Origin: a virus
Taxonomy: Duplodnaviria > Heunggongvirae > Uroviricota > Caudoviricetes
DNA length: 40,150 nt
Direction: 5' to 3' (one strand)
IMG/VR virus record: IMGVR_UViG_2718218304_000002
Shown: positions 1 through 40,150 of the stretch, in pieces
Layout of the letters: every line of letters starts with the position of its first letter
How positions within the stretch are numbered: position 1 is the stretch's first letter
The notes under the pieces: generated by a model
What the model saw: only the letters and a program-made list of their open reading frames with translations
The model's database searches: none
What the model was told of the DNA's origin: nothing
Program-made: the position numbers and the translations under genes

Positions 1-234
1 ATGAAATCAAAAGACACCCTAAAGTGGTTCCCTGCGCAGCTTCCTGAAGTAAGAATTATCCTAGGGGATGCTGTAGTGGAAGTAGCAAAACAGGGAAGAC
101 CTATCAATACCAGAACATTGCTTGATTACATTGAAGGAAACATAAAGAAAAAATCATGGCTGGATAACAAAGAATTATTACAAACAGCGATATCAGTTCT
201 TAAAGACAACCAAAATTTAAATGGTAAAATGTAA
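1..234 (+). CDS. ynaE: Small prophage protein of the YnaE/YdfK family (77 aa)
   Basis: Complete 77-aa ORF from base 1; translation matches my recollection of the Rac/Qin YnaE/YdfK paralogues; position distal to pin as in Rac. Recalled homology, not searched. Confidence 0.5.
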   Translation: MKSKDTLKWFPAQLPEVRIILGDAVVEVAKQGRPINTRTLLDYIEGNIKKKSWLDNKELLQTAISVLKDNQNLNGKM

Positions 235-550
235 TATAATAAACTTACTTTTTTATCATTTTTCCACTTTAACAACATTTTGCTCCACTTTTCCACGACC
301 AAACAACTTGAAATCTGGTTAAAATAACACGCAACACTATTCTTCTTCCTTGAGTCCGCCCGGAACTCGAAAAACAAACCGAGTTAAAGCCATTTTTCAC
401 AAAATCGATTTTGGGTCTCACCAAAATTACGGGGTTGTATACGCATTCGTTTATTTTCGAACGTGTACATACAAATATGCACAAAAATAATCATAATTAT
501 TTTCTGAGATGCATTATGATATGAACACCAATTTCGTATAGAGTCTCACT

Positions 551-1141
551 ATGTCTCGAATTTTTGCTTACTGTCGGATATCAACGCTGGATCAGACCAC
601 CGAAAATCAACGCCGGGAAATCGAAAGTGCAGGTTTTAAAATCAAACCTCAGCAAATAATCGAAGAACACATTAGCGGCTCAGCAGCAACCAGTGAGCGT
701 CCTGGTTTTAACCGGTTGCTTGCTCGCCTGAAATGTGGTGATCAATTGATTGTGACAAAACTGGATCGCCTTGGTTGTAATGCAATGGATATCAGGAAAA
801 CAGTGGAACAACTGACCGAAACAGGTATCAGAGTGCATTGCTTAGCATTGGGTGGCATTGACCTGACCAGTCCAACAGGAAAAATGATGATGCAAGTAAT
901 TTCAGCAGTCGCTGAATTTGAACGAGACCTTTTACTTGAACGCACTCATTCCGGGATAGTAAGAGCCCGCGGCGCAGGGAAACGTTTTGGTCGACCACCT
1001 GTGTTAAATGAAGAACAGAAACAGGTGGTATTCGAACGAATTAAGTCAGGTGTAAGTATAAGTGCCATTGCCCGGGAATTCAAAACCTCGCGGCAAACCA
1101 TTTTAAGAGCCAAAGCAAAACTTCAGACACCTGACATATAA
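551..1141 (+). CDS. pinR: Serine recombinase / DNA invertase (Pin/Gin/Hin family)
   Basis: 196-aa ORF with N-terminal resolvase catalytic region (YCRISTLDQ...) and C-terminal HTH; convergent with a tfa gene as in Rac pinR. Confidence 0.85.
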
Positions 1142-1238
1142 AAAATAATCTCGGTGTGAGATGCTTTACGTCTTCCAAGCCCCCTTCCTTGCCGTAAATG
1201 GAAAGATACATCTAATTATAGAATTTATATGTTTTACC

Positions 1239-1753
1239 CTACGGCAGTGCTGGCCATTCAATATCCTGTGCAGTTGACGTATCAACACGGTTCAGCAATA
1301 CCCGATACTTTTTCCATGCTTCCAGCAACGAGATTTCTTCCTCCGTTGCAATTTCCAGATCTGCAGCATCCTGAAGCGGCGCAATATGCTCACTGGCTAC
1401 CTGCATCAGGTTGTTTTTTGTTTCTTCCGCCTCCCGGATCCGGAACAGTTTTTCTGCTTCCGTATCCTTCACCCAGGCTGTGCCGTTCCACTTCTGAAAC
1501 TCCCCTTCCGGCGATAACCAGGTAACATTTTCCGGTAACGGACCGAGTTCAGAAATAAATAACGCGTTGCCGGAAGCCACGTCATAAACCGTTTTACCCC
1601 GATGATCTTCAACGAGATGCCACGATGACTCATCACTGTTGAAAACAGCCACGAAGCCAGCCGGAATATCTGGCGGTGCAATATCGGTACTGTTTGCTGG
1701 CAGACCTGTATGAGGCGGAATATATGCATCACCTTCACCAATAAATTCATTAG
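1239..1753 (-). pseudogene. Tail fibre assembly protein (Tfa), 5' end replaced by IS911 terminal sequence
   Basis: ORF 1239..1802 translation has Tfa-family core ([30 protein letters not shown]...); its first ~16 codons (1754..1802) are encoded by the IS911 terminal repeat, so the native 5' end and the upstream tail-fibre gene are missing. Confidence 0.7.
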
Positions 1754-1825
1754 TGAAGTGGTTTACTGAATTTGGCCACCTGAACAGAGGTGATATGCTC
1801 ACCTCAGAACAACACAGGTGCCATA

Positions 1826-3801
<1,976 letters not shown>

Positions 3802-3873
3802 TATGGCACCTGTGTTGTTCTGAGGTGAGCATATCACCTCTGTTCAGGTGGCCAAATTCAGTAAACCACTTCA

Positions 3874-4056
3874 GTGGCTTGTGGCTGGTTTTTTCCTCCA
3901 GGCCTGACGGCTGAATACCTCACTGATCGCTTCTTTGACTGCGCCAGCTACTGGCGCATTAATCCTTTCGAATTGCTGAATATGCCGATCAGTGAAATTC
4001 CCTTACTGGTCAGTCAGGCAAACAGGATAGAGCAGGAGAAACGCACACATGGCTGA
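3874..4056 (+). pseudogene. 3' remnant of a tail gene (possibly a tail assembly chaperone) truncated by IS911
   Basis: 60-codon ORF starts with GTG immediately at the IS911 boundary and ends 8 bp into the tape-measure gene; position suggests the gene upstream of tape measure. Family not recognised. Confidence 0.3.
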
Positions 4057-5884
4057 ATTTGAGCTTAAGGCGTTGATCACCGGTGTCGACAGGCTTTCTC
4101 CCGCGCTGTCGAAAATGCAAAAGAAAATCCGGGGATTTAAACGCCAGGCGGAAGAAGCGTCACAGGGTGGGCTGGCGCTTGGTGGCGGACTGGCAGCGGG
4201 TCTGACGCTTTCCCTGAAATCTTATGCCGATCAGGAAAACGCCGCCACCGGGCTGAAAGTCGCCATGATGGATGCGAACGGCGAGGTTGGAAAGAGCTTT
4301 CAGGACATCAATAAACTGGCTATTGGCCTGGGTAACCAGCTACCCGGTACAACGGCTGATTTCCAGAACATGATGCAGATGCTGGTGCGTCAGGGGATCC
4401 CGGCAGAAAACATTCTGGGTGGTGTGGGTAAAGCGACAGCTTATCTTGCGGTACAACTGAAAAAAACACCGGAAGCGGCTGCTGAGTTTGCTGCAAAGAT
4501 GCAGGATGCTACCGGAACGGCGTCAGAAGACATGATGGGGCTGTTCGACACTATCCAGAAGGCGTTTTATCTGGGTGTTGACGATACCAACATGTTGTCC
4601 TTCTTCACTAAAACCAGCTCTGTTCTGAAGATGGTGAACAAGGACGGTCTTCAGGCTGCACAGAGCCTTGCCCCCATCAGCGTCATGATGGATCAGATGG
4701 GGATGAACGGGGAGTCGGCAGGTAACGCCCTGCGAAAAGTTATCCAGTCCGGATTAAGCGTTAAGAAAATCAGGGACGTCAATAAAATCATGGCCCGCCA
4801 GAAACTCGGGGTACAGCTCGATTTTACTGACGGCAAAGGAAGTTTTGGCGGTCTTGATAACATGTTCAGGCAACTGGCAAAGCTGCGAAAACTGACCGAC
4901 GTTAAGCGAACAGGTGTACTTAAGGCAATATTTGGTGATGATGCCGAAACCCTTCAGGTGGTCAATGCACTAATCGATAAAGGAAAGGATGGCTACGATC
5001 AGATCCAGCAGAAGATGAATAAACAGGCCAGCCTGAATAAACGTGTTCAGGCCCAGCTTGGTACGCTGTCCAACCTGTGGGAGGCAATGACGGGGACCGC
5101 AACTAACGGCCTTGCGGCTATTGGCGGCGCATTTTCTGGTGACGCCAAAAATATCACGCAATGGCTGGGGGAGTTAGGGGAAAAATTCACGAAGTTTGCG
5201 GATGAAAATCCCCGGGTTATTCGCGGCGTCGTCGGGCTTGCTGCCGGTCTTGCGATTCTGAAACTGGGATTGATGGGCGTTGGCGGTGCCATCAGTATTG
5301 TCAGCAGGATCATGTCGATGACGCCGATTGGAATGATTGCGACGGCGATAGCCCTGGCTGCGGGATTAATTATCACTAACTGGGATGTTGTCGGACCTTA
5401 TTTCAAGAAGCTCTGGGAAACCATTGGTCCTTATTTTGAGGCTGGCTGGGAACTTCTGAAGATGGTTTTTGCCTGGTCGCCGCTGGGGATGGTAATCAAT
5501 AACTGGGGACCGGTTGTTAAGTGGTTTCAGGATATGTGGGACAAACTGAAGCCAATTATTGAGTGGTTTACCGACAGTTCCGGTGACACGGTCGATGCCA
5601 TTAACTCTGCGCAGTGGGGCGCGGGTGCTTATGATGCTTATGGGACGGGAATACCGGCACGGGGATACACACCTTATCAGGCGGTAGATCCGGCTCAGTC
5701 AAACAACGCCTCCGGTGCCACAGGCCCGAATCCCTTCATGATTAACAAAGCTTCTGCGCCAAAAGTTGATGGTGAGATCAAGGTCTCTTTTGTGAATTCG
5801 CCTCCGGGTATGCGGGTTATGGAAACGCGATCCAGCGGTTTTGATGTCAGCCATGATGTTGGCTATACGCGCTTTGGCAGGTAA
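4049..5884 (+). CDS. Phage tail tape measure protein
   Basis: 611-aa ORF, Ala/Gly-rich with coiled-coil-like N-terminal half and hydrophobic central segment; followed by Mu N-like and P-like genes. AGGAG 10 nt upstream of ATG. Confidence 0.75.
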   Translation: MAEFELKALITGVDRLSPALSKMQKKIRGFKRQAEEASQGGLALGGGLAAGLTLSLKSYADQENAATGLKVAMMDANGEVGKSFQDINKLAIGLGNQLPGTTADFQNMMQMLVRQGIPAENILGGVGKATAYLAVQLKKTPEAAAEFAAKMQDATGTASEDMMGLFDTIQKAFYLGVDDTNMLSFFTKTSSVLKMVNKDGLQAAQSLAPISVMMDQMGMNGESAGNALRKVIQSGLSVKKIRDVNKIMARQKLGVQLDFTDGKGSFGGLDNMFRQLAKLRKLTDVKRTGVLKAIFGDDAETLQVVNALIDKGKDGYDQIQQKMNKQASLNKRVQAQLGTLSNLWEAMTGTATNGLAAIGGAFSGDAKNITQWLGELGEKFTKFADENPRVIRGVVGLAAGLAILKLGLMGVGGAISIVSRIMSMTPIGMIATAIALAAGLIITNWDVVGPYFKKLWETIGPYFEAGWELLKMVFAWSPLGMVINNWGPVVKWFQDMWDKLKPIIEWFTDSSGDTVDAINSAQWGAGAYDAYGTGIPARGYTPYQAVDPAQSNNASGATGPNPFMINKASAPKVDGEIKVSFVNSPPGMRVMETRSSGFDVSHDVGYTRFGR

Positions 5885-5944
5885 TGAAAAATTAATCTGT
5901 TAATGAGTCCCACTCCGGTGGGATTTTTTATGTACGGAGTTTAT

Positions 5945-7273
5945 ATGACGTGGAAAGACAGACTTCAGGACGCGTCATTTCGCGGTGTGCCGTTTAAGGT
6001 TGAAGAAGAAAGTGCGGGAACCGGTCGTCGTGTGGAAACGCACGAATACCCGAACCGCGACAAACCCTATACCGAAGACCTGGGGAAAATCACTTTCCGC
6101 CCGTCCATCACAGCTTATGTGGTGGGAGATGACTGCTTTGACCAGCGCGATCGCCTGATTGACGCGCTGAATAAACCCGGTCCCGGCACGCTTGTCCATC
6201 CGACTTACGGTGAGCTGAAAGTCTGTGTTGACGGGGAAGTTCGGGTCAGCACATCGAAGAGTGAAGGGCGTATTGTCCGCTTTGACCTGAAGTTTGTCGA
6301 AGCGGGAGAACTCTCTTACCCCACTTCAGGTGCGGCGACGGCGCAGACGCTGATGTCATCCTGTTCTGCACTGGATGACTGCATCAGTGACAGCTTCAGT
6401 GGTTTCAGTATCGATGGCGTGGCAGATTTTGTGCAGAACGACGTCGTCGGTAATGCCAGCACAATGCTTGGGTATGTTTCTGATGCGATGAAAGTGGTGG
6501 ATTCTGCCGTATCGGATGCCGCCAGGCTGTTGCAGGGGGATATCTCGGTACTTCTGCCGCCGCCATCGTCAGGCAAAAATTTCGTTGAGCAGGTGCAGAA
6601 AATGTGGCGTACCGGGAAACGCCTTTATGGTAACGCCAGCGACCTGGTCACCATGATCAAAACGCTTTCCGGTGTCAGCCTCGGCAGCGATCTGCAACCG
6701 CGCGGCGTCTGGAAAACGGACAGTAAAACCACCGCCACGGCGACGCAGCAGCGTAACGTGGTTGCCAGCACCCTTCGTACGACCGCAATCAGCGAAGCGG
6801 CGTATGCCGTCACCCGATTGCCTGCGCCAACAATTTCTGCGGTGATGCAGAATGCCGCAGTGGGGCAGGCAACAACACCCGCGCAGAGCACTGGCTGGCC
6901 TTCCGTCACGCATCCGGCACTGAACAATGCACCGGCGGTGAAAAACACGGTTGACCTGCCGACGTGGGAAGAACTGACTGACATTCGCGACACACTGAAT
7001 ACGGCAATTGATAAGGAGTTGTCCCGTACAACCAGTGATGCGCTGTTTCTGGCGCTGCGCCGGGTGAAAGCAGATCTGAATGCGGATATCAACACGCGCC
7101 TTGAACAGTCTGCACGGATCATTCAGCGCACGCCGGATGAGGTTTTACCCGCGCTGGTGCTGGCGGCGACCTGGTTTGATAACGCGGCGCGTGACGCGGA
7201 CATTATCCGGCGTAATGCCATTACACATCCCGGCTTTGTGCCGGTGATCCCTCTGAAGGTGCCAGTGCAATGA
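5945..7273 (+). CDS. DNA circulation protein (Mu N / gp43-like)
   Basis: ORF 5903..7273; start at MTWKDRL (5945) has GGAG 5 nt upstream. Assigned by recalled similarity to the Mu N family and by position between tape measure and the P/D-like gene. Confidence 0.6.
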   Translation: MTWKDRLQDASFRGVPFKVEEESAGTGRRVETHEYPNRDKPYTEDLGKITFRPSITAYVVGDDCFDQRDRLIDALNKPGPGTLVHPTYGELKVCVDGEVRVSTSKSEGRIVRFDLKFVEAGELSYPTSGAATAQTLMSSCSALDDCISDSFSGFSIDGVADFVQNDVVGNASTMLGYVSDAMKVVDSAVSDAARLLQGDISVLLPPPSSGKNFVEQVQKMWRTGKRLYGNASDLVTMIKTLSGVSLGSDLQPRGVWKTDSKTTATATQQRNVVASTLRTTAISEAAYAVTRLPAPTISAVMQNAAVGQATTPAQSTGWPSVTHPALNNAPAVKNTVDLPTWEELTDIRDTLNTAIDKELSRTTSDALFLALRRVKADLNADINTRLEQSARIIQRTPDEVLPALVLAATWFDNAARDADIIRRNAITHPGFVPVIPLKVPVQ

Positions 7274-7705
7274 ACGACAATGTCACGCTACGGGTAAATG
7301 GCCGGGAGTGGAATGGCTGGACATCGGTGCGCATCGGTGCCGGTATTGAACGGCTGGCGCGGGATTTCAGTGTGGAGATCACCCGCCAGTGGCCGGGTGA
7401 TGAGGGTATCACCACGCTTCAGCCGCGCATTAAAAACGGTTCAAAAGTGGAAGTGCTGATTGGTGATGAGCTGGTGATCACCGGCTGGGTGGAGGCGACG
7501 CCCGTTCGTTACGATGCCCGTTCGGTCAGCACCGGTATTGCCGGACGTAGTCTGACGGCTGACCTGATTGACTGTGCAGCCGAACCGACACAGTTTAACG
7601 GACGCTCGCTGGTGCAGATTGCGCAGGCGCTTGCTGCGCCTTTCGGCATTGAGGTGGTGAACAGCGGTGCGCCGTCGGGTGTTATTCCTGATGTTCAGCC
7701 TGATC
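7270..7705 (+). pseudogene. Mu P (gp44) / P2 D-like tail protein, N-terminal ~145 codons, truncated by IS66
   Basis: Start overlaps N-like stop (ATGA). Native reading ends ...GVIPDVQPD at 7705, where the IS66 terminus GTAAGCG begins; the rest of ORF 7270..7827 is IS sequence. Confidence 0.6.
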
Positions 7706-7742
7706 GTAAGCGTGCAGCAAGAACCGTATTGACGGGGATGTG

Positions 7743-9280
7743 TTATTCAGTCGGCAGTGCTACGCGCCAGGGGAGCAGTTCGCCGACCCGGTTTATCGGC
7801 CAGTCGGCTATGACGTCAAGGACATAGCGGAGGTAGCTTTCTGGCTCCACTCCGTTCAGTTTGCACGTCCCGATCAGGCTGTACAGCAGCGCTCCCCGCT
7901 CTCCTCCATGATCCGAACCGAAGAACAGGTAGTTTTTGCGGCCCAGACTGACCATCCGCAACGCATTTTCAGCGATGTTATTGTCCGCCTCAGCCCAGCC
8001 ATCATCTGCATAGTACGTCAGCGCCGGCCACTGGTTCAGGGCGTATGCGAACGCTTTCGCCAGTTCTGAGTGTCGCGACAGGGTTTTCATCTTTTCACGC
8101 AGCCAGCTTTCCAGGGATTTCAGCAGCGGTTTCGTTTTCAACTGACGTTCGGCAAGGCGCTGCTCCGCCGTCATTCCCCTTATCTCTGCCTCGATGGCGT
8201 ACAGTTCGCCGATCCGTTTCAGCGCTTCCTCCGTCAGGGCTGACGGGGTGCGAACGTGCACATCGTGGATTTTACGGCGGGCGTGAGCCCAACAGGCGGC
8301 TTCCGTTATCCGGCCATCCCGGTACAGCTCGTTGAACCCGGCGTATGCATCCGCCTGCAGTAACCACTGAACCCCGCAAGATGGGTCTGCGGATGGATGC
8401 CTTTTCTGTCCGGGCTGTAAGCGAACCACACCGCCGGCGCCAGCGTTGACCCGGCGTTACGGTCGTCACGAACGTAGGTCCATAACCGCCCGGTCTTCGT
8501 TTTCTTATTGCCTGGCAACAGCACCGGGACAGGCGTGTCATCAGCATGGAGCTTACCGTCAGTCAGCACATAGTCCTGAAGCGCTTCTTCCAGCGGTGAC
8601 AGTAGCCGGCAGCATGCATCCACCCAGCCCGACAGCAGTGAACGACTCAGCTCCACGCCCTGGCGGCCGTACATTTCAGACTGGCGGTACAGCGGGGTGT
8701 GCTCTGCATACTTTGAGATCAGCACGCGGGCCAGCAGCCCCGGTCCTGCGATACCCCGCTCGATGGGCCGTGAAGGCGCGGGGGCCTGCACGATGGCATC
8801 GCACTGAGTACAGGCATGCTTTTCACGTACAGTCCGGATAACCCGGAAGGCGCTGCGCATCAGCTCCAGCTGTTCGGCGGCATCCTCACCCAGATAGCTC
8901 AGCGAGCCTCCACATTCCGGGCAGCATGACGCTGCCGGCAGCAGCCGTTTTTCATCGCGGGGGAGTGATTCGGGGAACGGTTTGCGGGTGCGGGTTTGAC
9001 GCAGCGGGCGCTGCACGGCCGGGTCGTCAACCCGACCGGTAAGGGTATCACTTTCTTTCTGAAGTGCCTTCAGGTCAGCTTCCATCTGTGCGATACGACG
9101 GGAGACTTTTTCCGAGCGGCTGCCGAAGTTCATCCGGCGCAGCTTATCCAGCTGTGCCTGCAGATGGTCTATTTCGCGTTCACGCTCGTTCAGCTTTTCC
9201 TGCAGGGCACGGTTCAGCGCCTCCTGTTCGGCAAGGAGACGTTTCAGTGCATTGATATCGTCAGGAAGTGAGCTGCTCAT
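7743..9280 (-). pseudogene. IS66 transposase TnpC, split by a frameshift
   Basis: N-terminal ORF 8306..9280 and C-terminal ORF 7743..8429 overlap in different frames; frames switch near 8360 (...GFSGY / LQADAYAGF...). One added base would restore a single ~510-aa ORF. Confidence 0.8.
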
Positions 9281-9328
9281 ACCGGGTATATTACCAGGCT
9301 CATTCAGCGTCGACCAGGATAAAGAGGC

Positions 9329-9676
9329 TTACAACATAGTCAGGGACGTAAGCAGTCTTTTAGGCTGCCGCCAGTCGATACCTTCCAGCAGCATCGCCAG
9401 CTGTGCCGGTGTGAGGAACACTTTGCCATCCCGGGCTGACGGCCAGGCGAAGCGGCCGCGCTCCAGCCGTTTGGTCAGCAGACACAGTCCATCGCCGGTA
9501 GACCAGAGGAGCTTTACCTGACTGCCATTACGCCCACGGAAGATAAAAACGTGACCTGACATCGGATCGTCTTTCAGCGTCGTCTGCACCTTTGCCGCCA
9601 GGCCGTTGAAGCCGTTTCTCATATCGGTGATGCCAGCGACCAGCCAGATCTTTGTCCCTGATGGTAATGGGATCAA
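9329..9676 (-). CDS. IS66 accessory protein TnpB (Orf2)
   Basis: 115-aa ORF recognised as IS66 Orf2-like; overlaps tnpA stop (ATGA). Confidence 0.8.
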   Translation of the reverse strand: MIPLPSGTKIWLVAGITDMRNGFNGLAAKVQTTLKDDPMSGHVFIFRGRNGSQVKLLWSTGDGLCLLTKRLERGRFAWPSARDGKVFLTPAQLAMLLEGIDWRQPKRLLTSLTML

Positions 9677-10077
9677 CGTTTGAGCTCCCGTATCAGCAGG
9701 TTCAGGATATTTTCGCTGATGGCACCATTCAGACGGAGTGATCCGTGCCGGAACGTCACTTCACAGCTGATATTGAGTGATTCAGGTGTCGCAGCAGCTA
9801 CAGGTTGTGACCGGGGGGAGGTTGTAGGGACAACATCTTCGGCATCAAGTGTTATCGGGAGCAGCTCAGGCACGTTGTTTTCTGTTGTTGAAGGAGGACG
9901 TAGTTTTCCTTCGCGCCAGTACTGGCGCCACTTGAACAGCAAATTATCGTTGATCCCATGCTCACGAGCGAGTTGCGCTACGGAGATCTCTGGTCGATGC
10001 GAGAGTTCAACCATTTTGATTTTGAACTCAACGGGATAATTAGGGCTTTTTTTACGCACTGCGGTTAATGATTTCAT
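9673..10077 (-). CDS. IS66 accessory protein TnpA (Orf1)
   Basis: 134-aa ORF with N-terminal HTH region, first gene of the IS66 operon. Confidence 0.75.
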   Translation of the reverse strand: MKSLTAVRKKSPNYPVEFKIKMVELSHRPEISVAQLAREHGINDNLLFKWRQYWREGKLRPPSTTENNVPELLPITLDAEDVVPTTSPRSQPVAAATPESLNISCEVTFRHGSLRLNGAISENILNLLIRELKR

Positions 10078-11261
10078 GGATTGCGTCCACCATATTTGGT
10101 GTCCACTATTCTCTCAGGGAATTTCAGGATCTGCCAGACGGTGCTGAGACGACGCTTACCCATTGTATAAAGCGGCGAGTTTTCCTGCATTCGCTCTTCA
10201 TTAGTCTGATCAACAGATTTGGTGGATGTATTTTCAGCACGCAGAAGTTTAGCGCCGGCATGACGCATCTGATTTTCCAGCTTCTCAAGTGATGTTTCGC
10301 CAGATTCTATCGCTGCGCCACTATGTTCAACATATTCGAGGCCATTTTTTGTTCTGTCCTCAAAAATCGTAGCGGTGGATGCACCAACCGTCAGTTCTTC
10401 ATTCCTGTCCAGCCCGTAGGCCACCAGCAATGGAACGCGGGCAACATGAAGAATATTGTCCTGCTCGCTCTGGCTTTGCCAGTGCTTGATATTCAGCAAG
10501 CCAAGATTAAGCAATGGCGGTGTACCACGCATAAATCCTGTTTTCTTCGTGTACAGTGTTACCAGAGGAATATCATCACGGCTGGTATTCCATGACTCAT
10601 GAAGCGTCCAGACAGATTCGCCATTAGTGCCTTCGCTACGTCGATAAATTTCAACTCGACGGGGCATAATATGGCGGATCTGCTCCACCTTCTTCTGCCC
10701 GAAATCATCACCATCAATAATGATGACCTCTTTTATACGCAAATCAGTGAGAACAACTTTCCCTTTTTCAACTTTCGATTTCCATCCAATAACCTGGCGT
10801 GGATTCAGCATCGTAACGTACGGACGACCACCGGTCGCGTTTTCATCGGCTTTTGTCCGAATCTCTTTCATATCCGTTCGTGGATAGTCCACCAGCGCAT
10901 GTGCCACACCATACTGAAATGCGAGGCTGAAAAATTGCTGCGCCCACACATCCAGTCGGCTCCCCTCCATGTCGATATTTTCTGCATATTCCCTGATTTT
11001 TGCCGGCGTTTCCTCACTCAATACTGTCGGCTCTGCAAATATGCGCCCAATATTTTGCTTGATGCTTTCTTCATACACAGGAAGTAGCGTAGCCACAGAC
11101 AGGCGTTTTTTATAAGCGTCTTCATCTTCGTTAGGCCATTTTGGGAGATAATTTTCCCCCTGCCTGCGCATTTCAAGCGTACCGCCCATCAGTGCGTCGT
11201 TAATATCCCACGCCTCCAGCATATCGTTATAGTCGAGGTTGGGTGTTGATATATCAGCCAT
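10074..11261 (-). pseudogene. Putative phage portal protein, C-terminus truncated by IS66
   Basis: ORF lies directly downstream of terminase large subunit; native sequence ends at 10160 and the last ~28 codons are IS66 terminal sequence. Portal call rests on gene order and size, not a recognised motif. Confidence 0.45.
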
Positions 11262-11263
11262 AA

Positions 11264-12574
11264 TTAAATCCGAAGTGATGTGACTCTTCCGGTCGGTTTG
11301 ACAATAGGGAATTGCTTAACGATGAAATAACCTCCGGCATCATTCGGGTGATCATTGCCAGATTTTTTATCAGGCTCCCCCTTCTCATCCCAGACCTGTT
11401 GCTCCAGAGATTCGGCATATAACGGGCAACGCTTCACATTAACTTTATAGCGACGCTCACCATTGGCATTGCAGAACATTGCATTCATTGAGTTAACGCG
11501 ATCTTTTACTGGCGGGTTCGAGCTGTTCACCACAACGTTAAAACCAGCCTGCTTAAGCTGGGCTATATCCGTCGTACTTGCGTTACTTGATTTTCTGGAA
11601 TCCCCGGAAGCATCTGGATAAATATAAATTTCCCTCACTTTCCGGTAATCATTCCCATCATACAGCCAGAAGCGTTCTTTAATGATGCGGATCATATCCG
11701 GCGTATCGTAGGCATTGATGATTTCAGTTACCGCACATGGAAGCCCCAAACGCAGCACATGGACGATTCCCGCCATCTTTCCAACGTTAAAATCCATCCC
11801 AATATAAATCGGCTCCCCTGGCTGCTCCACTTCTTCGCAATTATTCAGTTTCCGGTCAAACTGATGGTAAACAGTACCACTTGTCAGGTTAGTAAACTGT
11901 CCTCGAAGATAGGCTTTAATCAGCTCTGGAGGGTATGATTCAAGAAGCGAAGGAATGTAATCTGCTGGCAGGTTCTTTTCATTATCGAAAGTAGATGCCT
12001 GCACCAGACCATACAGTGAGGCCAGCTCTGTTTTTTCACGCACGGCTTTAACAAACTGCTCGTAGACAAATTTGAATCCTTCCGGCGTGGTTGTAACGTC
12101 AATACCGTTGCGAAGTCCATCAATCTTATAACGCATACGTGCAATTATCTTGCGCCACGCCGTTCTGGCTTTTTCCTTCGGCAAAATGTCCAGTTCATCC
12201 ACCAACGCATTACCAATTTTGAAACCGACGATCGTTTGTGGCTTCTCCATCGATCTGCAGATAGTGGTTCCCCGATACTGGCGTCCGTAATAAAAGTGAA
12301 CCTCTTTATTTCCCTCATTAATTTTTACGTTCAATCCCCAGTCAGCAGCAACTTCTTCCACTGTAGGGTAAAAAATATCGCGAATTTGGGGATACGTTGG
12401 CGCAAAATATCCCTGATTTATACCTGGATGCTCCCAAATCCCCTTGCATATGCCGCCACACCCAACCCATGTTTTGCCCGAGCCAAAACCAGCAATATAG
12501 GCTTTAAATTTATGGAGCATTGAAAGAAATCGCGCCTGAGGCACATTAAGCGTCGGAGAGATCATCTTCATCAC
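11264..12574 (-). CDS. Terminase large subunit
   Basis: 436-aa ORF with Walker A (AGFGSGKTW) near N-terminus and nuclease-like C-terminal half; follows the terminase-small candidate. Confidence 0.85.
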   Translation of the reverse strand: MMKMISPTLNVPQARFLSMLHKFKAYIAGFGSGKTWVGCGGICKGIWEHPGINQGYFAPTYPQIRDIFYPTVEEVAADWGLNVKINEGNKEVHFYYGRQYRGTTICRSMEKPQTIVGFKIGNALVDELDILPKEKARTAWRKIIARMRYKIDGLRNGIDVTTTPEGFKFVYEQFVKAVREKTELASLYGLVQASTFDNEKNLPADYIPSLLESYPPELIKAYLRGQFTNLTSGTVYHQFDRKLNNCEEVEQPGEPIYIGMDFNVGKMAGIVHVLRLGLPCAVTEIINAYDTPDMIRIIKERFWLYDGNDYRKVREIYIYPDASGDSRKSSNASTTDIAQLKQAGFNVVVNSSNPPVKDRVNSMNAMFCNANGERRYKVNVKRCPLYAESLEQQVWDEKGEPDKKSGNDHPNDAGGYFIVKQFPIVKPTGRVTSLRI

Positions 12575-13640
12575 TCCTTACTCTGGCATCAACCACATTA
12601 ATATTGATCGCCACAGGCTGGGGATGTTCATTATCTTCCACCGTTTCGATCTCTTTGCGCAGCTTCTGGTTTTCCATTCTGCGCCGTTCAATTTCCAGTT
12701 CCTGTAGCCGCTTATCTGCACATAAAGCCCCGCCAGCAGAAAACAAACGCAACAATTCACGCCGGGTGGCAGCCTTATCCTCCAGCAGGATCTCAACGCC
12801 GAATTTTCCGAATTTTGCCCCTGCATATAATTGCCGCGCATCCCCATCAAGCAGAGTGGTATCAGCCATATAAAGCTGTCCCGTTCCCTCACCGCAGCAC
12901 TTCGGGCAGTCCGGATTGGGTATGGCGTTATCAACAAAGCCGAGGCCTCCATATTCCGGTTCGGGGTTGCCATCTCTGGAAGCCTGCGCCGCTGCCTTGT
13001 CGAATTCTGCTATATCGCGCCACTGGTAGAGATGATTCTCGCCCCAGCAATAACGGCAGTTAACACGGCGAAATTGTGCAAGCTGATTGGGGTCGGCCAG
13101 GACAATAGCCATCAACTGACTCACTAGTAAATCCAGGTCTGCGGTATAGCGTTTCTGGTACTGATTGCGGAAGTAGCTGATAGCGCGAAAAACCCTGGCA
13201 TTTCTAAGCATACGACTGGCGTTGCTGTTAGCTGTCGCACCTTGCCCCTCATAACCGGCTAGTCGGTACGCCTCTGTCGGCTTTTTACCCTGAGCAACAA
13301 GCATCGCAAACTTAGCCTGCTGGTCAGAAATGCCGAATTCATCGGGACAGAACGAAAATTCCTCCGCGTCGCCCTCATTCAGGCCCGCATCGAATACTGG
13401 CTTTTTTTCCTGAGATTTCTCGTTCCGCTTTTGTGCAGTCTGCGCAGATTTTTTCTGCGCACTTTTTTGCGCAGTTTTGCACATTTCTGTCTGCGCATTT
13501 TTCGGAGTTTTTTTGATGTAACGACGGGCTGTTGCGTAATTCAGTCCCCTTGCTTCACACCATGCCACCGGAGATATACCGGAGCGGGTGTATTCAGCAA
13601 TATACTCCTGCTGCAACGCCCCCCAGTCCGGTCTGCTCAT
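12546..13640 (-). CDS. Putative terminase small subunit
   Basis: 364-aa ORF with N-terminal HTH-like segment, Lys/Gln-rich linker and C-terminal Cys-rich region; 29-nt overlap with the large-subunit start. Confidence 0.5.
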   Translation of the reverse strand: MSRPDWGALQQEYIAEYTRSGISPVAWCEARGLNYATARRYIKKTPKNAQTEMCKTAQKSAQKKSAQTAQKRNEKSQEKKPVFDAGLNEGDAEEFSFCPDEFGISDQQAKFAMLVAQGKKPTEAYRLAGYEGQGATANSNASRMLRNARVFRAISYFRNQYQKRYTADLDLLVSQLMAIVLADPNQLAQFRRVNCRYCWGENHLYQWRDIAEFDKAAAQASRDGNPEPEYGGLGFVDNAIPNPDCPKCCGEGTGQLYMADTTLLDGDARQLYAGAKFGKFGVEILLEDKAATRRELLRLFSAGGALCADKRLQELEIERRRMENQKLRKEIETVEDNEHPQPVAININVVDARVRSDEDDLSDA

Positions 13641-13643
13641 CAG

Positions 13644-13895
13644 TTAGTCCTGATTTTTATCCACCCTGAGTAGTTCGCGCAGAGCAAAGGCATCCCCTTT
13701 TCTGGCAAGCTTAAACAATGCCGCTCGTAACTCGGCTTCACCTTTCGCTCTGCCCTTACGGATGGCCGCATAAAAATCTGTCATTGCTTCCCGATTTGCT
13801 TTCAGTCGGTTCAGATCAACATCCAGAACGTCAGCGATTTGTTGTGCAGTCATCCGGCACGCTGCCAGAGACTCGACTTTCGAATACGGAATCAT
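13644..13895 (-). CDS. Small basic phage protein, function unknown
   Basis: 83-aa ORF just upstream of terminase small subunit; start uncertain (internal Met at 13853). Confidence 0.35.
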   Translation of the reverse strand: MIPYSKVESLAACRMTAQQIADVLDVDLNRLKANREAMTDFYAAIRKGRAKGEAELRAALFKLARKGDAFALRELLRVDKNQD

Positions 13896-14763
13896 TTGTC
13901 ACCCCCATTGATATGCAGGGTGTCTTCTTCCTGTATTTTTCGTGAAGGATTTTTACTGCAGCGTTGTTCCAGGTGACCTGATGGTGAATGCGTTTATGGC
14001 TGGCACCCATCAGTGAGATTTTTACGCACGACGGCGCATACATGACGGAGTAAAAACTTTTAACGTAGGTTCCGGAATCCAGATACAGCTCGGTCATTCC
14101 GCCGCTGTTTTTCTGCGTCTGTTTCTGCCCTAACTGGACAGCACCGATCGTCATAAACAATTCACCACAGCGACCGAGATTCGTGTACGTATTCACATCC
14201 TCGTTAATGCGCCCCATGAATGAGAACGGTCGATCAACCGAACAGATAAAGCTGTTCATTGCCTTGCGTTTCACCCACGAAGCATGGCCGCCATTGTCAC
14301 CAAGAAAATCCCCTCCCTGCGACATAGCGATGGAAAGAGCAGGTATTGATTCGTAGTACGCCAGCATTTCAGAAAGGATCGCATCCAGTTTCCTTATCGG
14401 AAAATAGGCCTGGTCATAGTTGCGATCCACCCGAAACTGGAACTCGTGATAATCATCATCGAGCTGAATGAAGTATTTACACCCGACCAGTTTTGCCTGG
14501 TCGAAACAGGCATTACGGGCGTAAAAAATTGAGCGGCGGTCACAGAAATTATCGGCTTCGTCAAAACGACTGGCGATATCGGCTTTGGAAAACACCAGCA
14601 CCTGTTCACCAAATTCAGCCATGTACTGATGCCGTGTCTTATCTTCATCATCAACAACGATAAAAATTTTCCCGGTATAGCCAGCACGACGCAACGTCCG
14701 GTAAGTCAGAACTTTGTCCGGTCGCCCGTGAGTCAGAATAAAGGCGCAAAAATCATCACGCAT
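13831..14763 (-). CDS. Hypothetical phage protein (YdaY-like position), possible DxD-type nucleotide-sugar transferase
   Basis: ORF 13831..14784; start MRDDFC (14763) overlaps the upstream ParB-like stop (ATGCGTGA). Acidic motifs IVVDDEDK and QLDDDYHEF suggest a GT-A-like enzyme; this is a guess. Confidence 0.5.
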   Translation of the reverse strand: MRDDFCAFILTHGRPDKVLTYRTLRRAGYTGKIFIVVDDEDKTRHQYMAEFGEQVLVFSKADIASRFDEADNFCDRRSIFYARNACFDQAKLVGCKYFIQLDDDYHEFQFRVDRNYDQAYFPIRKLDAILSEMLAYYESIPALSIAMSQGGDFLGDNGGHASWVKRKAMNSFICSVDRPFSFMGRINEDVNTYTNLGRCGELFMTIGAVQLGQKQTQKNSGGMTELYLDSGTYVKSFYSVMYAPSCVKISLMGASHKRIHHQVTWNNAAVKILHEKYRKKTPCISMGVTNDSVFESRVSGSVPDDCTTNR

Positions 14764-15547
14764 ATTCCTCCTCCTCACCACCATGCATGATCTCCACCAT
14801 GCGCTGCGTCATCCGGACAAATCCATTTTCAATAGCCTGCTGATAATCAATGATCACCAGCGCCGACTCCTCGAAAAAACACTGAATTTCAGCGGGGGCG
14901 TGAGCGTAATAGTCCGCAATTCTGCTGAAATTAAACACCGTGTGACGTTCTGCCGCACACAGGAGGAATTTCTCAATATCAGGCTCAAGGGACGCCGAAC
15001 GTATCCGGCTGATCAGCTCCTGAGTTTTCGTATCGTCGTACAGTTCACTGATATCCGGTTTACCGCCCGACGGCTCATAAACAGGCGTATCAATTTTCGT
15101 CGTATACGGCTCCTCCTCATTTCCTGTACCGGGCAAAACATCCGTCAACAGTTCATCAATTTCTGTCGGGATGAAGCCTGTCAGGGAGACATCAAAATCA
15201 GCATTGATTAGGTCCGACAGCTCCATCCGCAACAGATCTTCATCCCAGCCAGCATTCATCGGCAGGCGATTATCTGCCAGGCGGTACGCCTTTTTCTGCT
15301 CATCCGTCAGGCCAGACAGAACAATGACCGGAACAGAATCCATTTTGAGCATTTCAGCCGCCATAACACGACCGTGACCCGCAATAATTTCGCCCTTTTC
15401 GTCAATCAGCACCGGATTAGTCCAGCCGAATTGCTTAATACTTTCTACCAGTTGTGCCACCTGCTCAGTACTGTGCGTCCTGGCGTTGTGCGCATACGGT
15501 GACAATTCTTGTAATGGGCGATAGACTATCTTTAATTTCTCGCTCAT
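14756..15547 (-). CDS. ParB-like nuclease domain protein
   Basis: 263 aa; N-terminal ParB/Srx-like region (...NPVLIDEKGEIIAGHGRVMAA...), acidic C-terminus; matches the Rac ynaK position after trkG. Confidence 0.65.
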   Translation of the reverse strand: MSEKLKIVYRPLQELSPYAHNARTHSTEQVAQLVESIKQFGWTNPVLIDEKGEIIAGHGRVMAAEMLKMDSVPVIVLSGLTDEQKKAYRLADNRLPMNAGWDEDLLRMELSDLINADFDVSLTGFIPTEIDELLTDVLPGTGNEEEPYTTKIDTPVYEPSGGKPDISELYDDTKTQELISRIRSASLEPDIEKFLLCAAERHTVFNFSRIADYYAHAPAEIQCFFEESALVIIDYQQAIENGFVRMTQRMVEIMHGGEEEEYA

Positions 15548-15684
15548 ACAGCCTTGCTTTATGAATAAAACGCACCCCAGCAGCCAGTGCTACTGGGGAC
15601 GGAGGTGTTGCTGGTAAAGTTAGGTATTGGATCAATGAGTGAGTCAACATAATATTAAACTCACAATTATAAATCAGCCATATA

Positions 15685-17142
15685 TTAGGAGCGCCAAAAA
15701 AAACCTGAAAACAATATAATAACAGGATAAATTTCAAGGCGACCAAGAATCATAGCTATGCACATTAAACATTTTGCAATGTCATTAAGCACTCCGAATG
15801 ACGATGCAGTAGCCCCAAAACCTAATCCCATATTATTAATACATGCAGCCACTGTTGCAAATGATGTAAGAAAATCATATCCCATACCATTTAACACCAG
15901 TATAAAAAACACCGTGAAGAGAGTATAAAGAAAAAAGAAACTCCATACAGACCTCATTACACGATCTGTAACTATCTTCCCTCCTACATTTACACTCAAC
16001 AACGCTCTGGGATGAGAAAGCTGATTTATCTCGTGTTTGCTTTGTTTGAAAAGTATAAGAAATCGAAGTGACTTAATTCCACCACAAGTTGAACCTATAC
16101 ATCCCCCAAAGAAACTTGACAACAGCAAAAACACTATCGTGTGCGTGGGCCAACTTGCATAATCCTGCGTAGCTAAACCATTATCAGTGAGCATGGAGCT
16201 GGCAAGAAAAAACGAATGAATAAAACTTCCATGCAAGTCATACATACCTATATGCCAGACCTGGAAAGAGGTAACAATGATCACCCCTAAGGCTATTAAC
16301 AGAAAGAAACGAAGTTCAATATCTCTGATTAAAGGTTTTATCGTTTTCCTGCTAATAACAATATACCAAAGAGTGAAGTTGAAAGCCGATAGCAGGGAAA
16401 AAGAACCAGCCACCAGCTCAACCAAATAGTTATTAAAATATCCGATACTCTCGCTATGAGTTGAGAAACCACCAAGCGAAACTGTGGAAATCCCGTGACA
16501 AATAGCATCAAACAAAGGCATTCCTGCAAGTCTATAACAGACAATACAAGCAATACCTAATAAAGAATAAGTTATCCACAGTGTCCGTGACGTATCGGCC
16601 AGGCGGGGAGTGAGTTTGTCATCCTTAAATGGCCCCGGCATTTCTGACTGATAAAGCTTTGCACCACCAATACCCAATAATGGCAATACAGCAACCGCCA
16701 GAACAATAACTCCTAAACCACCTATAAAATTTAACTGTGACCGATAGTACAAATATGCCCGAGGTAATGAACTAACATCATCAATTACAGTTGCTCCTGT
16801 TGTTGTTATTCCAGAAACCCCTTCAAACAGAGCATCAATGAACGTTAAATTAAGTTCTGAGTCAATCCATAAAGGGAATGCACTAATAACAGAAAACAAA
16901 ATCCAAAACATTACAATTATAATAAACCCATCACGGGTACGTAATTGAATGCCAGATTTCTTAGTTGTATACCACGCTCCGCCACCAATGCAAAAAAATA
17001 TAACGAAAGTTATAAAGAAAACAAACAGGCTTTTTTCTTTATAAAACAATGCTACAACCATTGGTGGCAACATTGAAAGACTATAGAGCCAAACCAGGAA
17101 CCCACACATATGAGTAACAACTCTTACATGAGATGTATTCAT
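15685..17142 (-). CDS. trkG: Trk-system potassium uptake protein (TrkH/TrkG family)
   Basis: Polytopic membrane protein with repeated GxG-containing pore-loop motifs; 485 aa from MNTSHVRVV; AT-rich coding sequence; same position as trkG in Rac. Confidence 0.85.
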   Translation of the reverse strand: MNTSHVRVVTHMCGFLVWLYSLSMLPPMVVALFYKEKSLFVFFITFVIFFCIGGGAWYTTKKSGIQLRTRDGFIIIVMFWILFSVISAFPLWIDSELNLTFIDALFEGVSGITTTGATVIDDVSSLPRAYLYYRSQLNFIGGLGVIVLAVAVLPLLGIGGAKLYQSEMPGPFKDDKLTPRLADTSRTLWITYSLLGIACIVCYRLAGMPLFDAICHGISTVSLGGFSTHSESIGYFNNYLVELVAGSFSLLSAFNFTLWYIVISRKTIKPLIRDIELRFFLLIALGVIIVTSFQVWHIGMYDLHGSFIHSFFLASSMLTDNGLATQDYASWPTHTIVFLLLSSFFGGCIGSTCGGIKSLRFLILFKQSKHEINQLSHPRALLSVNVGGKIVTDRVMRSVWSFFFLYTLFTVFFILVLNGMGYDFLTSFATVAACINNMGLGFGATASSFGVLNDIAKCLMCIAMILGRLEIYPVIILFSGFFWRS

Positions 17143-17279
17143 ATCTAAATATTCTTTCAATTATAACCACCTTGCTGCAATATTATGATTATACTGTATA
17201 AAATTTAACTCCTCTTAGATCTTACTTCACTGTTCCTTATGAAACAATCATCAAAATGAATCATATTGTAGTTAAGATT

Positions 17280-17744
17280 TTACTTTAAACACTGCTCGGT
17301 TATGTATTGCTGAGCACCTTCAAGTTGGGCCTGCATCATTACCAGTCGTTCCCGGAGGGTGAAATAATCCCGTTCAGCGGTGTCTGCCAGTCGGGAGGAG
17401 GCTGCATTATCCACGCCGGAGGCGGTGGTGGCTTCACGCACTGACTGACAGACTGCTTTGATGTGCAACCGACGACGACCAGCGGCAACATCATCACGCA
17501 GAGCATCATTTTCAGCTTTCGCATCAGCTAACTCCTTCGTGTATTTTGCATCGAGCGCAGCAACATCACGCTGACGCATCTGCATGTCAGTAATTGCCGC
17601 GTTCGCCAGCTTCAGTTCTCTGGCATTTTTGTCGCGCTGGGCTTTGTAGGTAATGGCGTTATCACGGTAATGATTAACAGCCCATGACAGGCAGACGATG
17701 ATGCAGATAACCAGAGCGCAGATAATCGCGGTTACTCTGTTCAT
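17280..17744 (-). CDS. Spanin inner-membrane subunit Rz (i-spanin)
   Basis: N-terminal TM segment then coiled-coil periplasmic domain; start MNRVT overlaps endolysin stop; contains the embedded Rz1 frame. Confidence 0.8.
17339..17524 (-). CDS. Spanin outer-membrane lipoprotein Rz1 (o-spanin), embedded in Rz in +1 frame
   Basis: 61-aa ORF with lipobox (VVGC) and proline-rich mature region ([19 protein letters not shown]), wholly inside Rz. Confidence 0.8.
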
Positions 17745-18238
17745 TGCTGACCCCACAAACAGATTTCACGCTCAATCTCACGACGAGTCATGAGACCTTT
17801 CCATTGCTTACCGCCAGCATATGTCCAGCGACGTAGCTGATCACATGCGCCTTTGATATCGCCCTGGTTTATTTTGCGAAGAAGCGTCGATGTTCTGAAA
17901 TTGCCAGCACCCACGTTGTAAACGAATGAGTAAAGAGCGCCGCGCGTTGTTTCCGGTATATCGACTTTGATGTACGGGTTAATTTGTCTGGCGACCGTGG
18001 CAAGGTCTTTATTCAGGAGGGCTTTGCATTCTGCTTTGGTATACGTTTTACCGAGCATGATGTCTTTTCCTGTATGCCCGTGACATACAGTCCATACACC
18101 AACAATATCTTTGTATGGTATGTAGCTGACACCTTCCAGACCATCGTTACCACTTGGGCCAGTGATTAACACTGATGCTATAGCAATTGCTCCGCCACCA
18201 ATAGCAGCAGCAACGGCTTTTCGTAATGATGGAGGCAT
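17741..18238 (-). CDS. SAR endolysin (phage-21 R-type lysozyme)
   Basis: 165 aa with N-terminal signal-anchor-release segment ([20 protein letters not shown]) followed by a lysozyme domain; matches recalled phage 21 R. Confidence 0.85.
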
Positions 18239-18453
18239 TATTCACCTCTCGCAGCCTTGCGCTTATCTTCTTTAATCTTGAAATAAAGGTTTGTCAGGTA
18301 CGTCAGCAGGCCAAATACCAGGCTACCCAGCACACCGATTGCAGCCCACTGTGACGGAGTTACTCTATCGAGCAACTGTAAAAACCAGTAGCCAGCACTG
18401 CCTGCGGAGGTGCCGTAGGCAATGCCTGTTGAAATTTTGTCCATGGATTTCAT
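18238..18453 (-). CDS. Pinholin (phage-21 S-type, class II holin) with dual-start MKSM
   Basis: Within ORF 18238..18510 the sequence [26 protein letters not shown]... matches the S21 pinholin; two Met codons three codons apart give antiholin/holin forms. Confidence 0.85.
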
Positions 18454-18550
18454 AGCCTCACCTCCGCACGGAACGGATGGCATAGTTATTATGTGTAGGC
18501 TTTCAGACACATCAATCAGAGCCTTAATTGATATATATGCTGGAGACGAT

Positions 18551-18580
18551 GCAATATAAAAAGCTCGCCGTAGCGAGCTA
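18551..18580 (-). terminator. Rho-independent terminator candidate downstream of the TolA-like lipoprotein genes
   Basis: Hairpin AGCTCGC-CGTA-GCGAGCT (18562-18579) followed on the - strand by a T-run. Confidence 0.45.
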
Positions 18581-18704
18581 ATAAAATGTATTTCTCTGAT
18601 ATTATGTTTATTTGTATTAGCTCAGACTTGACATCACAGGTTTCGTATATAGAACATCATCAAATCTGTCAGTTTGCTATGAATGAGATATAGTAATTGA
18701 AGAG

Positions 18705-19100
18705 CTAACCTCGCATGTCAAAGCCAGATTTCTGAAAATCTCTGTAGACTTCCGGATTGTTGAAGGCCGGAAATTTGGCTTTATGAGCTGCGGACTTTAT
18801 CGCTTCGCAATAGGCTTTATCACCGTTACTGGTAGATATTTTTAACGCCGTGCCATCCTGAGAGAATTCCATATGCAACCTGCATTTTTTCCCTTTCCAG
18901 TTATGCGGCTCATCAAGTTTGGCATTAATTGCAGCTCTGATTCCCCGCGCTTGCGCCCCCCATTCATCCTGATCATCCCAGCGTCCTGAACTGCAACTAC
19001 CTGTAGCAGTAGTTTTGTGGCAATCTGAAGGGTGTAAAGGTGTGCATCCCGCAACAAAACCGACCCAAAAAGTCAACATAACGATTTTCTTTAATCCCAC
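18705..19100 (-). CDS. Lipoprotein with TolA domain-III-like C-terminal domain (paralogue 2)
   Basis: 131 aa; signal peptide with lipobox VAGC; C-terminal ~85 aa align with the recalled TolA C-terminal domain (GKKCRLHMEFSQDG / YCEAIKSAAHKAKFPAFNNPEVYRDFQKSGFD). Confidence 0.6.
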   Translation of the reverse strand: MGLKKIVMLTFWVGFVAGCTPLHPSDCHKTTATGSCSSGRWDDQDEWGAQARGIRAAINAKLDEPHNWKGKKCRLHMEFSQDGTALKISTSNGDKAYCEAIKSAAHKAKFPAFNNPEVYRDFQKSGFDMRG

Positions 19101-19250
19101 TTCTTGCTCCTCAATCCATTAAAATCTCAGCAATAGTAGTTGTTACGTCCGCCACTGGCTCAGAGCTGACTATCCGCTAAATTTAGCTCAGTGCCGTAGC
19201 TGTGTCAGAACAAACCTAAGCCGAAACCGTTTATTACAAAACAATAAATA

Positions 19251-19679
19251 TCAGGGTTTACAATCCAGCACCCCATTTTGAAATACTTTATATACTTCCG
19301 GCGAAGGGGGGGCAGGTATATCAGCATTCTTTATCGCATTCATCGCTTCACGACATAAATCGAGGTCTCCACTTTCTCTTTTAACCTCCAGTAGAAGGCC
19401 ATTCGGAGCCATATGCATTCTCAGTGTACACTCTTTTCCTGAATACTTACTCGCATCCCCGAACTGTTTTTCGATGGCGCTCTTGATTTGATGGGCATAC
19501 AGACGGATATCCTCACTAACATCAGAAGTACGTTCAGATGAACTCACATACTGTGTCTCTATTGCTTTATCGGAGTAATATGATGTACGGTCATGATAAT
19601 TTGTCGATACAGCATCAGTGCACCCGATAATAATCCCACTAATAATCAACGTAAGAATTGATGCGCTACGAAAACCCAT
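19251..19679 (-). CDS. Lipoprotein with TolA domain-III-like C-terminal domain (paralogue 1)
   Basis: 142 aa; lipobox IIGC; C-terminus YAHQIKSAIEKQFGDASKYSGKECTLRMHMAPNGLLLEVKRESGDLDLCREAMNAIKNADIPAPPSPEVYKVFQNGVLDCKP closely parallels recalled TolA domain III (YAGQIKSAIESKFYDASSYAGKTCTLRIKLAPDGMLL...IPKPPSQAVYEVFKNAPLDFKP). Confidence 0.65.
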   Translation of the reverse strand: MGFRSASILTLIISGIIIGCTDAVSTNYHDRTSYYSDKAIETQYVSSSERTSDVSEDIRLYAHQIKSAIEKQFGDASKYSGKECTLRMHMAPNGLLLEVKRESGDLDLCREAMNAIKNADIPAPPSPEVYKVFQNGVLDCKP

Positions 19680-20269
19680 TTTTCCTCACATATGTCATAT
19701 AGTAAAGGATTATATATACCGTTGTTTTGGACGCTCAAACAGCGAATCAGATCAAATAAAACGCACATTTGTTAACATTTACACAAAGTCTGCGTGGGAT
19801 ATTCTGAAAGAATATCCATAATGTGGAGAGAATCTATTGAAGTGCATGGTGCCGGGTGCCTCCCGGTGAACAAAATGTTCGTGATACCTGTCGGCGACAG
19901 AAAAGGTTAATGGTATCACCCCACCGCACAGGGGGATTCACCATGCAGGAGTTTTCTTAGCAAACTCACTGCGCGCCCGGCAACTCCCAACCACATAAAA
20001 TGCGGAGTTTGTGGTATTTATGCATATAACTCGCAGGAATTATCTTAAAAAACTGATGTCGATCCGGATTAAAAAGAAGCAGGTCATCATCAGATGACTG
20101 GAAAAAAGGAAAACAAAAAATACTCATCATACAGTTTTGATTGCAGGGATGAGCCTGCTATGCACAATATGCAGAATATAAGCAAGATAAAAATATGCAG
20201 GCATATTATTTCGGATTTTGTTATTAACACAACCTTTTTAATAATCATTTGGCATACAATAAACCAGCC

Positions 20270-20300
20270 CAAAAAGAACCGCCTAAACAGGCGGTTGGTC
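20270..20300 (-). terminator. Rho-independent terminator candidate (- strand)
   Basis: Hairpin AACCGCC-TAAACA-GGCGGTT (20277-20296), followed on the - strand by CTTTTT. Confidence 0.4.
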
Positions 20301-20613
20301 AATACAAAGGATGCTTCGTCTTTATTATAGTAATCTGAGGCGTCGGGTGTCTTGTATCAGACAACATATTGTCCCGCTAAACAGCGAATTACAAACCACC
20401 CTGCAATGATCTCTCATCTCATTTTATATGAGTTGACGACATCAGGATAACGCATCATCAGCCCCTGCCAAGAAATATCAAAACTCCCGCCAGCAATGTG
20501 TTATCACAATATTGTAAAAAAAACACAGCACCGAAACTATAACTGGTCTCTGTTATAATTTGGAGCAGAAAGACCAGTTGCCCAACTAGCAGCATTCTCC
20601 CCTGCTTTCCTGA

Positions 20614-20645
20614 CGTAAAAAAACCGCATTAAGCGGTTTTTTTAC
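20614..20645. terminator. Bidirectional Rho-independent terminator downstream of the Q-like gene (tR'-like position)
   Basis: AAAAAAA-CCGC-ATTAA-GCGG-TTTTTTT: 6-bp GC stem (20622-20627 with 20633-20638) flanked by an A7 and a T7 run, so it reads as a terminator on both strands. Confidence 0.6.
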
Positions 20646-20723
20646 GATGTCCATGTCTGCAATCCGCCTCGCGATACAGCTTTGCGAAGCATAGCAAAAT
20701 TGAAGCAGTTTATACGTAAGAAA

Positions 20724-21266
20724 TCAAGCCATTTTCTCAGCAAATGATTCACGCATGGGAATATATAGGGCATACTCAGCAACAGCTAACCAATTAGCAA
20801 TCCGTTTTTCGCATGTGCTAAAACACCACTCTGGGTGTGCATCATTTAGCAATTCAGCCATTTTGCGCTTAGTCATCCCTCGCCCTTCATAGCGTTGCCG
20901 GAGAATGCAAATCAATCCTGGATGCTCTGCCAGCACCTCACTTATGACTCGATCAATACATAACGCCTCTGCATCAGTACAATGCGCCAGCCAGCTCTTT
21001 TGCTTGCCGTTGATCATCTCTCGCAAAAACGCTTCCAGCTCAGCTTTCTCTATTCCCGCTTTTTTCATTCTGCGCAGGGCTTCATTAATGGCTGTTTTCG
21101 TCAGTTTTTTGGATGCCAACAACTGATTGAACATATTCCCTGACCTGCCACCGCCAATATACGACCAGCGCCCCCACATACGTAGTTTTCCCTGAATCCA
21201 GACACTTTCCAGCGTGGTGAGGCGAAGGTGTTCTCCGCTTTTTCCTGTATTCGTTGGGTAAATCAT
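20724..21266 (-). CDS. Hypothetical phage protein; candidate late-gene regulator (Q-like by position only)
   Basis: 180 aa with Cys pairs (HCTDAEALC, WCFSTC); last nin-region gene before a terminator and the late operon. No family recognised. Confidence 0.3.
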   Translation of the reverse strand: MIYPTNTGKSGEHLRLTTLESVWIQGKLRMWGRWSYIGGGRSGNMFNQLLASKKLTKTAINEALRRMKKAGIEKAELEAFLREMINGKQKSWLAHCTDAEALCIDRVISEVLAEHPGLICILRQRYEGRGMTKRKMAELLNDAHPEWCFSTCEKRIANWLAVAEYALYIPMRESFAEKMA

Positions 21267-21553
21267 AAATGACCTTTCTTTCTCCAGATTTCTTGTGTGC
21301 GAAAACCCCCTTCAGCATGCATCAGGCGCAATTCTTCTTTGGTGTAATCGCTGGTTTTTACCCGCCCGTCGATTAGATCGTGGCATGAGCTACAGGCTAT
21401 CGCCGCCTGCATATCGTGTGGTTTTGTCGCTGTTCCGCACGTCCCCGCCAGCCTGTAATGCGCCAGCACAGAGGTTTCGGGATTGTGATTGCAGTAGCCA
21501 GGGATTCTGATCTGGCACATCTGGCCTTTAGCCGCTTTACGTAAATTCACCAT
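21263..21553 (-). CDS. YbcO-like nin-region protein (DUF1364 family)
   Basis: 96 aa; pattern ...LRKAAKGQMCQIRIPGYCNHNPETSVLAH...IACSSCHD... parallels recalled DLP12 YbcO. Confidence 0.6.
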   Translation of the reverse strand: MVNLRKAAKGQMCQIRIPGYCNHNPETSVLAHYRLAGTCGTATKPHDMQAAIACSSCHDLIDGRVKTSDYTKEELRLMHAEGGFRTQEIWRKKGHL

Positions 21554-22152
21554 TACGCAAACTCCAGTAGTTGTGCGGCCACATTTTCAACTTCCTCCTG
21601 AGAGGAGAATTTACGGAACAGAATCCAGTTCCACAGCACATTCAGTACAGATTTATAAACCTGCTGAAACTCGACTTCGTCCATATTCGCAAAAGCGATG
21701 GATTTTGCCCGACGCCCACGGCTACCGTCCGGATAAATATGCTCGGTGTAAAATCCGGCCTGAATGGTTACCCACTCGCGGAAAGCCTCAAACGACTTTA
21801 GCAACGCCGTATCCCGGGTTCTACGAGTCGCAACGGTGTTAAGGTATTGCTCTGCGGCATCACTCAGGGCTGGCGTGTGTTCCCGACCAACTGATTCGCA
21901 CAGGTAATCAACGAAACCAGACAGCAGTTCTCGTTCGCGAGGCGTGATCGCCCCACCGACCGGAGTCCAGTAATCGAATCCCAGTTGCAGGAGTTTGAAA
22001 AAACGCTTGTGGAATGCGTAGTTACGCACACGCTTAAAGTCTGCGTGTATCCACTCACCTATTTTGATTTGATGCAGAAAATCGCAACTCTCCGGCGTCG
22101 CCGGGAGAAGTAAACCAGAAGAAGTTTGTTTGACCAGTTGTATATGCGCCAT
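21553..22152 (-). CDS. Hypothetical phage nin-region protein
   Basis: 199-aa ORF with typical coding composition, stop overlapping the ybcO-like start; family not recognised with confidence. Confidence 0.45.
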   Translation of the reverse strand: MAHIQLVKQTSSGLLLPATPESCDFLHQIKIGEWIHADFKRVRNYAFHKRFFKLLQLGFDYWTPVGGAITPRERELLSGFVDYLCESVGREHTPALSDAAEQYLNTVATRRTRDTALLKSFEAFREWVTIQAGFYTEHIYPDGSRGRRAKSIAFANMDEVEFQQVYKSVLNVLWNWILFRKFSSQEEVENVAAQLLEFA

Positions 22153-22593
22153 TTCTCAATCTCTCGATGGCGCAGTGCAGCAGATGCCAGCTGTTCAGGC
22201 TGACGTATAAAGTATAAATAAACTGGTTCCAGTGTAAAGCCCCCACCTTAATGGAATAAAAACCAAACAACAGATTGCTGGGATACAAACAACGCTTATT
22301 ATTAAAAGCGGTTAAACAAATTAAATTTTAATGTTATGCAAATTTGTCAGATCACCATAATATCTCATTTGAAAACCGCTGAAATAACAGCCCTATCAGG
22401 GTTAATCATATTAAGGTGAGTAAATATGGAAAACAACAAATCTGTACATTACGTTCCTTTTTTATCTGTAATACTTTTTGTTTTATGCTGTGCGTGGGCA
22501 TTATTTTTATAAAAATATTTACAGATGAAGTAAACCCGCCAATCAGGTTAACTGTGGCTGCGTTGAGGATGCATAATACATCAGAGGTTGCGG

Positions 22594-22603
22594 GGATTTC
22601 TCC
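22594..22603. repeat. IS186 target-site duplication, left copy (GGATTTCTCC)
   Basis: Identical 10-mer flanks both IS186 ends (22594-22603 and 23943-23952). Confidence 0.85.
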
Positions 22604-23942
22604 CATAAGCGCTAACTTAAGGGTTGTGGTATTACGCCTGATATGATTTAACGTGCCGATGAATTACTCTCACGATAACTGGTCAGCAATTCTGGCCCAT
22701 ATTGGTAAGCCCGAAGAACTGGATACTTCGGCACGTAATGCCGGGGCTCTAACCCGCCGCCGCGAAATTCGTGATGCTGCAACTCTGCTACGTCTGGGGC
22801 TGGCTTACGGCCCCGGGGGGATGTCATTACGTGAAGTCACTGCATGGGCTCAGCTCCATGACGTTGCAACATTATCTGACGTGGCTCTCCTGAAGCGGCT
22901 GCGGAATGCCGCCGACTGGTTTGGCATACTTGCCGCACAAACACTTGCTGTACGCGCCGCAGTTACGGGTTGTACAAGCGGAAAGAGATTGCGTCTTGTC
23001 GATGGAACAGCAATCAGTGCGCCCGGGGGCGGCAGCGCTGAATGGCGACTACATATGGGATATGATCCTCATACCTGTCAGTTCACTGATTTTGAGCTAA
23101 CCGACAGCAGAGACGCTGAACGGCTGGACCGATTTGCGCAAACGGCAGACGAGATACGCATTGCTGACCGGGGATTCGGTTCGCGTCCCGAATGTATCCG
23201 CTCACTTGCTTTTGGAGAAGCTGATTATATCGTCCGGGTTCACTGGCGAGGATTGCGCTGGTTAACTGCAGAAGGAATGCGCTTTGACATGATGGGTTTT
23301 CTGCGCGGGCTGGATTGCGGTAAGAACGGTGAAACCACTGTAATGATAGGCAATTCAGGTAATAAAAAAGCCGGAGCTCCCTTTCCGGCACGTCTCATTG
23401 CCGTATCACTTCCTCCCGAAAAAGCATTAATCAGTAAAACCCGACTGCTCAGCGAGAATCGTCGAAAAGGACGAGTAGTTCAGGCGGAAACGCTGGAAGC
23501 AGCGGGCCATGTGCTATTGCTAACATCATTACCGGAAGATGAATATTCAGCAGAGCAAGTGGCTGATTGTTACCGTCTGCGATGGCAAATTGAACTGGCT
23601 TTTAAGCGGCTCAAAAGTTTGCTGCACCTGGATGCTTTGCGTGCAAAGGAACCTGAACTCGCGAAAGCGTGGATATTTGCTAATCTACTCGCCGCATTTT
23701 TAATTGACGACATAATCCAGCCATCGCTGGATTTCCCCCCCAGAAGTGCCGGATCCGAAAAGAAGAACTAACTCGTTGTGGAGAATAACAAAAATGGTCA
23801 TCTGGAGCTTACAGGTGGCCATTCGTGGGACAGTATCCCTGACAGCCTACAAAACGCAATTGAAGAACGCGAGGCATCGTCTTAACGAGGCACCGAGGCG
23901 TCGCATTCTTCAGATGGTTCAACCCTTAAGTTAGCGCTTATG
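22604..23942 (+). mobile_element. IS186 (IS4 family), intact, 1,339 bp
   Basis: Terminal inverted repeats CATAAGCGCTAACTTAAGGGTTG at 22604 and its reverse complement ending 23942; single transposase ORF; flanked by a 10-bp direct repeat. Confidence 0.9.
22659..23771 (+). CDS. insL: IS186 transposase
   Basis: 370 aa from MNYSHDNWSAILAHIG..., matching recalled IS186 InsL; IS4-family signature ...YRLRWQIELAFKRLK. Confidence 0.9.
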   Translation: MNYSHDNWSAILAHIGKPEELDTSARNAGALTRRREIRDAATLLRLGLAYGPGGMSLREVTAWAQLHDVATLSDVALLKRLRNAADWFGILAAQTLAVRAAVTGCTSGKRLRLVDGTAISAPGGGSAEWRLHMGYDPHTCQFTDFELTDSRDAERLDRFAQTADEIRIADRGFGSRPECIRSLAFGEADYIVRVHWRGLRWLTAEGMRFDMMGFLRGLDCGKNGETTVMIGNSGNKKAGAPFPARLIAVSLPPEKALISKTRLLSENRRKGRVVQAETLEAAGHVLLLTSLPEDEYSAEQVADCYRLRWQIELAFKRLKSLLHLDALRAKEPELAKAWIFANLLAAFLIDDIIQPSLDFPPRSAGSEKKN

Positions 23943-23952
23943 GGATTTCTCC
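23943..23952. repeat. IS186 target-site duplication, right copy (GGATTTCTCC)
   Basis: See left copy. Removing the IS and one repeat copy reconstructs GCGGGGATTTCTCCCCGC, a GC-rich hairpin. Confidence 0.85.
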
Positions 23953-23964
23953 CCGCTGGTCCTC

Positions 23965-24120
23965 TTACTCCCCAAGTTCGTAAGCTGTGAAGACAGCGAC
24001 CTCCGTCTGGTCGGTTCGGATTCGTACCTCGCAGAGGTCTTTCCTCGTTACCAGTACCGTCACTATAACGGTTAAACAGATGACGATCAGGGTGATTAAC
24101 ATCGCCTTTTGCTGCTTCAT
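23965..24120 (-). CDS. hok: Hok/Gef-family type I toxin (51 aa), with in-frame upstream mok-like extension to 24177
   Basis: MKQQKAMLITLIVICLTVIVTVLVTRKDLCEVRIRTDQTEVAVFTAYELGE matches recalled HokD/RelF-type toxins; ORF 23965..24177 adds 19 upstream codons; the leader upstream (- strand) has a hok-type 5' hairpin (GAGGCTATCTGCC...GGCAGATAG). Confidence 0.8.
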   Translation of the reverse strand: MKQQKAMLITLIVICLTVIVTVLVTRKDLCEVRIRTDQTEVAVFTAYELGE

Positions 24121-24168
24121 AGCCCGCTTCTTCTTGCCTTTCAGCACGTAAGAGACTAACCTACGTTT

Positions 24169-24235
24169 GTAAGGCATAGATTGGGCCCCAGATTAATGTT
24201 AAGCCTCTTGCCGGATGCGTAATATCAACTGGGAC
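24169..24235 (+). ncRNA. Putative Sok-like antisense RNA (approximate ends)
   Basis: On + strand, opposite the mok start: -35 TTGCCT (24134-24139), 17-bp spacer, -10 TAACCT (24157-24162) give a start near 24169. The 3' end is not defined. Confidence 0.3.
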
Positions 24236-24694
24236 TTTTTCTATCTGCCTTTGGTTTTCATGCCCAAGGCAGATAGCCTCAAGCCCCCGCAGCCATACTA
24301 TTTAACCCCCTTTACTTCGCCAATATGAAATCAATCAGAAAGGCGATCCATAAGAACAATAGCAAGACAATAAATTGCCACCACAGCCGCAATAGCCAAC
24401 GCACACTTGAGAACCAGCACGACAACCTCCTGTATTGGACGTGCACCTGCCCTGATAAATATGAGGCTGTCTCGTCAGTGATTCAATACAACTATTGGGT
24501 ATAGTTTCTGTGATTTTGTTCTGTAGAAATGGAATACAACAACCAGTCACTACCAGCACTTCTTTAAATACGCCAAGTCCGACGGAAGCCAACATCTAGT
24601 CTGCTTTGAACGAGGAGCTAACTTTGGTGTATATAGAAACATAATCACTACAGGTAGTTCCGAAAAAATTTCTCTATCGTGATACTTGCTGGTT

Positions 24695-25744
24695 TTATTT
24701 TAATCTCTGTAATTTTTTACGCAGAGCATTAACTCGTCTCTGAACCCCTATTTTTGGATTAAAGCTCAAAGCTTTTTCATAGGCATCAAGAGCATCACTA
24801 AAGTTACCAAGTAAATCATTTGCTTCACCTTTGATGCGAAATGCGGCTGCAGCCCAGTCAGTTCGGTCTTTCGCTCCTTCATTAAGAGCCATTTCAATTG
24901 CTTTCAATGCTTTTTGAGCATTCTTCTCACTGGGATGTTCTCTTAAAAGCGCTCTCGCGGCCTCTACTTTAAGGTTGAAATTTCCTTTATATAGACAAGC
25001 ATCTTTATACGCTTCCACGTCAATGGGAATACCGATGGCAGTGTATCTGAAGTATCCAATATTTTTGCATTTCACTTTCAGCGATCTTAGCCCCCCATTT
25101 TCATCGAGATCGAAGAAATAACTATCAGCCCATCCATACTCAGGTTTAATGGAAAATATTGTTGTTTTTGACCACAGATTTATTACCTCAAGGATATTTC
25201 CATCTTTACCGGGCGCTGCGGCTGTCTGAACCGATGCGTATTTACCACAATGAGAAATTCCGATATTATAGATATTTGCTTCATAATGACGTCTAAACTT
25301 TTCATTTCCTTCAACATCAATAGCAATCAAATCAGCTTGCAGCGCAGAACCAAATCCAGCGTCATGAACAATATAATCACCTGTGTCAGCGACAGCAGCA
25401 TTAAATGGTCGGGCAATAGTTCTGAGCTTATGAAGGATACGAAAAGTTGGTTTATTAACTAAAACAACTGTTCCAAATCCACTTTCCCGGTGCCCTCCCC
25501 TTCCATTGCCATCAAAGTCACTACAGCCTACAACCCAATGTTTGTTTGCAGACAGATACGCCTGTCCAAAAAAATAAGGAGAATCAATAGTAAGCCAATC
25601 GTTTTCGATTGATATATTTCCGTTTTGTTTCTTGAGTTTAGGAGTTATGTTAGCTGTTAACTCATGCAAACTTGAAGGCGTCATTGTTTTTGCAGAAGTT
25701 ATCCTGGAGGTAAGCAAATTGAATAGTTGTGAAATAAATCCCAT
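24695..25744 (-). CDS. Hypothetical protein with C-terminal TPR-like repeats (349 aa)
   Basis: AT-rich ORF; AGGAG 9 nt upstream of ATG; C-terminal ~100 aa form TPR-like helical repeats; N-terminal ~250 aa unrecognised. Confidence 0.5.
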   Translation of the reverse strand: MGFISQLFNLLTSRITSAKTMTPSSLHELTANITPKLKKQNGNISIENDWLTIDSPYFFGQAYLSANKHWVVGCSDFDGNGRGGHRESGFGTVVLVNKPTFRILHKLRTIARPFNAAVADTGDYIVHDAGFGSALQADLIAIDVEGNEKFRRHYEANIYNIGISHCGKYASVQTAAAPGKDGNILEVINLWSKTTIFSIKPEYGWADSYFFDLDENGGLRSLKVKCKNIGYFRYTAIGIPIDVEAYKDACLYKGNFNLKVEAARALLREHPSEKNAQKALKAIEMALNEGAKDRTDWAAAAFRIKGEANDLLGNFSDALDAYEKALSFNPKIGVQRRVNALRKKLQRLK

Positions 25745-26122
25745 TTATAAATACTCCTGAGTAGCTTTTTTAAAACGTTGGCACTTATATGGCCCTCCGT
25801 GGACAAAGTGGATCCAAAAATGTCCATTCTATCTAAGGCCAGACGAACGTTCTGGTTGAAAATCTGAGTATCGCTTCGTCGCTAATTCGCCGTTAGACAT
25901 ATTTAACCACTTTTAGCAAAAATATGCACATTTTTCATCCAAGAAAACAAAAAATCGCCATCCGCAACAATCTGCTTGTTTTCGTTAAATTTTGACAATC
26001 ACGCCTTTTTCTTCTCGGCAGAGCTGAAAAATGCTAAAGTCGTATCTGGGTGGATTAATCGTATACATGGGAAAAGTAGATACGGAAGAAAGGGGAAAAG
26101 TAAAAGGTAGATGCAAAAGAAA

Positions 26123-26155
26123 GGTCCGCTTTGAGCGAGGAGCGGACTTGTTAAT
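26123..26155 (-). terminator. Rho-independent terminator candidate downstream of the GmrSD-like gene
   Basis: Hairpin GTCCGCT-(10 nt)-AGCGGAC followed on the - strand by CTTTCTTTT. Confidence 0.4.
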
Positions 26156-26271
26156 ATCGAGCCTATCTCGTAATGATATAATTGAAGACATGTTGTAGGC
26201 CTAGCAGGATATCCATGACTCATCAAACTGTCAGTAAAACATCCCACTTACGCCTATGTTTTATTGATAGA

Positions 26272-27954
26272 TTAACCAATTTTCCATACATTTACTGCTT
26301 GTTCCGACATCCATTTTTGAAAATCATTGACAGCCTCTAAATTCCATTCAGGATACTGTGTAATCTTAGCCGCTAATTTATACTTTGATTTTCCATATTC
26401 ATTTTTCTTCACTTCAAATGAAGCTCTTTTTAGATTATCTTTATCCATCAAAACCATATTTCCTAACCTATCCTTTACGTCATTAACCCCCTCCCCAAAC
26501 GAATTGCACCACCCCTTCTCTGGGTTAAATGGACAAATATGTTCGAGTGTAACTTTTTCATGATCGCAATTATTACCAAGATATTGTTCAATTTCAGCCA
26601 AGAGAAATCTAATTTTTTTGGCTGTTTGTCTACTTGGCATTCGATGAAATTCAAAAGCATTAAAGAACACGTTATCATCAGGATATAACCTCTTAAACTC
26701 CTCCCCATTTTTCACATTGCTAGCTCTCTTGTATTCCTTATTGGAGATCTTAATCGCAATTTGATTATACATGCTTTCTTGTTCACTTGGTGATAAATGA
26801 CAAATAACATTGTATCTAATTGATAAAATATATAAATAACGAGTCAGGCTGACGAACTCATCTGGATTGAATTGATTAAAAGCTGATAGCAATACTGTTA
26901 ATGGCTGTCTAATATTAAAGAGTCTAATGCCGTTCAGATAATGAATGGCCTTCTTGTATTTAGTATCTTGCTCTGCCCACCATGAATCATTCGGGTTAAT
27001 CAATGATGCATAAATAGGTGCGGAATTTATCAGTGATCTTAAATAATCGTATGCTTCTTTAGGGGTTGTAATTACTTTTCTCATTGAAGTGTATAAATTA
27101 TTTTTTGTGACCATTTTTCTATGAGAATTATGATGATACCTAATGTAATCAGAAACATTGCTTTCTCCCAACTGATCGATAATCTCCGACCATTGCTCAT
27201 CTAACTCATCTAATTCCTCATCTCCGATTTTCTCATCCTTAGTTACTATCGAAAACAAATAGTTTTTTAAGAGATCTGGCGTGGATAACTGGACTCCTCT
27301 CGCATTTAAAGTTTCAAATACTTTGTATGCATTTAAATCATCTTGAACAACTATTTTTGTAAAAACCATACTCGAAGAAAAATCGGCAATAAACTGTGCG
27401 ATCTCAGCGCCGGTATTACCGAACTCCTTCTTTTGGAAAAAATCAAAGCATTTCTTGAGTAGCTTATTTGTAGATGTAGTTCCACGAGTATTAGGAGCTT
27501 CTAAGTTTGAACAGATGCTTTGAAAATATCTTTTATTATTTCTATTTAAATCTAGCTTGCTAACCACCTTTAATGAAACGAAGTTTTTGTTACCCACAAA
27601 TGTCTTTGTTATTGCATCAAGTCGCTCTGTGTTTTGTTCAACCTCCTCTCCTTTATCTATCAAGTTTTTAATGGCTTTCATGGCTGCTAGAACTATAATC
27701 GACAAGGTTACTAATCGTTGTTGACCGTCAATGACCTCATGTTGATACTGTTCTTTTTGTTGAAGAACTATATATCCCATATAATGAAAACCTTCATCAT
27801 CAAGTGCTGTAACATCACTCCAAAGGTCCTCCCATTGTTCTACATCCCAAGCATAGTCTCGCTGGAATCTAGGAACAATGTACTTATTTGACCCTCCAAT
27901 TAATTCATTGAAGTTCTCATTTTTTGGTTCCATTAACATAAACTGTTTGGCCAT
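26272..27954 (-). CDS. GmrSD-family type IV restriction endonuclease-like protein (DUF262 + DUF1524/His-Me finger)
   Basis: 560 aa; N-terminal DUF262 motifs (YIVPRFQRDYAWD, VIDGQQRL) and C-terminal His-Me motif (TLEHICPFNPEKGW...N...N); very AT-rich coding sequence. Confidence 0.75.
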   Translation of the reverse strand: MAKQFMLMEPKNENFNELIGGSNKYIVPRFQRDYAWDVEQWEDLWSDVTALDDEGFHYMGYIVLQQKEQYQHEVIDGQQRLVTLSIIVLAAMKAIKNLIDKGEEVEQNTERLDAITKTFVGNKNFVSLKVVSKLDLNRNNKRYFQSICSNLEAPNTRGTTSTNKLLKKCFDFFQKKEFGNTGAEIAQFIADFSSSMVFTKIVVQDDLNAYKVFETLNARGVQLSTPDLLKNYLFSIVTKDEKIGDEELDELDEQWSEIIDQLGESNVSDYIRYHHNSHRKMVTKNNLYTSMRKVITTPKEAYDYLRSLINSAPIYASLINPNDSWWAEQDTKYKKAIHYLNGIRLFNIRQPLTVLLSAFNQFNPDEFVSLTRYLYILSIRYNVICHLSPSEQESMYNQIAIKISNKEYKRASNVKNGEEFKRLYPDDNVFFNAFEFHRMPSRQTAKKIRFLLAEIEQYLGNNCDHEKVTLEHICPFNPEKGWCNSFGEGVNDVKDRLGNMVLMDKDNLKRASFEVKKNEYGKSKYKLAAKITQYPEWNLEAVNDFQKWMSEQAVNVWKIG

Positions 27955-28244
27955 ATAATTGGAATCCTCTACTTTTTTAAAATTAATTTCATGCCTAAAT
28001 TAAATGGGTTCTTGCATGATATATACTGCTAATAATTATCTTGACACTTCAGGGCCACTCTTTACCACCTTTACCGATAAAATAATACAGCATTTGTTTA
28101 AGTAATGTCCGCAGCTGGCACAAAGCAGGCAACCACACTAGTTCTACCCTGTACCATAAAAATGTCAATTTACATATGAACCAATGCTATTTAAACTAAA
28201 AATACCTATAAATGCAGCATGATTCACTGATAAAATGCCAATAT

Positions 28245-28622
28245 TCACTGCATAACTTCACTCTTCAGGCACTCGCGACAGATTATGTTCAGACGCCTGT
28301 CGTAACGGCGTATTTCTCCGTCTGGTAATGACCAGATAAGGTCAGGATCAACCACAACCGGTTTCTTCACCTTTGTCCTTGATAGTTTTTTGCGGGCGTT
28401 TTGCCAGTCTTTACGCGCCTGCTCAGACGGGAATAATCCGTAGCCTGAATTGTAAACATCACCACTGGCGACTAGTTCTCTGGCGAGAGTGCTTATGTAA
28501 TACCTTGATGCACCGGTTTTAGCCTCCAGAGCCCGTAACGTCTCGCGACCGCTCAGAGGTACAAGTTCAACAACCTGTCCTTTAATTTTTTCTCGCTCTT
28601 CTGGTGTAAATACTTTTGCCAT
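28245..28622 (-). CDS. Hypothetical phage protein (125 aa)
   Basis: ORF 28245..28637; start MAKVFTPEE (28622) has GGAGG 5 nt upstream. Confidence 0.5.
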   Translation of the reverse strand: MAKVFTPEEREKIKGQVVELVPLSGRETLRALEAKTGASRYYISTLARELVASGDVYNSGYGLFPSEQARKDWQNARKKLSRTKVKKPVVVDPDLIWSLPDGEIRRYDRRLNIICRECLKSEVMQ

Positions 28623-28637
28623 AGGTGCCTCCGGCAA

Positions 28638-29399
28638 TCACTTTTCCGATGCAACATGGCGGGAAGAATCAGTAATCTGTCGTACAATATCCCTGTGCTT
28701 GTTCAACTCACGCAGCGCGGCGCAGACACGCTCCCACTTCTGGACATGATTTTTCGCCCGACGCAGTTCGCGGTTTGCCATATGCAGTGATGGTAAAACC
28801 AGGTCATCCGCTCGCGTTTCAGTAAACGATGGCAGCGACTGCACAATGTCCGCCACAGTTTCTGTTTTAATATCTTCCTGTGTTGCAGCCTCCTGTACTG
28901 GTAACGCAACACCTGCGGTCTGAGGAAAGGCCTTACCATCAGTTTCCGCTACCGATGCTGCTTTCGGCTCTGCTGGTAAATTATCGCCCGGTATGCAGTA
29001 ACGAAATTTATCGCCCTGATTTACGCGAATCAGACGACCTTTGCTGATTGCCATTGCCAGCGTTGAAGCCACTTTGCGTGATGTGGTACCAAACAATGTA
29101 GCCAGCTCATCAGCCGTTTGTGGTCCTCGTTGTTCAATCGTCGCGGTTAAATCGCACTCTGAGATTTTCGCTACTGTTGCTGTGGTGATTTCTTCCGGCA
29201 GTTCTGCCTGCGCTGGCTGTTCCTGCTGAACATTGTTATCAGCCACACGCCAGGTGTACGCGCTTTTATCAACAAAACCAGCCTTTTTCAGTTCCCATAG
29301 TTCGTTCAGCACTTCTTCACGACTGATATCAAGTCGCGCAGCAAGTTCTATGGATGTGGCTTTTCCCATTGCTTTCAGTGCGTCAAAAACAGTCTCCAT
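28638..29399 (-). CDS. Hypothetical phage replication-region protein with N-terminal winged-helix-like segment
   Basis: ORF 28638..29450; start METVFDAL (29399) has GGGAGA 8 nt upstream and avoids overlap with the DnaC-like gene. Confidence 0.5.
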
Positions 29400-29421
29400 T
29401 AAATTTTTCTCCCGGTAAAAA

Positions 29422-30168
29422 TTACTTCGCAATTCCTGGCTGGACGACATTCGGACGCCAGCTCTCCCAGTTAAAATTCACCCATCGCCCGCCGTTCATG
29501 GTCATGCGATCCATAATCCGCTCGCCGAGCAATGTTTTCATGGCCTCATAGTTCAGGTTTGTCAGCATCCCCACGCTGCGCATCGACGCTGTCCGGCGAT
29601 CAACAATCTGGTGCAGTACCACCTGCTCGTTTTTCGTCTCGCGCTGAATGCCAATTTCATCAAGAACCAGCAGATCCACTTCGCACAGTTCCCGCAAAAA
29701 TTTTTCGCCTGACTGCCCATCGTCATAGCTGGCGTGCAGGGCACTCATAACATCAGCCACGGTAACCACAATCACTGTCTGACCGTCTTTCAGCAGGCGA
29801 TTCCCGATAGCTGCCGCTAAGTGGTTCTTCCCGGTACCAGGTTTTCCGCTGAACGCAAAATTTGTACACCCGGTCATCAGTTCATCAGCGATGGATTTCG
29901 CCTGACTCAACGCGTATCGCTGCCCTTCGTTCTGCACCTGGTAATTCGAAAACGAGCATTTGCGGTGCAATGGCTGGATGCCAGAGCGATTCAGAATTTT
30001 TTCCACCCGCAACTGACGATTCTGACGGTTGATCTCCTCACAACGTTTCTGGCCTTCGGAAAGTTGCCACTCGCGCCACTCCGCTACCGTCTTGAATGGC
30101 GCGGTTACATGTGACGGGGCCAGTCTGCGGATACGTTCAAGAACATCGCCTGTCGCAATATTTTTCAT
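29422..30168 (-). CDS. ydaV: DnaC-like replication protein (AAA+ ATPase)
   Basis: 248 aa with Walker A ([15 protein letters not shown]) and Walker B (LLVLDEIG); matches recalled Rac YdaV. Confidence 0.8.
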
Positions 30169-30174
30169 GGTCAG

Positions 30175-31032
30175 TTACCCCCTGAAGCCTGGCGGGATCG
30201 CACTATCCGGTAACGAGACGGTGTTAACCTGTCGGAGTAACGTCTCAGGTCGAACACCTTTCGGCGCGAACAAGCCCTGGTATTCATTGGCGATGCTGTG
30301 TCGAATCACCTGCTCAGGTGAAAAACCCTGCTGGCGGAATTTTTCCAGCTCCCGTATCGCCCCGTTAGCGCCCTGCTCCGTTCGAATCGGTTTTCGCAAT
30401 GCCTGGCGAAATTCAACCCACTCACGCCAAAGCGAGACAGAAATCCAGTTCGGCAAAGTAATATCCAGAGGGTCAAACTTTTTGACACCTCGATTCCCCC
30501 GGGGGGGATTTAGGGGGGGATCTGTTTTTAGATCTTTATCTGTATCTTTATTAGTTGCCTTTGTGTTGACATCATGTTCAAACACCACTTCAACATCTGT
30601 TTGAACACCTGTTAAATTTCTCTCTTGTTTTGTTTGAACATCTGCTTCCTTTCTGCTTCTTCTGGCCTGAACAGATGCTTTTCCTGCGGCTGATTTTTTG
30701 GTTAATTTTTCCCTGACTGATGCCAGATCTTCCTCAATCCGAAGATGCACCCATTCCTCGCCGTTATCGCAAAAAAACTCCTGCAAGGATGGTTCAACAT
30801 CAGCCCATCGCTCGTTAGTCAGACGGGCAATTTTTGCCAGCCTGTTTTTAGGTATTGGCTTTCCTGTTTGCCAGTAATTGAACATCAGCAACAAATACGC
30901 ACCATGCTCCTCTGCTGACAAATGCATGGTGTCAGCCAGGTAATCAGCTATGTACAGTTGCATGTATGGTAATGCGGCCATAATTGCCCCGTATGATGCT
31001 GCCCGGTGGCTTAGAATAAGCACAAACAGCAT
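30175..31032 (-). CDS. ydaU: YdaU-like replication-region protein (DUF1376 family)
   Basis: 285-aa ORF upstream of the DnaC-like gene; start uncertain (alternative ATG at 30981). Confidence 0.55.
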   Translation of the reverse strand: MLFVLILSHRAASYGAIMAALPYMQLYIADYLADTMHLSAEEHGAYLLLMFNYWQTGKPIPKNRLAKIARLTNERWADVEPSLQEFFCDNGEEWVHLRIEEDLASVREKLTKKSAAGKASVQARRSRKEADVQTKQERNLTGVQTDVEVVFEHDVNTKATNKDTDKDLKTDPPLNPPRGNRGVKKFDPLDITLPNWISVSLWREWVEFRQALRKPIRTEQGANGAIRELEKFRQQGFSPEQVIRHSIANEYQGLFAPKGVRPETLLRQVNTVSLPDSAIPPGFRG

Positions 31033-31044
31033 GGAAACTTTTGC

Positions 31045-31466
31045 TTAATGAACAATGACAGAATCGTCGGAAGAACCGCCGCCGCTGAAATGCGCTTTCC
31101 GGTAAACGGCTTGGACTGCATCATCATGCGCATCAATTGCCGTACTTAACGCTTCCTGCGCCGCCAGTAATGCACGGCGTTCCAGGGTATCGAAGATGCA
31201 GAGTCGGTGACGCAGCTCGCGCGGAAGGATTGCCAGAATTGCTGGGATCAGCTTCTGAATTTTTTCTCTTTGCGTTTTCGTTTCACCTTTCAACCAACGG
31301 TGATAGATATTCTGCTGATTGTTCCAGTCCTTGCCTGGAACCAGGGGCAATTCGCCGCCCCCTGGCGCAGATATTCTTCAGTAATTGCATTGGCTACCCA
31401 TGCCTGCCCTTTTTCGGCTGCTAGGGCAAACAACACTGATTCGATGTGCTCATGCTTGATTTTCAT
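31045..31466 (-). pseudogene. YdaT-like protein, reading frame broken at a homopolymer
   Basis: An N-terminal segment from ATG 31466 (MKIKHEHIESVLFALAAEKGQAWVANAITEEYLRQ...) and ORF 31045..31350 are in different frames; adding one base in the C5 run at 31358-31362 fuses them into a continuous 140-codon ORF. Confidence 0.6.
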
Positions 31467-31488
31467 GAATCATTTGCCTCTTGATGTT

Positions 31489-31785
31489 TCAGGTATGATC
31501 AAATGAGGATTTGTTACTGTCATTTAGTTGCTTCACTGACATATTCTGCGAACAACATGCCGAACGTCGTAAATATGACCAGTCAATATCAGGACGAAGT
31601 TCTTCGCACAGAACCTCACCTCTTGTTGCACGTTCAATTGCTGGACATCTCTCGGCAGGCAATTGACGTACCCCTTTGATCCATTGATTTACGCTTGGAG
31701 GTGATACACCTAAAAGCCTAGCCATTGCTGATTGCCCACCGACAACAGCACAAGCTTGCTTGAATGAATAGTTCTCTTTTTTCAT
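31489..31785 (-). CDS. ydaS: Cro-like HTH regulator
   Basis: 98 aa with HTH (...QSAMARLLGVSPPSVNQWIKGVRQLP...); divergent from the repressor gene; GGAG upstream. Confidence 0.7.
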   Translation of the reverse strand: MKKENYSFKQACAVVGGQSAMARLLGVSPPSVNQWIKGVRQLPAERCPAIERATRGEVLCEELRPDIDWSYLRRSACCSQNMSVKQLNDSNKSSFDHT

Positions 31786-31811
31786 CGAATGAACTCCAAA
31801 AACACACAGAA

Positions 31812-31854
31812 ATATTAGGCGACGCCTAACGCAATTGTCAATAGGCTGTGCCTA
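31812..31854. promoter_or_regulatory. Immunity-switch operator/promoter region between racR and ydaS
   Basis: Palindromes TAGGCGACGCCTA (31816-31828) and TAGGCTGTGCCTA (31842-31854); on the - strand TTGACA (complement of 31836-31841), 18-bp spacer, TAATAT (complement of 31812-31817) upstream of ydaS. Confidence 0.5.
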
Positions 31855-31908
31855 ATGCAGTAAGGGTAGGGATTGCCTAATGTAATGCGCATAGGAGAAT
31901 ATTAAGCA

Positions 31909-32385
31909 ATGCTTAGTGGTAAAGACTTAGGCCGAGCGATAGAGCAGGCCATTAACAAAAAAATCGCATCGGGATCCGTCAAATCAAAGGCGGAGGTCGC
32001 ACGCCACTTTAAAGTCCAACCACCATCAATTTATGACTGGATTAAGAAAGGCTCTATAAGTAAAGATAAACTTCCAGAATTATGGCGTTTCTTTTCTGAT
32101 GTTGTTGGTCCAGAGCATTGGGGGCTTAACGAATACCCCATACCAACCCCCACCAATTCAGATACAAAAAGTGAACTTTTAGATATAAACAACCTTTATC
32201 AAGCAGCCTCTGATGAAATAAGAGCGATTGTAGCTTTCCTGTTATCTGGAAATGCTACAGAACCAGATTGGGTTGACCACGATGTTCGCGCCTACATAGC
32301 AGCGATGGAAATGAAAGTGGGTAAGTATCTGAAAGCTCTTGAATCTGAACGGAAAAGCCAGAACATCACAAAAACTGGAACTTAA
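31909..32385 (+). CDS. racR: CI-like prophage repressor
   Basis: 158 aa with N-terminal HTH; divergent from the cro-like gene; matches recalled RacR. Confidence 0.75.
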   Translation: MLSGKDLGRAIEQAINKKIASGSVKSKAEVARHFKVQPPSIYDWIKKGSISKDKLPELWRFFSDVVGPEHWGLNEYPIPTPTNSDTKSELLDINNLYQAASDEIRAIVAFLLSGNATEPDWVDHDVRAYIAAMEMKVGKYLKALESERKSQNITKTGT

Positions 32386-32482
32386 ACTTATATGGTCTGA
32401 CGGAAAACTCCTGGATTCCGTTATTTAACCCCCCCATCACTTTCTGCTGTCGCCATCACCTATTAGGTTACGCTCAAAACAT

Positions 32483-32524
32483 TAGGCATAGCCTATTGAC
32501 AATCAATTAGGCATTACCTATAGT
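32483..32524 (+). promoter_or_regulatory. Candidate repressor-controlled promoter (TTGACA-17-TATAGT) with operator palindromes
   Basis: TAGGCATAGCCTA (32483-32495) abuts -35 TTGACA (32496-32501); spacer holds near-palindrome TAGGCATTACCTA (32508-32520); -10 TATAGT (32519-32524). The block TAGGCA(T/C)AGCCTATTGACAAT also occurs at the ydaS promoter. Confidence 0.5.
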
Positions 32525-32693
32525 TCCAGCATACCACCCACCCCGCCCCACAGAACGCCGGGCAATACTTCGAGTTACCAGGCAGTGGTAAGGGGTTAAG
32601 TAGCCAGCCCGAGGCGTATGAACATGACGGCGGGATTCAAATTTTGCAGTGCAGCAGTTAGTTCCGCCACCCGGCGTTAAGGGGAGAGATAAG

Positions 32694-32828
32694 ATGGTGC
32701 ATTACGAAGTAGTTCAGTATTTGATGGATTGTTGCGGTATCACTTACAACCAGGCTGTGCAGGCTTTACGCAGCAACGACTGGGATCTCTGGCAGGCAGA
32801 AGTCGCTATACGTAGCAACAAGATGTGA
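32694..32828 (+). CDS. Small prophage protein (44 aa), YdaG-like
   Basis: Below the ORF-track cutoff; ATG at 32694 preceded by GGGGAGAG; MVHYEVVQYLMDCCGITYNQAVQALRSNDWDLWQAEVAIRSNKM. Confidence 0.4.
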   Translation: MVHYEVVQYLMDCCGITYNQAVQALRSNDWDLWQAEVAIRSNKM

Positions 32829-32838
32829 GATTCGCAAA

Positions 32839-32994
32839 ATGCAAAAAATCGACCTCGGCAACAACGAATCCCTGGTGTGCGGCGTGTTCCCCAACCAGGA
32901 TGGAACGTTCACTGCCATGACGTATACCAAAAGCAAAACATTTAAAACCGAAACTGGTGCGCGCCGATGGTTGGAGAAGCACACAGTAAGCTAA
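32839..32994 (+). CDS. Small prophage protein (51 aa), YdaF-like
   Basis: Below the ORF-track cutoff; MQKIDLGNNESLVCGVFPNQDGTFTAMTYTKSKTFKTETGARRWLEKHTVS; stop overlaps the convergent sieB stop. Confidence 0.4.
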   Translation: MQKIDLGNNESLVCGVFPNQDGTFTAMTYTKSKTFKTETGARRWLEKHTVS

Positions 32995-33479
32995 CGATTA
33001 AAACGTCTACTCCTGCTGTTCCAGAATAACTTCATAAAATGGGAGTATTTTTCGGTGACGAGATAATAAGAACAGTTTGCGCTATCACTCTGATGTTGAA
33101 TGATGCCCTTCCGTTCTAATTTTTTCATAACCGGGTTACGGCAAGGAGAAGTGATAATAAGATTTCCTGTTTTAAGGAAATCTTTAAATACAGCGATTTC
33201 TTTCTCAGATAAACGAAGCAATACTCGTTGCTCTGGTAGTAATGAATAATGCTTTTGAATATGTGCTCGCAATCTTGAGAAGGAAATGGCGACCACGAAA
33301 GAAAAGGCAAAAACGATAATCTGAAAGAGCCAAGGTATTTCAGTATAAGCATTGAATGCGACAGTAAACTCTTTCGGTATCAGCCAGAGAGTGAGACCAA
33401 AAATGATAATCGTATACATAAGTCTTTCGAGTGGCTCGTTAGCAAAAAGTTTCAACAATGGAGTAAATACATCCAACAT
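32991..33479 (-). CDS. sieB: Superinfection exclusion protein B
   Basis: Within ORF 32991..33602, start MLDVFTPLLK (33479) gives 162 aa with two hydrophobic segments; matches recalled SieB. Confidence 0.65.
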   Translation of the reverse strand: MLDVFTPLLKLFANEPLERLMYTIIIFGLTLWLIPKEFTVAFNAYTEIPWLFQIIVFAFSFVVAISFSRLRAHIQKHYSLLPEQRVLLRLSEKEIAVFKDFLKTGNLIITSPCRNPVMKKLERKGIIQHQSDSANCSYYLVTEKYSHFMKLFWNSRSRRFNR

Positions 33480-33920
33480 ATCAATAACTCTCAACTGTAA
33501 GGGTATTGAAATGTTAACACAAGCTCTCGCTGTAGGGGTATAGCCGAGACCACCGAAGCCCGGAGGTGGTGAAATAAAACCGGGCACAACACGAAGGCGC
33601 ATTTCCGATATCCATAAAGAGTCGGTCTTGTCTGTTAAATTTAAATGGTGGGAGTGCGCCTCCGGTTGTAAATAACGACATTGCTGTGTGTAGTCCTGGC
33701 GGCATCAGTTTTTTTCTTGAAGTTCGGCTGATGTCCGCCCTTTTTAAAGTGAATTTTGTGATGCGGTGAATGCGGCTAAGCGCACGTGGCACAGTTAAAA
33801 GTCATGTTAGTCCTTATTGGTTTGGGTGGGAAAGCCGACTGTAATTGTTAACTGGTTGCAGTCACCTGGAGGCACCAGACACCGCATCAACAAAGTTCAT
33901 TTGTAAAAATGGAGATAATT

Positions 33921-34142
33921 ATGATTGCACATCACTTCGGAACTGATGAAATACCACGTCAGTGTGTGACTCCTGGCGATTATGTTCTTCATGAAGGCCG
34001 GACATATATTGCCTCGGCAAACAATATTAAAAAGCGAAAACTATATATTCGTAACCTGACCACAAAAACATGCATTACTGACCGCATGATTAAAGTCTTC
34101 CTCGGTCGTGATGGTTTACCTGTAAAGGCGGAGTCATGGTGA
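33921..34142 (+). CDS. kilR: KilR-like killing protein (FtsZ inhibitor)
   Basis: 73 aa from [14 protein letters not shown]... within ORF 33909..34142; first gene of the leftward early operon. Confidence 0.7.
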
Positions 34143-34312
34143 TGACTAAGAAAATAAAATGTGCTTACCACCTTTGCAAAAAAGACGTTGAAGAAAGCAA
34201 AGCTATTGAAAGAATGCTTCACTTCATGCACGGGATTTTATCAAAAGACGAACCGAGAAAATATTGCAGTGAAGCTTGTGCCGAAAAAGACCAGATGGCA
34301 CATGAACTTTAA
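34142..34312 (+). CDS. Small Cys-rich protein (56 aa), YdaE-like
   Basis: Below the ORF-track cutoff; [56 protein letters not shown]; start overlaps the kilR stop. Confidence 0.45.
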   Translation: MTKKIKCAYHLCKKDVEESKAIERMLHFMHGILSKDEPRKYCSEACAEKDQMAHEL

Positions 34313-34386
34313 TTAATTAACTATTCGAAACTGAATTTATGCCAGAAATGGCAGGTATTCGCTCAACCTTAATTAAGGAGAAAAAC

Positions 34387-34662
34387 ATGATTACCAATTA
34401 TGAAGCCACTGTTGTAACTACCGATGACATTGTTCACGAGGTGAATCTGGAAGGAAAGCGCATTGGCTACGTAATTAAAACAGAAAATAAAGAAACCCCA
34501 TTCACTGTGGTTGATATCGATGGTCCATCAGGCAACGTAAAAACACTTGATGAAGGTGTCAAAAAAATGTGCCTGGTGCATATCGGAAAGAATCTGCCCG
34601 CAGAAAAAAAAGCCGAATTTCTGGCAACTCTAATTGCAATGAAATTAAAAGGTGAAATCTGA
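34387..34662 (+). CDS. racC: RacC-like protein (91 aa)
   Basis: From MITNYEATVVTTDD... within ORF 34339..34662; lies immediately upstream of recE. Confidence 0.6.
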   Translation: MITNYEATVVTTDDIVHEVNLEGKRIGYVIKTENKETPFTVVDIDGPSGNVKTLDEGVKKMCLVHIGKNLPAEKKAEFLATLIAMKLKGEI

Positions 34663-34763
34663 AAGAAATAGCCTGCGTATGGCACAGGCTATGAACAGTG
34701 TGTATCCGGCAAGATCATTCACTGAACAAAACGAATTTTAATCTGAGTTGAGGTTAAAAAACA

Positions 34764-37364
34764 ATGAGCACAAAACCACTCTTCCTGTTACGGAAAGCGA
34801 AAAAATCATCCGGTGAACCTGACGTCGTCCTGTGGGCAAGCAACGATTTTGAATCGACCTGTGCCACTCTGGACTACCTGATCGTTAAGTCAGGTAAAAA
34901 ACTGAGCAGCTATTTTAAAGCTGTTGCCACGAATTTTCCTGTCGTTAATGACCTGCCCGCTGAAGGTGAGATCGATTTTACCTGGAGTGAACGCTATCAA
35001 CTCAGCAAAGACTCCATGACATGGGAACTAAAACCGGGAGCAGCACCAGACAACGCTCACTATCAAGGCAATACCAACGTCAACGGCGAAGACATGACTG
35101 AGATTGAGGAGAATATGCTACTCCCAATTTCTGGCCAGGAACTGCCCATTCGTTGGCTTGCTCAACACGGCAGCGAAAAACCGGTAACGCACGTTTCACG
35201 CGACGGACTCCAGGCATTACACATTGCTCGGGCTGAAGAACTACCGGCTGTTACTGCCCTGGCTGTTTCCCACAAAACCAGCCTGCTCGACCCGCTGGAA
35301 ATTCGCGAACTCCACAAACTGGTTCGTGACACTGACAAAGTTTTCCCTAATCCTGGTAATTCAAACCTGGGACTGATAACTGCTTTTTTCGAAGCATACC
35401 TGAACGCTGACTACACCGATCGAGGACTGCTGACAAAAGAGTGGATGAAGGGTAATCGTGTTTCACACATCACTTGCACGGCTTCCGGTGCTAATGCTGG
35501 CGGCGGAAACCTCACCGATCGCGGCGAAGGTTTCGTACACGATCTGACGTCACTGGCGCGCGACGTAGCCACTGGCGTACTGGCCCGTTCAATGGATCTG
35601 GACATCTATAACCTTCATCCGGCACACGCTAAACGCATTGAGGAAATTATCGCTGAAAATAAACCGCCCTTTTCTGTTTTCCGCGACAAATTCATCACCA
35701 TGCCTGGCGGGCTGGATTATTCCCGCGCCATCGTGGTTGCGTCCGTAAAAGAAGCACCAATTGGGATCGAGGTCATCCCCGCGCACGTCACTGAATATCT
35801 GAACAAAGTACTGACTGAAACCGATCATGCCAACCCTGATCCGGAAATCGTGGATATTGCCTGCGGTCGCTCCTCTGCCCCGATGCCGCAGCGAGTAACA
35901 GAAGAAGGAAAACAGGATGATGAAGAAAAACCGCAACCATCTGGAACAACGGCAGTTGAACAGGGAGAGGCTGAAACAATGGAACCGGACGCAACTGAAC
36001 ATCATCAGGACACGCAGCCGCTGGATGCTCAGTCACAGGTAAATTCTGTTGATGCGAAATATCAGGAACTGCGGGCAGAACTCCATGAAGCCCGGAAAAA
36101 CATTCCATCAAAAAATCCTGTCGATGCCGATAAATTGCTTGCTGCATCACGTGGTGAATTTGTTGACGGAATTAGCGACCCGAACGATCCGAAATGGGTA
36201 AAGGGGATCCAGACTCGCGATTGTGTGTACCAGAACCAGCCAGAAACGGAAAAAACCAGCCCAGATATGAATCAACCTGAGCCAGTAGTGCAACAGGAAC
36301 CGGAAATAGCCTGCAATGCCTGCGGCCAGACTGGCGGGGATAACTGCCCTGACTGTGGTGCGGTGATGGGCGACGCAACATACCAGGAAACATTCGATGA
36401 AGAGAGTCAGGTTGAAGCTAAGGAAAATGATCCGGAGGAAATGGAAGGCGCTGAACATCCGCACAATGAGAATGCTGGCAGCGATCCGCATCGCGATTGC
36501 AGTGATGAAACTGGCGAAGTCGCAGATCCCGTAATCGTAGAAGACATAGAGCCAGGTATTTATTACGGAATTTCGAATGAGAATTACCACGCGGGTCCCG
36601 GTATCAGTAAGTCTCAGCTCGATGACATTGCTGATACTCCGGCACTATATTTGTGGCGTAAAAATGCCCCCGTGGACACCACAAAGACAAAAACGCTCGA
36701 TTTAGGAACTGCTTTCCACTGCCGGGTACTTGAACCGGAAGAATTCAGTAACCGCTTTATCGTAGCACCTGAATTTAACCGCCGTACAAACGCCGGAAAA
36801 GAAGAAGAGAAAGCGTTTCTGATGGAATGCGCAAGCACAGGAAAAACGGTTATCACTGCGGAAGAAGGCCGGAAAATTGAACTCATGTATCAAAGCGTTA
36901 TGGCTTTGCCGCTGGGGCAATGGCTTGTTGAAAGCGCCGGACACGCTGAATCATCAATTTACTGGGAAGATCCTGAAACAGGAATTTTGTGTCGGTGCCG
37001 TCCGGACAAAATTATCCCTGAATTTCACTGGATCATGGACGTGAAAACTACGGCGGATATTCAACGATTCAAAACCGCTTATTACGACTACCGCTATCAC
37101 GTTCAGGATGCATTCTACAGTGACGGTTATGAAGCACAGTTTGGAGTGCAGCCAACTTTCGTTTTTCTGGTTGCCAGCACAACTATTGAATGCGGACGTT
37201 ATCCGGTTGAAATTTTCATGATGGGCGAAGAAGCAAAACTGGCAGGTCAACAGGAATATCACCGCAATCTGCGAACCCTGTCTGACTGCCTGAATACCGA
37301 TGAATGGCCAGCTATTAAGACATTATCACTGCCCCGCTGGGCTAAGGAATATGCAAATGACTAA
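34764..37364 (+). CDS. recE: Exodeoxyribonuclease VIII (RecE)
   Basis: 866 aa; C-terminal nuclease domain; followed by recT with an 8-nt overlap; matches recalled RecE. Confidence 0.9.
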
Positions 37365-38166
37365 GCAACCACCAATCGCAAAAGCCGATCTGCAAAAAAC
37401 TCAGGGAAACCGTGCACCAGCAGCAGTTAAAAATAGCGACGTGATTAGTTTTATTAACCAGCCATCAATGAAAGAGCAACTGGCAGCAGCTCTTCCACGC
37501 CATATGACGGCTGAACGTATGATCCGTATCGCCACCACAGAAATTCGTAAAGTTCCGGCGTTAGGAAACTGTGACACTATGAGTTTTGTCAGTGCGATCG
37601 TACAGTGTTCACAGCTCGGACTTGAGCCAGGTAGCGCCCTCGGTCATGCATATTTACTGCCTTTTGGTAATAAAAACGAAAAGAGCGGTAAAAAGAACGT
37701 TCAGCTAATCATTGGCTATCGCGGCATGATTGATCTGGCTCGCCGTTCTGGTCAAATCGCCAGCCTGTCAGCCCGTGTTGTCCGTGAAGGTGACGAGTTT
37801 AGCTTCGAATTTGGCCTTGATGAAAAGTTAATACACCGCCCGGGAGAAAACGAAGATGCCCCGGTTACCCACGTCTATGCTGTCGCAAGACTGAAAGACG
37901 GAGGTACTCAGTTTGAAGTTATGACGCGCAAACAGATTGAGCTGGTGCGCAGCCTGAGTAAAGCTGGTAATAACGGGCCGTGGGTAACTCACTGGGAAGA
38001 AATGGCAAAGAAAACGGCTATTCGTCGCCTGTTCAAATATCTGCCCGTATCAATTGAGATCCAGCGTGCAGTATCAATGGATGAAAAGGAACCACTGACA
38101 ATCGATCCTGCAGATTCCTCTGTATTAACCGGGGAATACAGTGTAATCGATAATTCAGAGGAATAA
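37357..38166 (+). CDS. recT: Recombinase RecT (single-strand annealing protein)
   Basis: 269 aa from [13 protein letters not shown]...; translationally coupled to recE (ATGA overlap). Confidence 0.9.
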
Positions 38167-38222
38167 TTCAGCCTGGCGGTGTAATGCACCGCCAACTTGA
38201 AATATTTTTTATGAGAAAAATT

Positions 38223-38417
38223 ATGAGATATGACAATGTTAAACCATGTCCATTTTGTGGTTGTCCATCAGTAACGGTGAAAGCCATTTCAGGATATTAC
38301 CGAGCGAAGTGTAACGGATGCGAATCCCGAACCGGTTATGGTGGAAGTGAAAAAGAAGCACTCGAAAGATGGAATAAACGAACCACTGGAAATAATAATG
38401 GAGGTGTTCATGTATAA
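38223..38417 (+). CDS. ralR: Restriction alleviation protein RalR/Lar
   Basis: 64 aa from MRYDNVKPCPFCGCPSVTVKA... within ORF 38184..38417; Cys-rich zinc-ribbon-like. Confidence 0.7.
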   Translation: MRYDNVKPCPFCGCPSVTVKAISGYYRAKCNGCESRTGYGGSEKEALERWNKRTTGNNNGGVHV

Positions 38418-38619
38418 AATTACCGCTACTATTGAAAAGGAAGGTGGCACTCCTACTAACTGGACAAGATATTCAAAATCTAAACTAACGAAATCAGAAT
38501 GCGAAAAAATGCTCTCAGGTAAAAAAGAAGCAGGCGTTTCCAGAGAGCAGAAAGTAAAACTGATAAATTTTAATTGCGAGAAACTTCAGTCCTCGAGAAT
38601 TGCATTGTATTCAAATTAA
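38410..38619 (+). CDS. Small prophage protein (69 aa), YdaC-like
   Basis: From MYKITATIEKEGG... within ORF 38338..38619; start overlaps the ralR stop. Confidence 0.45.
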   Translation: MYKITATIEKEGGTPTNWTRYSKSKLTKSECEKMLSGKKEAGVSREQKVKLINFNCEKLQSSRIALYSN

Positions 38620-38697
38620 AACTTCATAGCTGATTATTAATAATCAACATCGGGCGTCAATTTCAGTCTAACATTGGCGCCTGCCAGAGGTGATGCG

Positions 38698-38913
38698 ATG
38701 GCACAAGTAATCTTTAATGAAGAGTGGATGGTTGAATACGGCCTGATGCTTCGCACTGGTCTGGGGGCCAGACAAATTGAAGCATACCGCCAGAACTGTT
38801 GGGTGGAGGGCTTCCACTTCAAACGAGTATCTCCTTTAGGTAAGCCAGACAGCAAACGAGGGATTATCTGGTACAACTATCCAAAGATAAATCAGTTTAT
38901 CAAAGACTCATGA
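38698..38913 (+). CDS. xisR: Excisionase-like protein (71 aa)
   Basis: From [14 protein letters not shown]... within ORF 38674..38913; immediately upstream of the integrase gene. Confidence 0.6.
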
Positions 38914-38914
38914 T

Positions 38915-40150
38915 ATGTCTAAATTACCAACAGGTGTCGAGATTAGAGGTAGATACATTCGCATCTGGTTCATGTTTCGAGGAAAACGATGTCGGGAAAC
39001 ATTAAAAGGCTGGGAGATTACAAACAGTAATATTAAAAAGGCCGGAAATTTAAGAGCGCTGATAGTTCATGAAATAAACTCCGGTGAATTTGAGTATTTA
39101 AGACGTTTTCCCCAGTCCAGCACTGGGGCAAAAATGGTGACAACGAGAGTCATAAAAACGTTCGGAGAGCTTTGTGATATCTGGACAAAAATTAAAGAGA
39201 CAGAGTTAACAACAAACACAATGAAGAAAACGAAATCACAATTAAAAACACTCAGAATAATAATTTGTGAAAGTACCCCGATATCACATATTCGTTATAG
39301 CGATATCTTAAACTACCGGAATGAACTGCTGCATGGAGAAACGCTTTACCTGGATAATCCAAGATCCAACAAAAAAGGAAGAACCGTGCGCACAGTTGAT
39401 AACTATATCGCCCTGCTCTGTTCGCTGTTGCGTTTTGCGTATCAGTCGGGATTTATATCAACCAAACCATTTGAAGGAGTAAAAAAATTACAGCGAAACA
39501 GAATAAAGCCTGATCCGTTATCTAAAACAGAATTCAATGCATTAATGGAAAGTGAAAAAGGACAGAGCCAGAACTTGTGGAAATTTGCCGTTTACTCAGG
39601 ACTTCGTCACGGGGAACTGGCAGCTCTGGCGTGGGAGGATGTGGATCTCGAAAAGGGAATAGTGAATGTCAGAAGAAACCTGACGATACTTGATATGTTC
39701 GGTCCCCCAAAAACAAATGCCGGGATCCGAACAGTAACACTACTGCAGCCTGCTCTTGAAGCACTGAAGGAGCAATACAAACTGACCGGGCATCATCGCA
39801 AAAGCGAAATCACCTTTTATCATCGGGAGTACGGCAGAACCGAAAAGCAAAAACTGCATTTTGTTTTCATGCCCAGGGTGTGTAACGGAAAACAAAAACC
39901 TTATTACTCGGTAAGCAGTTTGGGGGCAAGGTGGAATGCAGCAGTAAAACGTGCTGGTATTCGCCGCCGTAATCCGTACCATACGCGGCATACTTTTGCC
40001 TGCTGGCTGTTGACGGCAGGAGCGAACCCGGCATTTATAGCCAGCCAAATGGGGCATGAAACTGCGCAGATGGTGTATGAAATTTACGGTATGTGGATTG
40101 ATGACATGAACGACGAACAGATAGCCATGTTGAATGCGCGCTTATCGTAG
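38915..40150 (+). CDS. intR: Prophage integrase (tyrosine recombinase)
   Basis: 411 aa; C-terminal catalytic region with R...HxxR...Y pattern (...NPYHTRHTFACWLL...EIYGMW...); stop codon TAG is the last triplet of the window. Confidence 0.9.
   Translation: MSKLPTGVEIRGRYIRIWFMFRGKRCRETLKGWEITNSNIKKAGNLRALIVHEINSGEFEYLRRFPQSSTGAKMVTTRVIKTFGELCDIWTKIKETELTTNTMKKTKSQLKTLRIIICESTPISHIRYSDILNYRNELLHGETLYLDNPRSNKKGRTVRTVDNYIALLCSLLRFAYQSGFISTKPFEGVKKLQRNRIKPDPLSKTEFNALMESEKGQSQNLWKFAVYSGLRHGELAALAWEDVDLEKGIVNVRRNLTILDMFGPPKTNAGIRTVTLLQPALEALKEQYKLTGHHRKSEITFYHREYGRTEKQKLHFVFMPRVCNGKQKPYYSVSSLGARWNAAVKRAGIRRRNPYHTRHTFACWLLTAGANPAFIASQMGHETAQMVYEIYGMWIDDMNDEQIAMLNARLS

Follow-up and report, generated by a model that had tools for sequence, protein, structure and literature searches.

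Contractile-tail genes in the Rac prophage of Escherichia coli D4: a probable assembly duplicate of an SfV-type remnant at thrW

A block of contractile-tail genes lies within the Rac prophage in the chromosome record of E. coli D4, bounded on one side by a kilobase-sized perfect palindrome of ISEc52 and on the other by a hybrid copy of ISEc22. The structure is probably an artefact of long-read assembly, in which the tail-gene fragment is a duplicate of an SfV-type prophage remnant at thrW; we put the probability of this reading at about 0.6. The 3.83-kb block itself, orf13'-orf14-orf15-orf16', is inert cargo made up of dead remnants.

The window, by which we mean the whole 40,150-nucleotide stretch of DNA analysed, covers the part of Rac in D4 that reaches from ydfK to intR (NZ_CP010143.1, PGAP annotation). 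The element is recognisable as Rac in the D4 record from its ttcA-adjacent intR and from recET, racR, trkG, pinR and ydfK, all annotated by PGAP. The features discussed below are as follows.

1239-1753, minus strand: tfaR-like Rac tail-fibre assembly gene, its 5' end removed by ISEc52 (Pfam Caudo_TAP, 2.3e-43)
1754-2813, plus strand: ISEc52 arm A (IS3 family, IS911-like), from IRL to element position 1060, joined to the Rac flank
2814-3873, minus strand: ISEc52 arm B, reverse-complementary to arm A at every position, joined to the tail fragment
3874-4056, plus strand: tail-assembly chaperone remnant (SfV orf13 region), a 60-aa ORF
4049-5884, plus strand: tail tape measure gene, complete (SfV orf14 homologue), 611 aa (PhageMin_Tail, PF10145, 1.3e-26; PGAP WP_073503187.1)
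5903-7273, plus strand: DNA-circularization/Mu gpN-like tail protein gene, complete (SfV orf15 homologue), 456 aa (DNA_circ_N, PF07157, 6.9e-34)
7270-7705, plus strand: Mu gpP/gp44-like baseplate hub gene (SfV orf16 homologue), N-terminal 145 of its 359 codons, truncated by ISEc22
7706-10159, minus strand: ISEc22 (IS66 family), with tnpA at 9673-10077, tnpB at 9329-9676 and tnpC at 7743-9280 (Pfam IS66 domains)
10160-11261, minus strand: Rac portal gene, DUF4055 type, N-terminal approximately 367 of 468 codons, cut by ISEc22 (PF13264, 2.5e-36)

The tail-gene fragment and its source

An earlier, sequence-only reading of this DNA had placed a tape measure gene, an N-like gene and a P-like gene cut short after about 145 codons on the plus strand, opposite the packaging and lysis genes of the surrounding prophage. 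The ORFs, Pfam matches and PGAP annotation bear this out, and the minus-strand genes are the portal, terminases, trkG and lysis genes of D4 Rac. As that reading also held, the genes of the window no longer include a complete tail module: sheath, tube, V, W, J, I and fibre genes are absent from its ORFs and PGAP annotation.

At the left end of the fragment, window position 3874 aligns to position 20001 of locus L002, within a CDS annotated as 'phage tail assembly protein' (19765-20034). The chaperone remnant consists of the final 34 nt of this gene (stop at 3905-3907) and an overlapping extension ORF; it contains ggttttttc at 3887-3895, which from its sequence is a likely -1 frameshift site of the G/GT type. 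The start of the DNA-circularization gene is placed at 5945 by PGAP, as against 5903 for the ORF. At the right end, the hub remnant is read in an ORF at 7270-7827 on the plus strand, which matches the Pfam families GpP-like_1st (4e-24) and Gp44-like_2nd (7e-14); PF21683 and PF22255 are among the Pfam families of the fragment. The undivided hub gene is 1080 nt long in L002.

Homology to complete prophages puts the fragment borders at exactly 3874 and 7705 (99.4% identity to O157 prophages). IS elements bound the segment at these two positions, as had been proposed: the IRL end of the IS3-family element ISEc52 (the PGAP name; the element is IS911-like) lies at 3873, and the GTAAGCG end of the IS66-family element ISEc22 lies at 7706.

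Over its 3,832 bp the fragment has 98.0-98.5% nucleotide identity to SfI, SfII and SfV, with 100% query coverage and colinear gene order (orf13-orf16). Isolate F1267 has a complete homologous prophage in the interval from thrW to paoD, and O157 has one at its e14 locus. Phages of the SfI type are lambdoid, have contractile tails and integrate at thrW beside proA (PMC3636060). Judged by these relatives, the donor is a lambdoid myovirus of the SfV/SfI/e14 type, with an HK97-type head, a tyrosine integrase, a Mu-like tail module and a thrW site. The suggestion that the segment came from another, Mu-like prophage is correct as to another prophage and mistaken as to its kind. A transposable Mu-like donor was considered and rejected: the complete relatives are of the SfV/e14 type, with a P27-type terminase, HK97 protease and capsid, and integrase sites at a tRNA gene or e14, and their Mu-like character is restricted to the tail module.

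The genes of the fragment belong to a well-characterised phage family, and IS-driven shuffling between prophages is textbook prophage decay. A contractile-tail fragment inside a lambdoid prophage should not be taken here for a novel hybrid phage or a tailocin.

The host prophage and its intact relatives

Intact Rac-type prophages with matching packaging genes (99.7-99.9% identical) are found in strain MB56 and in phage vB_EcoS-666R9, both of which have an uncut 468-aa portal gene. Beyond terS, terL and portal, these run on into a lambda-like siphovirus tail (tube, YdaY, a long H-type tape measure, M, L, K, I, J, Lom and StfR); tail genes of the Mu type are thus not native to Rac. No complete relative with tape measure, N and P genes beside these packaging genes, the arrangement that the sequence-only reading had named as fatal to its proposal, was found.

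The same relatives bear on the idea, put forward in that reading, that an IS-mediated inversion had turned resident Rac genes around. Recombination between IS elements inverting Rac's own tail module in place would account for a fragment opposed to the packaging genes with an IS element at each end. However, the tape measure of the intact Rac-type tail is long and unrelated, the bounding elements come from two families, IS3 and IS66, rather than being inverted copies of one IS, and it is at thrW that the fragment has its native colinear context, with the remaining part of the hub gene. The thrW context and the intact relatives MB56 and vB_EcoS-666R9 refute this explanation, to which we attach a negligible probability.

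Strain D9 is near-clonal to D4, with 1 substitution across approximately 68 kb compared. In the Rac prophages of both strains every head and tail gene from portal to tfa is deleted. The called tfaR-like ORF of the window (1239-1802) borrows its start codon from within ISEc52, whose IRL begins at 1754, and the tfaR-like gene of D9 is flagged 'missing N-terminus' by PGAP. The tail fragment and the palindrome structure are absent from D9 Rac. There, ISEc52 and ISEc22 are approximately 256 bp apart, an interval made up of the 3' end of ISEc52 and 58 bp of the portal gene, and it is in place of this interval that the window unit stands.

The native copy at thrW

The order at thrW in D4 is int'–ISEc52–fragment–ISEc22 with an 8-bp target duplication–remaining hub gene and baseplate genes. 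The rest of the hub gene (L005, 14260-14913) lies beside the other end of this ISEc22, and the reciprocal junction that the sequence-only reading had proposed to look for is thus present in D4. The thrW remnant keeps V, W, J, ymfQ, fibre and tfa genes; sheath and tube are missing at both thrW and Rac. This copy is also present in D9, and it is the thrW copies of D4 and D9, not the window copy, that occupy the location at thrW and proA. At thrW, ISEc52 has deleted the stretch from integrase to chaperone, and ISEc22 has entered the hub gene by simple insertion.

Window positions 2814-10159 differ from the D4 thrW copy by 0 substitutions and 3 one-base indels over 7.35 kb. On this alignment we take the window block to be a second copy of the thrW unit, comprising ISEc52 (1-1060), the fragment and ISEc22. 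Because the remainder of the hub gene at thrW belongs to an intact simple insertion with its target duplication, the window copy is a duplicate and not a translocation.

A hybrid ISEc22 at the right boundary

ISEc22 interrupts two genes in the window, the hub gene and the Rac portal gene. Its GTAAGCG terminal repeats and three genes are present, and the identical 8-bp duplication of a simple insertion is absent: the left flank, GCCTGATC, is the duplication of the thrW site and the right flank, CCATTGTA, is that of the Rac portal site. The thrW ISEc22 has GCCTGATC on both sides and the D9 Rac ISEc22 has CCATTGTA on both sides. Since the flanks differ in the window while the other two copies have matching duplications, we conclude that the window ISEc22 is a recombinant. 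Mismatched target duplications on a hybrid IS are a classical sign of exchange between IS copies. The crossover point within the element is not mappable, as the four copies in D4 and D9 show single-base indels only and no substitutions. A 1-nt deletion at 8362, private to the window copy, disrupts its tnpC gene.

These flanks also speak to transposition of ISEc52, fragment and ISEc22 as a composite transposon, an explanation suggested by the presence of IS elements bracketing the fragment at both locations. It is contradicted by the two IS families, which have different transposases, and by the missing target-site duplication around the unit (flanks cattag and ccattgta). Moreover, the Rac-side flank of ISEc22 is the duplication of a pre-existing Rac insertion, and the ISEc52 side finishes in a truncated palindrome with no IS end. 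We regard movement of the unit by transposase as very improbable.

The ISEc52 palindrome at the left boundary

The sequence-only reading had an IS911 element at the left of the fragment. The element is indeed IS911-like; it is not a single element, however, but two truncated copies that together form a perfect palindrome of 2,120 bp. A repeat search defines this as 2 × 1060 nt, 100% complementary, with a spacer of 0 nt and the centre at CTGAA/TTCAG. Arm A contains HTH_Tnp_1 and rve domains, lacks approximately 200 bp at the 3' end together with IRR, and is the same as the D9 Rac copy through position 1060; arm B is colinear with the thrW copy. A complete ISEc52 (IRL, IRR, orfA, full orfB, approximately 1.26 kb) is represented by neither arm, since both end at position 1060 with no IRR; PGAP records 'incomplete, missing C-terminus'. 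The palindrome, the second copy of the fragment at thrW and the cut made by ISEc22 in the portal gene had escaped the earlier reading.

There is no microhomology at the palindrome centre, natural ISEc52 continuing with GAACGAATGG past position 1060. The natural element has an 8-bp quasi-palindrome with a 4-nt loop, TTCTTCAG-GAGT-CTGAAGAA, and the centre does not fall at the loop of this hairpin. It does coincide with an internal TGAAG, the first 5 nt of IRL, though 4 nt off register; this is probably chance.

A mirrored junction with no spacer marks a fold-back, which may be biological or may arise in library preparation. We know of no kilobase-sized perfect palindrome in a natural E. coli chromosome. 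The structure was found in no genome other than D4 among 5,426 complete E. coli genomes, the 30-nt centre gave 0 matches in metagenome and GTDB contig collections, and the ORF crossing the centre had no exact-protein match with either V or M as first residue. In PMC4787754, the largest palindromes studied in vivo are approximately 246 bp, and Leach-laboratory work is cited for cleavage of long palindromes in the E. coli chromosome by SbcCD. A disrupted sbcCD as stabiliser of the palindrome was ruled out, as sbcC and sbcD are both intact in D4.

Origin of the structure

Two joins attach the unit at Rac. The first is an exchange somewhere within the 2.45-kb ISEc22, as the hybrid target-site flanks show. 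The second is a fold-back in which the thrW-side and Rac-side copies of ISEc52 meet tail-to-tail at an identical internal position, giving the zero-spacer palindrome. The ISEc52 copies are oppositely oriented relative to the ISEc22 copies, so that an ordinary double crossover is excluded and a strand flip is needed. Most likely, both the exchange and the strand flip occurred in silico, when the long-read assembly tracked the IS repeats and took in a fold-back chimeric read. The true Rac locus of D4 would then resemble that of D9.

We favour an artefact because the palindrome is perfect, because D9 has no tail fragment at Rac and because sbcCD is intact in D4. In addition, all differences between copies, including the private one 'frameshifting' tnpC in the window, are single-base indels, a pattern that is typical of long-read consensus error and suggests that long-read data underlie CP010143. 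Against this, an error in the overlap graph alone gives no strand flip, and acceptance of a fold-back chimeric read is required; the D4 record, moreover, has cleared the RefSeq checks and is that of a finished, circular chromosome. An artefact was not among the alternatives of the sequence-only reading.

A genuine subpopulation in which the DNA between the two oppositely oriented ISEc22 copies is inverted may have contributed to the misassembly. In one sub-case of the artefact, which we consider unlikely, the culture would have been a mixture of two isomers related by a 1.19-Mb inversion between the thrW and Rac ISEc22 copies; the hub'–ISEc22–portal' junction would be real in a subpopulation, and the palindrome and apparent duplication would be constructs of the assembler. 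The two chromosomal ISEc22 copies, each 2.45 kb, lie in opposite orientations, and recombination between them would yield exactly the right-hand junction of the window. However, the D4 assembly otherwise follows the order of D9 from one locus to the other, and the two loci share a coordinate offset of approximately 172.5 kb.

The main competitor to an artefact is a very recent fold-back or template-switch duplication in vivo in the D4 lineage, which we hold to be possible and the less probable. A break in or near the Rac ISEc52, with fold-back or strand switch, would have been followed by break-induced replication back along ISEc52 and a homology switch to the thrW ISEc52; copying would then have proceeded through the tail fragment into the thrW ISEc22, with a homology return to the Rac ISEc22, leaving 7.35 kb duplicated in inverted orientation and joined by a palindrome. 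Template-switching replication between IS copies would produce just this combination of hybrid flanks on ISEc22 and mirrored breakpoints at one identical position, RecE and RecT are encoded by the Rac prophage itself, the absence of substitutions between copies is compatible with a very recent origin, and the chromosome is closed. For E. coli, inverted duplications that start at palindromes have been described (Darmon et al. 2010, as cited in PMC4787754). Recombination-proficient E. coli can keep perfect palindromes of 246 bp, which makes a real palindrome conceivable. On the other hand, intact SbcCD should cut a 2.1-kb perfect palindrome at each replication, and the rapid central deletions expected are not seen. 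The centre has no microhomology, three template switches are needed, and the structure is absent from near-clonal D9 and from every other genome and contig collection searched. Overall, we infer that the join is artefactual.

The D4 RefSeq chromosome is, on this assessment, probably misassembled locally, with a block of 7.35 kb present twice and a perfect palindrome of kilobase size, which would mislead analyses of prophages, IS copy number and structural variation. If the palindrome is real, it would be a rare case in nature of IS copies giving rise to a palindrome while SbcCD is active. If palindrome and duplication are both real, they would provide a snapshot, in a natural sbcCD-positive isolate, of a fold-back or break-induced replication event that jumped between IS copies at a distance of 1.19 Mb, at a stage when decay driven by SbcCD had not yet set in.

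Comparison with known systems

The host element resembles K-12 Rac and its intact relatives, such as vB_EcoS-666R9, in having intR beside ttcA, recET, racR, ydaS-V and trkG, and further in its ParB-like gene, terS, terL and DUF4055 portal genes, tfa, pinR and ydfK. Like K-12 Rac, D4 Rac has decayed through IS insertions and deletions. It differs from the intact relatives in that their native tail is lambda-like and non-contractile, whereas the interval from portal to tfa has been emptied in D4 and D9.

With the Shigella flexneri serotype-converting myoviruses SfV, SfI and SfII and the e14-locus prophages, the fragment shares the gene order chaperone, tape measure, DNA-circularization, hub, and the native copy in D4 and D9 occupies the SfV/SfI attachment site, thrW beside proA (PMC3636060). 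Unlike these phages, the window keeps 3.8 kb only, without sheath, tube, baseplate, fibre, head or early genes, and its copy lies not at thrW but reversed within another prophage, Rac, between ttcA and ydfK. The likeness to bacteriophage Mu is in the contractile tail type and in DNA_circ_N and the GpP-like and Gp44-like domains, which are the Mu N and P families. In contrast to Mu, the donor is non-transposable, and its complete relatives carry a tyrosine integrase, a terminase, an HK97-type head and a lambdoid early region.

The tail fragment and its host element

The window is identical to the chromosome of Escherichia coli D4, a dog isolate (NZ_CP010143.1, assembly GCF_001900655.1; window position x corresponds to record position 1,874,855 - x), and covers the whole of the Rac prophage, which is the host element of the tail fragment at 3874-7705.

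Principal features of the window
Left end of the window: ydfK, pinR, tfa
4049-5884, + strand: tape measure, 611 aa (PhageMin_Tail, 1.3e-26)
5903-7273, + strand: DNA-circularization protein, Mu-N-like (DNA_circ_N, 6.9e-34)
7270 onward, + strand: baseplate hub, Mu P/gp44-like (GpP-like_1st, 4e-24; Gp44-like_2nd, 7e-14)
7706-10159: IS66-family element ISEc22, GTAAGCG terminus
Next in window order, - strand: portal, terL, terS, ParB-like gene, trkG, lysis genes
After the lysis genes: ydaV-ydaS, racR, sieB, kilR, recE, recT region
38915-40150: intR, adjoining ttcA

The sequence-only reading had described a Mu-like contractile-tail segment between IS911 and IS66, and its coordinates and gene calls were borne out. 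The open reading frames are as described, the Pfam matches agree, and homology to complete prophages ends at exactly 3874, 34 nt ahead of the stop of a tail-assembly gene, and at exactly 7705, at codon 145 of the 359-codon hub gene. The boundary on the left is the IRL of the IS3-family, IS911-like element ISEc52, and that on the right is ISEc22. The Rac portal gene (DUF4055) is also cut by ISEc22, with ~367 of its 468 codons left. Because sheath, tube, baseplate wedge and fibre genes are missing from the window, neither a tail nor a tailocin can be assembled from the three tail genes, which are passenger remnants and for which we propose no function. The truncated tail-assembly gene has a ggttttttc run (3887-3895) shortly before its stop (3905-3907), and this sequence resembles the programmed -1 frameshift of G/GT type that is conserved in tail chaperones; an ORF at 3874-4056 overlaps the end of this gene and reaches into the start of the tape measure.

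Elsewhere in Rac, a low-GC (34-39%) cargo island at 24000-28000 separates the late-gene regulator region from the replication genes. Its contents are a GmrSD-type type IV restriction-like gene (26272-27954, - strand; Pfam GmrSD_N/GmrSD_C; PADLOC HEC-06, 3.8e-221), a TPR protein (24695-25744) and hok/gef (23965-24120), and an IS421 insertion (22659-23771) adjoins it. Directly upstream of the essD-rrrD-Rz lysis cassette, two small ORFs (18705-19079 and 19251-19679, - strand) encode TolA C-terminal domains (Pfam, 1.1e-14 and 5.5e-23). The same pair is found in strain MB56, and we speculate that the products could act as decoys when filamentous phages or colicins bind TolA during entry. The ydaT gene (31045-31466) is annotated as frameshifted both in D4 and in its near-clonal sister strain D9, which may represent a real pseudogene or a homopolymer error common to the two.

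Relatives of the fragment

Along all of its 3,832 bp, the fragment shares 98.0-98.5% identity with orf13-orf16 of SfI, SfII and SfV, serotype-converting phages of Shigella; it is 99.4% identical to an e14-locus prophage of O157:H7. On the strength of these identities, its genes are assigned to the SfV/SfI tail module. A transposable Mu-like phage was rejected as the donor, the fragment's relatives being lambdoid myoviruses that combine HK97-type heads with Mu-like tail modules. The tRNA gene thrW, next to proA, is the integration site of SfI-type phages (PMC3636060). In isolate F1267, a complete prophage of the fragment's type neighbours paoD, in the region bordering the D4 and D9 remnant at thrW on its far side, and has the order terminase, portal, protease, capsid, sheath, tube, chaperone, tape measure, N, P, V, gp46, J, YmfQ, fibre, Tfa.

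The terS/terL/portal block of the window was found, at a coverage of at least 80%, in 741 E. coli genomes and ~10 phage records. Two of these, strain MB56 (Rac locus) and phage vB_EcoS-666R9, were read beyond the block, and in both it is followed by head genes and then by a lambda-like non-contractile tail (tube, YdaY, an H-type tape measure of ~1,000 codons, M, L, K, I, J, Lom and StfR). An inversion of resident Rac genes, as had been suggested from the sequence, therefore fails as an explanation, since the native tail next to the packaging genes is lambda-like; nor was a complete relative with the fragment's tail genes beside these packaging genes present among those sampled. The fragment is not part of Rac.

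The thrW and Rac loci in D9 and D4

Comparison with D9 (NZ_CP010152.1), which differs from D4 by 1 substitution in the ~68 kb compared, is decisive for the fragment's place: in D9 the fragment sits at thrW and is absent from Rac.

Gene order in D9
thrW locus: proA, thrW, int', ISEc52, (chaperone', TMP, N, hub'), ISEc22, ('hub, V, gp46, J, ymfQ, fibre, tfa)
Rac locus: portal', ISEc22 with CCATTGTA on both sides, 58 bp more of portal, full ISEc52, 'tfa

At thrW in D9, ISEc22 interrupts the hub gene as a simple insertion bracketed by the 8-bp duplication GCCTGATC. The 58 bp of portal gene between ISEc22 and ISEc52 at D9 Rac (25936-25993 of that locus) include the second copy of CCATTGTA and are missing from the window. 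Their survival shows that the first event at Rac was likewise a simple insertion of ISEc22, here into the portal gene. A deletion associated with ISEc52 came later and took out head and tail genes as far as tfa, ~20 kb in all. In D4 the thrW locus is intact and the same as in D9, so that the copy in the window is an additional one; window 2814-10159 and the D4 thrW copy are separated by 0 substitutions and 3 single-base indels over 7.35 kb.

Downstream of its SfV-type tail-fibre genes, the thrW remnant of both strains encodes a sugar acetyltransferase of the NeuD/PglB/VioB family together with a MaoC dehydratase (~19091-23843 of the D4 locus). Sf phages have O-antigen-modifying genes at the matching position, and by this analogy the pair may be serotype-modifying cargo.

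Structure of the junctions

The ISEc22 copy in the window is flanked by the thrW-type GCCTGATC on the left and the Rac-type CCATTGTA on the right, and is thus a recombinant of the thrW and Rac copies, hybrid IS elements being a classical footprint of exchange between copies. A homologous double crossover could not have transplanted the fragment, because ISEc52 at thrW and at Rac points in opposite directions relative to the ISEc22 copies.

At the left boundary an IS911-like element is present, as the sequence-only reading held, but as two joined copies and not one. Positions 1754-2813 and 2814-3873 each correspond to ISEc52 from IRL to position 1060 (1,060 bp), arranged tail-to-tail and lacking the last ~200 bp and IRR. 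With 100% complementarity between the arms and no spacer, 1754-3873 is a perfect palindrome of 2,120 bp, centred between CTGAA and TTCAG. The centre has no microhomology, the natural element continuing from CTGAA into GAACGAATGG, and does not lie at the loop of a nearby natural quasi-palindrome. It overlaps an internal TGAAG, identical to the first 5 nt of IRL, an unexplained coincidence that is probably due to chance. What is seen is a strand flip, a fold-back, placed at the same internal position in the two ISEc52 copies. Such joints are made by biological fold-back or template-switching break-induced replication, and also by chimeric fold-back molecules or reads in long-read libraries, which the assembler stitches to another IS copy.

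We lean towards the second origin, and put the probability that the fold-back join and the duplicate at Rac are an assembly artefact at about 0.6. A kilobase-sized perfect palindrome with zero spacer is an SbcCD substrate at every replication, and both sbcC and sbcD are intact in D4, yet no central deletion or asymmetry has accumulated. Cleavage of long palindromes by SbcCD is treated in Leach-laboratory work listed in PMC4787754. Unless it is an assembly artefact, the palindrome is a very unusual and unstable structure. The D4 structure was not found in the other 5,425 complete E. coli genomes, the 30-nt centre had no match in metagenome or GTDB contig collections, and an exact-protein look-up of the ORF spanning it gave none. 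This uniqueness to one assembly favours an artefact, as does near-clonal D9, in which the arrangement is the simple ancestral one and both target duplications are preserved. Among the repeat copies of the two strains, moreover, all differences are single-base indels, suggesting consensus errors and not mutations, and pointing to a long-read consensus of limited quality in repeats. Relative to the three other D4 and D9 copies, the ISEc22 of the window has a private 1-base deletion at 8362, which breaks tnpC into ORFs 7743-8429 and 8306-9280, and a private 1-base insertion at 10117.

Against these points, the D4 chromosome record is closed, inverted duplications are known to arise when replication switches template between IS copies, and recombination-proficient cells tolerate perfect palindromes of 246 bp; an in vivo event seems to us the less likely of the two. 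A less probable variant of the artefact reading is a culture with two chromosome isomers that differ by a 1.19-Mb inversion, its ends being the inverted ISEc22 copies, in which case the hub'-ISEc22-portal' junction would be real in a subpopulation and the palindrome still artefactual.

Comparison with known systems

A genuine palindrome, which we consider doubtful, is the sole reading that carries some novelty. There is no new kind of system here.

Follow-up and report, generated by a model that had tools for sequence, protein, structure and literature searches.

On sequence comparison, the IS66-family element in the window (the whole 40,150-nucleotide stretch that was analysed) is a hybrid of two ISEc22 copies and not a simple insertion, and the structure around it is probably a long-read assembly chimera, the true locus in Escherichia coli strain D4 being like that of its sister strain D9. 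Positions 1 to 30159 of the window were identical to NZ_CP010143.1 (strain D4), and the window corresponds to the Rac prophage locus of that strain. The D4 record is presumably a long-read-only assembly, judging from its accession series and from its indel-only differences. A search of the literature found no paper with a relevant mention of CP010143 or CP010152, and the mentions of ISEc22 that were found were only incidental.

The element itself is an ordinary ISEc22, a common and well-annotated E. coli insertion sequence. In records annotated as ISEc22 family, copies matched positions 7706 to 10159 at 99.9 to 100% over all 2,454 bp and in many contexts, and more than 1,000 E. coli records showed at least 99% identity to it, also in varied contexts. 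These full-length matches set the ends exactly at GTAAGCG...CGCTTAC, and perfect 8-bp duplications at the identical ends of 5/6 other sampled copies confirmed them. When the two ends were aligned, the terminal 8 bases were identical and approximately 15 of the first 21 matched, giving imperfect inverted repeats that begin 5'-GTAAGCG. Pfam searches found the consecutive genes tnpA (HTH), tnpB (IS66 Orf2-like), and tnpC (DDE_Tnp_IS66 with zinc-finger and leucine-zipper regions), the last scored on the intact 512-aa version from the sister copy at thrW (DDE_Tnp_IS66, E=5e-107). NCBI PGAP annotation names ISEc22 in thousands of E. coli records, with the same three genes and ends and, in most copies, an 8-bp duplication; the copy in the window differs by its unmatched flanks and by a pair of single-base indels, one causing the tnpC frameshift. 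IS66/IS679-type elements, reportedly described by Han et al. in J Bacteriol in 2001, have three ORFs, imperfect inverted repeats from GTAAGCG, and 8-bp duplications; they share the organisation of the window element and are not known to differ from it beyond sequence divergence. The element carries little biological weight. The coordinates of all features are collected in Table 1.

Table 1. Features of the window around the ISEc22 element (positions are those of the whole window)
Feature	Position	Strand	Details
Spacerless perfect palindrome, 2 x 1,060 bp	1754..3873		first 1,060 bp of ISEc52 twice, head to head at 2813/2814
Unique part of the duplicated block	3874..7705	+	tape-measure gene 4049-5884, DNA-circularisation gene 5945-7273, 5' part of gpP; no mismatches to thrW
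5' part of Mu GpP/gp44-like baseplate gene, 145 of 360 codons	7270..7705	+	Pfam GpP-like_1st E=3.5e-24, Gp44-like_2nd E=1.3e-13
GCCTGATC, half of the gpP::ISEc22 target duplication	7698..7705		same 8 bp on both sides of the thrW copy in D4 (L002) and D9 (L004)
Complete ISEc22, IS66 family, 2,454 bp	7706..10159	- (genes on minus strand)	full-length matches 99.9-100%
Terminal inverted repeat, tnpC-distal end	7706..7731		begins GTAAGCGT
tnpC, DDE transposase	7743..9280	-	two overlapping ORFs, 9280-8306 and 8429-7743
1-bp deletion frameshifting tnpC, GTA(C)ACC	8362..8363		C missing relative to intact copies, at about codon 307 of 512
tnpB, 115 aa	9329..9676	-	Pfam TnpB_IS66 E=1.6e-38
tnpA, 134 aa	9673..10077	-	Pfam HTH_Tnp_1 E=9e-12; annotated WP_000839179.1
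1-bp insertion, GGG vs GG in other copies	10117..10119		non-coding end upstream of tnpA
Terminal inverted repeat, tnpA-proximal end	10134..10159		ends ACGCTTAC
CCATTGTA, half of the portal::ISEc22 target duplication	10160..10167		same 8 bp on both sides of the Rac copy in D9 (L003)
5' part of DUF4055 portal gene, Rac-type prophage, 367 of 468 codons	10160..11261	-	Pfam DUF4055 E=8.6e-36

The 8-bp direct target duplication of the IS66 family was absent from the window copy, which has GCCTGATC on its left and CCATTGTA on its right. Since other copies with the same ends do carry duplications, its absence reflects the history of this copy and not the type of element. Both 8-bp sequences were found duplicated elsewhere. 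In the thrW prophage remnant of D4, an ISEc22 copy inserted in the gpP-like gene is flanked by GCCTGATC on both sides, and in the Rac prophage of D9 a copy inserted in the portal gene is flanked by CCATTGTA on both sides; CCATTGTA was present once at the matching site of an intact portal gene. These two parent insertions are the evidence that the window element is a hybrid. The preliminary description, made from the sequence alone, had assigned the element to the IS66 family, placed its ends at 7706 and 10159, reported that it lacks a target duplication between two unrelated truncated genes, and proposed a search for copies carrying the matching half-duplications. The family and the ends were upheld by the full-length ISEc22 and Pfam matches, the duplication is indeed missing at the exactly fixed ends, the search found both half-duplications (at thrW in D4 and at Rac in D9), and the flanks are a gpP-like baseplate gene on the left and a DUF4055 portal gene on the right. 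The length of the gpP-like product (360 aa) is that of the ORF rebuilt from the thrW locus after removal of the IS. The DUF4055 gene is a portal gene by position, being so called because it adjoins the large terminase gene; in strain 190, the intact gene lies between those for the large terminase and a minor head protein. The two flanking genes come from separate prophages at separate chromosomal sites, namely thrW and the Rac site between ompN/uspF and trkG.

Comparison with the two parent loci delimited an inserted block. Positions 2814 to 10159 of the window were identical, with zero mismatches, to positions 11114 to 18460 of the thrW locus of the same genome (L002), while positions 1 to 2813 and 7706 to 26260 equalled the Rac locus of D9. 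Two repeats, ISEc52 and ISEc22, thus form the exact bounds of the inserted block. It comprises 7.35 kb, made up of part of ISEc52, the tape-measure gene, the DNA-circularisation gene, the 5' part of gpP, and ISEc22, with Pfam PhageMin_Tail and DNA_circ_N matched in its unique part. A misplaced block with repeats at its edges and an identical counterpart elsewhere in the genome is what an assembly chimera would leave. In D9, the order at Rac is tfa, ISEc52, 58 bp of the portal gene, ISEc22 with CCATTGTA on both sides, and the portal gene. The left junction of this arrangement (ISEc52, the 58-bp portal remnant, and the ISEc22 end), used as a query, was found only in D9 and was absent from D4, and the D4 record likewise held no reciprocal hybrid copy consisting of ISEc52, the 58-bp remnant, ISEc22, and the 3' part of gpP. 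Among 5,426 complete genomes, none but D4 contained the gpP'-ISEc22-portal' hybrid junction, and an exact look-up of the 395-aa portal-IS fusion protein in public assemblies, those made by Logan from sequencing runs among them, returned the D4 record only. The block occurs a third time in the D4 record, beside gspL' and plasmid-like resistance DNA, again with unmatched flanks at ISEc22. The ISEc22/IS4321' junction of this third copy is unique to D4, and no parent simple insertion for it (ISEc22 in IS4321 with TTTAATCT) was present in the genome collection.

The left edge of the duplicated block is the palindrome, whose centre shows no microhomology with native IS sequence. As a single-piece match it was found in D4 alone among the 5,426 genomes, and an ORF across its centre was not on record in public assemblies, including Logan. 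ISEc52 lies in opposite orientations at the thrW and Rac loci, so neither homologous recombination nor ordinary repeat overlap can yield this junction. A read running down one strand and then back up the other can make it, and a spacerless perfect palindrome is thus a junction unlikely in biology but within reach of a fold-back read. Fold-back reads whose arms abut have been documented as an artefact of long-read sequencing, and they can tangle assemblies (PMC12870357). The central GAATTC had suggested a template switch at a pre-existing palindrome; this was rejected because native ISEc52 reads CTGAA/GAACG, so that GAATTC was created by the junction.

The D4 record is anomalous elsewhere as well. 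Approximately 179 kb of extra DNA, duplicated and plasmid-like, lies between two 16S genes in rrnE. This segment holds a zero-mismatch inverted duplicate running from gspL' through the rps/spc/alpha operons to 16S, a junction at which the rRNA spacer meets IS26 midway along its length, and repeats of 7.6 kb and 2.3 kb with 100% identity. It could be a genuine integrated R-prime plasmid, in which case plasmid-mediated shuttling of the block would be plausible.

Two genuine transpositions took place in the D4/D9 lineage. One ISEc22 insertion into the gpP-like baseplate gene of the Mu-like prophage remnant at thrW produced the GCCTGATC duplication, and another into the portal gene of the Rac-type prophage produced the CCATTGTA duplication. 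In the window copy, the thrW and Rac loci are joined somewhere inside the 2,454 bp of identical ISEc22 sequence. We infer that the assembly path may have gone astray in ISEc22 and come back to the left flank of Rac via a fold-back (palindromic) chimeric read inside ISEc52. The real Rac prophage of D4 would then run tfa, ISEc52, 58 bp of the portal gene, ISEc22 with CCATTGTA on both sides, and the portal gene, and consensus errors would account for both the extra G and the frameshift in tnpC. Because the palindrome is impossible by homologous recombination and the record contains other large zero-mismatch duplications, the join is more probably the work of the assembler than of the cell. This origin of the join is inferred; what the element is, both parent junctions, how far the duplicated block extends, the palindrome, and the record's further duplications are demonstrated by the sequences. 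Some points count against a chimera. The ISEc22/IS4321' junction of the third copy, being unique to D4, indicates that D4 truly differs from D9 in IS content. Overlap assemblers rarely triplicate a block. Fold-back reads are also scarce in modern PacBio data, three such data sets having contained very few to essentially none (PMC12870357).

A real, non-reciprocal IS-mediated event in the cell is unlikely, although several observations would suit it. A break at the Rac ISEc52/ISEc22 cluster would have been repaired by break-induced replication or gene conversion, the end invading another ISEc22 (at thrW or in a plasmid-like element with the block), synthesis proceeding through gpP', the DNA-circularisation gene, and the tape-measure gene into ISEc52, and closure following by a fold-back or an illegitimate join to the inverted ISEc52 at Rac. 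The crossover in ISEc22 would be fully homologous, the hybrid flanks agree with two documented parent copies, and the third block copy beside plasmid-like DNA could act as a mobile donor. There was also ample recombination substrate, with 34 strand-counted ISEc52 matches in D4 (∼17 copies) and 32 in D9 (∼16 copies), and five to six ISEc22-like matches in each. The event nevertheless requires two IS copies to be joined bluntly at one and the same position into a palindrome with no spacer, whereas fold-back priming should leave a loop or spacer, and its product, a 2.1-kb perfect palindrome, should be a constant target of SbcCD, which in E. coli cuts the hairpin formed by a 246-bp interrupted palindrome at every replication (PMC3315005). 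It further requires three 7.3-kb block copies without substitutions in a strain that otherwise equals D9 in unique DNA, and the structure is known from one assembly only. That the record is correct throughout is quite improbable. A natural dog isolate would then carry the 2.1-kb spacerless palindrome, three zero-mismatch copies of the 7.3-kb block, and an integrated R-prime plasmid with second, inverted S10/spc/alpha operons, and break-induced replication involving fold-back and template switches would have spread the block. If true, the structure would offer a rare natural view, in wild E. coli, of fold-back replication with template switching (fold-back inversion and repeat-hopping) and of a perfect palindrome this long.

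Homologous recombination between IS copies is textbook and yields hybrid target duplications, and the preliminary description had proposed recombination of this kind. Taken strictly, the proposal means reciprocal exchange between the thrW and Rac ISEc22 copies, which are inverted relative to each other on the chromosome. The result would be a 1.19-Mb inversion in the whole or part of the culture, with the assembler mixing isomers. Such an inversion would yield exactly the gpP'-ISEc22-portal' junction, and the assembler's need for a chimeric read back to tfa could be accounted for by a mixed population. We nonetheless regard it as very improbable: the reciprocal junction is not in the D4 record, the thrW copy retains GCCTGATC on both sides, the D9-type left junction is missing from D4, and gene order on either side of both loci is otherwise as in D9. 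Direct transposition of ISEc22 without target duplication, or deletion between two copies in one ancestral prophage, is scarcely credible. The missing duplication is all that favours either; each junction is, base for base, a pre-existing insertion junction at another locus, and deletion within one prophage was ruled out by flanks derived from the thrW and Rac-site prophages. The intact Rac-type prophage, moreover, has a siphovirus-type tail module with no gpP in the stretch examined. Of the earlier proposal, then, the hybrid origin from two copies stands, and reciprocal exchange or deletion between copies in one prophage does not, given that the thrW copy keeps both halves, the left junction is absent, and the 7.35-kb block is duplicated. 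As in known IS recombinants, each flank of the window copy carries half of the duplication that belongs to a different copy, and the crossover falls within the IS; unlike them, the window shows no reciprocal junction and no deletion, and the other edge of its duplicated block is a palindrome that homologous recombination cannot make. An assembly chimera, the reading preferred here, shares with fold-back long reads (PMC12870357) abutting arms, a junction at an arbitrary point and not at a repeat end, and a link between two unconnected paths. Documentation of that artefact comes chiefly from Nanopore data and concerns reads rather than finished bacterial assemblies.

The case calls for caution. 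A missing target duplication resembled a recombination scar with real parents, yet in the same record there are a palindrome without a spacer, a block in three copies, and ∼179 kb of DNA that is duplicated or plasmid-like, for which reason structural inferences from it are not trustworthy without the reads. Among the features to be treated with such caution are the apparent inactivation of the transposase and the 395-aa "DUF4055" fusion protein WP_349356560.1.

The ISEc22 copies at thrW in D4 and at Rac in D9 were identical, and the window copy differed from both at two single-base indels only, the extra G bringing its length back to 2,454 bp. Over the ∼35 kb compared, D4 and D9 differed at 11 sites, 10 of them single-base indels; all 11 lay inside or at the edge of IS copies, and none in the ∼26 kb of unique DNA. 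Since single-base indels of this kind occur only within IS copies in the two assemblies, the tnpC frameshift is probably a consensus error. The transposase had been described as frameshifted, which is accurate for the sequence as given, where a 1-bp deletion splits tnpC, but probably not as a real inactivation. In D9, a frameshift is carried by the thrW ISEc22 copy instead.

The element at 7706-10159 (2,454 bp) matched, over its full length, copies listed by NCBI as 'IS66-like element ISEc22', a known, ordinary IS. Matches were found in 5,738 E. coli records, more than 1,000 of them at ≥99% identity, and spanned widely differing contexts on both chromosomes and plasmids. Its first bases are GTAAGCGT and its last bases ACGCTTAC, forming imperfect inverted repeats. 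Perfect 8-bp target duplications were observed at exactly these ends in five of six other copies fetched, and the coordinates in the preliminary description are therefore exact. The further observations made there also held in every detail, namely the unequal flanks (left GCCTGATC, right CCATTGTA), the two truncated neighbor genes, and the split tnpC. Genes for tape-measure and DNA-circularisation proteins precede the truncated baseplate gene, and the truncated DUF4055 gene adjoins the large terminase gene; in strain 190, an intact relative, the DUF4055 gene is followed by minor head protein, P22-type capsid, and tail-tube genes. RefSeq lists a 395-residue 'DUF4055 domain-containing protein' (WP_349356560.1) at window 10074-11261 on the minus strand, which is the truncated portal gene fused by read-through into the ISEc22 end. 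This fusion was present in the D4 record only, and its reading frame depends on a doubtful extra G at 10117-10119. An inverted repeat of 19 nt (89% complementary, CGATCAGGC) between the gpP target site (7688-7706) and the inside of ISEc22 (7871-7889) is probably due to chance.

Coordinates of features in the window and in the D4 record
Feature	Coordinates	Strand	Remarks
5' part of Mu GpP/gp44-like baseplate gene	7270-7705	plus	first 145 codons of 360-aa protein
tnpC	7743-9280	minus	split in window; intact sister copy: Pfam DDE_Tnp_IS66, E=5e-107
tnpB	9329-9676	minus	Pfam TnpB_IS66
tnpA	9673-10077	minus	Pfam HTH_Tnp_1
5' part of DUF4055 gene	10160-11261	minus	first 367/468 codons
TPR protein	24695-25744		Rac prophage in window
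560-aa DUF262 protein	26272-27954		Rac prophage in window
About 179-kb segment	NZ_CP010143.1 4,638,948-4,817,751		L024, L014, L015 (stretches of the D4 record)

Window 1-30159 was identical to E. coli D4 (NZ_CP010143.1) at the Rac prophage site, which has ompN-uspF-pinR and trkG-ydaV as its neighbors. A further prophage locus in D4, a remnant at thrW (tRNA-Thr) on the downstream side of proA, has the same baseplate gene split by ISEc22 with GCCTGATC on both sides; removal of ISEc22 and one repeat restored a 360-aa baseplate open reading frame. At the Rac locus of the sister strain D9 (NZ_CP010152.1), the portal gene is split by ISEc22 with CCATTGTA on both sides, and D9 also carries the thrW insertion. 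The search for IS66 copies with matching half-duplications, proposed in the preliminary description, therefore found them at D4 thrW and D9 Rac, and the window ISEc22 consists of the left junction of one genuine insertion and the right junction of another. Out of 5,426 complete genomes, the coverage expected for either insertion was reached in D4 and D9 only. At D9 Rac, merely 58 bp of portal sequence survive to the left of ISEc22 (12489-12546 of L003, the Rac locus of D9), followed by ISEc52. An ISEc52-associated deletion, subsequent to the ISEc22 insertion, therefore took the Rac-type head and tail genes up to the tail-fibre assembly gene.

Comparison of window 2814-10159 with the thrW locus of D4 (L002, 11114-18460) revealed zero mismatches, with three 1-bp gaps as the sole differences, and window 1-2813 and 7706-26260 equalled the D9 Rac locus. 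These alignments indicate that, in the D4 record, a 7.35-kb block has been added at Rac, comprising the inner 1,060 bp of ISEc52, the tape-measure and DNA-circularisation genes, the 5' part of gpP, and ISEc22. At Rac, it takes the place of the outer ISEc52 part and the 58-bp remnant. The recombination between IS copies proposed in the preliminary description was borne out in part, as a hybrid join of two copies. The D4 record does not have the form of a reciprocal exchange, as the thrW ISEc22 of D4 keeps both duplication halves, the D9-type left junction at Rac was looked for in D4 and was absent, and the block was gained by duplication.

Window 1754-3873 is a spacerless perfect palindrome (2 × 1,060 bp), in which the first 1,060 bp of ISEc52 occur twice and meet head to head at 2813/2814. 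Among the 5,426 genomes, D4 alone matched it in a single piece. ISEc52 lies in opposite orientations relative to ISEc22 at thrW and Rac. Native ISEc52 reads ...GTCTGAA-GAACG... at the junction point (hyphen), and therefore has no pre-existing palindrome or microhomology there. Homologous recombination always runs on along a repeat in the same direction, and so could not have made the head-to-head junction, and a loop would be expected after fold-back priming in vivo. In E. coli, an interrupted palindrome of only 246 bp already formed a hairpin that SbcCD cut at every replication (PMC3315005). The signature at 2813/2814 is exactly that of a long read in which both strands of a library fragment are read in succession, and such fold-back reads, with arms that abut directly, have been described as a source of assembly-graph tangles (PMC12870357).

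The ISEc22 copies at D4 thrW and D9 Rac were identical to each other, and the window copy differed from them at two places only: a missing C at 8362/8363, which frameshifts tnpC, and the extra G at 10117-10119. In D9, the frameshift annotation falls on the thrW ISEc22, which has a 1-bp insertion of its own at another place. D4 and D9 were compared over about 35 kb and differed at 11 sites, 10 of them 1-bp indels; every site lay inside an IS copy or at its edge, and about 26 kb of unique DNA contained none. The pattern is that expected of consensus errors in the repeats of a long-read-only assembly, as we infer the D4 assembly to be. Single-base indels clustered in ISEc52, with six in one thrW copy (L002 10925-11940 versus L004, the D9 thrW locus), and one lay at an IS boundary in the window (1753/1754).

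A third copy of the block was located at 4.773-4.781 Mb in D4 (NZ_CP010143.1 about 4,773,282-4,780,819; L009 6680-14215 and L014 28283-35820, both stretches of this record). It contains ISEc52, the tape-measure and DNA-circularisation genes, the 5' part of gpP, and ISEc22, again with unmatched flanks (GCCTGATC and TTTAATCT); a parent insertion for the TTTAATCT junction was not found in any other record. The copy is bordered by gspL' and a truncated IS4321, beyond which lies resistance DNA (glutathione synthase, IS26, TEM-1), and sits within a segment of about 179 kb that lies inside rrnE, with a 16S gene on either side. Plasmid-like resistance DNA with ParA, H-NS, floR, two tet(B), and TEM-1 is present in the segment, as is an inverted chromosome copy extending from gspL' across the S10/spc/alpha operons as far as yrdA-16S; over the 13.85 kb compared with its native counterpart at 3.85-3.893 Mb, this copy has no mismatches. 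The segment represents either an R-prime plasmid that has integrated or a plasmid contig that was misjoined. About 22 bp past the 16S gene, at L024 38950-38975 (NZ_CP010143.1 about 4,638,949-4,638,970), the rRNA spacer runs directly into the middle part of a truncated IS26, an illegitimate junction that is not at an IS end. The resistance region also contains a 7.6-kb inverted repeat (L014 1799-9440 versus 15748-23389) and a 2.3-kb direct repeat (L014 1-2280 versus 13468-15747), both 100% identical, and two inverted IS903 copies bracket one copy of the 7.6-kb segment; these repeats suggest either a pair of inversion isomers or a plasmid assembly that was extended too far. D9 is shorter than D4 by 184 kb, and none of the anomalous D4 structures occurred at Rac, at thrW, or at the gspK-gspL::ISEc52 junction, the three loci inspected in D9.

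The unmatched flanks of the window ISEc22 do show that two IS copies have been joined. It is fairly likely that the assembler, not the cell, made this join, because the inserted block is bounded by repeats and has an identical counterpart elsewhere in the genome, the closing junction is explained by a fold-back read and poorly by biology, the record has several other anomalous duplications, and the structure is unique to one assembly. A real non-reciprocal event, with break-induced replication and template switching, perhaps from a plasmid-borne copy of the block, appears unlikely. An inversion isomer that really existed in a fraction of the culture, and that the assembler rendered wrongly, seems more improbable still. 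The main value of the finding is as a warning about the D4 record, the element being ordinary either way.

Elsewhere in the Rac prophage, window 22653-27954 contains an IS421 insertion (22653-23771) and a hok/gef gene, together with the TPR and DUF262 proteins, and we speculate that this part of the prophage carries defence genes or accessory cargo.

Follow-up and report, generated by a model that had tools for sequence, protein, structure and literature searches.

A ParB-like gene overlapping a TAGT-family glycosyltransferase gene in a Rac-type prophage of E. coli

Two overlapping genes lie just upstream of the terminase genes of a defective Rac-type E. coli prophage, which raises the question of what a ParB-like protein and its neighbor do at this position. 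The window analyzed is the whole 40,150-nucleotide stretch of the IMG/VR virus record IMGVR_UViG_2718218304_000002. The original prediction proposed that a ParB-like nuclease-domain gene is translationally coupled to an unknown 310-aa gene with acidic motifs reminiscent of DxD nucleotide-sugar transferases and no methyltransferase motifs. It further proposed that the pair could be a DNA-modification or anti-restriction module with an unusual partner. The observation is confirmed, with one correction, as the 310-aa protein belongs to a curated family and is not an unknown. The interpretation is supported.

Both genes are on the minus strand. ynaK extends from 15547 to 14756 and encodes 263 aa, with a TGA stop at 14758-14756. 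The second gene has its ATG at 14763 and its stop at 13831 and encodes 310 aa. A 317-aa reading from an ATG at 14784 is also open, but homologs start at the MRDD position. On the minus strand the junction reads GAGGAGGAGGAATATGCGTGA. Thus ATGCGTGA, at 14756-14763, is an 8-nt start/stop overlap, and it is preceded by a Shine-Dalgarno-like GAGGAGG within GAGGAGGAGG at 14767-14776. The coupling is not a chance arrangement. An overlap of 8 nt (46 loci) or 11 nt (24 loci) between the two homologous genes is present in 70 of 79 related loci from many phyla and an archaeal virus.

Downstream of the pair and on the same strand, a 69-aa small protein encoded at 13644-13853 matches part of the terminase-small PHROG 309 and overlaps the 3′ end of the 310-aa gene by 23 nt. 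The terminase small (12546-13640) and large (11264-12574) subunit genes follow, and together they span 11264-13640. In distant loci, terminase subunits of several different, unrelated families also follow the pair. Upstream, a terminator-like hairpin at 15575-15598 on the minus strand, with a 10-bp stem, 7 GC and a T-rich tail, lies between the trkG moron and ynaK. It implies that the pair is read as part of the antiterminated late operon and not from the trkG promoter, although that the hairpin acts as a terminator is inferred.

The 310-aa protein is a member of the TET-associated glycosyltransferase (TAGT) family. It matches Pfam PF20691 with 120.4 bits against a gathering score of 27.5, and PHROG 842 with E=5.6e-104 over residues 1-298. 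NCBI names it 'GREB1-related protein' in some genomes. It is predicted to have the GT-A nucleotide-diphospho-sugar transferase fold with an acidic DxD-type motif. Both acidic motifs that were proposed are present: IVVDDEDK is residues 35-42 and QLDDDYHEF is residues 100-108. D38, D41 and D102-D104 are invariant in an alignment of 17 homologs. The codons for D102-D103-D104, gatgatgat, are at 14452-14460 on the minus strand and specify the putative metal/nucleotide-sugar motif. A sequence search of the PDB gave no relative of the protein.

PHROG 842 also contains the T2/T6 second-glucose transferase, the β-glucosyl-HMC-α-glucosyltransferase (Ggt). The biochemically characterized T6 Ggt falls in the same Pfam family and the same PHROG (35.8 bits and E=5e-78), and both are phage-encoded GT-A enzymes. 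The two are nevertheless too diverged for a significant profile-to-sequence alignment, as a comparison of the family alignment with T6 Ggt gave nothing significant; the relationship therefore rests on shared Pfam and PHROG membership. Ggt adds a second glucose to α-glucosyl-5hmC and depends on gp42 and α-GT in the same genome. The Rac-type enzyme has neither, and has instead a ParB-like partner that T-even phages lack. Characterized TAGT relatives act on DNA: T2/T6 Ggt (PMC13216743; PMC13390438) and the kinetoplastid J-base glucosyltransferase (PMC7968844). The glycosyltransferase domains of the latter enzyme and of animal GREB1 are TAGT-related according to PMC7968844. The J-base enzyme needs JBP-made 5hmU, whereas GREB1 is fused to an inactive helicase and acts on a protein, and neither has a ParB-type partner.

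YnaK has two domains. Residues 1-135, encoded at 15143-15547, form a predicted ParB-CTPase-fold nucleotide-binding domain. The match to Pfam ParB_N (PF02195, ParB/Srx N-domain) is 29.3 bits against a cut-off of 26.3, and that to PHROG 620 has E=1e-90. The box residues N21/R23, G57-H-G-R60 and D92-N93 are conserved, with N21, G57, R60 and N93 invariant or nearly invariant across phyla. A PDB sequence search found Spo0J (1vz0, E=1.8e-5), and the top Foldseek hits of the model are Noc, ParB-CDP/CTPγS, PadC and KorB. pLDDT is mostly 75-93 over residues 1-130, dipping to 65 around residues 91-100. The Glu of the GERR hydrolysis motif is His here (G-H-G-R); from the alignment alone, nucleotide binding is plausible but hydrolysis is uncertain. 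The sequence of YnaK is identical to a protein cluster of 1812 member sequences. It is strongly acidic, with a pI of about 4.5.

Residues 148-250, encoded at 14798-15106 on the minus strand, constitute a family-specific helical C-terminal domain (YTxKIxxPxYEP ... AAxRHxVFNY.KIAEYYAHA ... SALVIID..AIENG). It is conserved at 37-68% identity across phyla and has 1188 cluster representatives in the protein library searched. A Pfam search gave only a sub-threshold hit, and a profile of the domain against the PDB gave only spurious helical-repeat hits; no HTH was found. The structure models of both YnaK and the TAGT protein were confident only for the N-terminal halves, and the C-terminal halves are of low confidence.

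Is this C-terminal domain tied to the glycosyltransferase? Linkage in other genomes proved to be strict. A YnaK homolog lies directly upstream of TAGT in 40 of 42 genome loci. Of the two exceptions, one is on a very short contig and the other has the TAGT match at the very start of the locus. In the 28 longer, diverse loci only these two families are universal, with 28 and 27 of 28 by ORF clustering and the 28th TAGT recovered by phmmer. No third family occurs in more than 11 of these loci. All 28 phage records with the YnaK C-domain have an adjacent TAGT gene, and these include the archaeal (haloarchaeal) virus HHTV-2, Lactobacillus phages phi jlb1 and c5, and Nocardia NTR1. In ~190-kb Vibrio phages the C-domain partners TAGT without any ParB domain, within the DNA replication module; in Vibrio phage pv27 it stands alone as a 139-aa protein next to TAGT. 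It is the C-terminal domain that was adjacent to a TAGT gene in every case examined, and the ParB domain is dispensable in the Vibrio lineage.

These properties make it very unlikely that YnaK is a partition protein or a packaging-associated nuclease with a functionally unrelated neighbor. Database names in phage records ('chromosome partitioning protein', 'ParB-like nuclease') suggest such a role, as does the position next to terminase, where HNH or nuclease helpers of packaging occur. YnaK shares the N-terminal CTPase fold and box II/III residues with chromosomal and plasmid ParB proteins (Spo0J, Noc, KorB). However, its TIGR00180 score of 38 bits is far below the cut-off of 58.45, it has no HTH domain, no parS context and no ParA-binding N-terminal motif, and no parA is annotated in the prophage of the window or its annotated relative. 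The strict adjacency to TAGT, the conserved overlap and the existence of a C-domain-only partner also argue against it.

The YnaK N-domain is closest to the ParB modules of phage DNA methyltransferases, which it matches very strongly (phrog_498 and PADLOC MTase_II; E=9e-51 and 2e-38). ParB-domain/methyltransferase fusions often sit next to terminase genes, and phrog_498 matched two genes just downstream of TAGT. YnaK has no methyltransferase domain, and the catalytic function would be supplied in trans by the glycosyltransferase. Among PADLOC defense-system models, this methyltransferase ParB module was the only match for YnaK, and TAGT had no hit.

A precedent is found in the ParB-dependent phage thymine dioxygenases (5mYOX176/ParB176; PMC13229309). 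There, a ParB homolog encoded next to a DNA-modifying enzyme keeps the nucleotide-binding domain and a C-terminal domain, has no recognizable DNA-binding domain, and is an activator required for 5mYOX activity on dsDNA. YnaK shows this architecture and adjacency. The enzyme here is a glycosyltransferase and not a 5-methylpyrimidine dioxygenase, and the kinases and amino-acid transferases of thymidine hypermodification pathways that accompany those systems are absent.

The favored explanation is that the two genes form an obligate, translationally coupled two-component glycosyltransferase of temperate tailed viruses. In this model, which is held with moderate confidence, the catalytic subunit is a basic GT-A enzyme that probably uses a UDP-sugar held by the DDD motif and a divalent metal. 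The conserved C-terminal domain of YnaK would be the TAGT-specific cofactor, and its ParB-CTPase-fold domain most likely adds nucleotide-gated control or access to duplex DNA, by analogy with the dioxygenase partners. Charge is complementary, in that TAGT is mostly basic (pI about 9 in distant members) and YnaK is acidic. The pair would be expressed from the late operon and glycosylate replicated phage DNA just before packaging, and so mark or protect the genome. Family membership, the predicted fold, motif conservation, linkage, the conserved overlap and genomic position are established by the sequence analysis. By contrast, DNA as substrate, sugar transfer itself, the sugar donor, the role of YnaK as an activator and the timing are inferred. 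Strong acidity and the lack of a recognizable DNA-binding domain in YnaK, the dispensability of the ParB domain in the Vibrio lineage, the low confidence of the C-terminal halves of both structure models and the action of GREB1 on a protein are difficulties for the model, and no experimental data were found on DNA from any phage carrying the pair.

A further difficulty is that no source of a hydroxylated base is present. No TET/5mYOX, dCMP/dUMP hydroxymethylase or primary α/β-glucosyltransferase was found in the Rac-type prophage or its annotated relatives, in the complete 38-kb phi jlb1 genome or in the metagenomic contigs examined. No Tet_JBP family was among the 25 Pfam families listed for recurrent neighbors; the absence of TET among neighbors rests on these listed families, the clustering and the complete genomes. 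The usual acceptor for a DNA O-glycosyltransferase is therefore missing, and in the proposed model the acceptor, as yet unidentified, is not the classical 5hmC, 5hmU or glucosyl-5hmC made by phage enzymes. The classical role, in which a sugar is added to 5hmC, 5hmU or an already glycosylated base supplied by an unrecognized phage or host activity or present on foreign DNA, is what characterized relatives do (PMC13216743; PMC13390438). Large Vibrio phages with the pair also encode a ThyA-like gene of uncharacterized specificity. This role is nonetheless unlikely, as neither phi jlb1 nor Rac has an annotated candidate, no third gene family consistently co-occurs, and T-even phages have no YnaK C-domain homolog.

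The missing base source also raises the question of whether the enzyme glycosylates a protein. Candidates are YnaK itself, a terminase or virion protein, or a host factor, with the ParB-fold domain acting as a nucleotide switch or adaptor. GREB1 O-GlcNAcylates a protein (PMC7968844). Y148, P155 and Y157 of YnaK are invariant in an otherwise flexible segment, and this Tyr/Thr-rich YTxKIxxPxYEP segment could be an acceptor in the manner of glycogenin. Glycogenin is among the structural neighbors of the TAGT model, but this similarity is generic to the GT-A fold. One contig carries four further GT2 genes in its head module. On the other hand, the prokaryotic and phage members of the partner fold characterized in the literature consulted act mainly on DNA or DNA-modifying enzymes, the N-domain most resembles ParB modules of DNA methyltransferases, and in Vibrio phages the pair sits among replication genes. 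A protein target is not excluded but appears less likely than DNA. Modification of a cell-envelope glycan by lysogenic conversion, as by prophage Gtr or TarP enzymes, is very doubtful. The pair lies in the late operon behind the putative terminator, no Gtr-type flippase or membrane partner is annotated next to it, its partner is a ParB-fold protein, and it is present in an archaeal virus and in the replication module of the large Vibrio phages.

A more speculative possibility, tentative at best, is that the pair installs a previously undescribed DNA modification, in which a sugar is attached directly to a canonical or host-methylated base, or to DNA ends, without any hydroxymethyl precursor. 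The ParB-fold or C-domain cofactor would serve to reach the target in duplex DNA. Sugar-modified DNA would then be common in ordinary temperate phages of bacteria and archaea, including prophages in about 30% of complete E. coli genomes. A canonical base as acceptor would represent a new DNA chemistry, relevant to restriction and Type IV evasion, to sequencing artefacts and to biotechnology. A protein target would represent a new kind of phage protein glycosylation.

Phage DNA glycosylation is known almost only from large lytic phages that first make 5hmC or 5hmU. Here a TAGT-family enzyme is locked to a ParB-like protein in small temperate phages that lack any such precursor pathway. The pair occurs in 1619 of 5426 complete E. 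coli genomes, across many bacterial phyla and in a haloarchaeal virus. The Rac prophage of E. coli K-12 retains only a short ynaK and is not known to carry a TAGT gene. A recent survey counted 288 of 753 TAGT-encoding phage genomes with 'solitary' TAGTs of unknown role (PMC13216743). The pair may account for some of these and offers a concrete, cloneable two-gene system. It would also extend the newly shown principle that ParB-fold proteins activate DNA-modifying enzymes from dioxygenases to glycosyltransferases. Literature searches on ynaK returned nothing relevant and those on TAGT with a ParB partner in phages returned no paper, although they did not extend to Iyer et al. 2013 (NAR 41:7635), which reportedly defined TAGT and discussed ParB in modification loci and where the dyad may already have been noted. 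A survey of haloarchaeal viruses does not mention the pair. Fusions of the C-domain with TAGT were sought among the 150 best of the 1188 representatives and none was found. One 382-aa protein among them has an unexplained 120-aa tail.

The window is a defective, mosaic Rac-type prophage of E. coli. The 2.2 kb around the gene pair is 100% identical to strains D9 and D4, and the annotated context carries racR, ydaS/T/U/V, recE, kilR, sieB, the essD-rrrD lysis genes, trkG and the terminase genes. In the region 4049-11261, Mu-like tail genes (tape measure, DNA circularisation protein N and GpP baseplate) lie on the plus strand and abut an IS66-family element (about 7743-10077) that truncates the Rac portal gene (DUF4055, 10074-11261). 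The prophage is therefore mosaic and defective, although the YnaK-TAGT pair is intact. This left part differs from strain D9, which matches the region of the pair perfectly. At 1754-3873 there is also a perfect 1060-nt inverted repeat with no spacer (arms 1754-2813 and 2814-3873, 100% complementary), made of two head-to-head copies of an IS3-family (rve integrase) fragment. A palindrome this long should be unstable in E. coli, and an assembly artefact or a very recent rearrangement is likely.

Both genes of the pair are on the minus strand. The ynaK gene runs 15547->14756 (263 aa) and the next gene runs 14763->13831 (310 aa). The stop of ynaK and the start of the next gene share ATGCGTGA, which is preceded by GAGGAGGAGG. 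The two acidic motifs pointed out in the original prediction are residues 35-42 and 100-108 of the 310-aa protein, and the overlapping pair that it described is present as observed. Downstream follow a 69-aa small protein, the terminase small subunit (12546-13640) and the terminase large subunit (11264-12574). Upstream, the trkG potassium transporter gene (15685-17160, minus strand) is inserted as a moron between the lysis cassette and ynaK, and is followed by a strong terminator-like hairpin with a 10-bp stem (15598-15575, minus strand) right before ynaK. The pair therefore looks like the first genes of the packaging part of the late operon, with read-through by antitermination inferred.

The 310-aa protein is a member of Pfam PF20691, termed TET-associated glycosyltransferase (TAGT) (E=1.2e-34, 120 bits against a cut-off of 27.5). 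It also matches PHROG 842, beta-glucosyl-HMC-alpha-glucosyltransferase (E=5.6e-104), whereas NCBI calls it 'GREB1-related protein' or 'hypothetical protein'. The AlphaFold model is confident only for residues 1-150, and that part is a predicted GT-A Rossmann-like domain whose best viral matches are annotated TAGT-domain proteins. In 17 homologues of 60-82% identity, D38, D41, D102-D104, Q149-G-G-D152, N187-E-D189 and a C-terminal R258/H260/H261 cluster are invariant. The E. coli protein is about 22 aa longer at its C-terminus than nearly all homologues (310 against about 288 aa). This tail (13831-13900, minus strand) overlaps the start of the next small gene by 23 nt, is not conserved and may be a read-through extension.

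The biochemically characterised T6 enzyme Ggt falls in the same Pfam family (35.8 bits) and the same PHROG (E=5e-78), but is too distant for a significant direct profile alignment. T2/T6 Ggt adds a second glucose to alpha-glucosyl-5hmC (PMC13216743, PMC13390438). The same family includes the kinetoplastid J-base glucosyltransferase and the GT domain of GREB1, which glycosylates a protein (PMC7968844).

Residues 1-135 of YnaK form a predicted ParB-CTPase-fold domain. Pfam ParB_N scores just above its cut-off, a PDB sequence hit goes to Spo0J, and Foldseek hits go to Noc, ParB-CDP/CTPgS, PadC and KorB. The residues that bind the nucleotide in ParB are conserved across phyla, i.e. N21/R23, the G57-x-x-R60 P-motif and N93, but the catalytic Glu of GERR is His. 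The N-domain is most similar to the ParB modules fused to phage DNA methyltransferases (phrog_498, E=9e-51; PADLOC MTase_II, E=1.7e-38). After a variable linker there is a well-conserved helical C-terminal domain (residues 148-250), which begins with an invariant Y-T-x-K-I-x-x-P-x-Y-E-P segment and has no Pfam or PDB relative. The protein is strongly acidic in both domains (pI about 4.5, net charge about -25), whereas TAGT homologues are mostly basic. The whole-protein score for canonical ParB is far below its cut-off, and there is no HTH domain. This architecture contradicts the reading of YnaK as a partition protein or nuclease, as do the strict linkage to TAGT and the C-domain-only partners described below.

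Linkage of the two genes was examined with a family alignment, by which 80 viral and 42 genomic loci were retrieved. In 40 of the 42 genomic loci, a full-length YnaK homologue lies directly upstream of TAGT. The two exceptions sit on a very short contig or have the TAGT match at the very start of the locus. These loci span Enterobacterales, Bacteroidota, Clostridia, Veillonella, Acidobacteriota, Chlorobia, Saccharibacteria and others. When all neighbouring ORFs of the 28 longer loci were clustered, only the YnaK and TAGT families were universal (28 and 27 loci, respectively; phmmer also finds the 28th TAGT, in the locus L103), and no other family was in more than 11 loci. In the phage database, 28 records contain the YnaK C-domain and all 28 have TAGT next to it, including Haloarcula virus HHTV-2, Lactobacillus phages phi jlb1, c5 and phiLdb, and Nocardia phage NTR1. 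The junction overlap is 8 nt in 46 loci and 11 nt in 24 loci, out of 79. Downstream of TAGT in 27 diverse loci, the most frequent PHROG families are terminase small and large subunits of several different families. An alternative role in envelope glycan conversion does not fit the late-operon position or the partner.

In ∼190-kb Vibrio phages the partner is a 139-aa protein consisting of the C-domain only, and TAGT carries a 38-aa N-terminal extension (L129, the Vibrio phage pv27 locus, 8459-9888; and L133, 24857-26251). There the pair sits among replication genes, i.e. those for a processivity factor, SSB, primase and helicases. In this view the C-domain would be the TAGT-specific cofactor, and the ParB domain a frequent but dispensable addition. 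The C-domain family has 1188 representatives at 50% clustering. It lies near the C-terminal end of most of the 150 best representatives, the majority of them 240-310 aa long, and no fusion to TAGT was seen among these 150. In addition, many E. coli protein entries contain only the first ∼165 residues of YnaK, some of them joined to Lom/Ail, tail-fibre-assembly or other tail-related domains. This is consistent with Rac deletions, as in K-12, that removed the YnaK C-domain, TAGT and the head genes.

Characterised DNA glycosyltransferases need 5hmC or 5hmU, or a sugar already attached to one of them. However, no TET/5mYOX, hydroxymethylase or alpha/beta-GT was found in the Rac-type prophage, in the complete 38-kb genome of phi jlb1, where every gene large enough is otherwise annotated, in two metagenomic contigs with precomputed Pfam calls, or among the 25 Pfam families listed for recurrent neighbours. 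The large Vibrio phages do carry a ThyA-like gene, of either thymidylate synthase or hydroxymethylase specificity, next to DHFR. A classical role on hydroxymethylated bases, with a precursor from an unrecognised source, is weakened by the complete small genomes and appears improbable. Protein glycosylation is the serious rival because of GREB1 and the missing acceptor, although it is also considered unlikely. One metagenomic phage contig with the ParB-TAGT pair (L125) carries four consecutive GT2-family glycosyltransferase genes after its capsid gene (17837-20316), which suggests virion or other glycosylation in the same virus.

The best-supported reading is a two-component glycosyltransferase acting on phage DNA late in infection, and in this the original suggestion of a DNA-modification module with an unusual partner is supported. 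The reading is based on the DNA specificity of the characterised phage and kinetoplastid relatives, on the DNA-centred biology of ParB-fold proteins, and on a close experimental precedent. A subclass of phage thymine dioxygenases is inactive on dsDNA unless co-expressed with a cognate ParB homologue that, like YnaK, has an NBD and a CTD but no DNA-binding domain (PMC13229309). In the model, the basic TAGT would bind the nucleic acid and the UDP-sugar, the YnaK C-domain would be an obligatory structural or activating subunit, and the ParB domain would gate or target the reaction with a nucleotide. All of this is inferred, including sugar transfer to DNA and nucleotide binding by YnaK. The acceptor could be a canonical or host-methylated base, a DNA end, or perhaps a protein after all.

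The domain families are catalogued, so the gene is not new as a sequence family, and ParB-assisted DNA modification is now an established principle. A survey of the ParB-CTPase fold shows frequent phage fusions to methyltransferases and binding of various NTPs, but does not mention glycosyltransferases (PMC12704722). A 2026 study noted that 288 of 753 phage genomes carry solitary TAGT homologues of unknown function, and did not mention ParB (PMC13216743). What was not found described is the obligate YnaK(C-domain)-TAGT dyad, its breadth, and its independence from hydroxymethyl-pyrimidine pathways, although prior mention by Iyer et al. (2013) cannot be excluded.

The early region of the same prophage encodes a 560-aa GmrSD_N + GmrSD_C protein (26272-27954, minus strand), of a Type IV modification-dependent restriction endonuclease family, which matches the PADLOC candidate system HEC-06 (E=3.8e-221) and sits next to a 349-aa TPR protein (24695-25744, minus strand). 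Thus a putative sugar-adding DNA enzyme and a nuclease family known for cutting sugar-modified DNA share one prophage. The insert is absent from the copy in strain MB56.

Follow-up and report, generated by a model that had tools for sequence, protein, structure and literature searches.

Why a Rac-type prophage of E. coli should carry, directly before its holin gene, two small lipoprotein genes whose products end in a copy of TolA domain III (TolAIII) is the question raised by this locus. TolAIII forms the tip of TolA and is exploited by colicins and filamentous phages for cell entry. Both open reading frames, here called A and B, were confirmed on the minus strand of the window, meaning the whole 40,150-nucleotide stretch of viral DNA that was analysed (IMG/VR record IMGVR_UViG_2718218304_000002). 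The two genes and their parts are as follows.

19251-19679, minus strand: gene A, a 142-aa lipoprotein with a signal peptide, a disordered tether of roughly 30 aa and TolA domain III
19620-19679, minus strand: signal peptide and lipobox of A, MGFRSASILTLIISGIIIG followed by C20, with Thr at +2 (read from the translation)
19254-19529, minus strand: TolAIII domain of A, residues 51-142 (pLDDT about 90, alignment to TolA)
18705-19100, minus strand: gene B, a 131-aa lipoprotein in which the signal peptide is followed by a tether with a conserved Cys-loop and then by a TolA domain III that has diverged
19044-19100, minus strand: signal peptide and lipobox of B, MGLKKIVMLTFWVGFVAG followed by C19, with Thr at +2 (read from the translation)
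18708-18980, minus strand: TolAIII domain of B, residues 41-131 (pLDDT about 90)

Gene A starts with ATG and has the Shine-Dalgarno sequence GAGGA, while gene B starts with GTG and has GAGGAG 5' of it at a spacer of 6 nt; plasmid homologues of B have an ATG at the position of this GTG. The first-pass annotation had described two lipoproteins with lipobox signal peptides that resemble TolA domain III at their C-termini, and both halves of that description are borne out. The N-termini were compared by eye with a lipoprotein rule consisting of K or R in the n-region, an uncharged h-region, the lipobox [LVI][ASTVI][GAS]C and a cysteine between positions 15 and 35. A fits this rule with R4 and IIG-C20 (GIIIG, C20, T), and B with K4, K5 and VAG-C19 (GFVAG, C19, T). 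Under the +2 rule for outer-membrane sorting, by which Asp is absent at +2, the Thr at this position in both proteins leads to a predicted outer-membrane location.

The Pfam profile PF06519 (TolA C-terminal, TolA_C; gathering cut-off 25 bits) matches A with 81.4 bits (E 5.5e-23, profile positions 4-94 of 96) and B with 54.6 bits (E 1.3e-14, positions 10-92 of 96), both above the cut-off, and phmmer against TolAIII chains of the PDB gives about 1e-26 for A and about 5e-9 for B. Identity to residues 336-421 of E. coli TolA is 59.3% for A and 33.8% for B. AlphaFold2 models reach a pLDDT of about 90 across residues 51-142 of A and 41-131 of B, and the top Foldseek matches of both are TolAIII crystal structures, with a TM score of 0.96 and an rmsd of 0.6 Å for A against 2x9a_B, and 0.91 and 1.1 Å for B against 3qdp. 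The structural comparison proposed at the outset thus returns significant matches for both proteins. The TolAIII fold of three helices, a three-stranded sheet and a disulfide is present in A and B, and the disulfide cysteine pair is kept, both residues being invariant. The likeness to TolA is far beyond chance, and each protein is a stand-alone, complete TolA domain III with no other part of TolA. Domain I (the transmembrane anchor) and domain II (the long helical domain) are both missing, so A and B have no coupling to the TolQR motor.

The surroundings of the pair, listed in the direction of transcription, place it between late regulation and lysis.

20724-21266, minus strand: gene for a DUF1133 Q-like late regulator, lying about 1 kb before A
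19790-19976, minus strand: STnc100-family RNA element (Rfam RF02076, 86.6 bits against a gathering score of 47), directly upstream of A
19709-19738, minus strand: sigma-70-like promoter candidate (TTGAGC, 18 nt, TATAAT; a 10/12 consensus match only), 30 nt upstream of the A start codon
18552-18579, minus strand: terminator-like hairpin, AGCTCGCTACGGCGAGCT then TTTTATATTG, a hairpin and T-run between B and the holin gene
18238-18453, minus strand: holin gene essD, the first lysis-cassette gene, immediately 3' of the A-B pair

The moron-like position proposed earlier is confirmed by the Q-like gene on one side and essD on the other, and the terminator suspected for the pair is found as a terminator-like hairpin and T-run at 18579-18562, right after B. 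The GC content of the A-B slot is lower than that of its flanks. In prophages that carry A only, strong terminator-like sites also lie 3' of the A-type gene, but neither a clear promoter belonging to the gene nor a clear counterpart of the candidate at 19738-19709 was seen there. Promoter-like matches in the region number 11 against 7.6 ± 2.9 in shuffles and are not enriched. Since the consensus matches do not exceed those in shuffled sequence, we make no claim that A and B are expressed in lysogens. Their expression may be confined to the late lytic phase, and a part in lysis would then be a better fit than a protective one in the lysogen.

A, B, the holin gene and the STnc100 element travel as one block among lambdoid prophages. 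The block at 18237-19967 is 96.8% shared with phage mEp460_ev081, which was not counted as independent evidence because its name suggests a laboratory-evolved recombinant, and IMG/VR prophage loci were used. Rac-type prophages carry the A-B-holin block, as do at least nine prophage loci with a different lysozyme, and the holin lies downstream of B in every prophage locus for which downstream DNA is available. Conservation across Rac-like prophages, which the first-pass annotation had proposed to examine, is therefore found for Rac-type prophages, but the pair is not confined to them. It is carried by 14% of complete E. coli genomes, and the Rac prophage of K-12 is without the A-B block, having lost it within a larger deletion.

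The strong divergence of A from B noted earlier holds at 28% identity and with separate distributions, arguing against a recent duplication. The term paralogous, used for the two genes at that stage, stands at the level of the domain family only. A-type genes are found alone in other lambdoid prophages, and B-type genes occur on plasmids and in other genera, so that A and B did not arise by local duplication. B-type genes with 88% identity lie on about 600 plasmids, IncF (pO157) and IncI-complex conjugative. A leading-region (early-entry) position on these plasmids was considered and rejected as inconsistent, the gene lying beyond hok/psiA in pO157 but immediately behind the relaxase gene of an IncK2/Z plasmid. 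Chromosomes of Enterobacter, Citrobacter, Serratia, Raoultella and Klebsiella hold B-type genes of 78-89% identity and very low dN/dS, located in or beside islands next to btuE.

TolAIII-type genes are also present on IncFII(K) Klebsiella plasmids, where the gene is paired with one for a thioredoxin-fold protein, and on others; small Klebsiella bacteriocin plasmids carry overlapping genes for a TolA_C lipoprotein and a secreted TonB_C protein. Related genes are seen on epidemic Klebsiella plasmids, beside the B-type genes of pO157 and many IncI-complex plasmids. An exhaustive HMM search for TolAIII proteins gave 568 clusters; within the best 150 listed, most of the short (at most 170 aa) proteins that look full-length have a lipobox. 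Short secreted TolAIII proteins are a large family. Within the TolAIII domains, dN/dS is 0.26 for A and 0.08 for B (B against plasmid copies), with 0.075 at a dS of 1.1 for the whole B gene; this purifying selection indicates that A and B are working proteins.

What such proteins could bind is suggested by the surfaces of TolA itself. The β3 edge strand of TolAIII engages the TolB N-terminus, colicin N and g3p-N1 by β-strand addition, with L417, D418 and K420 being important (Ridley & Lakey 2015, PMC4339652), and blocking β3, the site of TolB binding, causes a full tol phenotype. Affinity for TolAIII is about 1 µM for ColN and g3p as against about 40 µM for TolB. A keeps the β3 motif in the form LD(F/C)KP and B in the form FDMRG, the latter stretch being among the most conserved across 119 homologues. 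TolA and most database alleles of A have LDFKP; the A of the window ends in LDCKP, an allele with F140C in this key strand. Colicin A makes cation-π contacts with three lysines of TolAIII, K368, K379 and K396 (PMC3365938). Alignment to TolA shows that A keeps two of the three (K379 and K396, with K368 replaced by His) and B none.

The tether of B contains a conserved Cys-loop that is absent from TolA. Its W-rich part is lost in more distant relatives, in which only the pattern Cys-x7-Cys-x8-Cys persists. The stretch SSGRWDDQDEWG in this tether was considered as a mimic of the colicin TolB box and rejected, as DEWGAQARGIRAAI aligns with NNYAGQIKSAI of TolA, the start of helix α1.

Our leading reading, to which we assign roughly even chances, is that A and B are competitive periplasmic decoys conferring tolerance to colicins or filamentous phages. 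Each lipoprotein would be held on the periplasmic side of the outer membrane by its flexible linker, where the TolA tip normally meets its ligands. There the decoys would trap, in a dead-end complex, the parts of incoming group A colicins that bind TolA as well as the N1 domain of filamentous-phage g3p, and the lysogen would then be tolerant to Tol-dependent invaders. Because the affinity of invader ligands for TolAIII exceeds that of its physiological partner TolB about 40-fold, a modest dose of decoy could intercept them with little damage to Tol-Pal, and the position of A and B as prophage cargo between late regulator and holin leads us to expect large amounts late in lytic growth. Ligand binding and the tolerance phenotype are themselves predictions.

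The first-pass annotation had already proposed a decoy that might give colicin tolerance or filamentous-phage exclusion or might interfere with Tol-Pal. The decoy reading is strengthened circumstantially by carriage on conjugative and bacteriocin plasmids, the TolA_C and TonB_C pair, the retained β3 motif and purifying selection. The pili of IncF and IncI-complex plasmids are receptors for TolA-dependent filamentous phages, and the elements that carry TolAIII genes would profit from such protection; the Klebsiella plasmid pair of TolA_C and TonB_C covers both colicin import routes. More broadly, and with the balance leaning slightly against it, we tentatively suggest a widespread, undescribed class of decoys, comprising secreted, motor-less TolA domain III lipoproteins and the TonB C-terminal protein of Klebsiella plasmids, which would render their hosts tolerant to Tol- or Ton-dependent bacteriocins and to pilus-specific filamentous phages.

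Several observations weigh against decoying. B shares no more than 34% identity with TolAIII and no longer has the lysines that contact colicin A, the B-type genes beside btuE in chromosomes of Enterobacter and other genera allow a housekeeping role, and the A allele of the window carries the F140C change in β3. PADLOC defence models gave no match for A or B. That no characterised counterpart is known, as stated earlier, agrees with a full-text literature search, in which no paper on natural TolAIII-only proteins or on such a decoy was found. Three leads from the literature were discarded: the tolA of an O157 soil microarray is the chromosomal gene, a 'TolA' remark tied to EDL933_2012 concerns a tail-fibre gene, and a Shigella sonnei colicin paper deals with chromosomal tolA.

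The position of the pair directly upstream of the holin, and the movement of A, B and holin as a block, could also point to a service in the phage's own lytic cycle. Made from a Q-dependent late transcript with holin, endolysin and spanins, A and B would sequester the N-terminus of TolB; Tol-Pal would be uncoupled and the outer membrane weakened, which would aid lysis or release or provoke vesicle shedding. The leakiness that periplasmic TolAIII causes in the laboratory, the full tol phenotype that follows when the TolB site on β3 is blocked and the weak evidence for a lysogen-active promoter all agree with this. However, the prophage already encodes both members of the Rz/Rz1 spanin pair, TolAIII lipoproteins of the B type and others reside on plasmids and chromosomes that have no lysis programme, and the terminator-like site after B sets A and B apart from the holin in the manner of cargo genes. 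The affinity between TolA and TolB, at about 40 µM, is low, and the holin linkage may reflect nothing but recombination flanks. We consider a lytic antagonist of Tol-Pal unlikely.

A role of the proteins' own in the envelope, with no decoying, is likewise improbable. The TolA/TonB C-terminal fold would here serve as a β-strand-addition module for another periplasmic or outer-membrane partner, modulating, for example, Tol-Pal, Pal mobilisation or an outer-membrane transporter. Such a role would suit the stable chromosomal B-type genes of five genera (78-89% identity, very low dN/dS), the Cys-loop tether conserved in B and foreign to TolA, the divergence of B at the colicin A site and the thioredoxin-fold partner gene on IncFII(K) plasmids. 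Against it, A is a close copy of host TolAIII with the LDFKP strand kept, the family is strongly tied to mobile elements, and the TonB_C pairing on bacteriocin plasmids makes little sense other than as interference with the two import systems.

RefSeq already lists A and B as proteins with a TolA domain, and both belong to PHROG 5772, with the function given as "unknown". The PGAP/RefSeq name for A, 'cell envelope integrity protein TolA', is an over-annotation. A does pass TIGR02794 (73.3 bits against a cut-off of 59.45), but PRK09510, with scores of 102.8 and 53.7, stays far under its cut-off of 213, and the matches to both models cover only the last ~80-100 of their 362 and 387 positions. 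That the genes are inert remnants, tolA fragments caught by recombination and mis-called as genes, or else a second functional TolA, as the PGAP name and the TIGR02794 score might suggest, is in effect refuted by the evidence from selection and domain architecture and has next to no probability left: proteins without transmembrane domain I and domain II cannot be TolA, and remnants would not combine good ribosome-binding sites, canonical lipoprotein signal peptides and intact disulfide cysteines with a dN/dS of 0.08-0.26 and conservation in hundreds of genomes.

If A and B are decoys, they would add a mechanism to host protection by mobile elements, in which a free copy of a co-receptor domain soaks up the invader and the receptor is neither masked nor removed. 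Natural differences in how sensitive isolates of E. coli, Shigella and Klebsiella are to colicins and filamentous phages would then be explained in part, antibacterial strategies based on bacteriocins or M13 would be affected, and the proteins would be natural probes of the TolA-TolB interaction.

Compared with domain III of E. coli TolA (1TOL, 1S62, 2X9A, 3QDP/3QDR), A and B are alike in fold, domain family, disulfide pair and C-terminal β3 strand. They differ in having neither inner-membrane anchor nor domain II, in an N-terminal lipid at the opposite membrane, and in being encoded by prophages and plasmids rather than by the tol-pal operon. Lambdoid morons between Q and the lysis genes, such as stx, provide a second comparison, the moron concept having been reviewed (PMC3594210). 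A and B share with these the slot, a GC content lower than the flanks, the terminator-like site and block exchange between phages, whereas their cargo differs and their own promoter is a candidate only.

A laboratory parallel is TolAIII exported to the periplasm, which disturbs the cell envelope and serves as a means of rendering E. coli leaky, as described in a passage of PMC6195910 citing Levengood-Freyermuth 1993 and Wan & Baneyx 1998. Such constructs resemble A and B in placing free TolAIII in the periplasm of a tolA+ cell; they are soluble, over-produced and artificial, whereas A and B are natural, predicted to be lipid-anchored, diverged and under selection. Exported TolAIII reportedly also confers colicin tolerance, a finding ascribed to the 1993 work of Levengood-Freyermuth and colleagues.

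Among phage proteins, Llp of T5 and Cor of phi80, N15 and HK022 are small outer-membrane lipoproteins that face the periplasm and block an entry route of phages and colicins by binding and inactivating the receptor FhuA. No sequence or fold relation of A or B to Llp or Cor was seen, PHROG 5772 being the only one matched. Llp and Cor inactivate a receptor, whereas A and B would imitate a periplasmic co-receptor and soak up the ligand of the invader. Filamentous-phage g3p made inside infected cells brings about tolerance through the interaction of g3p-N1 with TolAIII, blocking the entry of colicins and phages. The action proposed for A and B would be its mirror image: with g3p the ligand saturates the real TolA, and here a copy of the TolA domain would saturate the ligand.

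The window encodes two short lipoproteins, A and B, each ending in TolA domain III (TolAIII), and this observation is secure. The coordinates proposed in the first-pass annotation correspond exactly to two adjacent minus-strand ORFs:

19679..19251, minus: gene A, ATG start, Shine-Dalgarno GAGGA, 142 aa
19100..18705, minus: gene B, GTG start, GAGGAG upstream with a 6-nt spacer, 131 aa

Each protein begins with a canonical lipoprotein signal peptide, in agreement with the annotation's reading of the pair as lipoproteins: MGFRSASILTLIISGIIIG followed by C20-T in A, and MGLKKIVMLTFWVGFVAG followed by C19-T in B. Under the +2 rule, Thr at +2 predicts outer-membrane sorting of both. RefSeq starts B at an internal ATG; because this would lose the charged n-region, the GTG start is preferred, and plasmid homologues have ATG at the equivalent codon. 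The A-B spacer is 150 nt in the window; in the IMG/VR loci that have A at 99%, B lies 154 nt downstream of it.

Pfam PF06519 recognises A at 81.4 bits (E 5.5e-23) and B at 54.6 bits (E 1.3e-14), against a cut-off of 25 bits. Phmmer matches to PDB TolAIII chains (1S62, 3QDP, 2X9A, 1TOL and full-length cryo-EM chains) reach about 1e-26 for A and about 5e-9 for B. Identity to TolA 336-421 is 59.3% over 86 aa for A and 33.8% for B. AF2 folds residues 51-142 of A and 41-131 of B with pLDDT about 90 and predicts disordered N-terminal tethers. The suggested comparison with TolAIII structures bore out the resemblance for both models, the best Foldseek matches being 2x9a_B for A (TM 0.96, rmsd 0.6 Å) and 3qdp for B (TM 0.91, rmsd 1.1 Å), with remoter matches to Vibrio and Pseudomonas TolAIII and then TonB C-terminal domains. 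The disulfide Cys pair is invariant.

A and B belong to the TolA_C domain family, and existing annotations already say so; PHROG 5772 (unknown function) includes both, and PADLOC matches neither. They are not TolA proper. Transmembrane domain I and domain II are missing from both, alignments to the NCBIfam full-length models are confined to the final ~80-100 model positions, and PRK09510 scores 102.8 (A) and 53.7 (B) against a cut-off of 213. The RefSeq name of A, 'cell envelope integrity protein TolA', is an over-annotation.

TolA β3 (L417, D418, K420) engages three ligands by β-strand addition: the TolB N-terminus, colicin N and g3p-N1. All three interactions are lost when proline is substituted in this strand. 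Binding is at about 1 µM for ColN and g3p, compared with about 40 µM for TolB (PMC4339652; also PMC7391070). This strand reads GVLDFKP in most alleles of A and GVLDCKP in the window; the corresponding region of B, SGFDMRG, is nearly invariant in 119 homologues. Residue 140 of A (19260-19262, minus) is thus Cys in the window and Phe in TolA and most database alleles (LDCKP vs LDFKP), and a Cys left unpaired in the periplasm might change or abolish binding by this strand. Colicin A uses the opposite edge of TolA, L375-P380, and TolA residues K368, K379 and K396 make cation-π contacts with it (PMC3365938). At these three lysines the alignments place H, K and K in A and E, S and H in B; colicin A could plausibly bind A and probably does not bind B.

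With a free TolAIII anchored beneath the outer membrane, entering colicin translocation domains and g3p would encounter this motor-less copy ahead of the real TolA. Parasite ligands could be trapped while TolB is hardly competed for, because of the gap between about 1 µM and about 40 µM. That A and B are decoys conferring tolerance is a well-motivated hypothesis, to which we give roughly even chances, and it is cheap to test. Exported TolAIII reportedly gives colicin tolerance (Levengood-Freyermuth, 1993). In laboratory use it makes cells leaky (PMC6195910).

The window is a Rac-type prophage with the order intR, recET, racR, ydaSTUV, DUF1367/DUF1364/DUF1133, A, B, essD-rrrD-Rz/Rz1, trkG and terminase. 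Roughly 1 kb of non-coding DNA separates the Q-like gene from A, and the region contains the following features:

20724, minus: end of the Q-like DUF1133 gene
about 20640-20612 (segment 20645-20610), minus: strong hairpin with A and T runs on its flanks, immediately 3' of the Q-like gene, read from the sequence
20353..20324, minus: promoter-like site
20296..20277, minus: terminator-like hairpin, about 30 nt past the promoter-like site
19976..19790, minus: STnc100 (Rfam sRNA family), directly 5' of A, 86.6 bits (gathering score 47)
19738..19709, minus: promoter-like site TTGAGC, 18 nt, TATAAT
18579..18562, minus: GC-rich hairpin and T-run, between B and the holin
18453, minus: start of the holin

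The first four non-coding elements, from the 20645-20610 hairpin to STnc100, are candidates for PR'/tR' of the Rac-type late operon, and STnc100 could be a late-leader RNA or the 5' leader of an A-B transcript. GC content is 38-48% across A, B and their leader. The lysis genes have 49-53%, as do the genes immediately preceding the Q-like gene; the Q-like gene itself has 45-48%. With A and B between the Q-like gene and the holin, and a hairpin and T-run after B, the layout resembles that of a moron, as the first-pass annotation had proposed. The number of promoter-like sites does not exceed that expected from shuffling (11 vs 7.6 ± 2.9), and expression of A and B in lysogens is therefore unproven. 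This weak promoter evidence and the position upstream of the holin would favour a Tol-Pal antagonist linked to lysis or release, an unlikely reading against which the plasmid and chromosomal copies and the prophage's spanins count.

At the early-to-late junction of this Rac variant (about 24700-27950; 26196-29455 in L001), a tetratricopeptide-repeat gene and a DUF262 gene adjoin hok/sok (Rfam sok at 24115-24288) and look like candidate anti-phage defence cargo. The ydaW-rzpR segment holding them is absent from K-12 Rac.

Of 5426 complete E. coli genomes, 774 contain the 1.4-kb A/B region, nearly full length and at >=99% identity. K-12 MG1655 lacks it, its Rac running from ydaW straight to the rzpR pseudogene and trkG, which is probably why A and B were never studied. 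IMG/VR prophage contigs fall into three groups. The first has A at 99% (37 loci), followed by B and then the holin in all 35 loci with downstream DNA. The suggested survey of Rac-like prophages places the pair in Rac-type backgrounds (DUF1133 and RrrD) and also in at least nine loci with an unrelated lysozyme (33-35% identity); the shared segment, which is exchanged between prophages, is 18237-19967, comprising holin, B, A and STnc100. The second group has an A-variant at 64-73% (23 loci, B in none), 3' of a different Q (PF03589), TfpB and an AraC-type regulator and 5' of nanS-p and a holin, the slot occupied by stx in Stx phages. The third has B-type genes alone (16 loci), at the edge of predicted prophages beside umuDC, an SRAP gene and btuE-btuD-nlpC. 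In other enterobacteria, as in L081 (3076-6116), the B-type gene lies between umuDC and an SRAP (YedK-like) gene at a degraded-prophage border beside btuE-btuD-nlpC, which suggests an island hotspot.

B homologues at 78-89% identity occur in Citrobacter, Enterobacter, Serratia, Raoultella and Klebsiella, with surroundings that do not seem phage-like in Enterobacter, and about 600 plasmids carry B at 88% amino-acid identity. The pO157 copy lies past the ssb-psiBA-hok region, ahead of toxB, and the IncK2/Z copy directly after the relaxase gene; DNA homology of the window's B to plasmid copies covers only the gene and about 30 nt upstream. From these separate distributions, two lineages were brought together, with no local duplication. 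The earlier view that no recent duplication was involved agrees with this; A and B are 28% identical to each other, and A-variants occur without B and B-types without A.

An envelope role other than that of a decoy, for B especially, is also rather improbable. Nei-Gojobori dN/dS is 0.26 (dS 0.45) for TolAIII of A compared with a prophage variant at 65% identity, 0.08 for TolAIII of B against plasmid copies, and 0.075 at dS 1.1 for whole B against a chromosomal copy from Enterobacter. A and B are real genes kept by selection; that they are inert fragments is very improbable.

The B tether (18981-19046, minus; residues 19-40) equals the folded domain in conservation across 119 homologues, despite its AlphaFold-predicted disorder. 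Its pattern, C19-xPLHPSx-C27-HKTTAxGS-C36-SSGRW, retained in remoter relatives as Cys-x7-Cys-x8-Cys, suggests a disulfide-closed loop with its own function.

A profile search run exhaustively against 1.84 billion cluster representatives (E ≤ 1e-3) matched 568 clusters. Among the best 150 of these, 101 are 170 aa or shorter; most full-length-looking short proteins have a lipobox, and many others are gene-call fragments. Identity to E. coli TolAIII reaches 56-67% in several short lipoproteins, and near copies of the host's domain have therefore arisen or been retained on more than one occasion. A Citrobacter plasmid encodes a soluble periplasmic form adjoining psiA, and IncFII(K) Klebsiella plasmids encode a 144-aa TolA_C lipoprotein adjoining a thioredoxin-fold gene. 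On such large Klebsiella plasmids, as in L012 (K. pneumoniae IncFII plasmid NZ_CP024839.1, 6229-7258), the lipoprotein gene is directly 3' of the thioredoxin-fold (DsbC/TraF-like) gene, whose product may help form the TolA_C disulfide.

Klebsiella ColRNAI plasmids of 10-12 kb combine a colicin E3-type immunity protein and a lysis protein with a TolA_C/TonB_C gene pair. The TolA_C lipoprotein (85.8 bits, C-terminus NAPLDFRP) is encoded by a gene overlapping that of a secreted TonB_C protein (signal peptide, 42.5 bits). Together they resemble decoys for the two colicin import systems, and among the circumstantial arguments for a role in interference, the strongest is that a bacteriocin plasmid carries such a motor-less tip pair. 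L005 (K. pneumoniae plasmid NZ_CP033403.1, 8137-8870) is an example of the overlapping genes, and hundreds of Klebsiella plasmid records match the arrangement.

Full-text literature searches turned up no description of natural TolAIII-only proteins, consistent with the earlier statement that no such system had been characterised. Hypothetically, A and B would belong with mobile-element cargo protecting the host's entry routes. Three things come nearest to them in working principle: artificial periplasmic TolAIII, the exclusion lipoproteins Llp and Cor, and tolerance from intracellular g3p, which is the mirror image of the proposed decoy. Llp and Cor block a receptor, whereas A and B would imitate a co-receptor instead.

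Follow-up and report, generated by a model that had tools for sequence, protein, structure and literature searches.

Intact IS186 in the GC-rich stem-loop downstream of hok in a Rac-type prophage, at a hairpin struck repeatedly across the hok family

IS186 targets the motif GGGG(N6/N7)CCCC, which is present at 19 + 35 sites in K-12; in mutation-accumulation lines the element inserts either way round and hits single sites repeatedly (PMC5009759). Known hot spots, in part as relayed from older work, include the lon promoter, fimA, menC, and the nupC terminator (PMC5009759; saiSree et al. 2001 as cited). IS elements also lie beside the hok genes of K-12 (Pedersen and Gerdes 1999, as cited in PMC4147584 and PMC3562002). 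At K-12 gef (hokC), IS186 has been described as disrupting fbi and normal processing, and gef with its IS186 has been reported as still transcribed and regulated by antisense RNA (PMC3562002). Figures in the secondary literature that bear on the gef 3′ end disagree ("644 nt" versus "200 bp downstream").

The hok 3′ region has been probed by mutation in R1. There, the C-G pairs of a terminal stem are needed for the processed (Tr) hok mRNA and for toxicity: 19 of the 22 3′-UTR substitutions that abolish toxicity break a C-G pair of this stem and remove Tr-hok mRNA, and the G345A and C358A mutants lack the processed mRNA, a loss that the authors attribute to 3′–5′ exonucleases (PMC9841398).

Here we describe an IS186 insertion beside a further hok gene, in a 40,150-nt stretch of viral DNA (the window). 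Positions 2100–40150 (38,051 nt) equal E. coli D4 (NZ_CP010143) with 0 mismatches. In the D4 annotation the region is a Rac-type prophage at ttcA, with intR, xisR, ralR, recET, kilR, and sieB, as well as racR, ydaSTUV, a lysis cassette, and trkG. IS186 is bordered on one side by DUF1367/DUF1364/DUF1133 late-regulatory genes and on the other by a hok locus (Table 1). The hok product is identical to HokD at 46 of 51 residues and matches PHROG 251 ("MokW-like host killing", 1e-29). At the sequence level, a mok frame overlaps hok, and a sok gene with its own promoter lies antisense, opposite the mok start; alignment indicates that both the sok promoter and Sok RNA are intact. The locus resembles hokW/sokW of the Shiga-toxin phage 933W and Rac-type hok in being a prophage hok/mok/sok locus of the same architecture with ~88% nucleotide identity; it differs from the 933W locus, in whose annotation no IS separates hok from its 3′ elements.

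Table 1. Features of the hok locus and the inserted IS186 (window coordinates)
Feature	Position	Strand	Remarks
fbi-like fold-back box	22556–22568	-	mRNA sense CCUCAACGCAGCC; aligns with fbi of hokC, hokE, a prophage hokD-type locus (L008), and a plasmid locus (L010)
Distal hairpin half (loop + 3′ arm)	22590–22603	-	mRNA sense GGAGAAAUCCCCGC; includes left duplication, 22594–22603
IS186	22604–23942	+	1339 bp; perfect 23-bp inverted repeats at 22604–22626 and 23920–23942
IS186 transposase ORF	22653–23771	+	InsL-type, DDE, intact; Pfam PF01609 (DDE_Tnp_1), 1.6e-26
Terminator-like hairpin + T-run in IS186	23370–23389	-	hok-sense strand; consensus scan only
Proximal hairpin half (5′ arm GCGGGG + loop)	23943–23956	-	includes right duplication, 23943–23952
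hok ORF	23965–24120	-	51 aa, intact; Pfam HOK_GEF (PF01848), 1.3e-20
hok stop codon	23965–23967	-	
mok reading frame	23965–24177	-	70 aa, overlaps hok; from ORF list; aligns with mokW, mokC, and mok of R1
sok promoter	24134–24162	+	TTGCCT-17-TAACCT; homology to sokW (933W) and sokC (K-12)
Sok antisense RNA	24169–24239	+	homology to annotated sokW (phage 933W) and sokC (K-12)
hok mRNA leader	24115–24288	-	Rfam RF01794, 92.4 bits, E = 1.5e-20
tac box	24277–24288	-	predicted +1 at 24288; alignment with R1, hokC, and hokE
Predicted hok promoter	24295–24323	-	-35 TTGGCG at 24318–24323, 17-nt spacer, -10 TAGTAT at 24295–24300

The predicted hok promoter was placed from where the -10 boxes of hokC, hokE, L008, L010, and R1 fall in the alignment. 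An alternative start at GGCTGCG, which would match the fbi region perfectly over 7 bp, was rejected: both the spacing between -35 and -10 and the alignment to six other hok loci point to the +1 listed in Table 1. Rfam matches to CRISPR-DR25 and snoR126 were weak and below threshold and were dismissed; two small hydrophobic ORFs returned no family matches.

A reading of this DNA from its letters alone (the sequence-only reading) had described an intact IS186 with a 10-bp target duplication, and both parts stand. The terminal inverted repeats (CATAAGCGCTAACTTAAGGGTTG) match at 23 of 23 positions, and the element shows 0 differences over 1339 bp from K-12 IS186A, IS186B, and IS186C. Its transposase is the single long ORF of the element, uninterrupted and convergent with hok; the same protein is recorded at the identical D4 locus as RefSeq WP_001300563.1, with the PGAP label IS4-like IS421 family transposase. 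Length and repeats, the DDE ORF, identity with K-12 copies, and the target motif with its duplication all identify the element as IS186. A perfect 10-bp direct repeat, GGATTTCTCC, flanks it on both sides; the 12 nt (GGGATTTCTCCC) returned by a repeat finder arise solely from the C...G termini of the IS, which lengthen the match. The same reading had called the event a simple, fairly recent transposition. The clean duplication agrees with a simple event, but a recent date is harder to argue, given that at least 41 complete genomes share this occupied allele and that copies of IS186 hardly differ wherever they occur.

Deleting IS186 and one copy of the repeat restores GCGGGGATTTCTCCCCGC, a GGGG-ATTTCT-CCCC hairpin. 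The sequence-only reading had reconstructed this GGGG-N6-CCCC palindrome and proposed comparison with IS-free alleles of the locus. Two natural IS-free alleles carry exactly the predicted sequence, one in E. coli S3 (L001; 99.8% over 429 nt) and one in E. coli FDAARGOS_497 (L013; 100% over 120 nt). The whole 40-kb window now contains 0 matches to GGGG-N6-CCCC, against a chance expectation of 0.41, which makes the split site the sole such motif it had. Because precise IS186 excision has been seen at lon (PMC3861542), empty hok alleles need not all be ancestral.

An assembly artefact or a chimeric join could in principle mimic an insertion. Both junctions, however, recur in dozens of complete genomes that were assembled independently, the window and D4 agree over 38,051 nt, and both duplication and inverted repeats are perfect. 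We put the chance of an artefact as vanishingly small; no point in its favor was found. The structural description of the insertion is near certain.

The closest described counterpart is IS186A at K-12 hokC. The inserted IS is identical (0/1339) and in the same orientation to hok; the homologous hairpin, GCGGGG-ATCACT-CCCCGC, likewise begins 8 nt after the stop; the IS has its own 10-bp GG-N6-CC duplication; and fbi lies on its far side. The window differs in being a hokD/hokW-type locus in a Rac-type prophage, with the loop ATTTCT rather than the ATCACT of hokC. The window insertion is independent of that at hokC, as the two occupy different paralogues and places with clearly differing flanks. 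With no difference in IS sequence or orientation, transcripts of the two loci would share their chimeric 3′ part from the junction on. IS186B at hokE (GCGGGG-AGTAAT-CCCCGC, with its own GG-N6-CC duplication) shares hairpin position, motif, and duplication geometry with the window; it differs in that the IS is co-directional with hokE, opposite to the window, and in that hokE is a much more distant paralogue. As at hokC and hokE, the IS in the window lies outside the hok frame, between hok and its 3′ elements, and the analogy drawn earlier to IS-disrupted hok loci of K-12 is thus borne out. IS186C sits in the nupC terminator (CCGGGG-ATAATT-CCCCGG), and the K-12 copies obey the GGGG-N6-CCCC motif in 3/3 cases.

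Insertions in this hairpin extend beyond the chromosomal loci. The prophage hokD-type locus L008 carries a decayed 1337-bp IS with the duplication GGATTCTCCC, and the same allele is found elsewhere (L014) with the IS inverted and an 11-bp duplication. Another prophage hokD-type allele (L009) has the duplication GGATTTCTCC, and two plasmid loci (L010 and L011) have GGATCTCTCC. At one locus (L012) an identical but inverted IS occupies the exact site of the window insertion, with the same 10-bp duplication, and hok there is a 5′-truncated remnant. The IS copies differ by 0–1 nt; the junction windows are 89–95% identical, with 50–58 nt of each being the identical IS end. Near-identical IS copies joined to diverged junctions imply that the insertions came after the hok alleles had diverged, as independent events. 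A single ancestral insertion behind all occupied hok loci is excluded by the opposite-orientation copies.

Junction queries covered to at least 80% were found in 828 of 5426 complete genomes in the window orientation and in 941 of 5426 in the opposite orientation, two sets that may overlap. By even sampling of the rankings, most of these genomes represent hokC (mokC) loci, in both orientations. For the window allele itself, at least 41 genomes have the same junction, at least 8 the inverted junction, and at least 9 the empty site (full coverage, at least 97% identity); these occupancy counts are lower bounds, as BLAST summaries merge empty and occupied copies in multi-hok genomes. We are near certain that, across the hok family, the conserved terminal stem-loop is a hot spot for IS186 on chromosomes, prophages, and plasmids alike, with insertions in both orientations; the literature searched yielded no statement that this stem-loop of the processed hok mRNA is the target, nor one that chromosomal, prophage, and plasmid hok loci are all hit. 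The hairpin shares with the known GGGG(N6/N7)CCCC hot spots the motif, insertion either way round, duplications of 10–11 bp, and repeated independent hits. It differs from them in that the target is a toxin–antitoxin mRNA element conserved across a gene family, so that the hot spot is multiplied over paralogues, prophages, and plasmids. What is new here is one more hok paralogue, in a Rac-type prophage, IS186 beside K-12 hok being already known; the insertion reveals no new mechanism and is an ordinary case of a known pattern.

These data establish transposition into the motif, a staggered cut, and sequence-driven, repeated targeting; the consequences for the RNA, considered below, are deduced. 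In outline, IS186 moved into its preferred GGGG-N6-CCCC palindrome 8 nt downstream of the hok stop, with site choice set by the sequence preference of the transposase and with a cut staggered across GG-N6-CC giving rise to the 10-bp duplication. Because the hairpin is conserved across the hok family, it is struck repeatedly and independently.

An alignment was made of the hok loci of the window and S3, hokC, hokE, two further alleles from prophages, one from a plasmid, and R1-type hok, with any IS removed. In it, the -10 boxes, the +1 positions, the tac boxes, and the reading frames line up, and so do a GC hairpin 8–9 nt past the stop and a box ~20 nt past the hairpin that is complementary to the transcript 5′ end. 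In the window the insertion lies just past hok, where the sequence-only reading had placed it, with the hairpin beginning 8 nt and the IS186 end 22 nt beyond the stop. The fbi-like box is 21 nt beyond the hairpin on the far side of IS186, which thereby separates fbi from hok. Alignment and folding support a position of IS186 inside the full-length hok transcript: with fbi beyond the element, the predicted mRNA extends past IS186 rather than ending upstream of position 23942.

The earlier assignment of the hairpin to the 3′ fold-back and terminator elements held for its location in the 3′ part of the mRNA, but not for the notion that the hairpin is itself a terminator or fold-back element. Between stop codon and fbi, the R1-type sequence has a single GC-rich stem, GGCGGGC-GCAG-GCCCGCC (the R1-type hok used is an IncFII variant, from which the numbering of PMC9841398 is off by a few nt). 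From alignment and predicted structure, we infer that the hairpin split in the window is homologous to the stem-loop that ends the 3′-processed (Tr) hok mRNA. On that view it would more aptly be called the protective end of the active, processed mRNA than a terminator or fold-back element.

Fold predictions were compared with and without the insertion. The published pairing of tac with fbi was reproduced at P about 1.0 in the control folds of R1-type hok, L008, hokC, and hokE. In the MFE fold of the reconstructed IS-free window transcript, nt 1–11 pair with nt 373–384 at P 0.75–0.99, and the tac/fbi helix contains a 2×2 internal loop. The window allele reads GGGGGC/GCAGCC where other alleles read GGGUGC/GCACCC, leaving two tac/fbi mismatches in both its occupied and its empty form. 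By alignment, the terminator after fbi is clear in L008 and degenerate in the window allele, again occupied and empty. In the natural empty allele of E. coli S3, tac carries an additional change, and end-pairing is predicted at P of only about 0.5–0.6.

In the occupied window, fbi is 1.35 kb away from the hok side. In folds of occupied transcripts given 3′ ends 200 or 573 nt into IS186, the 5′ ends take the partners of the truncated (open) form. The GC-rich terminal stem-loop past the stop, intact in the empty alleles, is split by IS186 in the window: a 7-bp stem at -15.2 kcal/mol is predicted for the intact hairpin versus 4 bp plus a chimeric extension at -8.8 kcal/mol for the split one. On both counts the folding of the hok mRNA is predicted to change, as had been proposed from the sequence. 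With an arbitrary 646-nt end, the 5′ end formed G-U-rich pairs inside IS186; these vanished with other ends and are treated as fortuitous. A consensus scan finds a single terminator-like site in IS186, 553 nt from the IS edge, a possible end for hok read-through transcripts.

At the junction, GCGC of the IS terminus re-pairs with part of the 5′ arm, yielding a bulged chimeric structure. This partial re-pairing counts against inactivation of the locus, and so does the reported transcription and antisense regulation of K-12 gef, which has the identical IS in the same orientation at the homologous site.

The reading that we consider probable as a whole is that IS186 entered its preferred hok hairpin and that delayed killing was lost while the ORFs remained intact. 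By displacing fbi and the native 3′ end, the insertion would keep the 5′ end from being locked in the stable, inert fold; by shortening the hairpin, it would weaken the stem that guards the processed mRNA against 3′ exonucleases. A chimeric hok transcript ending inside IS186 would adopt the open, Sok-accessible fold at once, and no long-lived reservoir of toxin mRNA would accumulate. By analogy with the R1 mutational data, the stable toxin-mRNA pool would be lost, and with it the capacity of the locus for delayed (post-segregational) killing, with the hok, mok, and sok sequences left intact. Against this, structures within IS186 could form new barriers to exonucleases. Functional inactivation of the hok locus by IS186 is a reasonable deduction, and one toward which we lean.

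The open fold predicted for the occupied transcripts would also fit the opposite outcome, upward deregulation, in which an mRNA without fbi is always open and makes the toxin hair-trigger, or in which transcription of the transposase gene, convergent with hok, shifts the hok/sok balance. We regard this as highly improbable. The open form also binds Sok, whose gene is intact; a weaker terminal stem removes the active mRNA in R1 (PMC9841398); and the occupied allele is stably carried in the genomes counted above, in both orientations, which argues against toxicity or orientation-specific effects.

Inactivation by IS186 presupposes a locus that worked, and the window hok locus may have been impaired before the insertion. 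Such prior impairment is suggested by the tac/fbi mismatches, the degenerate terminator, and chromosomal hok loci without killing: according to bioRxiv 10.1101/2025.08.07.668861, which cites Pedersen and Gerdes, IS-free chromosomal hokA, hokB, and hokC gave no post-segregational killing. On this evidence IS186 might be a neutral passenger that landed for the motif alone, beside a hok locus already non-functional or dispensable, leaving the cell unaffected. That the two mismatches and the degenerate terminator occur in occupied and empty alleles alike, and that the S3 allele has its extra tac change and reduced end-pairing, favors such an account. So does the IS186 in the hairpin of the 5′-truncated remnant, from which it follows that targeting does not depend on hok function. 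Against it stand the intact hok and mok ORFs, sok promoter, and Sok RNA, the close identity of the product to toxic HokD, and the high-probability end-pairing that the reconstructed transcript keeps in its fold. We hold a neutral insertion to be unlikely, though not negligibly so, and prefer loss of delayed killing through IS186.

Annotators cannot take an intact hok ORF as a sign that the locus functions, a point relevant to counts of active toxin–antitoxin systems. The recurrent insertions also bear on whether selection retains IS186 target sites, a question posed in PMC5009759. A bolder proposal would be that the G4-N6-C4 stem-loop of hok is a retained landing pad for IS186, through which hok toxins are disarmed recurrently, and reversibly by precise excision; to this we give little credence. 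If it were true, prophage, plasmid, and chromosomal toxins would be disarmed without mutation of the toxin gene, and hok and IS186 would be functionally coupled.

IS186 targeting needs no functional hok gene. In both E. coli PCP06101 (L012; 1220-2558) and the allele that is IS-free at the hairpin (L013, FDAARGOS_497), hok survives as a 5'-truncated remnant that adjoins a gene for a P-loop ATPase but still has its 3' hairpin; the PCP06101 hairpin carries IS186 in inverted orientation, which shows targeting to be independent of a working hok gene. The third K-12 copy, IS186C (L015; K-12 2514273-2515617), interrupts the intrinsic terminator of nupC within its hairpin loop; the hairpin reads CCGGGG-ATAATT-CCCCGG and a T-run follows it. 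Each of the three K-12 copies thus divides an RNA hairpin at the 3' end of a gene.

The window's hok allele also differs in its end-pairing helix. Its tac box has GGGGGC and its fbi box GCAGCC, where six other loci have GGGUGC/GCACCC; this substitution places a 2x2 internal loop in the helix. The terminator 3' of fbi is degenerate relative to the IS186-bearing prophage hokD-type allele L008. Both the tac/fbi variant and the degenerate terminator are also present in the IS-free alleles.

Features at and around the hok locus (window coordinates)
Feature	Coordinates	Strand	Remark
IS damage	about 2100-3800; 7740-10080		D4 annotation (L005)
Small hydrophobic ORF, 28 aa, MENNKSVHYVPFLSVILFVLCCAWALFL	22426-22512	+	within AT-rich inverted repeat, beyond fbi box
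AT-rich inverted repeat	22461-22529		past fbi box
fbi box	22556-22568	-	
GCUUACGAAC, holding the hok Tyr46 codon	23976-23985	-	contains UACG context
tac box	24277-24288	-	
RF01794 match	24115-24288	-	hok mRNA leader
Small hydrophobic ORF, 29 aa, MLVLKCALAIAAVVAIYCLAIVLMDRLSD	24331-24420	-	directly upstream of hok promoter
TPR protein gene	24695-25744	-	between DUF262 gene and hok
DUF262 protein gene	26272-27954	-	two genes from hok; PADLOC HEC-06 match, 3.8e-221

Rfam RF01794, although named "sok antitoxin", matches the hok-sense strand in the window rather than the strand encoding Sok, and its strand call is not to be taken as the orientation of the antitoxin. The UACG at the Tyr46 codon matches the context in which TadA is reported to edit A to I, changing Tyr to Cys, in the mRNAs of hokB, hokC, hokD, and hokE (bioRxiv 10.1101/2025.08.07.668861). 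For the two small hydrophobic ORFs flanking the locus, neither Pfam nor PHROG gave a match, and neither ORF is present in the RefSeq annotation of strain D4.

Gene content beside hok varies among alleles. HEC-06, matched by the window's DUF262 protein, is a PADLOC candidate defence family; a PADLOC search of the TPR protein gave no match. The slot adjoining hok holds a Sll1717-type P-loop ATPase gene in L012 and L013, SLATT and SMODS genes in L014 (a prophage hokD-type allele with inverted IS186), and an MFS transporter gene in L002. From gene content, the hok-adjacent slot in Rac-type prophages looks like a hot spot for cargo or defence genes.

The D4 annotation (L005) places further IS damage in the same prophage: it contains fragments of ISEc52, and its tail/baseplate region is broken by an IS66-like ISEc22. 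With this damage, the window's Rac-type prophage is probably defective.

Follow-up and report, generated by a model that had tools for sequence, protein, structure and literature searches.

The locus at positions 23943-24300 of the analysed DNA (a viral stretch of 40,150 nt, hereafter the window) is, judged by its sequence, a hok/mok/sok type I toxin-antitoxin module and belongs to a kind already catalogued. This identity is supported by the agreement of protein family, RNA family, and gene layout together with the prophage setting. The combined evidence makes it highly probable that the locus represents a genuine hokD/hokW-type cassette that a Rac-like lambdoid prophage of Escherichia coli carries as cargo in its nin/Q region and that is most likely silenced by Sok and non-activatable after insertion of IS186.

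Toxin gene and mok reading frame

The hok toxin gene (23965..24120, - strand) encodes a product of 51 aa, which had been assigned to the Hok/Gef family from the translation and is placed there by both profile collections: Pfam HOK_GEF is matched over profile positions 1-42 of 42 (E=5.3e-21, 74.4 bits, cut-off 22) and PHROG 251 ("MokW-like host killing") at 3.9e-30. RefSeq names the product (WP_021554378.1) only "Hok/Gef family protein". Of the toxins compared, it is most similar to HokW (43/51 identical residues), followed by HokC (38/51), R1-type Hok (23/52) and HokE (17/51). The reading frame is intact and every amino-acid difference of this Hok recurs in other loci. Similar DNA is present in 4713 of the 5426 complete E. 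coli genomes, which argues against a chance feature. Two flanking small hydrophobic ORFs yielded no Pfam or PHROG match.

A mok-like ORF of 70 aa (23965..24177, - strand; ATG at 24177) is in frame with hok, as had been proposed for an extension running to 24177. It corresponds to MokW in length and frame, and to MokC (69 aa) in frame. The in-frame arrangement had been contrasted with the out-of-frame mok/hok overlap of plasmid R1. This contrast is correct: in R1, the mok start codon occupies nt 116-118 and G176 is the last nucleotide of the hok start codon (PMC9841398), so that the two starts are 58 nt apart and hence out of frame. Within the present clade, however, the in-frame layout is the rule rather than an oddity: mokC/hokC of K-12 (where mokC is likewise annotated in frame, 19 codons upstream) and mokW/hokW of phage 933W are in frame, and about 104 of 123 related loci (count from the locus table) possess an in-frame ATG exactly 19 codons upstream of hok. 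The in-frame arrangement also occurs in one R1-like IncFII plasmid.

Leader RNA and candidate hok promoter

By homology, the 5' end of the hok mRNA is placed at ~24288, where the match to the Rfam covariance model RF01794 likewise begins (24115..24288, full model 1-157, 92.4 bits, gathering score 59, E=1e-19); the same model scores 118 bits with the hokC leader of K-12 and 87 bits with an R1-type plasmid locus. With a permissive E-value, the Rfam search of 22300..24700 detected no RNA family besides RF01794. The match, named "sok", sits on the hok strand, as it does in K-12, where it lies on the hokC strand opposite the annotated sokC, because the model follows the orientation of the hok leader. 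It backs the leader and the sok region as a whole and gives no direct support for an antisense transcript.

The mRNA 5' end is formed by the tac element (24277..24288, - strand; GGGGGCTTGAGG, family consensus GGGTGCTTGAGG), as aligned with the family. It is followed by the hok-like 5' hairpin that had been noticed on the - strand (CTATCTGCCTT ... AAGGCAGATAG; 24276..24241), for which alignment with the family now provides comparative support: 99.5 % of cells are paired, and two pairs show compensatory changes across the 42 family members (pair 15-47 as AU in 29, GU in 7 and GC in 4 sequences; pair 21-41 as CG in 38 and UA in 2). In the RNAalifold consensus, columns 1-8 pair with columns 54-60, pointing to AAGTCCC (24231..24237, - strand) as the ucb-like partner of tac in the 3'-processed "open" fold. 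In this tac/ucb stem the sister allele S3/L059 carries a compensatory G5A with C57T. Across the family RNA structure as a whole, 96.3 % of cells are paired versus ~41 % with partners slid, tac/fbi covaries, and 12 pairs display compensatory changes; none of 500 shuffles attained the observed values. For a canonical member, tac is predicted to pair with fbi in the full-length transcript (P 0.9-1.0) and to switch to ucb (P ~0.6) once the 3' end is trimmed. This predicted switch reproduces the R1 model of PMC9841398.

The candidate hok/mok promoter (24295..24323, - strand) consists of the proposed -35 box TTGGCG (24323..24318), a 17-nt spacer and the -10 box TAGTAT (24300..24295). Both hexamers are present at the proposed place, but they are weak (8/12 consensus matches), and a consensus promoter scan of 23850..24450, which needs 9/12, reported no promoter. 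Support for this promoter and for that of sok is therefore positional homology. The -35 box falls outside the interval 23943-24300 originally assigned to the locus. A 5' end further upstream that would include GGCTGC (24294..24289), and with it perfect pairing to the altered fbi GCAGCC, was rejected, since transcription would then start only 1-2 nt past the -10 box and since GGCTGC is also found upstream in relatives with normal fbi.

Predicted Sok antisense RNA

On the + strand, homology to sokW and the predicted fold point to a Sok RNA of ~72 nt (24169..24240), whose unpaired 5' tail would cover the mok start and whose long, imperfect hairpin would be followed by a U5 tail. In phage 933W, the annotated sokW corresponds to 24169..24239 and thus has the same 5' end as predicted here (24169); mapping of K-12 sokC yields ~24166..24245. 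The predicted fold (-16 kcal/mol) is SokC-like, and six pairs of the hairpin show compensatory changes across the family. The candidate sok promoter (24134..24162, + strand), again supported by positional homology, has the proposed hexamers TTGCCT (24134..24139) and TAACCT (24157..24162) separated by 17 nt. They match the consensus at 7/12 positions only, below the scan threshold, and are identical in canonical family sequences.

The blank result of the promoter scan at its threshold and the degradation of several control sites (see below) would fit a locus devoid of functional elements, i.e., a chance ORF with hairpins or a dead pseudogene without RNA or protein output. Such an explanation is scarcely credible in view of the Pfam and Rfam scores, the open reading frame, the covarying family structure, the promoter hexamers at homologous positions and the occurrence of the identical Hok protein in many genomes and viral contigs.

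Prophage setting and relation to known hok systems

Over positions 7706..40150, the window matches the Rac region of strain D9 (from intR to pinR) with 99.99 % identity. The locus is placed in the nin/Q region of this Rac-like prophage, upstream of DUF1367/DUF1364/DUF1133 genes. The annotation of the D9 prophage includes IS66, an IS3-like element and truncated structural genes.

A closely related, characterised system is mokW/hokW/sokW of the Stx2 phages 933W and Sp5 (VT2-Sakai), in which a 70-aa mok is likewise in frame with a 51-aa hok. Its DNA is 88 % identical to the present locus over 95 % of the query, with mok, hok and sok mapping base for base. sokW of 933W (~71 nt) is encoded on the other strand and overlaps the first 9 nt of mok, as does the predicted Sok. 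Both loci are cargo of lambdoid prophages; the present one differs in its Rac-like site, its 3' UTR split by IS186, and private changes in tac, fbi, ribosome-binding sites and -10 box. HokW is toxic and neutralised by SokW with partial dependence on RNase III, and hokW-sokW was demonstrated to be a toxin-antitoxin system that requires RNase III and Hfq and promotes the release of phage (PMC8621323).

The hokD (relF) alleles of RefSeq/PGAP show 90-94 % identity over the whole reconstructed locus and occupy the same prophage context upstream of DUF1367. Alleles bearing this name are annotated as "type I toxin-antitoxin system toxin HokD". Pedersen and Gerdes are said to have described in 1999 that hokD of K-12 (Qin prophage) lost its mok/sok leader through rearrangement; in contrast, the full leader is kept here. 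The paralogs hokC and hokE of K-12 reside at core-chromosome sites, whereas this locus lies in a prophage, and in hokC the Sok hairpin has 18 nt fewer than that predicted here.

With hok/mok/sok of plasmid R1 the locus shares the tac 5' end, the 5' hairpin, ucb, the mok ribosome-binding site and start, and the position of Sok, predicted in the present case, over the mok start, and R1 also has the 3' UTR elements of the hok family (GC hairpin, fbi and terminator). The R1 system is plasmid-borne, mediates demonstrated post-segregational killing and has no IS in its 3' UTR, differing in this from the prophage-borne, IS186-interrupted locus. Toxicity of Hok, its neutralisation by Sok, the instability of Sok versus the stability of the mRNA, and cleavage of the duplex by RNase III were all demonstrated for R1 (PMC9841398).

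IS186 insertion and split 3' UTR

At its left border (23943) the locus does not end naturally but meets an inserted IS186, and it stops there for this reason. The resulting separation of the hok mRNA from its 3' regulatory sequences was absent from the original prediction and alters the likely functional state. The IS186/IS421 element (22604..23942, + strand, 1339 bp) is recognised by its 23-bp terminal inverted repeats CATAAGCGCTAACTTAAGGGTTG, its transposase and the existence of an empty site. The transposase ORF (22653..23771, + strand) is convergent with hok, matches Pfam DDE_Tnp_1 (1.6e-26) and is labelled "IS4-like element IS421 family transposase" in RefSeq. DDE transposase, inverted repeats and a target duplication at a G-rich ... 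C-rich site are those of IS186/IS421 (IS4 family), and the terminal sequence is identical to K-12 IS186A and IS186B. The target duplication comprises 10 bp (GGAGAAATCC within GGGGAGAAATCCCC), with copies at 23952..23943 and 22603..22594.

Insertion took place 22 nt past the hok stop, within the conserved GC hairpin of the 3' UTR, which covaries GC/AU in 18 of 42 sequences. What remains next to hok is a proximal stub (23943..23964, - strand) with the 5' arm and loop of this hairpin (GCGGGGA-GAAA-TCC...), ending in GGAGAAATCC; local stability decreases from -21.0 to -10.4 kcal/mol upon insertion, and the hairpin is split in this copy. The displaced distal 3' UTR (22531..22603, - strand) contains the second duplication copy, the remainder of the GC hairpin, fbi and a decayed terminator. 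The latter two were located by alignment: fbi at 22568..22556 (- strand) reads CCTCAACGCAGCC (family fbi CCTCAACGCACCC), and the terminator (~22548..22531, - strand) reads CCTGATTGGCGGGTTTAC in this allele group, as compared to the family form CCCGC-TTCG-GCGGG-T5. The fbi and terminator remnant (~22593..22531) is now 1.35 kb off, and the copy lacks the tac/fbi lock.

In intact alleles (e.g., L003) the distal 3' UTR is contiguous with the hok stub. The reconstructed empty site was confirmed in strains S3 and NCTC9699, S3 being 99.8 % identical over 567 nt. The identical hok/IS186 junction is present in at least 35 complete genomes, as judged from the listed matches at 100 % identity. Only these were used as the junction count, since the 828 genomes found when coverage of the junction is set at ≥80 % mix hokC-type and hokD-type junctions. 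In K-12, IS186 is likewise found 22 nt past the hokC stop (IS186A) and 21 nt past the hokE stop (IS186B), in both cases in the equivalent hairpin GGGGAG(N4)TCCCC; its orientation is convergent with hok at hokC, as here, and opposite at hokE. For gef of K-12, disruption of fbi and of mRNA processing is reported as the presumed effect of the insertion (PMC3562002).

Altered control sites and likely functional state

Apart from the insertion, of the 93 leader columns with ≥90 % conservation this allele departs from the family at 6, compared with 0-2 in most E. coli relatives. The near-invariant control sites changed are tac, fbi, the ribosome-binding sites of mok and hok, and the -10 box, which reads TAGAAT at the hok promoter of relatives versus TAGTAT here. 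In tac, GGGTGC is found in 98 of 120 loci and GGGGGC is confined to this allele group. The same holds for the hok ribosome-binding site (~24135..24130): 108 of 120 loci carry the family form AAGGAG, and no other group has AAGAAG. The mok ribosome-binding site (24189..24186) is GGGG instead of GAGG, the change corresponding to alignment column 103 (A in 40 sequences, G in 2). The tac/fbi duplex is weakened (-13.9 kcal/mol versus -21.5 in canonical members): the reconstructed, IS-free allele has two tac/fbi mismatches and a predicted pairing of P 0.5-0.66, compared to ~1.0 in full-length family members, and this allele group accounts for the unpaired tac/fbi cells of pairs 3-404, 4-403 and 5-402. 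If the transcript stops at the IS junction, tac is predicted to pair with ucb (P 0.89-0.98). The ancestral locus had the tac/fbi fold-back and the present copy is without it.

Following the R1 paradigm, the - strand mRNA starting at ~24288 would encode mok and, in frame, hok, a small inner-membrane toxin, while Sok from the + strand would be complementary to the mok translation-start region. Pairing of Sok would block translation of mok and, by coupling, that of hok, and would trigger cleavage by RNase III. The IS-interrupted transcript could presumably neither adopt the inert full-length fold locked by tac/fbi nor retain the protective 3' hairpin. Lacking both, it would fold straight into the open tac/ucb form and be attacked by Sok, such that no stable pool of latent mRNA would accumulate. 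The weaker tac/fbi complementarity, the two altered ribosome-binding sites and the -10 box may add attenuation. Given the loss of fold-back and 3' hairpin, together with the weakened control sites, the locus is most likely kept silent by Sok and incapable of toxin activation, like hokC (gef) and hokE of K-12, although the toxin ORF is intact.

A module working fully despite IS186 appears unlikely by comparison. In such a module, Sok would hold Hok off until a drop in Sok, e.g., upon prophage induction or phage attack, allowed Hok to aid lysis, prophage retention or abortive infection, as with hokW-sokW of Sp5. Intactness of the hok ORF, the sok promoter hexamers and the Sok hairpin argues in this direction and against a crippled locus, as do the 88 % identity to hokW/sokW, which doubles Sp5 release after mitomycin C (PMC8621323), and the retention of the IS-interrupted allele in at least 35 genomes. 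The compensatory exchange in the tac/ucb stem of S3/L059 likewise argues for selection on the RNA until recently. Furthermore, gef of K-12 with the same IS186 lesion is reportedly still transcribed and antisense-regulated (PMC3562002), so "crippled" does not mean silent. Against full function stand the 1.35-kb distance of fbi and terminator, the halved 3' hairpin and the departure of both ribosome-binding sites, tac and -10 box from near-invariant family states; moreover, the Rac-like prophage is itself decayed, as apparent from the insertion elements and truncated structural genes in D9, leaving lysis help little to act on. For chromosomal hok loci free of any IS, post-segregational killing was reported to be absent as well (bioRxiv 10.1101/2025.08.07.668861), so that the IS may add little.

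Thermodynamic folds indicate that IS186-internal sequence could sequester tac in place of fbi. One may therefore consider that IS186 rewired the locus, the IS end serving as a substitute fold-back partner of tac, such that read-through mRNA would still be locked and activation would proceed via processing within IS186 or via the convergent transposase transcript. Indeed, tac can pair with IS186 positions 43-57 (23900..23886) at -19.5 kcal/mol versus -13.9 for its own fbi, it is predicted to pair with another IS segment when the transcript is folded to 23775 (P ~0.9), and the gef mRNA of K-12 reportedly ends inside IS186, ~200 nt past the stop (PMC3562002). This scenario is nevertheless very improbable: 11 of 500 shuffles and 4.5 % of the other 300-nt segments of the window pair as well, rendering the pairing marginal versus chance, the tac partner shifts with the assumed 3' end, and IS186 at hokE has the opposite orientation and does not present the same internal sequence. 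Slightly less probable still is the more general notion that the 3' UTR hairpin GGGG(N6)CCCC represents a recurrent landing site of IS186 at which IS-end sequence (23900..23886 or ~23815..23804 in the modelled folds) replaces fbi; if true, activation of the toxin would hinge on transcripts of IS186 or on processing inside the element.

Implications

Beyond correct annotation, the importance of the locus is small. The genome annotation names the Hok protein alone and has no entry for the mok frame, for the predicted sok RNA (~24169..24240) or for the interruption of the 3' UTR by IS186; automated counts of toxin-antitoxin systems would hence score a probably disabled system as intact. The report of the hok strand by the Rfam "sok" model calls for caution when antitoxin genes are placed from such matches. 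For the hok family, the locus provides a third paralog, after hokC and hokE, with IS186 in the same 3' hairpin, and adds to the picture of repeated hits in E. coli.

Toxin gene, leader and mok reading frame

A 51-aa ORF on the minus strand (24120..23965) encodes a product that aligns to the entire Pfam HOK_GEF profile (E=5.3e-21, 74.4 bits; cut-off 22), matches PHROG 251 'MokW-like host killing' (3.9e-30) and is named 'Hok/Gef family protein' in RefSeq (WP_021554378.1), bearing out the original prediction of a Hok/Gef toxin. The hok-like 5' hairpin proposed for the leader is found at 24276..24241 (minus strand). Alignment to Rfam models, suggested as a check, yielded an end-to-end match of RF01794 to the leader (24288..24115, minus strand; 92.4 bits, gathering score 59, E=1e-19), and no other RNA family was found in the neighbourhood of the locus in a permissive Rfam search. 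RF01794, although named 'sok', represents the hok leader in its sense orientation: at the hokC locus of E. coli K-12 it matches on the hokC strand (L002 1602..1754, minus), and the annotated sokC lies on the plus strand inside this interval. Given this orientation on the toxin strand, the match in the window is good evidence for a hok leader and a putative sok region, without directly showing an antisense transcript.

An ATG at 24177, in frame and 19 codons upstream of the hok start, opens a 70-aa mok-like ORF (minus strand), as had been predicted together with a deviation from plasmid R1. Indeed, mok starts at nt 116-118 in R1, where the start codon of hok ends at G176; with starts 58 nt apart, the two genes are in different frames (PMC9841398). 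The in-frame arrangement is nevertheless the norm in the clade, since ~104 of 123 related genomic and viral-contig loci have an upstream ATG in frame with hok at a distance of exactly 19 codons. K-12 mokC and hokC are annotated in frame (16751..16960 and 16751..16903), an in-frame mok/hok is also present in an R1-like IncFII plasmid, and in phage 933W mokW (70 aa) and hokW (51 aa) start 19 codons apart in frame and share the stop codon. Thus, the layout is no novelty. The loci of 933W and VT2-Sakai, both with annotated mokW, hokW and sokW, have 88 % DNA identity to that of the window, and pairwise alignment with 933W places the ATG of mokW at 24177 and that of hokW at 24120. The overall observation is confirmed, its interpretation is supported, and the locus almost certainly belongs to the hok/mok/sok kind of type I toxin-antitoxin systems.

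Promoters and predicted Sok RNA

Both proposed promoter-like hexamer pairs are found at their stated positions, but they are weak (8/12 match for hok, 7/12 for sok), and a consensus promoter scan reported no promoter in the hok locus region. Support for the two candidates therefore comes from positional homology, not from hexamer quality. The annotated sokW of 933W (71 nt, opposite strand, overlapping the first 9 nt of mokW) maps by pairwise alignment to 24169..24239 (plus strand), its start lying 7 nt past the TAACCT hexamer. The predicted Sok RNA begins with a single-stranded 5' tail, continues in a long, imperfect hairpin and ends in a U5 tail, a shape as in K-12 SokC.

Prophage setting and distribution

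Positions 7706..40150 of the window match the Rac prophage region of E. coli D9 at 99.99 % identity; in D9, the region extends from intR through xisR, ralR, recET, kilR, sieB and racR to pinR. The left part of the prophage (window 1..7705) is arranged unlike that of D9, with 2814..3873 inverted and 3874..7705 lacking a counterpart, near IS3-like and IS66 elements. The hok gene is flanked by a TPR-protein gene on one side and by the DUF1367/DUF1364/DUF1133 genes of the late regulatory region on the other. The TPR protein (349 aa, 24695..25744, minus strand) is encoded just upstream of hok and is itself preceded by a DUF262-domain gene (D9 annotation); both may represent accessory or defence cargo. 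Two small unannotated hydrophobic ORFs flanking the locus (29 aa, MLVLKCALAIAAVVAIYCLAIVLMDRLSD, 24331..24420, minus strand; 28 aa, MENNKSVHYVPFLSVILFVLCCAWALFL, 22426..22512, plus strand) had no match in Pfam and PHROG searches and may be chance ORFs. Besides hok, this Rac-like prophage has another type I toxin-antitoxin system, represented by a full-length Rfam match to the RalA antitoxin RNA (38416..38594, minus strand, 220.6 bits) with ralR nearby. Further Rfam matches are IS009 (1273..1471, minus strand, 220.9 bits) and STnc100 (19790..19976, minus strand, 86.6 bits), the latter also found at the corresponding position of strain S3.

Of 5426 complete E. coli genomes, 4713 contain DNA similar to the hok locus, and alleles 90-94 % identical at the same prophage position carry the annotation hokD. 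A scan of IMG/VR viral contigs retrieved 560 relatives of the Hok protein.

IS186 insertion in the 3' UTR

At the left border of the predicted locus (23943), the sequence passes into an IS186/IS421 element, which had been overlooked. The element (22604..23942, 1339 bp; transposase ORF 22653..23771) has 23-bp inverted repeats (CATAAGCGCTAACTTAAGGGTTG), is bounded on both sides by the 10-bp duplication GGAGAAATCC, and is inserted 22 nt past the hok stop codon. The empty site, reconstructed by removing IS186 and one duplication copy, is uninterrupted in strains S3 (99.8 % over 567 nt) and NCTC9699 (99.6 %). The identical hok/IS186 junction occurs in at least 35 complete genomes and in 4 of 6 viral contigs encoding the window Hok protein or a one-residue variant. 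IS186 has split the coding part from the distal 3' part (22603..22531), which carries a decayed terminator and fbi, the fold-back partner of the mRNA 5' end (tac).

The insertion interrupts a conserved GC hairpin (GCGGGGA-GAAA-TCCCCGC) with strong GC/AU covariation support (18/42 sequences). In K-12, IS186A lies 22 nt past the stop of hokC and IS186B 21 nt past that of hokE (L136 1190..1215), each in the equivalent hairpin GGGGAG(N4)TCCCC. With insertions 21-22 nt past the stop in three paralogs (in the window 23943..23964 plus 22594..22603), this hairpin looks like a recurrent landing site of IS186. For K-12 gef, a presumed disruption of fbi and of normal processing by the insertion has been described; the mRNA reportedly ends inside IS186, with antisense regulation persisting (PMC3562002). 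In E. coli HS-01 (NZ_CP172817.1 14168..19287), the chromosomal hokC site in the dnaJ-nhaA interval is occupied by an allele of the hokD type (WP_096282653.1); it carries IS186, and its hok/IS186 junction is 100 % identical to that of the window, suggesting that IS186-tagged hok paralogs have exchanged alleles by replacement or gene conversion.

RNA structure and control-site changes

In an alignment of 42 diverse hok loci headed by the reconstructed window sequence, a structure comprising tac/fbi, the 5' hairpin, the Sok-target hairpin and the 3' hairpin has 96.3 % paired cells versus ~41 % with partners slid; 12 pairs display compensatory changes, and none of 500 shuffles attained the observed values. 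Partition functions for a canonical member place tac on fbi in the full-length RNA (probability 0.9-1.0) and, upon trimming to the 3' hairpin, on the alternative partner ucb (~0.6), the conformational switch known from R1 (PMC9841398).

Several conserved control sites are altered in the window copy. The tac 5' end reads GGGGGC, confined to this allele group, instead of GGGTGC (98/120 loci); fbi reads CCTCAACGCAGCC instead of the family form ...GCACCC; and the unpaired tac/fbi cells at alignment pairs 3-404, 4-403 and 5-402 are those of this allele group. The predicted tac/fbi duplex amounts to -13.9 kcal/mol versus -21.5 in canonical members. The terminator has decayed from CCCGC-TTCG-GCGGG-T5 to CCTGATTGGCGGGTTTAC. 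Private changes affect the ribosome-binding sites of mok (GAGG to GGGG) and hok (AAGGAG, present in 108/120 loci, to AAGAAG) as well as the hok -10 box (TAGAAT to TAGTAT). Overall, the allele deviates at 6 of the 93 leader columns that are highly conserved, compared with 0-2 in most of its E. coli relatives, and its coding region has only 3 changes. Through the insertion, the 3' hairpin loses half of its local stability (-21.0 to -10.4 kcal/mol), and a transcript ending at the IS junction is predicted to hold tac on ucb (0.89-0.98).

Functional state of the IS186-split copy

Both the kind of feature and its details are already known, considering its RefSeq annotation, the layout identical to mokW/hokW/sokW and the IS186 lesion as in K-12 hokC and hokE. 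A module still functional and acting like hokW-sokW, which raises release of phage Sp5 (VT2-Sakai) after mitomycin C (PMC8621323), is the main alternative, albeit a rather improbable one. Simple decay is opposed by the intact toxin ORF and by compensatory changes (G5A with C57T) within the tac/ucb stem of the IS-free sister allele. The fold-back could also have been rewired through IS186 sequence as substitute tac partner, which is thermodynamically possible: the IS-internal segments 23886..23900 and ~23804..23815 (minus strand) are complementary to tac, the first pairing at -19.5 kcal/mol. This pairing is, however, statistically marginal, being equalled by 11 of 500 shuffles.

The favoured reading is that of a 'crippled' copy. 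Sok would be produced constitutively and pair with the mok start region. Unable to form the inert locked fold and deprived of the protective 3' hairpin, the hok mRNA would stay in the open, Sok-sensitive form, so that no latent pool accumulates, and the weakened ribosome-binding sites would reduce translation still more. Thus, the copy is probably silenced by Sok and incapable of delayed killing, like hokC and hokE of K-12.

Follow-up and report, generated by a model that had tools for sequence, protein, structure and literature searches.

The window analysed here, a stretch of 40,150 nucleotides, comes from an E. coli Rac-type prophage in which an insert of approximately 24599-28130 lies between the DUF977 gene of the replication module and the hok/sok locus. 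Judged by comparison with other prophages, it extends from about 24599/24618 on its left side to about 28101/28130 on its right. The insert holds two minus-strand open reading frames, one of 560 aa at 26272-27954 and one of 349 aa at 24695-25744, as the initial annotation had listed them. Upstream of the insert are the DUF977, DUF1627 and ydaV/ydaU replication genes, while downstream of it is the conserved hok/sok-side backbone of the prophage (23965-24618, minus strand), composed of the hok toxin ORF (23965-24177), the sok RNA (24115-24288; Rfam RF01794, 92 bits) and their upstream region. The GC content is 0.33-0.40 over approximately 24.4-28.2 kb, compared to about 0.50 on either side, which agrees with the AT-rich islet of foreign composition previously proposed for the replication/nin junction beside hok; GC is 0.467 over the whole window and 0.362 within 24619-28226, where the gene of the 560-aa protein has 0.342 and that of the 349-aa protein 0.390. 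The corresponding DUF977-hokD interval is occupied in other E. coli prophages by a RelA/SpoT-domain protein (PADLOC candidate PDC-S33) or by two unknown genes, and because alternative genes fill this interval, we consider it a cargo hotspot. TolA-like morons are also present in the prophage of the window.

The 560-aa protein consists of a DUF262 NTPase-like domain with a DGQQR motif and a DUF1524 His-Me finger with an EHICP...GN motif. The profile search recovered both Pfam domains above their cut-offs, GmrSD_N/DUF262 (PF03235) at residues 16-234 (E 1.7e-37, 129.9 bits vs 33.2) and GmrSD_C/DUF1524 (PF07510) at residues 424-551 (E 1.9e-17, 63.8 bits vs 23), in agreement with the motifs and architecture first read from the translation. 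PRFQRDY is found at residue 28, DGQQR at 76, EHICP at 471, and LGNMVLM at 497-503, with its GN at 498. The protein had been described as GmrSD/BrxU-type; the GmrSD family stands, but the BrxU type has to be dropped. The PADLOC HEC-06 model PDLC04154 matches residues 1-559 of the protein over positions 1-566 of its 569 (E 3.8e-221), residues S46, Q79, R80, E471 and H472 have the same numbering as those mutated for HEC-06, neither RLFDS nor R.F[DE]S is present in the protein, and the neighbours of the gene are prophage genes, with no BREX genes among them. By sequence, then, the protein is a member of the HEC-06 subfamily and not of the BrxU type. It also matches phrog_21165, and the one solved relative that a sequence search recovered is a DUF262 protein (PDB 9jfl_B, E 1e-17).

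HEC-06 defends as a single gene, loses defence in the mutants Q79A, R80A, E471A and H472A but is unimpaired in S46A, shares 23.7% identity with BrxU over 11% coverage, and has a phage range unlike that of BrxU (Payne et al., bioRxiv 10.1101/2024.01.29.577857). A later paper cites HEC-06 as reported to block T4 infection and places a Bacteroides homologue of 22% identity among the modification-dependent antiphage nucleases. By homology to these tested members, the DUF262 domain (DGQQR) would hydrolyse nucleotide and the DUF1524 His-Me finger (EHICP) would cut incoming phage DNA, the most likely target being hypermodified T-even DNA, and the nuclease may shield the lysogen without a cognate methylase.

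The 349-aa protein, hereafter the TPR protein, begins with an amphipathic helix (residues ~2-12) and a disordered linker up to about residue 40, followed by a propeller-like beta domain (44-235) and three TPR-like hairpins (243-348). Its AF2 model is confident, with a fold that is propeller-like plus three TPRs; the beta domain apparently has four blades, and the modelled hairpins have the helix-turn-helix repeat fold of TPR proteins. The profile searches and this model together confirm the earlier description of an unrecognised N-terminal domain followed by TPR-like repeats. In Pfam, TPR profiles remain below the gathering score, the best being TPR_1 with 25.7 bits vs 27.8 for one repeat (301-331). 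More broadly, searches in Pfam, PADLOC, PHROGs, NCBIfam and PDB (phmmer) returned just TPR noise or designed TPR proteins: no family of PADLOC-DB 2.0 matched at E up to 1, PHROGs and NCBIfam gave no match, and tblastn against 50,697 phage genomes gave none either. No effector domain, Walker/P-loop motif or transmembrane segment is recognisable in the protein (maximum 19-residue hydropathy 0.98). The name YfgM, which PGAP gives in some records, was rejected given this lack of a transmembrane segment and of any YfgM model among the Pfam/NCBIfam matches at E up to 1. A CRISPR-DR25 match within the ORF (24901-24926; Rfam 26 bits, gathering score 36) is below the threshold and was set aside as chance.

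Residues 2-12 have a hydrophobic moment of 0.45, and the N-terminal pattern MG[FL][FLI]..[LF][FL] is kept in 63 of 190 family members, while in nine of the 190 a true transmembrane helix takes the place of this N-terminus. The N-terminus of the TPR protein resembles a MinE-like membrane-targeting sequence, and by this pattern and analogy the protein is probably membrane-tethered.

The TPR protein belongs to a family of at least 285 clusters at 50% identity, with a patchy and mobile distribution, for which there is no Pfam, PADLOC or PHROG model. In the loci examined, its genes are mostly located in prophages and islands and beside CBASS, toxin-antitoxin or helicase-nuclease genes. The neighbours include CBASS, PDC-S05/S06, AbiEii, HipA, SocA, HTH-M78, NACHT, SNF2-Mrr, an SF1 helicase with REase, and integrases. 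The family is also represented in a Morganella prophage, in the counterpart of the present slot. Fusions to nucleases occur with VRR-NUC (two cases) and with RNase_T+BRCT; they are rare, about 4 among the 150 best representatives, and one of them (P0123) is confirmed on its contig. Two candidates for a recurrent partner were discarded. DUF2026, a predicted papain-like peptidase (PMC10318531), is directly upstream in four loci only (L010, L013, L014 and L022), where its copies are 88-100% identical to one another; neither the window nor the remaining loci have it. The seven large same-strand proteins encoded upstream of family members (NACHT-like, SNF2-Mrr, SF1 helicases, ResIII, a DUF11 surface protein and a Dyp-like protein) are mutually unrelated. 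Our literature search found no paper mentioning WP_000505828 or WP_001118594 and no report of a propeller-TPR defence gene.

Placement in prophage slots and defence islands, together with the nuclease-fused relatives, makes the TPR protein a plausible single-gene defence candidate. It would be a protein-binding scaffold at the cytoplasmic face of the inner membrane, held there by its N-terminal amphipathic helix and acting alone in exclusion or defence on behalf of the prophage; the surfaces of its propeller and TPRs would serve to bind, at the membrane, a protein of phage or host origin, and in a few relatives the same module would be hard-wired to a nuclease. The strongest competitor of this proposal gives the protein no immune role and regards it as a lysogenic-conversion or housekeeping scaffold, for example one that acts at the membrane on an envelope, division or secretion complex, carried as a moron. 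Domains devoted purely to protein interaction with no effector, the lack of a match to any defence model, the presence of TolA-like morons in the same prophage, and homologues located amid ordinary metabolic genes (Aeromonas L012 and L072) or near T6SS genes all fit such a role, and so does the N-terminus, presumably of the MinE-like type. However, in Beta-, Gamma- and Alphaproteobacteria alike, the cargo slots of prophages and islands with integrases repeatedly place the family beside CBASS, toxin-antitoxin systems, nuclease-helicases and PDC candidates, and its patchy, mobile distribution and nuclease-fused members also argue against housekeeping, so we regard this role as possible but doubtful.

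A considerably less probable reading takes the beta domain for a small enzyme of the propeller-hydrolase kind or for a receptor that binds a ligand, which would make the 349-aa protein itself an effector, for example one that degrades or senses a small molecule. The highly conserved polar residues R112, D128, N157, Q173/T174, D181 and D242 are located in inter-strand loops, and one relative (P0104) weakly matches the SGL/gluconolactonase type (E 5e-4). However, these residues mostly recur with the periodicity of the blades, in an S-x-x-G-x-Y/F type of pattern like the structural repeats of YVTN-like proteins, and we rejected the active-site reading in favour of per-blade repeat signatures. Moreover, no enzyme family was matched at significance, and the structural matches, to WD40, PQQ and YVTN propellers, are generic, none having a TM-score above 0.4 when normalised to the query.

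Both the slot and the cassettes within it are delimited by a 24-bp palindrome with the consensus GTCCGCTnnTnGCnCAnAGCGGAC, hereafter the bracket, which is found at all three boundaries of the insert, where 0.05 matches are expected per shuffled window. The upstream, replication-side boundary carries a degenerate copy of the 'GGCACA' flavour, GTCCGCAGCTGGCACAAAGCAGGC (28107-28130, plus strand), with 16 of the 19 specified positions; backbone homology to two lambdoid prophages (L016 and L017) stops at 28101, and both have a 19/19 copy at the equivalent place. The boundary between the cassettes carries an intact copy of the 'CGCTCA' flavour, GTCCGCTCCTCGCTCAAAGCGGAC followed by CTTTCTTTT (26124-26147, minus strand), which forms a terminator-like hairpin with a 7-bp stem and then a T-run, 125 bp past the stop codon of the GmrSD gene (RNA fold -10.5 kcal/mol, z -2.4). 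A second degenerate copy, GTTAGCTCCTCGTTCAAAGCAGAC (24599-24622, minus strand), is located where the TPR cassette joins the backbone on the hok side, and since homology to the backbone begins at 24618 and that to the cassette stops at 24598/9, we consider it the overlap of the two. Inverted pairs of brackets also flank the cargo in both of these lambdoid prophages and in a phage-like metagenome contig (L071). The bracket exactly matches the inner ends of the inverted repeats annotated around the Z/fun cargo locus of P2-EC46, and it is also present at the cargo/gpFI border of P2. We infer that the palindrome acts in recombination, but it may simply be a shared terminator.

The AT-rich leader of the GmrSD gene (27955-28106, minus strand) includes a GAGGA Shine-Dalgarno sequence and a weak promoter-like site at 28111-28082 that may be active; Shine-Dalgarno sequences are good in front of both genes. 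The 323-bp spacer at 25801-26123, with no homology to any fetched locus and no convincing ORF, presumably holds the promoter of the TPR gene. The initial annotation had proposed an own terminator or promoter for each gene, of which the terminator part finds support in the hairpin and T-run after the GmrSD stop, but the promoter part does not, as promoter-like matches (16 vs 13.3 expected from shuffled sequence) are not commoner than chance.

The TPR gene occupies an independently mobile cassette of 1.2 kb (24599-25800, minus strand), which across precisely this interval has DNA identities of 89.3% to L071, the metagenome contig, and 85.3% to an island of Pectobacterium (L002), two unrelated contexts in which homology begins at 25800/25775 only. 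Co-location with the GmrSD gene had been taken as a ground for a defence role of the TPR protein, and a co-occurrence check had been suggested; the argument is not supported. Searching with both proteins by tblastn, we found a GmrSD homologue within 8 kb on either side at 0 of 52 other TPR-family loci (51 from outside E. coli and one from E. coli, L015), and the called genes of a fusion locus (L057), of L071 and of L072 include no GmrSD. The two genes occur together in 30-31 of 5426 genomes, all E. coli, as a near-clonal islet of at least 99% identity, which therefore represents one acquisition. From the GmrSD side, a check of viral contigs gave no linkage to the TPR gene; it involved two 79%-identical GmrSD loci whose downstream flanks are short, which makes it weak evidence. 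A single two-component system, in which the TPR protein would sense for, regulate or localise the nuclease, is the least probable of the alternatives: the genes are neighbours on one strand, E. coli genomes carrying either always have both, the TPR module is fused to nucleases in some relatives, and family members often adjoin large nuclease or helicase genes, but the E. coli copies count once, the TPR cassette recurs alone, HEC-06 needs no second gene, the 527-bp gap between the genes contains the hairpin and T-run, individual strains have one or the other gene, by itself, disrupted through IS1 or a frameshift, and the nucleases adjoining elsewhere are heterogeneous, as expected for any defence island. 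The TPR protein is thus not a partner of the GmrSD nuclease, and the 3.5-kb AT-rich block is not one system but two single-gene cargo cassettes stacked in a lambdoid prophage slot.

Taking the whole locus together, we lean, by a modest degree, towards two stacked cassettes in a palindrome-delimited slot, one with a HEC-06-type nuclease and the other with a membrane-held defence factor of the TPR family. A bolder combination, which we put forward only tentatively, is that the 349-aa protein founds a new, widespread single-gene family of anti-phage or exclusion factors and that the palindrome is a shared site of cassette exchange. A miniature propeller-plus-TPR sensor, anchored at the inner membrane face by its amphipathic helix (a transmembrane helix in some relatives), would then intercept a phage component at entry, the VRR-NUC or DEDD nuclease fusions would cut incoming DNA at the membrane, and the palindrome would let genes shuttle between P2-like and lambdoid hotspots in an integron-like manner.

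The nuclease half of the favoured two-cassette arrangement is already known and adds little, being one more prophage-borne copy of a validated defence. The TPR family, in turn, is compact, conserved and completely unannotated, and, given the genes around it and the relatives with fused nucleases or membrane anchors, it offers a concrete candidate for anti-phage activity that, as a single gene, can be tested at low cost. It is worth noting that the lambdoid replication-hok slot and the P2 Z/fun defence hotspot use the same 24-bp brackets, which provides a simple sequence handle with which to harvest cargo cassettes, and with them new defence candidates, from thousands of enterobacterial prophages, and which also hints at a common exchange mechanism.

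Among known systems, the predicted nuclease is closest to HEC-06 (Payne et al., bioRxiv 10.1101/2024.01.29.577857), with which it shares the full-length profile, the domain order, DGQQR and EHICP, and the five residue positions; HEC-06 is likewise a stand-alone gene without methylase or RLFDS motif, but it sits within an Hma system, whereas the present gene is prophage cargo in the Rac replication-hok slot. The type IV restriction enzymes Eco94GmrSD/EcoCTGmrSD and BrxU have in common with it DUF262, DUF1524, the His-Me finger chemistry and a putative modified-phage-DNA target, but they are just distantly similar in sequence, and the 560-aa protein lacks the RLFDS and the BREX neighbours of BrxU. 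For the TPR protein, the STAND/Avs-type sensors have TPR or WD40 arms, the same kinds of repeats, with which they sense phage proteins; the 349-aa protein, in contrast, is far smaller and has no oligomerisation or effector domains and no NTPase (no P-loop, and none in Pfam or in the model). A beta-propeller-nuclease protein from an E. coli pangenome screen (Vassallo et al., 10.1101/2022.05.12.491691) is comparable by architecture and not by sequence relationship: its propeller is likewise a presumed recognition module, and some relatives of the TPR protein join their module to a PD-(D/E)xK-type nuclease (VRR-NUC), but it has seven blades and an N-terminal Mrr nuclease, whereas the 349-aa protein has about four blades, three TPRs, an amphipathic N-terminus and no nuclease. 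Finally, the Z/fun and old/tin hotspots of P2-like phages (Nilsson et al. 2004; Rousset et al. 2022) are likewise variable slots of temperate phages with alternative anti-phage genes. They carry the same 24-bp palindrome in the same layout, with the GGCACA flavour inverted upstream and the CGCTCA flavour downstream, whereas the slot described here is lambdoid (Rac-type), lies between replication genes and hok, and contains two stacked cassettes with an internal copy of the element.

The window, a lambdoid prophage of the Rac type, is integrated beside ttcA in E. coli; in strains D9, D4, SE11, and others, chromosomal segments match its block at 24300-28300 with 99.9-100% identity. In SE11, the block is flanked on one side by the DUF977 gene, which ends the ydaS/T/U/V replication module, and on the other by DUF1367, DUF1364, and DUF1133 (nin/Q-like), followed by the lysis genes, trkG, and the head genes. 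In the window, the block is followed immediately downstream by the hok ORF (23965-24177) and the sok RNA (24115-24288; Rfam RF01794, 92 bits). Beyond them, between hok and the nin-type genes, comes a 372-aa transposase-like ORF (22653-23771, +), apparently an IS element; the corresponding place in SE11 is occupied instead by an IS3-family element.

The AT-richness described in the initial annotation is borne out by a GC content of 0.33-0.40 over 24.4-28.2 kb vs ~0.50 in both flanks, and the two ORFs that it proposed lie exactly where it placed them, at 26272-27954 (-; 560 aa) and 24695-25744 (-; 349 aa). We set the limits of the insert where homology to other prophages stops, which is at 24618 on the hok side (backbone homology with 1839 genomes) and at 28101 on the replication side; the GC content of the insert is 0.362, that of the window 0.467. 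We are highly confident that this insert, sitting in a prophage hotspot, is made up of two cargo cassettes that are independent of each other. The adjoining ~320 bp at 24302-24618, up to sok, are ~90% conserved in 1839 E. coli genomes and in phages Evi, Tritos, and mEp460, in records that have no annotation there; this segment holds an ORF for an 86-aa Cys-rich protein (24335-24595, minus strand).

The first cassette carries the 560-aa gene, whose assignment to the GmrSD family agrees with Pfam matches far exceeding the curated cut-offs (GmrSD_N, E 1.7e-37; GmrSD_C, E 1.9e-17) and with the presence of the quoted motifs PRFQRDY, DGQQR, and EHICP at residues 28, 76, and 471. The protein also matches phrog_21165 and the solved DUF262 protein 9jfl_B (E 1e-17), and in the PADLOC profile check it matched the HEC-06 model end to end (E 3.8e-221). 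The definition and tests of HEC-06, a GmrSD-like single-gene defence, come from Payne et al. (bioRxiv 10.1101/2024.01.29.577857), who found that the single gene lowers the plaquing of several coliphages and that protection is lost in the mutants Q79A and R80A (DGQQR) and E471A and H472A (EHICP), while S46A leaves it unimpaired. All five residues (S46, Q79, R80, E471, and H472) occupy identical positions in the window protein, and the RLFDS motif of BrxU is absent from it, as it is from HEC-06. By profile and residues, the window gene adds one more copy to a kind of defence gene that is already known and validated; the cassette very probably encodes an HEC-06-type nuclease that restricts phage DNA unaided. 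A later study states that HEC-06 had been reported as blocking T4 infection; in the same study, a 22%-identical Bacteroides homologue was assayed against T-even phages and T4-GT7 and classed as a modification-dependent antiphage nuclease. For the window protein itself, the substrate is one that we infer.

The 349-aa product of the second cassette gave only a sub-threshold Pfam match (TPR_1, residues 301-331), and searches of PADLOC, PHROGs, and NCBIfam with it returned nothing meaningful. It belongs to an unannotated family conserved over its full length. Its close relatives form 44 clusters at 90% identity, with hosts in Pectobacterium, Serratia, Morganella, Burkholderiales, Achromobacter, and Aeromonas, and a profile search run exhaustively over 1.84 billion representatives extended the family to 285 clusters with E <=1e-30 and 1080 with E <=1e-10, nearly all of them stand-alone proteins of 300-350 aa. 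The AlphaFold model, built on an alignment of 37 sequences, is confident (pLDDT 87.2, pTM 0.79) and shows residues 1-40 disordered except for a short helix at 5-10, 17 beta strands over 44-235, and six helices over 243-348. The number of strands fits a predicted arrangement in which the N-terminal strands would close a ring of four blades. The best-conserved residues over 137 members that are 24-45% identical to the query (S65, R112-P113, G122, D128, N157, S164, G167, Q173/T174, D181, Y209, Y234, D242, K331, and G333) mostly track the blade periodicity, and we read them as a putative structural repeat signature rather than an obvious active site.

No transmembrane segment or signal peptide was found in the 349-aa protein by a sequence check, and its N-terminus, MGFISQLFNLL, is amphipathic, with a hydrophobic moment of 0.45 that only 2% of shuffles attain. 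A motif of the form MG[FL][FLI]xx[LF][FL] is present in 63 of 190 family members, distant ones included (for example MGFFDFFFKK and MSLFDFIFGKKK), and it resembles the membrane-targeting sequence of MinE. In nine other members, the motif is replaced by a genuine N-terminal transmembrane helix followed by positive charges, an orientation that would put the module in the cytoplasm. A membrane association of the 349-aa protein is probable.

Defence-related genes recur in the genomic company of the family. In a Burkholderiales integrative island, the gene order is an integrase, a Gp49/HI1420 toxin-antitoxin pair, DUF2026, the TPR gene, a CBASS operon (SAVED, Trip13-like AAA, HORMA, and SMODS), and then HTH/M78 and Mrr-helicase genes. 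In Serratia fonticola, one neighbour is a 2138-aa NACHT-like protein and the other has a weak Mrr_cat and faint OLD-like TOPRIM Pfam matches; AbiEii lies near the gene in Achromobacter, and SocA/Panacea beside it in a Pandoraea prophage. Alphaproteobacterial homologues adjoin HTH-M78, HipA, and Toprim/DUF7146 genes, and directly upstream at other loci are SNF2-Mrr_cat, SF1 helicases (one fused to REase_MTES_1575), or ResIII helicases. Among the 122 nearest neighbours at 35 further loci, the commonest families include CBASS effectors, CapP, PDC-S05, PDC-S06, HipA, RhuM, AbiEii, integrases, and Toprim primases. This enrichment is qualitative and has counter-examples in the Aeromonas locus and in L072, another of the comparison loci, where the genes sit amid metabolic genes. 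In a set of Burkholderiales and Sphingobium islands, a DUF2026 gene, predicted to encode a papain-like cysteine peptidase, lies ~90 bp upstream on the same strand (L010 7271-7909, L013 7260-7907, L014 2515-3162, and L022 7283-7921); the window lacks it, and it may be a partner specific to these lineages.

Among the 150 best representatives of the family, several proteins carry the module fused to other domains: P0123 (672 aa) carries two transmembrane helices at its N-terminus and VRR-NUC at its C-terminus, with the module between them, and proved to be a single gene on its contig (L057 6001-8019); P0176 combines the module with VRR-NUC, P0139 with an RNase_T exonuclease and a BRCT domain, and P0151 with a Cys-rich, zinc-finger-like tail. 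Several relatives have one or two transmembrane helices in place of the amphipathic N-terminus. The fusions show a module that evolution has joined repeatedly to DNA-cutting effectors. Recognition and adaptor modules of conflict systems follow this pattern, which does not reveal the function of the stand-alone proteins. The case for a defence role of the family is circumstantial and draws on several independent lines of evidence. We tentatively propose, at somewhat less than even chance, that the 349-aa protein would be a binding scaffold, tethered to the membrane, that works against phages or excludes them. Somewhat less likely is that it is instead a non-immune moron, a reading that the loci amid metabolic genes favour and the nuclease fusions and defence neighbours oppose.

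The suggestion in the initial annotation that the two genes may be independent is upheld by the recurrence of the TPR cassette alone. The 1.2-kb segment 24599-25800 recurs in L071, a phage-like contig with Arc, Bro-N, and ANT genes (89% identity), and in L002, a Pectobacterium island, beside AlpA and DUF6387 genes (85% identity); outside E. coli, homology ends within ~55 bp upstream and ~97 bp downstream of the TPR ORF. In Morganella prophages, the TPR gene occupies the equivalent slot, after Dam and Lar and before DUF1367, without GmrSD. By tblastn, 0/52 other TPR-family loci (51 non-E. coli loci and the E. coli locus L015) had a GmrSD homologue within +-8 kb. The TPR gene is also absent from two viral contigs whose GmrSD is 79% identical, which is weak evidence given their short downstream flanks. 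Within E. coli, the two genes occur together without exception (31 and 32 genomes). All E. coli copies of both genes are >=99% identical and in the same prophage, so the pairing there reflects a single acquisition. The gap between the genes spans 527 bp and contains a hairpin and a T-run. Despite the constant pairing in E. coli, it is very improbable, given 0/52 loci with a GmrSD neighbour, that the TPR protein is a dedicated partner of GmrSD. The TPR gene alone is broken by IS1 in PSJ-16 and LR-03, and GmrSD alone is broken by IS1 or a frameshift in W409, OY754416, and OY754389 and truncated in LR-45 (strains with one broken gene: NZ_AP027632, NZ_AP027474, NZ_CP122499, NZ_OY754416, NZ_OY754389, and NZ_AP027532); this single-gene inactivation suggests that both genes are dispensable and independently selected.

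The interval between DUF977 and hokD in other E. coli lambdoid prophages holds differing cargo. In L017, it encodes a RelA/SpoT-domain protein (7553-8578, -) that matches the PADLOC candidate PDC-S33, and in L016 two adjacent proteins of 333 and 320 aa (7436-8437 and 8453-9415, -), a pair without a PADLOC match that is another candidate cargo. A 24-bp palindrome, GTCCGCTnnTnGCnCAnAGCGGAC, stands on either side of this cargo in lambdoid prophages and comes in two flavours: 'GGCACA', inverted, on the replication side and 'CGCTCA' on the hok side. Three copies mark the insert in the window: a degenerate GGCACA one at 28107-28130 (+), a perfect CGCTCA one between the two cassettes at 26124-26147 (-), and a degenerate CGCTCA one at 24599-24622 (-), exactly where cassette and backbone homology overlap, against 0.05 matches expected in shuffled windows. 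A further copy at 19147-19170 (+) divides two small ORFs, 18705-19100 (-) and 19251-19679 (-), between the Q-like and lysis genes; the SE11 annotation names them TolA C-terminal-domain proteins, and they may be morons acting on the Tol system. Other copies are found in L016 (7299/9515), L017 (7298/8991), L071 (52/1286/1320/2723), L063 (5122/5801/7153), L193 (92-115), and L199 (3001-3024); in L071, the TPR gene stands alone between an inverted pair. At least 120 contigs in IMG/VR carry the element, several with inverted pairs 0.6-2.5 kb apart.

In the window's intact copy, a 7-bp stem forms around a 10-nt loop (-10.5 kcal/mol) and a T-run comes after it, which means that the element may double as a terminator; the degenerate copies fold poorly. 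It is possibly a cassette-exchange (recombination) site, a terminator spreading with morons, or both. The element is also present in P2-like phages. P2-EC46 shows the same arrangement as the lambdoid slot: its GenBank record annotates a 'left' and a 'right inverted repeat' at the Z-region, the Z/fun cargo locus, and the inner ends of both are the exact bracket sequence. In P2, the element lies between variable genes and gpFI. That locus is one of two P2 hotspots known for anti-phage genes (Rousset et al., PMC9122126, citing Nilsson et al. 2004). A common bracket element ties the lambdoid hotspot to those of P2, a connection that older work on P2 anticipates in part.

Follow-up and report, generated by a model that had tools for sequence, protein, structure and literature searches.

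Several described anti-phage systems share part of their build or setting with the protein considered here. The sensor arms of Avs/STAND NTPases and bNACHT proteins consist of TPR or WD40 repeats; they are non-catalytic, are encoded in defence islands and are presumed to act by protein recognition. P22 SieA and lambda/Rac SieB are small, non-enzymatic, prophage-borne integral membrane proteins encoded in moron positions. A single-gene defence protein of E. coli combines a seven-bladed beta-propeller with an Mrr-family nuclease (Vassallo et al. 2022, PMC9519451). GmrSD-like type IV restriction enzymes of the HEC-06 family defend as single genes in experimental assays (bioRxiv 10.1101/2024.01.29.577857).

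The locus examined lies in a 40,150-nucleotide stretch of viral DNA (Caudoviricetes; IMG/VR record IMGVR_UViG_2718218304_000002), referred to below as the window. It encodes a HEC-06 enzyme and, on the same strand, a 349-aa protein predicted to contain a partial beta-propeller and TPR-like helices, designated the propeller-TPR protein. A first-pass annotation, made from the sequence letters and a list of open reading frames, had described the latter as an unrecognised N-terminal domain followed by C-terminal TPR repeats.

The gene and its prophage setting

Window DNA is 100% identical to that of E. coli strain D9 and derives from a Rac-like lambdoid prophage whose genes run, in order, racR, ydaS/T/U/V, DUF1627, DUF977, GmrSD-like, propeller-TPR, hok/sok, IS421, DUF1367, DUF1364, DUF1133, lysis, trkG and terminase; sok was located at 24115-24288 (Rfam), and a sieB gene is carried by the same prophage. 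The features of the cassette are as follows.

26272 to 27954, minus strand: GmrSD-like type IV restriction enzyme, 560 aa, HEC-06 family (Pfam GmrSD_N and GmrSD_C; PADLOC HEC-06, 3.8e-221)
25745 to 26271, minus strand: 527-bp spacer from the GmrSD-like gene to the propeller-TPR gene, including a hairpin and T-run at 26114-26147
25754 to 25758, minus strand: Shine-Dalgarno AGGAG, 9 nt 5' of the ATG, as read from the sequence
24695 to 25744, minus strand: propeller-TPR coding sequence, 349 aa, ATG start, stop codon at 24695-24697
24619 to 24694, no strand: approximate junction between cassette and lambdoid backbone on the hok/sok side (a match to ∼1300 genomes ends at ∼24618)

The open reading frame that had been called at 24695-25744 was borne out, with its minus-strand orientation, ATG start, Shine-Dalgarno sequence and a dN/dS of ∼0.25. 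The latter value reflects purifying selection (0.24-0.28, calculated from comparisons with homologues sharing 88% and 81% identity), and the frame is a genuine protein-coding gene. An identical protein is entered in RefSeq as WP_000505828.1, “tetratricopeptide repeat protein”. Note that a few RefSeq genomes label the identical protein “YfgM family protein” (a PGAP name); YfgM membership was rejected, as an NCBIfam scan gave no YfgM match at E up to 0.1. IS1 interrupts the gene in 2 of the 31 E. coli genomes that carry it and the remaining 29 copies are intact; the gene is therefore dispensable.

Both cassette genes have a GC content of 34-39%, compared with ∼50% for the backbone. Approximately 1300 E. 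coli genomes match the window from 24150 to ∼24618 at ∼88% identity and match nothing past that point, and the common lambdoid backbone restarts ∼75 bp beyond the stop codon of the propeller-TPR gene. The interval between DUF977 and hokD is a variable cargo slot in Rac/Qin-like E. coli prophages. Depending on the prophage, it is occupied by a zeta toxin gene with uncharacterised genes, by AbiH with a 463-aa uncharacterised protein, by a DUF4209 protein that matches PADLOC PDC-S39, by two uncharacterised proteins of 320 and 333 aa, or by a single one of 340 aa. The propeller-TPR protein has no kinship to this other slot cargo by BLAST. In the Qin prophage of K-12, the corresponding position, upstream of hokD, is taken by the relBE operon. 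The propeller-TPR gene is best read as a self-contained accessory “moron” gene in the variable slot of a Rac-like lambdoid prophage, with the replication module (DUF977 gene) on one side and hokD on the other. The slot is thus documented as a cargo site, several of whose occupants are still unannotated.

Alignment to close homologues from other genomes showed that only ∼35 bp of DNA preceding the ATG is held in common. Due to this early end of the similarity, the idea that the gene travels with a promoter of its own was rejected.

Architecture of the protein

Structure was predicted with AlphaFold2 from a 24-sequence alignment, giving a confident model (mean pLDDT 86.5, pTM 0.78) in which residues 1-39 are disordered, residues 44-235 form 17 beta-strands and residues 243-348 form six helices. 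As modelled, the protein has four parts: an N-terminal peptide and its disordered tether, then about four blades of an incomplete beta-propeller, and finally six TPR-like helices. The corresponding features, all within the coding sequence, are listed below.

25709 to 25744, minus strand: residues 1-12, conserved short hydrophobic or weakly amphipathic peptide MGFISQLFNLLT, a putative membrane or partner tether
25619 to 25708, minus strand: residues 13-42, variable linker, predicted to be disordered (pLDDT 31-42; 14% mean identity; length varies)
25025 to 25618, minus strand: residues 43-240, predicted all-beta domain, a partial WD40/YVTN-like propeller (17 strands, about four blades)
25472 to 25519, minus strand: residues 76-91, glycine-rich loop DFDGNGRGGHRESGFG (pLDDT below 50 at residues 81-84)
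24698 to 25021, minus strand: residues 242-349, six predicted helices, forming 2-3 TPR-like hairpins and a basic C-terminal capping helix NPKIGVQRRVNALRKKLQRLK

In the model, the blades are four-stranded, antiparallel and arranged radially, and the helices are paired in antiparallel fashion and stacked as a right-handed solenoid. There are about four blades, and the structural matches with the best target coverage (6r60, Ika4) are open fragments, in which dimerisation closes the ring. The region that had been left as an unrecognised N-terminal domain can thus be read, from its 17 predicted strands, as a tether leading into a partial propeller with about four blades.

The first-pass annotation had proposed AlphaFold and Foldseek analysis of the N-terminal 250 residues, and structure prediction resolved them into peptide, tether and four-blade partial propeller. 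Its statement that these residues belong to no recognisable family stands for sequence libraries (no match to residues 1-250 in Pfam, NCBIfam, PHROGs or PADLOC, nor among PDB sequences) and fails for the fold, which is recognisable as a partial WD40-like propeller. Repeat profiles for WD40, YVTN, NHL and PQQ gave no Pfam match to the protein at E up to 0.1; in one distant relative, SGL matches weakly (5e-4). The claim of C-terminal TPR repeats fared similarly: six TPR-like helices are predicted by AlphaFold2, and the TPR profiles score below the Pfam cut-offs. Pfam places a single sub-threshold repeat at residues 300-331 (TPR_1, 25.7 bits against a cut-off of 27.8; TPR_2, 22.1 against 27), and a sequence search of the PDB returned designed TPR proteins as the sole matches. 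No model in PADLOC-DB v2 matches the protein at E up to 0.1, and neither Pfam nor the AlphaFold2 model places a STAND NTPase domain within its 349 aa. A clear match to a housekeeping or structural phage protein family, which would have spoken against the first-pass view, was found in none of the libraries searched.

The N-terminal peptide is conserved at a level on par with the folded domains (53% mean identity over residues 1-12, versus 14% for the linker). Among 177 near-full-length family representatives, 91 begin with M[GSN][FLIV][FILVM], typical examples being MGLFDWLFGKK and MGFISKLLGLL, and in 12 (∼7%) the peptide is replaced by a predicted transmembrane helix. The propeller-TPR protein itself has no transmembrane helix, its N-terminal peptide is given no structure by AlphaFold, and the amphipathicity of residues 1-12 is modest (hydrophobic moment 0.41, mean hydrophobicity 0.52). 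The first ∼8 residues are similar to the start of the membrane-binding helix alpha0 of Vipp1 (MGLFDRLG...). In PspA/Vipp1 proteins (ESCRT-III), however, alpha0 is followed by a helical hairpin core, whereas here a propeller and TPR-like helices follow; membership of that family was rejected because no ESCRT-III core is present beyond those first residues. Two other assignments were also rejected, namely a secreted protein or lipoprotein (the sequence has no signal peptide or lipobox) and an N-myristoylated effector (the MGxxxS motif receives no support from genomic context). Tethering to a membrane through the N-terminal peptide is probable, and should be considered a reasonable inference rather than a result. 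As read from the sequences of relatives, the positive charges that follow their transmembrane helices, together with one C-terminal nuclease, would place the propeller-TPR part in the cytoplasm. The conserved positions of the family show no sign of a catalytic site, and the architecture would suit a cytoplasmic, non-enzymatic binding scaffold.

Distribution and genomic contexts of the family

A family profile was searched against 1.84 billion representatives. The family comprises 293 clusters (50% identity) at E<1e-30, a number that rises to 1152 when the threshold is relaxed to E<1e-10; it extends across Proteobacteria, throughout which full-length homologues are spread, and beyond, and most members are full length at 300-350 aa. 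In an alignment of 161 sequences (median identity to the window protein, 32%), conservation reaches 80% or more at 43 positions. Signature positions include R112-P113, A156-N157, S164, G167, Q173-T174, D181, W205, Y209 and P330-K331-x-G333. Within the glycine-rich loop, conservation of D76, G84 and G91 in the same 161 sequences is 84% or higher, though the loop is poorly ordered in the model, and in the helical region the family-wide figure for P330, K331, G333, L341 and K343 is 81% or higher. In three longer members, a nuclease is fused to the C-terminus (VRR_NUC in two; RNase_T with BRCT in one). A tblastn search of 50,697 sequenced phage genomes gave no match, and family members were found at only 12 IMG/VR loci. 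Searches of the literature by accession, by keyword and in the DefensePredictor supplements returned no description of the protein. The family is thus undescribed in the libraries, solved structures and literature searched, and its building blocks and genomic habits are familiar from defence biology.

The survey of homologue contexts that the first-pass annotation had called for was carried out, and relatives were found in prophages, in defence and toxin-antitoxin islands and behind defence-type NTPases and nucleases; the consistent absence from defence contexts that would have told against its suggestion was not what we observed. In lambdoid prophages of Morganella morganii, the relative occupies the same slot, following Dam, Lar and a small ORF and preceding a DUF1367 gene. 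A degenerate prophage on a Pantoea megaplasmid has its relative upstream of an antiterminator; another relative is in a P22-like immunity region, and one adjoins an integrase. In a Mu-like prophage, a relative begins 3 nt after an S24 repressor gene, a position that implies expression in the lysogen. Away from prophages, a Serratia island has a relative between a gene for a 2138-aa NACHT-like protein and an Mrr/OLD-TOPRIM gene; the relative in Pandoraea adjoins a SocA_Panacea antitoxin-domain gene, that in Achromobacter is near AbiEii and that in Pectobacterium is at the edge of an AlpA island. The Burkholderia relative follows a DUF2026 gene in an Hcp/H-NS island, and the Aeromonas relative is a lone insertion among housekeeping genes.

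Neighbours were tallied for two genes on each side of the family gene at 37 genome loci. They are rich in HTH/M78, HipA, SAVED, ResIII and SF1 helicases, and include PADLOC matches to MkoC, RmrA and a CBASS effector. UmuC/IMS genes occur near relatives three times. All-against-all clustering of neighbours revealed no conserved partner gene, the largest shared neighbour family being present at 4 of 38 loci.

A tight upstream gene was defined as one of at least 180 aa on the same strand with a gap of at most 100 nt. Such genes were found at ∼27 of ∼100 loci with usable upstream DNA and fall into at least 12 families; this is a raw frequency, and in gene-dense islands some adjacency may be due to chance. 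The partners include helicases (an MkoC-like SF1 helicase, PADLOC 2e-265; an SF1 helicase with an MTES_1575 restriction endonuclease; ResIII), an SMC-like AAA_27 protein, a 1258-aa SIR2 protein (SIR2_2), AAA_13, a KAP NTPase and a NucS/PDDEXK nuclease, and some are accompanied by relatives that share as much as 47-50% identity with the window protein. One further locus has a GAP1-N1 protein gene upstream on the same strand, which, with its gap of 171 nt, falls outside the count. Adjacent genes of non-defence type encode a DyP-peroxidase protein, a DUF11 surface protein and an autotransporter. Comparison of unannotated upstream partners with the PDB gave nothing for three and a DyP peroxidase for one.

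Relationship to the GmrSD-like gene

The first-pass annotation had kept the propeller-TPR gene apart from the GmrSD-like gene on account of a hairpin and T-run following the latter. The hairpin is present: a 7-bp stem (GTCCGCT/AGCGGAC at 26141-26147/26124-26130) encloses a loop of 10 nt, and a CTTTCTTTTG tail runs to 26114. However, the predicted folding energy is −10.5 kcal/mol (z = −0.89), a value equalled by 40 of 200 shuffles; the hairpin is thus weak and no proof of separate transcription. No convincing sigma-70 promoter was predicted in the ∼380 bp preceding the propeller-TPR gene. With a weak hairpin and no good promoter, the sequence agrees with co-transcription of the two genes as well as with separate transcription. 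Rfam identified no RNA element in the spacer, the sole significant match in the scanned stretch being sok, downstream of the gene. The spacer is confined to the same 31 E. coli genomes as the cassette, and its segment at ∼26006-26154 is similar to unannotated plasmid intergenic DNA.

The question of whether the two genes form one system was therefore taken to the wider family. The sample consisted of 118 family loci from genomes and metagenomes. A GmrSD-like ORF within ∼8 kb was found at none of the 117 loci other than the E. coli cassette, the sole positive being the identical cassette itself; a GmrSD-like ORF is likewise missing from the contexts described for Morganella, Burkholderia, Pectobacterium, Serratia, Aeromonas, Pandoraea and Achromobacter. 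Based on its absence at 117 of 117 loci, the two genes are no obligate pair. It is these loci, and the ability of HEC-06 to act alone, that bear out the treatment of the propeller-TPR gene as a unit apart, and not the hairpin.

Of 5426 complete E. coli genomes, 31 carry the gene, the spacer and the GmrSD-like gene, always together and at no less than 99.8% identity. Because these copies are near-clonal and represent one lineage, they should be counted as a single observation. In a few strains, IS1 or frameshift damage affects one cargo gene or the other independently. Since the cassette genes are always co-inherited among the 31 near-clonal genomes, a local functional link is possible. In its strongest form, such a link would make the propeller-TPR protein an accessory subunit of the HEC-06 enzyme (a sensor, regulator or localiser) in a two-gene system. 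This is consistent with the unbroken co-inheritance of both genes and spacer, with their similarly low GC content, with the weak intervening hairpin and with the want of a clear promoter ahead of the propeller-TPR gene. Relatives of 47-50% identity situated directly behind the KAP NTPase and the NucS/PDDEXK nuclease would, by the same argument, make nuclease-NTPase pairing typical of the family. We nevertheless consider the subunit explanation unlikely. A nearby GmrSD-like gene is missing at all 117 other loci, HEC-06 alone is sufficient for defence in published assays (bioRxiv 10.1101/2024.01.29.577857), the gap is 527 bp compared with 5-60 nt in tightly coupled cases, the E. coli copies amount to one observation, and there are strains in which one of the two genes has decayed without the other.

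Proposed function and alternatives

Our best explanation, favoured tentatively and with a little less than even confidence, is that the propeller-TPR protein is a membrane-tethered, protein-binding factor for anti-phage defence or exclusion. The N-terminal peptide, on its flexible tether, would hold the protein at the inner membrane, and the four-blade partial propeller and short TPR solenoid would serve as a binding scaffold. Close to the membrane, the protein would bind its target, either a phage component that appears on infection or a factor of the host, and so recognise or sequester it. Infection might then be blocked directly, in the style of superinfection exclusion, or a nuclease or NTPase encoded at another site might rely on the protein as its sensor or adaptor. 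The integrity of the gene, its predicted domain architecture, its place in a hotspot, the lack of a conserved partner and the genomic associations of the family are results of the analysis, whereas tethering, binding, the defence role and the timing of expression are inferences from them. Since the protein has no effector domain, a stand-alone mechanism is speculative. The general suggestion that TPR modules are putative sensor or scaffold parts of defence proteins agrees with the AbiH, zeta and PDC-S39 occupants of the same slot, with the relatives in defence islands and with the nuclease fusions.

Note that several observations count against a defence reading. The immediate neighbours in Morganella, Dam and Lar, are anti-restriction functions. 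The DyP-peroxidase, DUF11, autotransporter and Aeromonas housekeeping neighbours also count against it, as does the dispensability indicated by IS1.

A role in lysogenic conversion or cell physiology, for example as a membrane-associated scaffold for the envelope, the stress response or interbacterial competition, would account for the membrane-tether signature, and for the Burkholderia Hcp/H-NS island, the three UmuC/IMS neighbours, the DyP peroxidase and the solitary insertion in Aeromonas. We regard it as improbable, because no consistent non-defence partner or pathway was found (the largest neighbour family being limited to 4 of 38 loci) and because the recurrent association with helicases, SIR2, SMC-like ATPases and nucleases, together with the nuclease fusions, points to nucleic-acid conflict.

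Somewhat less probable still is that the gene benefits the phage, as an early counter-defence or host-takeover factor that would neutralise a host protein in lytic growth. In three lambdoid prophages, the gene is oriented like the early-right operon and is situated between the replication region and the Nin/Q region; the Morganella copy comes after the anti-restriction genes; and inhibitors are typically non-enzymatic binding scaffolds. Against this, many members are chromosomal, in operon-like positions behind defence-type genes or fused to nucleases, which is unexpected for anti-defence, and the copy in the Mu-like prophage follows a repressor gene that is expressed in the lysogen. The lack of any match in 50,697 phage genomes, taken with the low number of IMG/VR loci, fits cellular or prophage cargo better than phage counter-defence.

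That the gene is a decaying, functionless remnant is very improbable given its dN/dS of ∼0.25, its full-length homologues in Proteobacteria, the 43 conserved positions and the confident fold, despite the IS1 insertions in two strains and its rarity (31 of 5426 E. coli genomes).

The defence or exclusion explanation can be extended to the family as a whole, which we offer as a speculative and rather doubtful generalisation. Widespread, small, membrane-tethered “half-propeller plus TPR” modules would be interchangeable sensors or adaptors of immunity, and solo prophage versions would act in exclusion at the point of phage DNA entry. Such a module might plug in to at least eight unrelated types of partner, among them Mokosh-like helicases, SIR2 proteins, SMC-like ATPases, AAA_13 proteins, KAP NTPases, PDDEXK/VRR-NUC nucleases and exonucleases. 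If the protein is a defence component, the family would be a common, easily recognised, non-enzymatic module linking many otherwise unrelated systems, and would offer a way into the question of how infection is sensed by such systems close to the membrane. If it has no anti-phage phenotype, it is an ordinary prophage moron.

Comparison with known systems

The top Foldseek matches are the membrane coat proteins COPI beta-prime and IFT-A, which share with the model the order of a propeller followed by helical repeats. These proteins are several times larger and have one or two complete propellers, and their TM-scores against the model are 0.22-0.31; as modelled, the likeness is one of architecture only and is no evidence of kinship. 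The HEC-06 GmrSD enzyme shares the low-GC cassette and the hotspot with the propeller-TPR protein, but the two proteins are unrelated.

Like the sensor arms of Avs/STAND NTPases and bNACHT proteins, the propeller-TPR protein consists of non-catalytic repeats, has relatives in defence islands and presumably recognises protein. In those families the NTPase or effector is in the same polypeptide, whereas the propeller-TPR protein, at only 349 aa, has neither and carries in addition a membrane-type peptide at its N-terminus. PADLOC detected no sequence homology to these families. One relative nevertheless adjoins the gene for the 2138-aa NACHT-like protein.

The E. coli protein of Vassallo et al. 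(2022) unites a propeller with a nuclease, as do the three propeller-TPR relatives with VRR_NUC or RNase_T. By its description it is set apart by a complete seven-blade ring, an N-terminal nuclease and the lack of TPR repeats, and the window protein is nuclease-free. None of the searches points to homology between the two. P22 SieA and lambda/Rac SieB resemble the propeller-TPR protein in being prophage-borne, small, non-enzymatic and encoded in moron positions. They are integral membrane proteins without propeller or TPR, whereas the propeller-TPR protein is only putatively membrane-associated, and action at the inner membrane would be the feature common to both. As for superinfection exclusion, expression in a lysogen is suggested, on sequence grounds, by the relative located 3 nt after a prophage repressor gene.

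Cargo slot and flanking features

Rac/Qin-like E. coli prophages have a variable cargo slot flanked by the DUF977 gene and hokD, as seen when positions 24619-28240 of the window were compared with loci L068-L073. In the window it is occupied by the cassette (the propeller-TPR gene, the GmrSD-like gene and their spacer). In other strains the slot carries AbiH with an unannotated 463-aa protein, a zeta toxin with unannotated proteins, DUF4209/PDC-S39, two unannotated proteins of 320 and 333 aa, or an unannotated 340-aa protein with the N-terminus MSRMIIDTN. Several occupants in the L068-L073 comparison had no match in PADLOC, and these could be further candidates. On the downstream side of the propeller-TPR gene lie the following features:

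23965-24288, minus strand: hok/sok type I toxin-antitoxin locus, directly 3' of the propeller-TPR gene
22653-23771, plus strand: IS421 transposase gene (IS4 family), flanked by hok/sok on one side and by the NinB-like DUF1367 gene on the other

The Hok ORF begins MKQQKAMLITL, and sok was located at 24115-24288 using Rfam (92 bits). The early-right region of the prophage is broken up by the IS421 insertion.

Integrity of the prophage and cassette

The ydaT homologue (window ∼31045-31466; L001:18646-19067) is annotated as frameshifted in RefSeq, which suggests that the prophage may be partly defective. Within the cassette, the propeller-TPR gene is split by IS1 in two strains (E. coli PSJ-16 and LR-03). 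The GmrSD-like gene carries IS1 in strain W409, is truncated in strain LR-45, and is present as two ORFs in OY754416 and OY754389, where a frameshift is likely. The two genes are inactivated independently in some strains.

Spacer segment

Part of the spacer (26006-26154, ∼130-150 bp) was found to have 72-75% similarity to unannotated intergenic DNA (e.g. L154:3001-3129) on 40 plasmids of Enterobacterales (Klebsiella, Leclercia, Enterobacter and Cronobacter). Both in the window and on the plasmids, the segment lies 3' of a gene on the same strand. The segment had no match in Rfam; candidate natures are a terminator module, a small RNA or a repeat element.

Neighbours of family members

Genes for UmuC/ImpB-type (IMS) translesion polymerases occur within two genes of propeller-TPR homologues in three unrelated contexts (L052, L062 and L155: an island in Serratia, a Mu-like prophage and a prophage on a Pantoea megaplasmid), although this proximity may merely reflect common mobile-element cargo. 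A 212-aa DUF2026 protein, a possible lineage-specific partner, is encoded directly 5' of the family member, on the same strand and with a gap of ∼80-90 nt, in Burkholderia sola and in a MAG labelled Sphingobium (L046/L047 and L006).

At five further loci (L012, L014, L016, L103 and L106), MkoC-like helicases are encoded immediately 5' of family members. These helicases cover only positions 4-977 of the 1136 in the PADLOC MkoC model, and their Pfam listing at these loci includes no PLD domain. The propeller-TPR gene may stand in place of the C-terminal part of Mokosh type II that is absent here.
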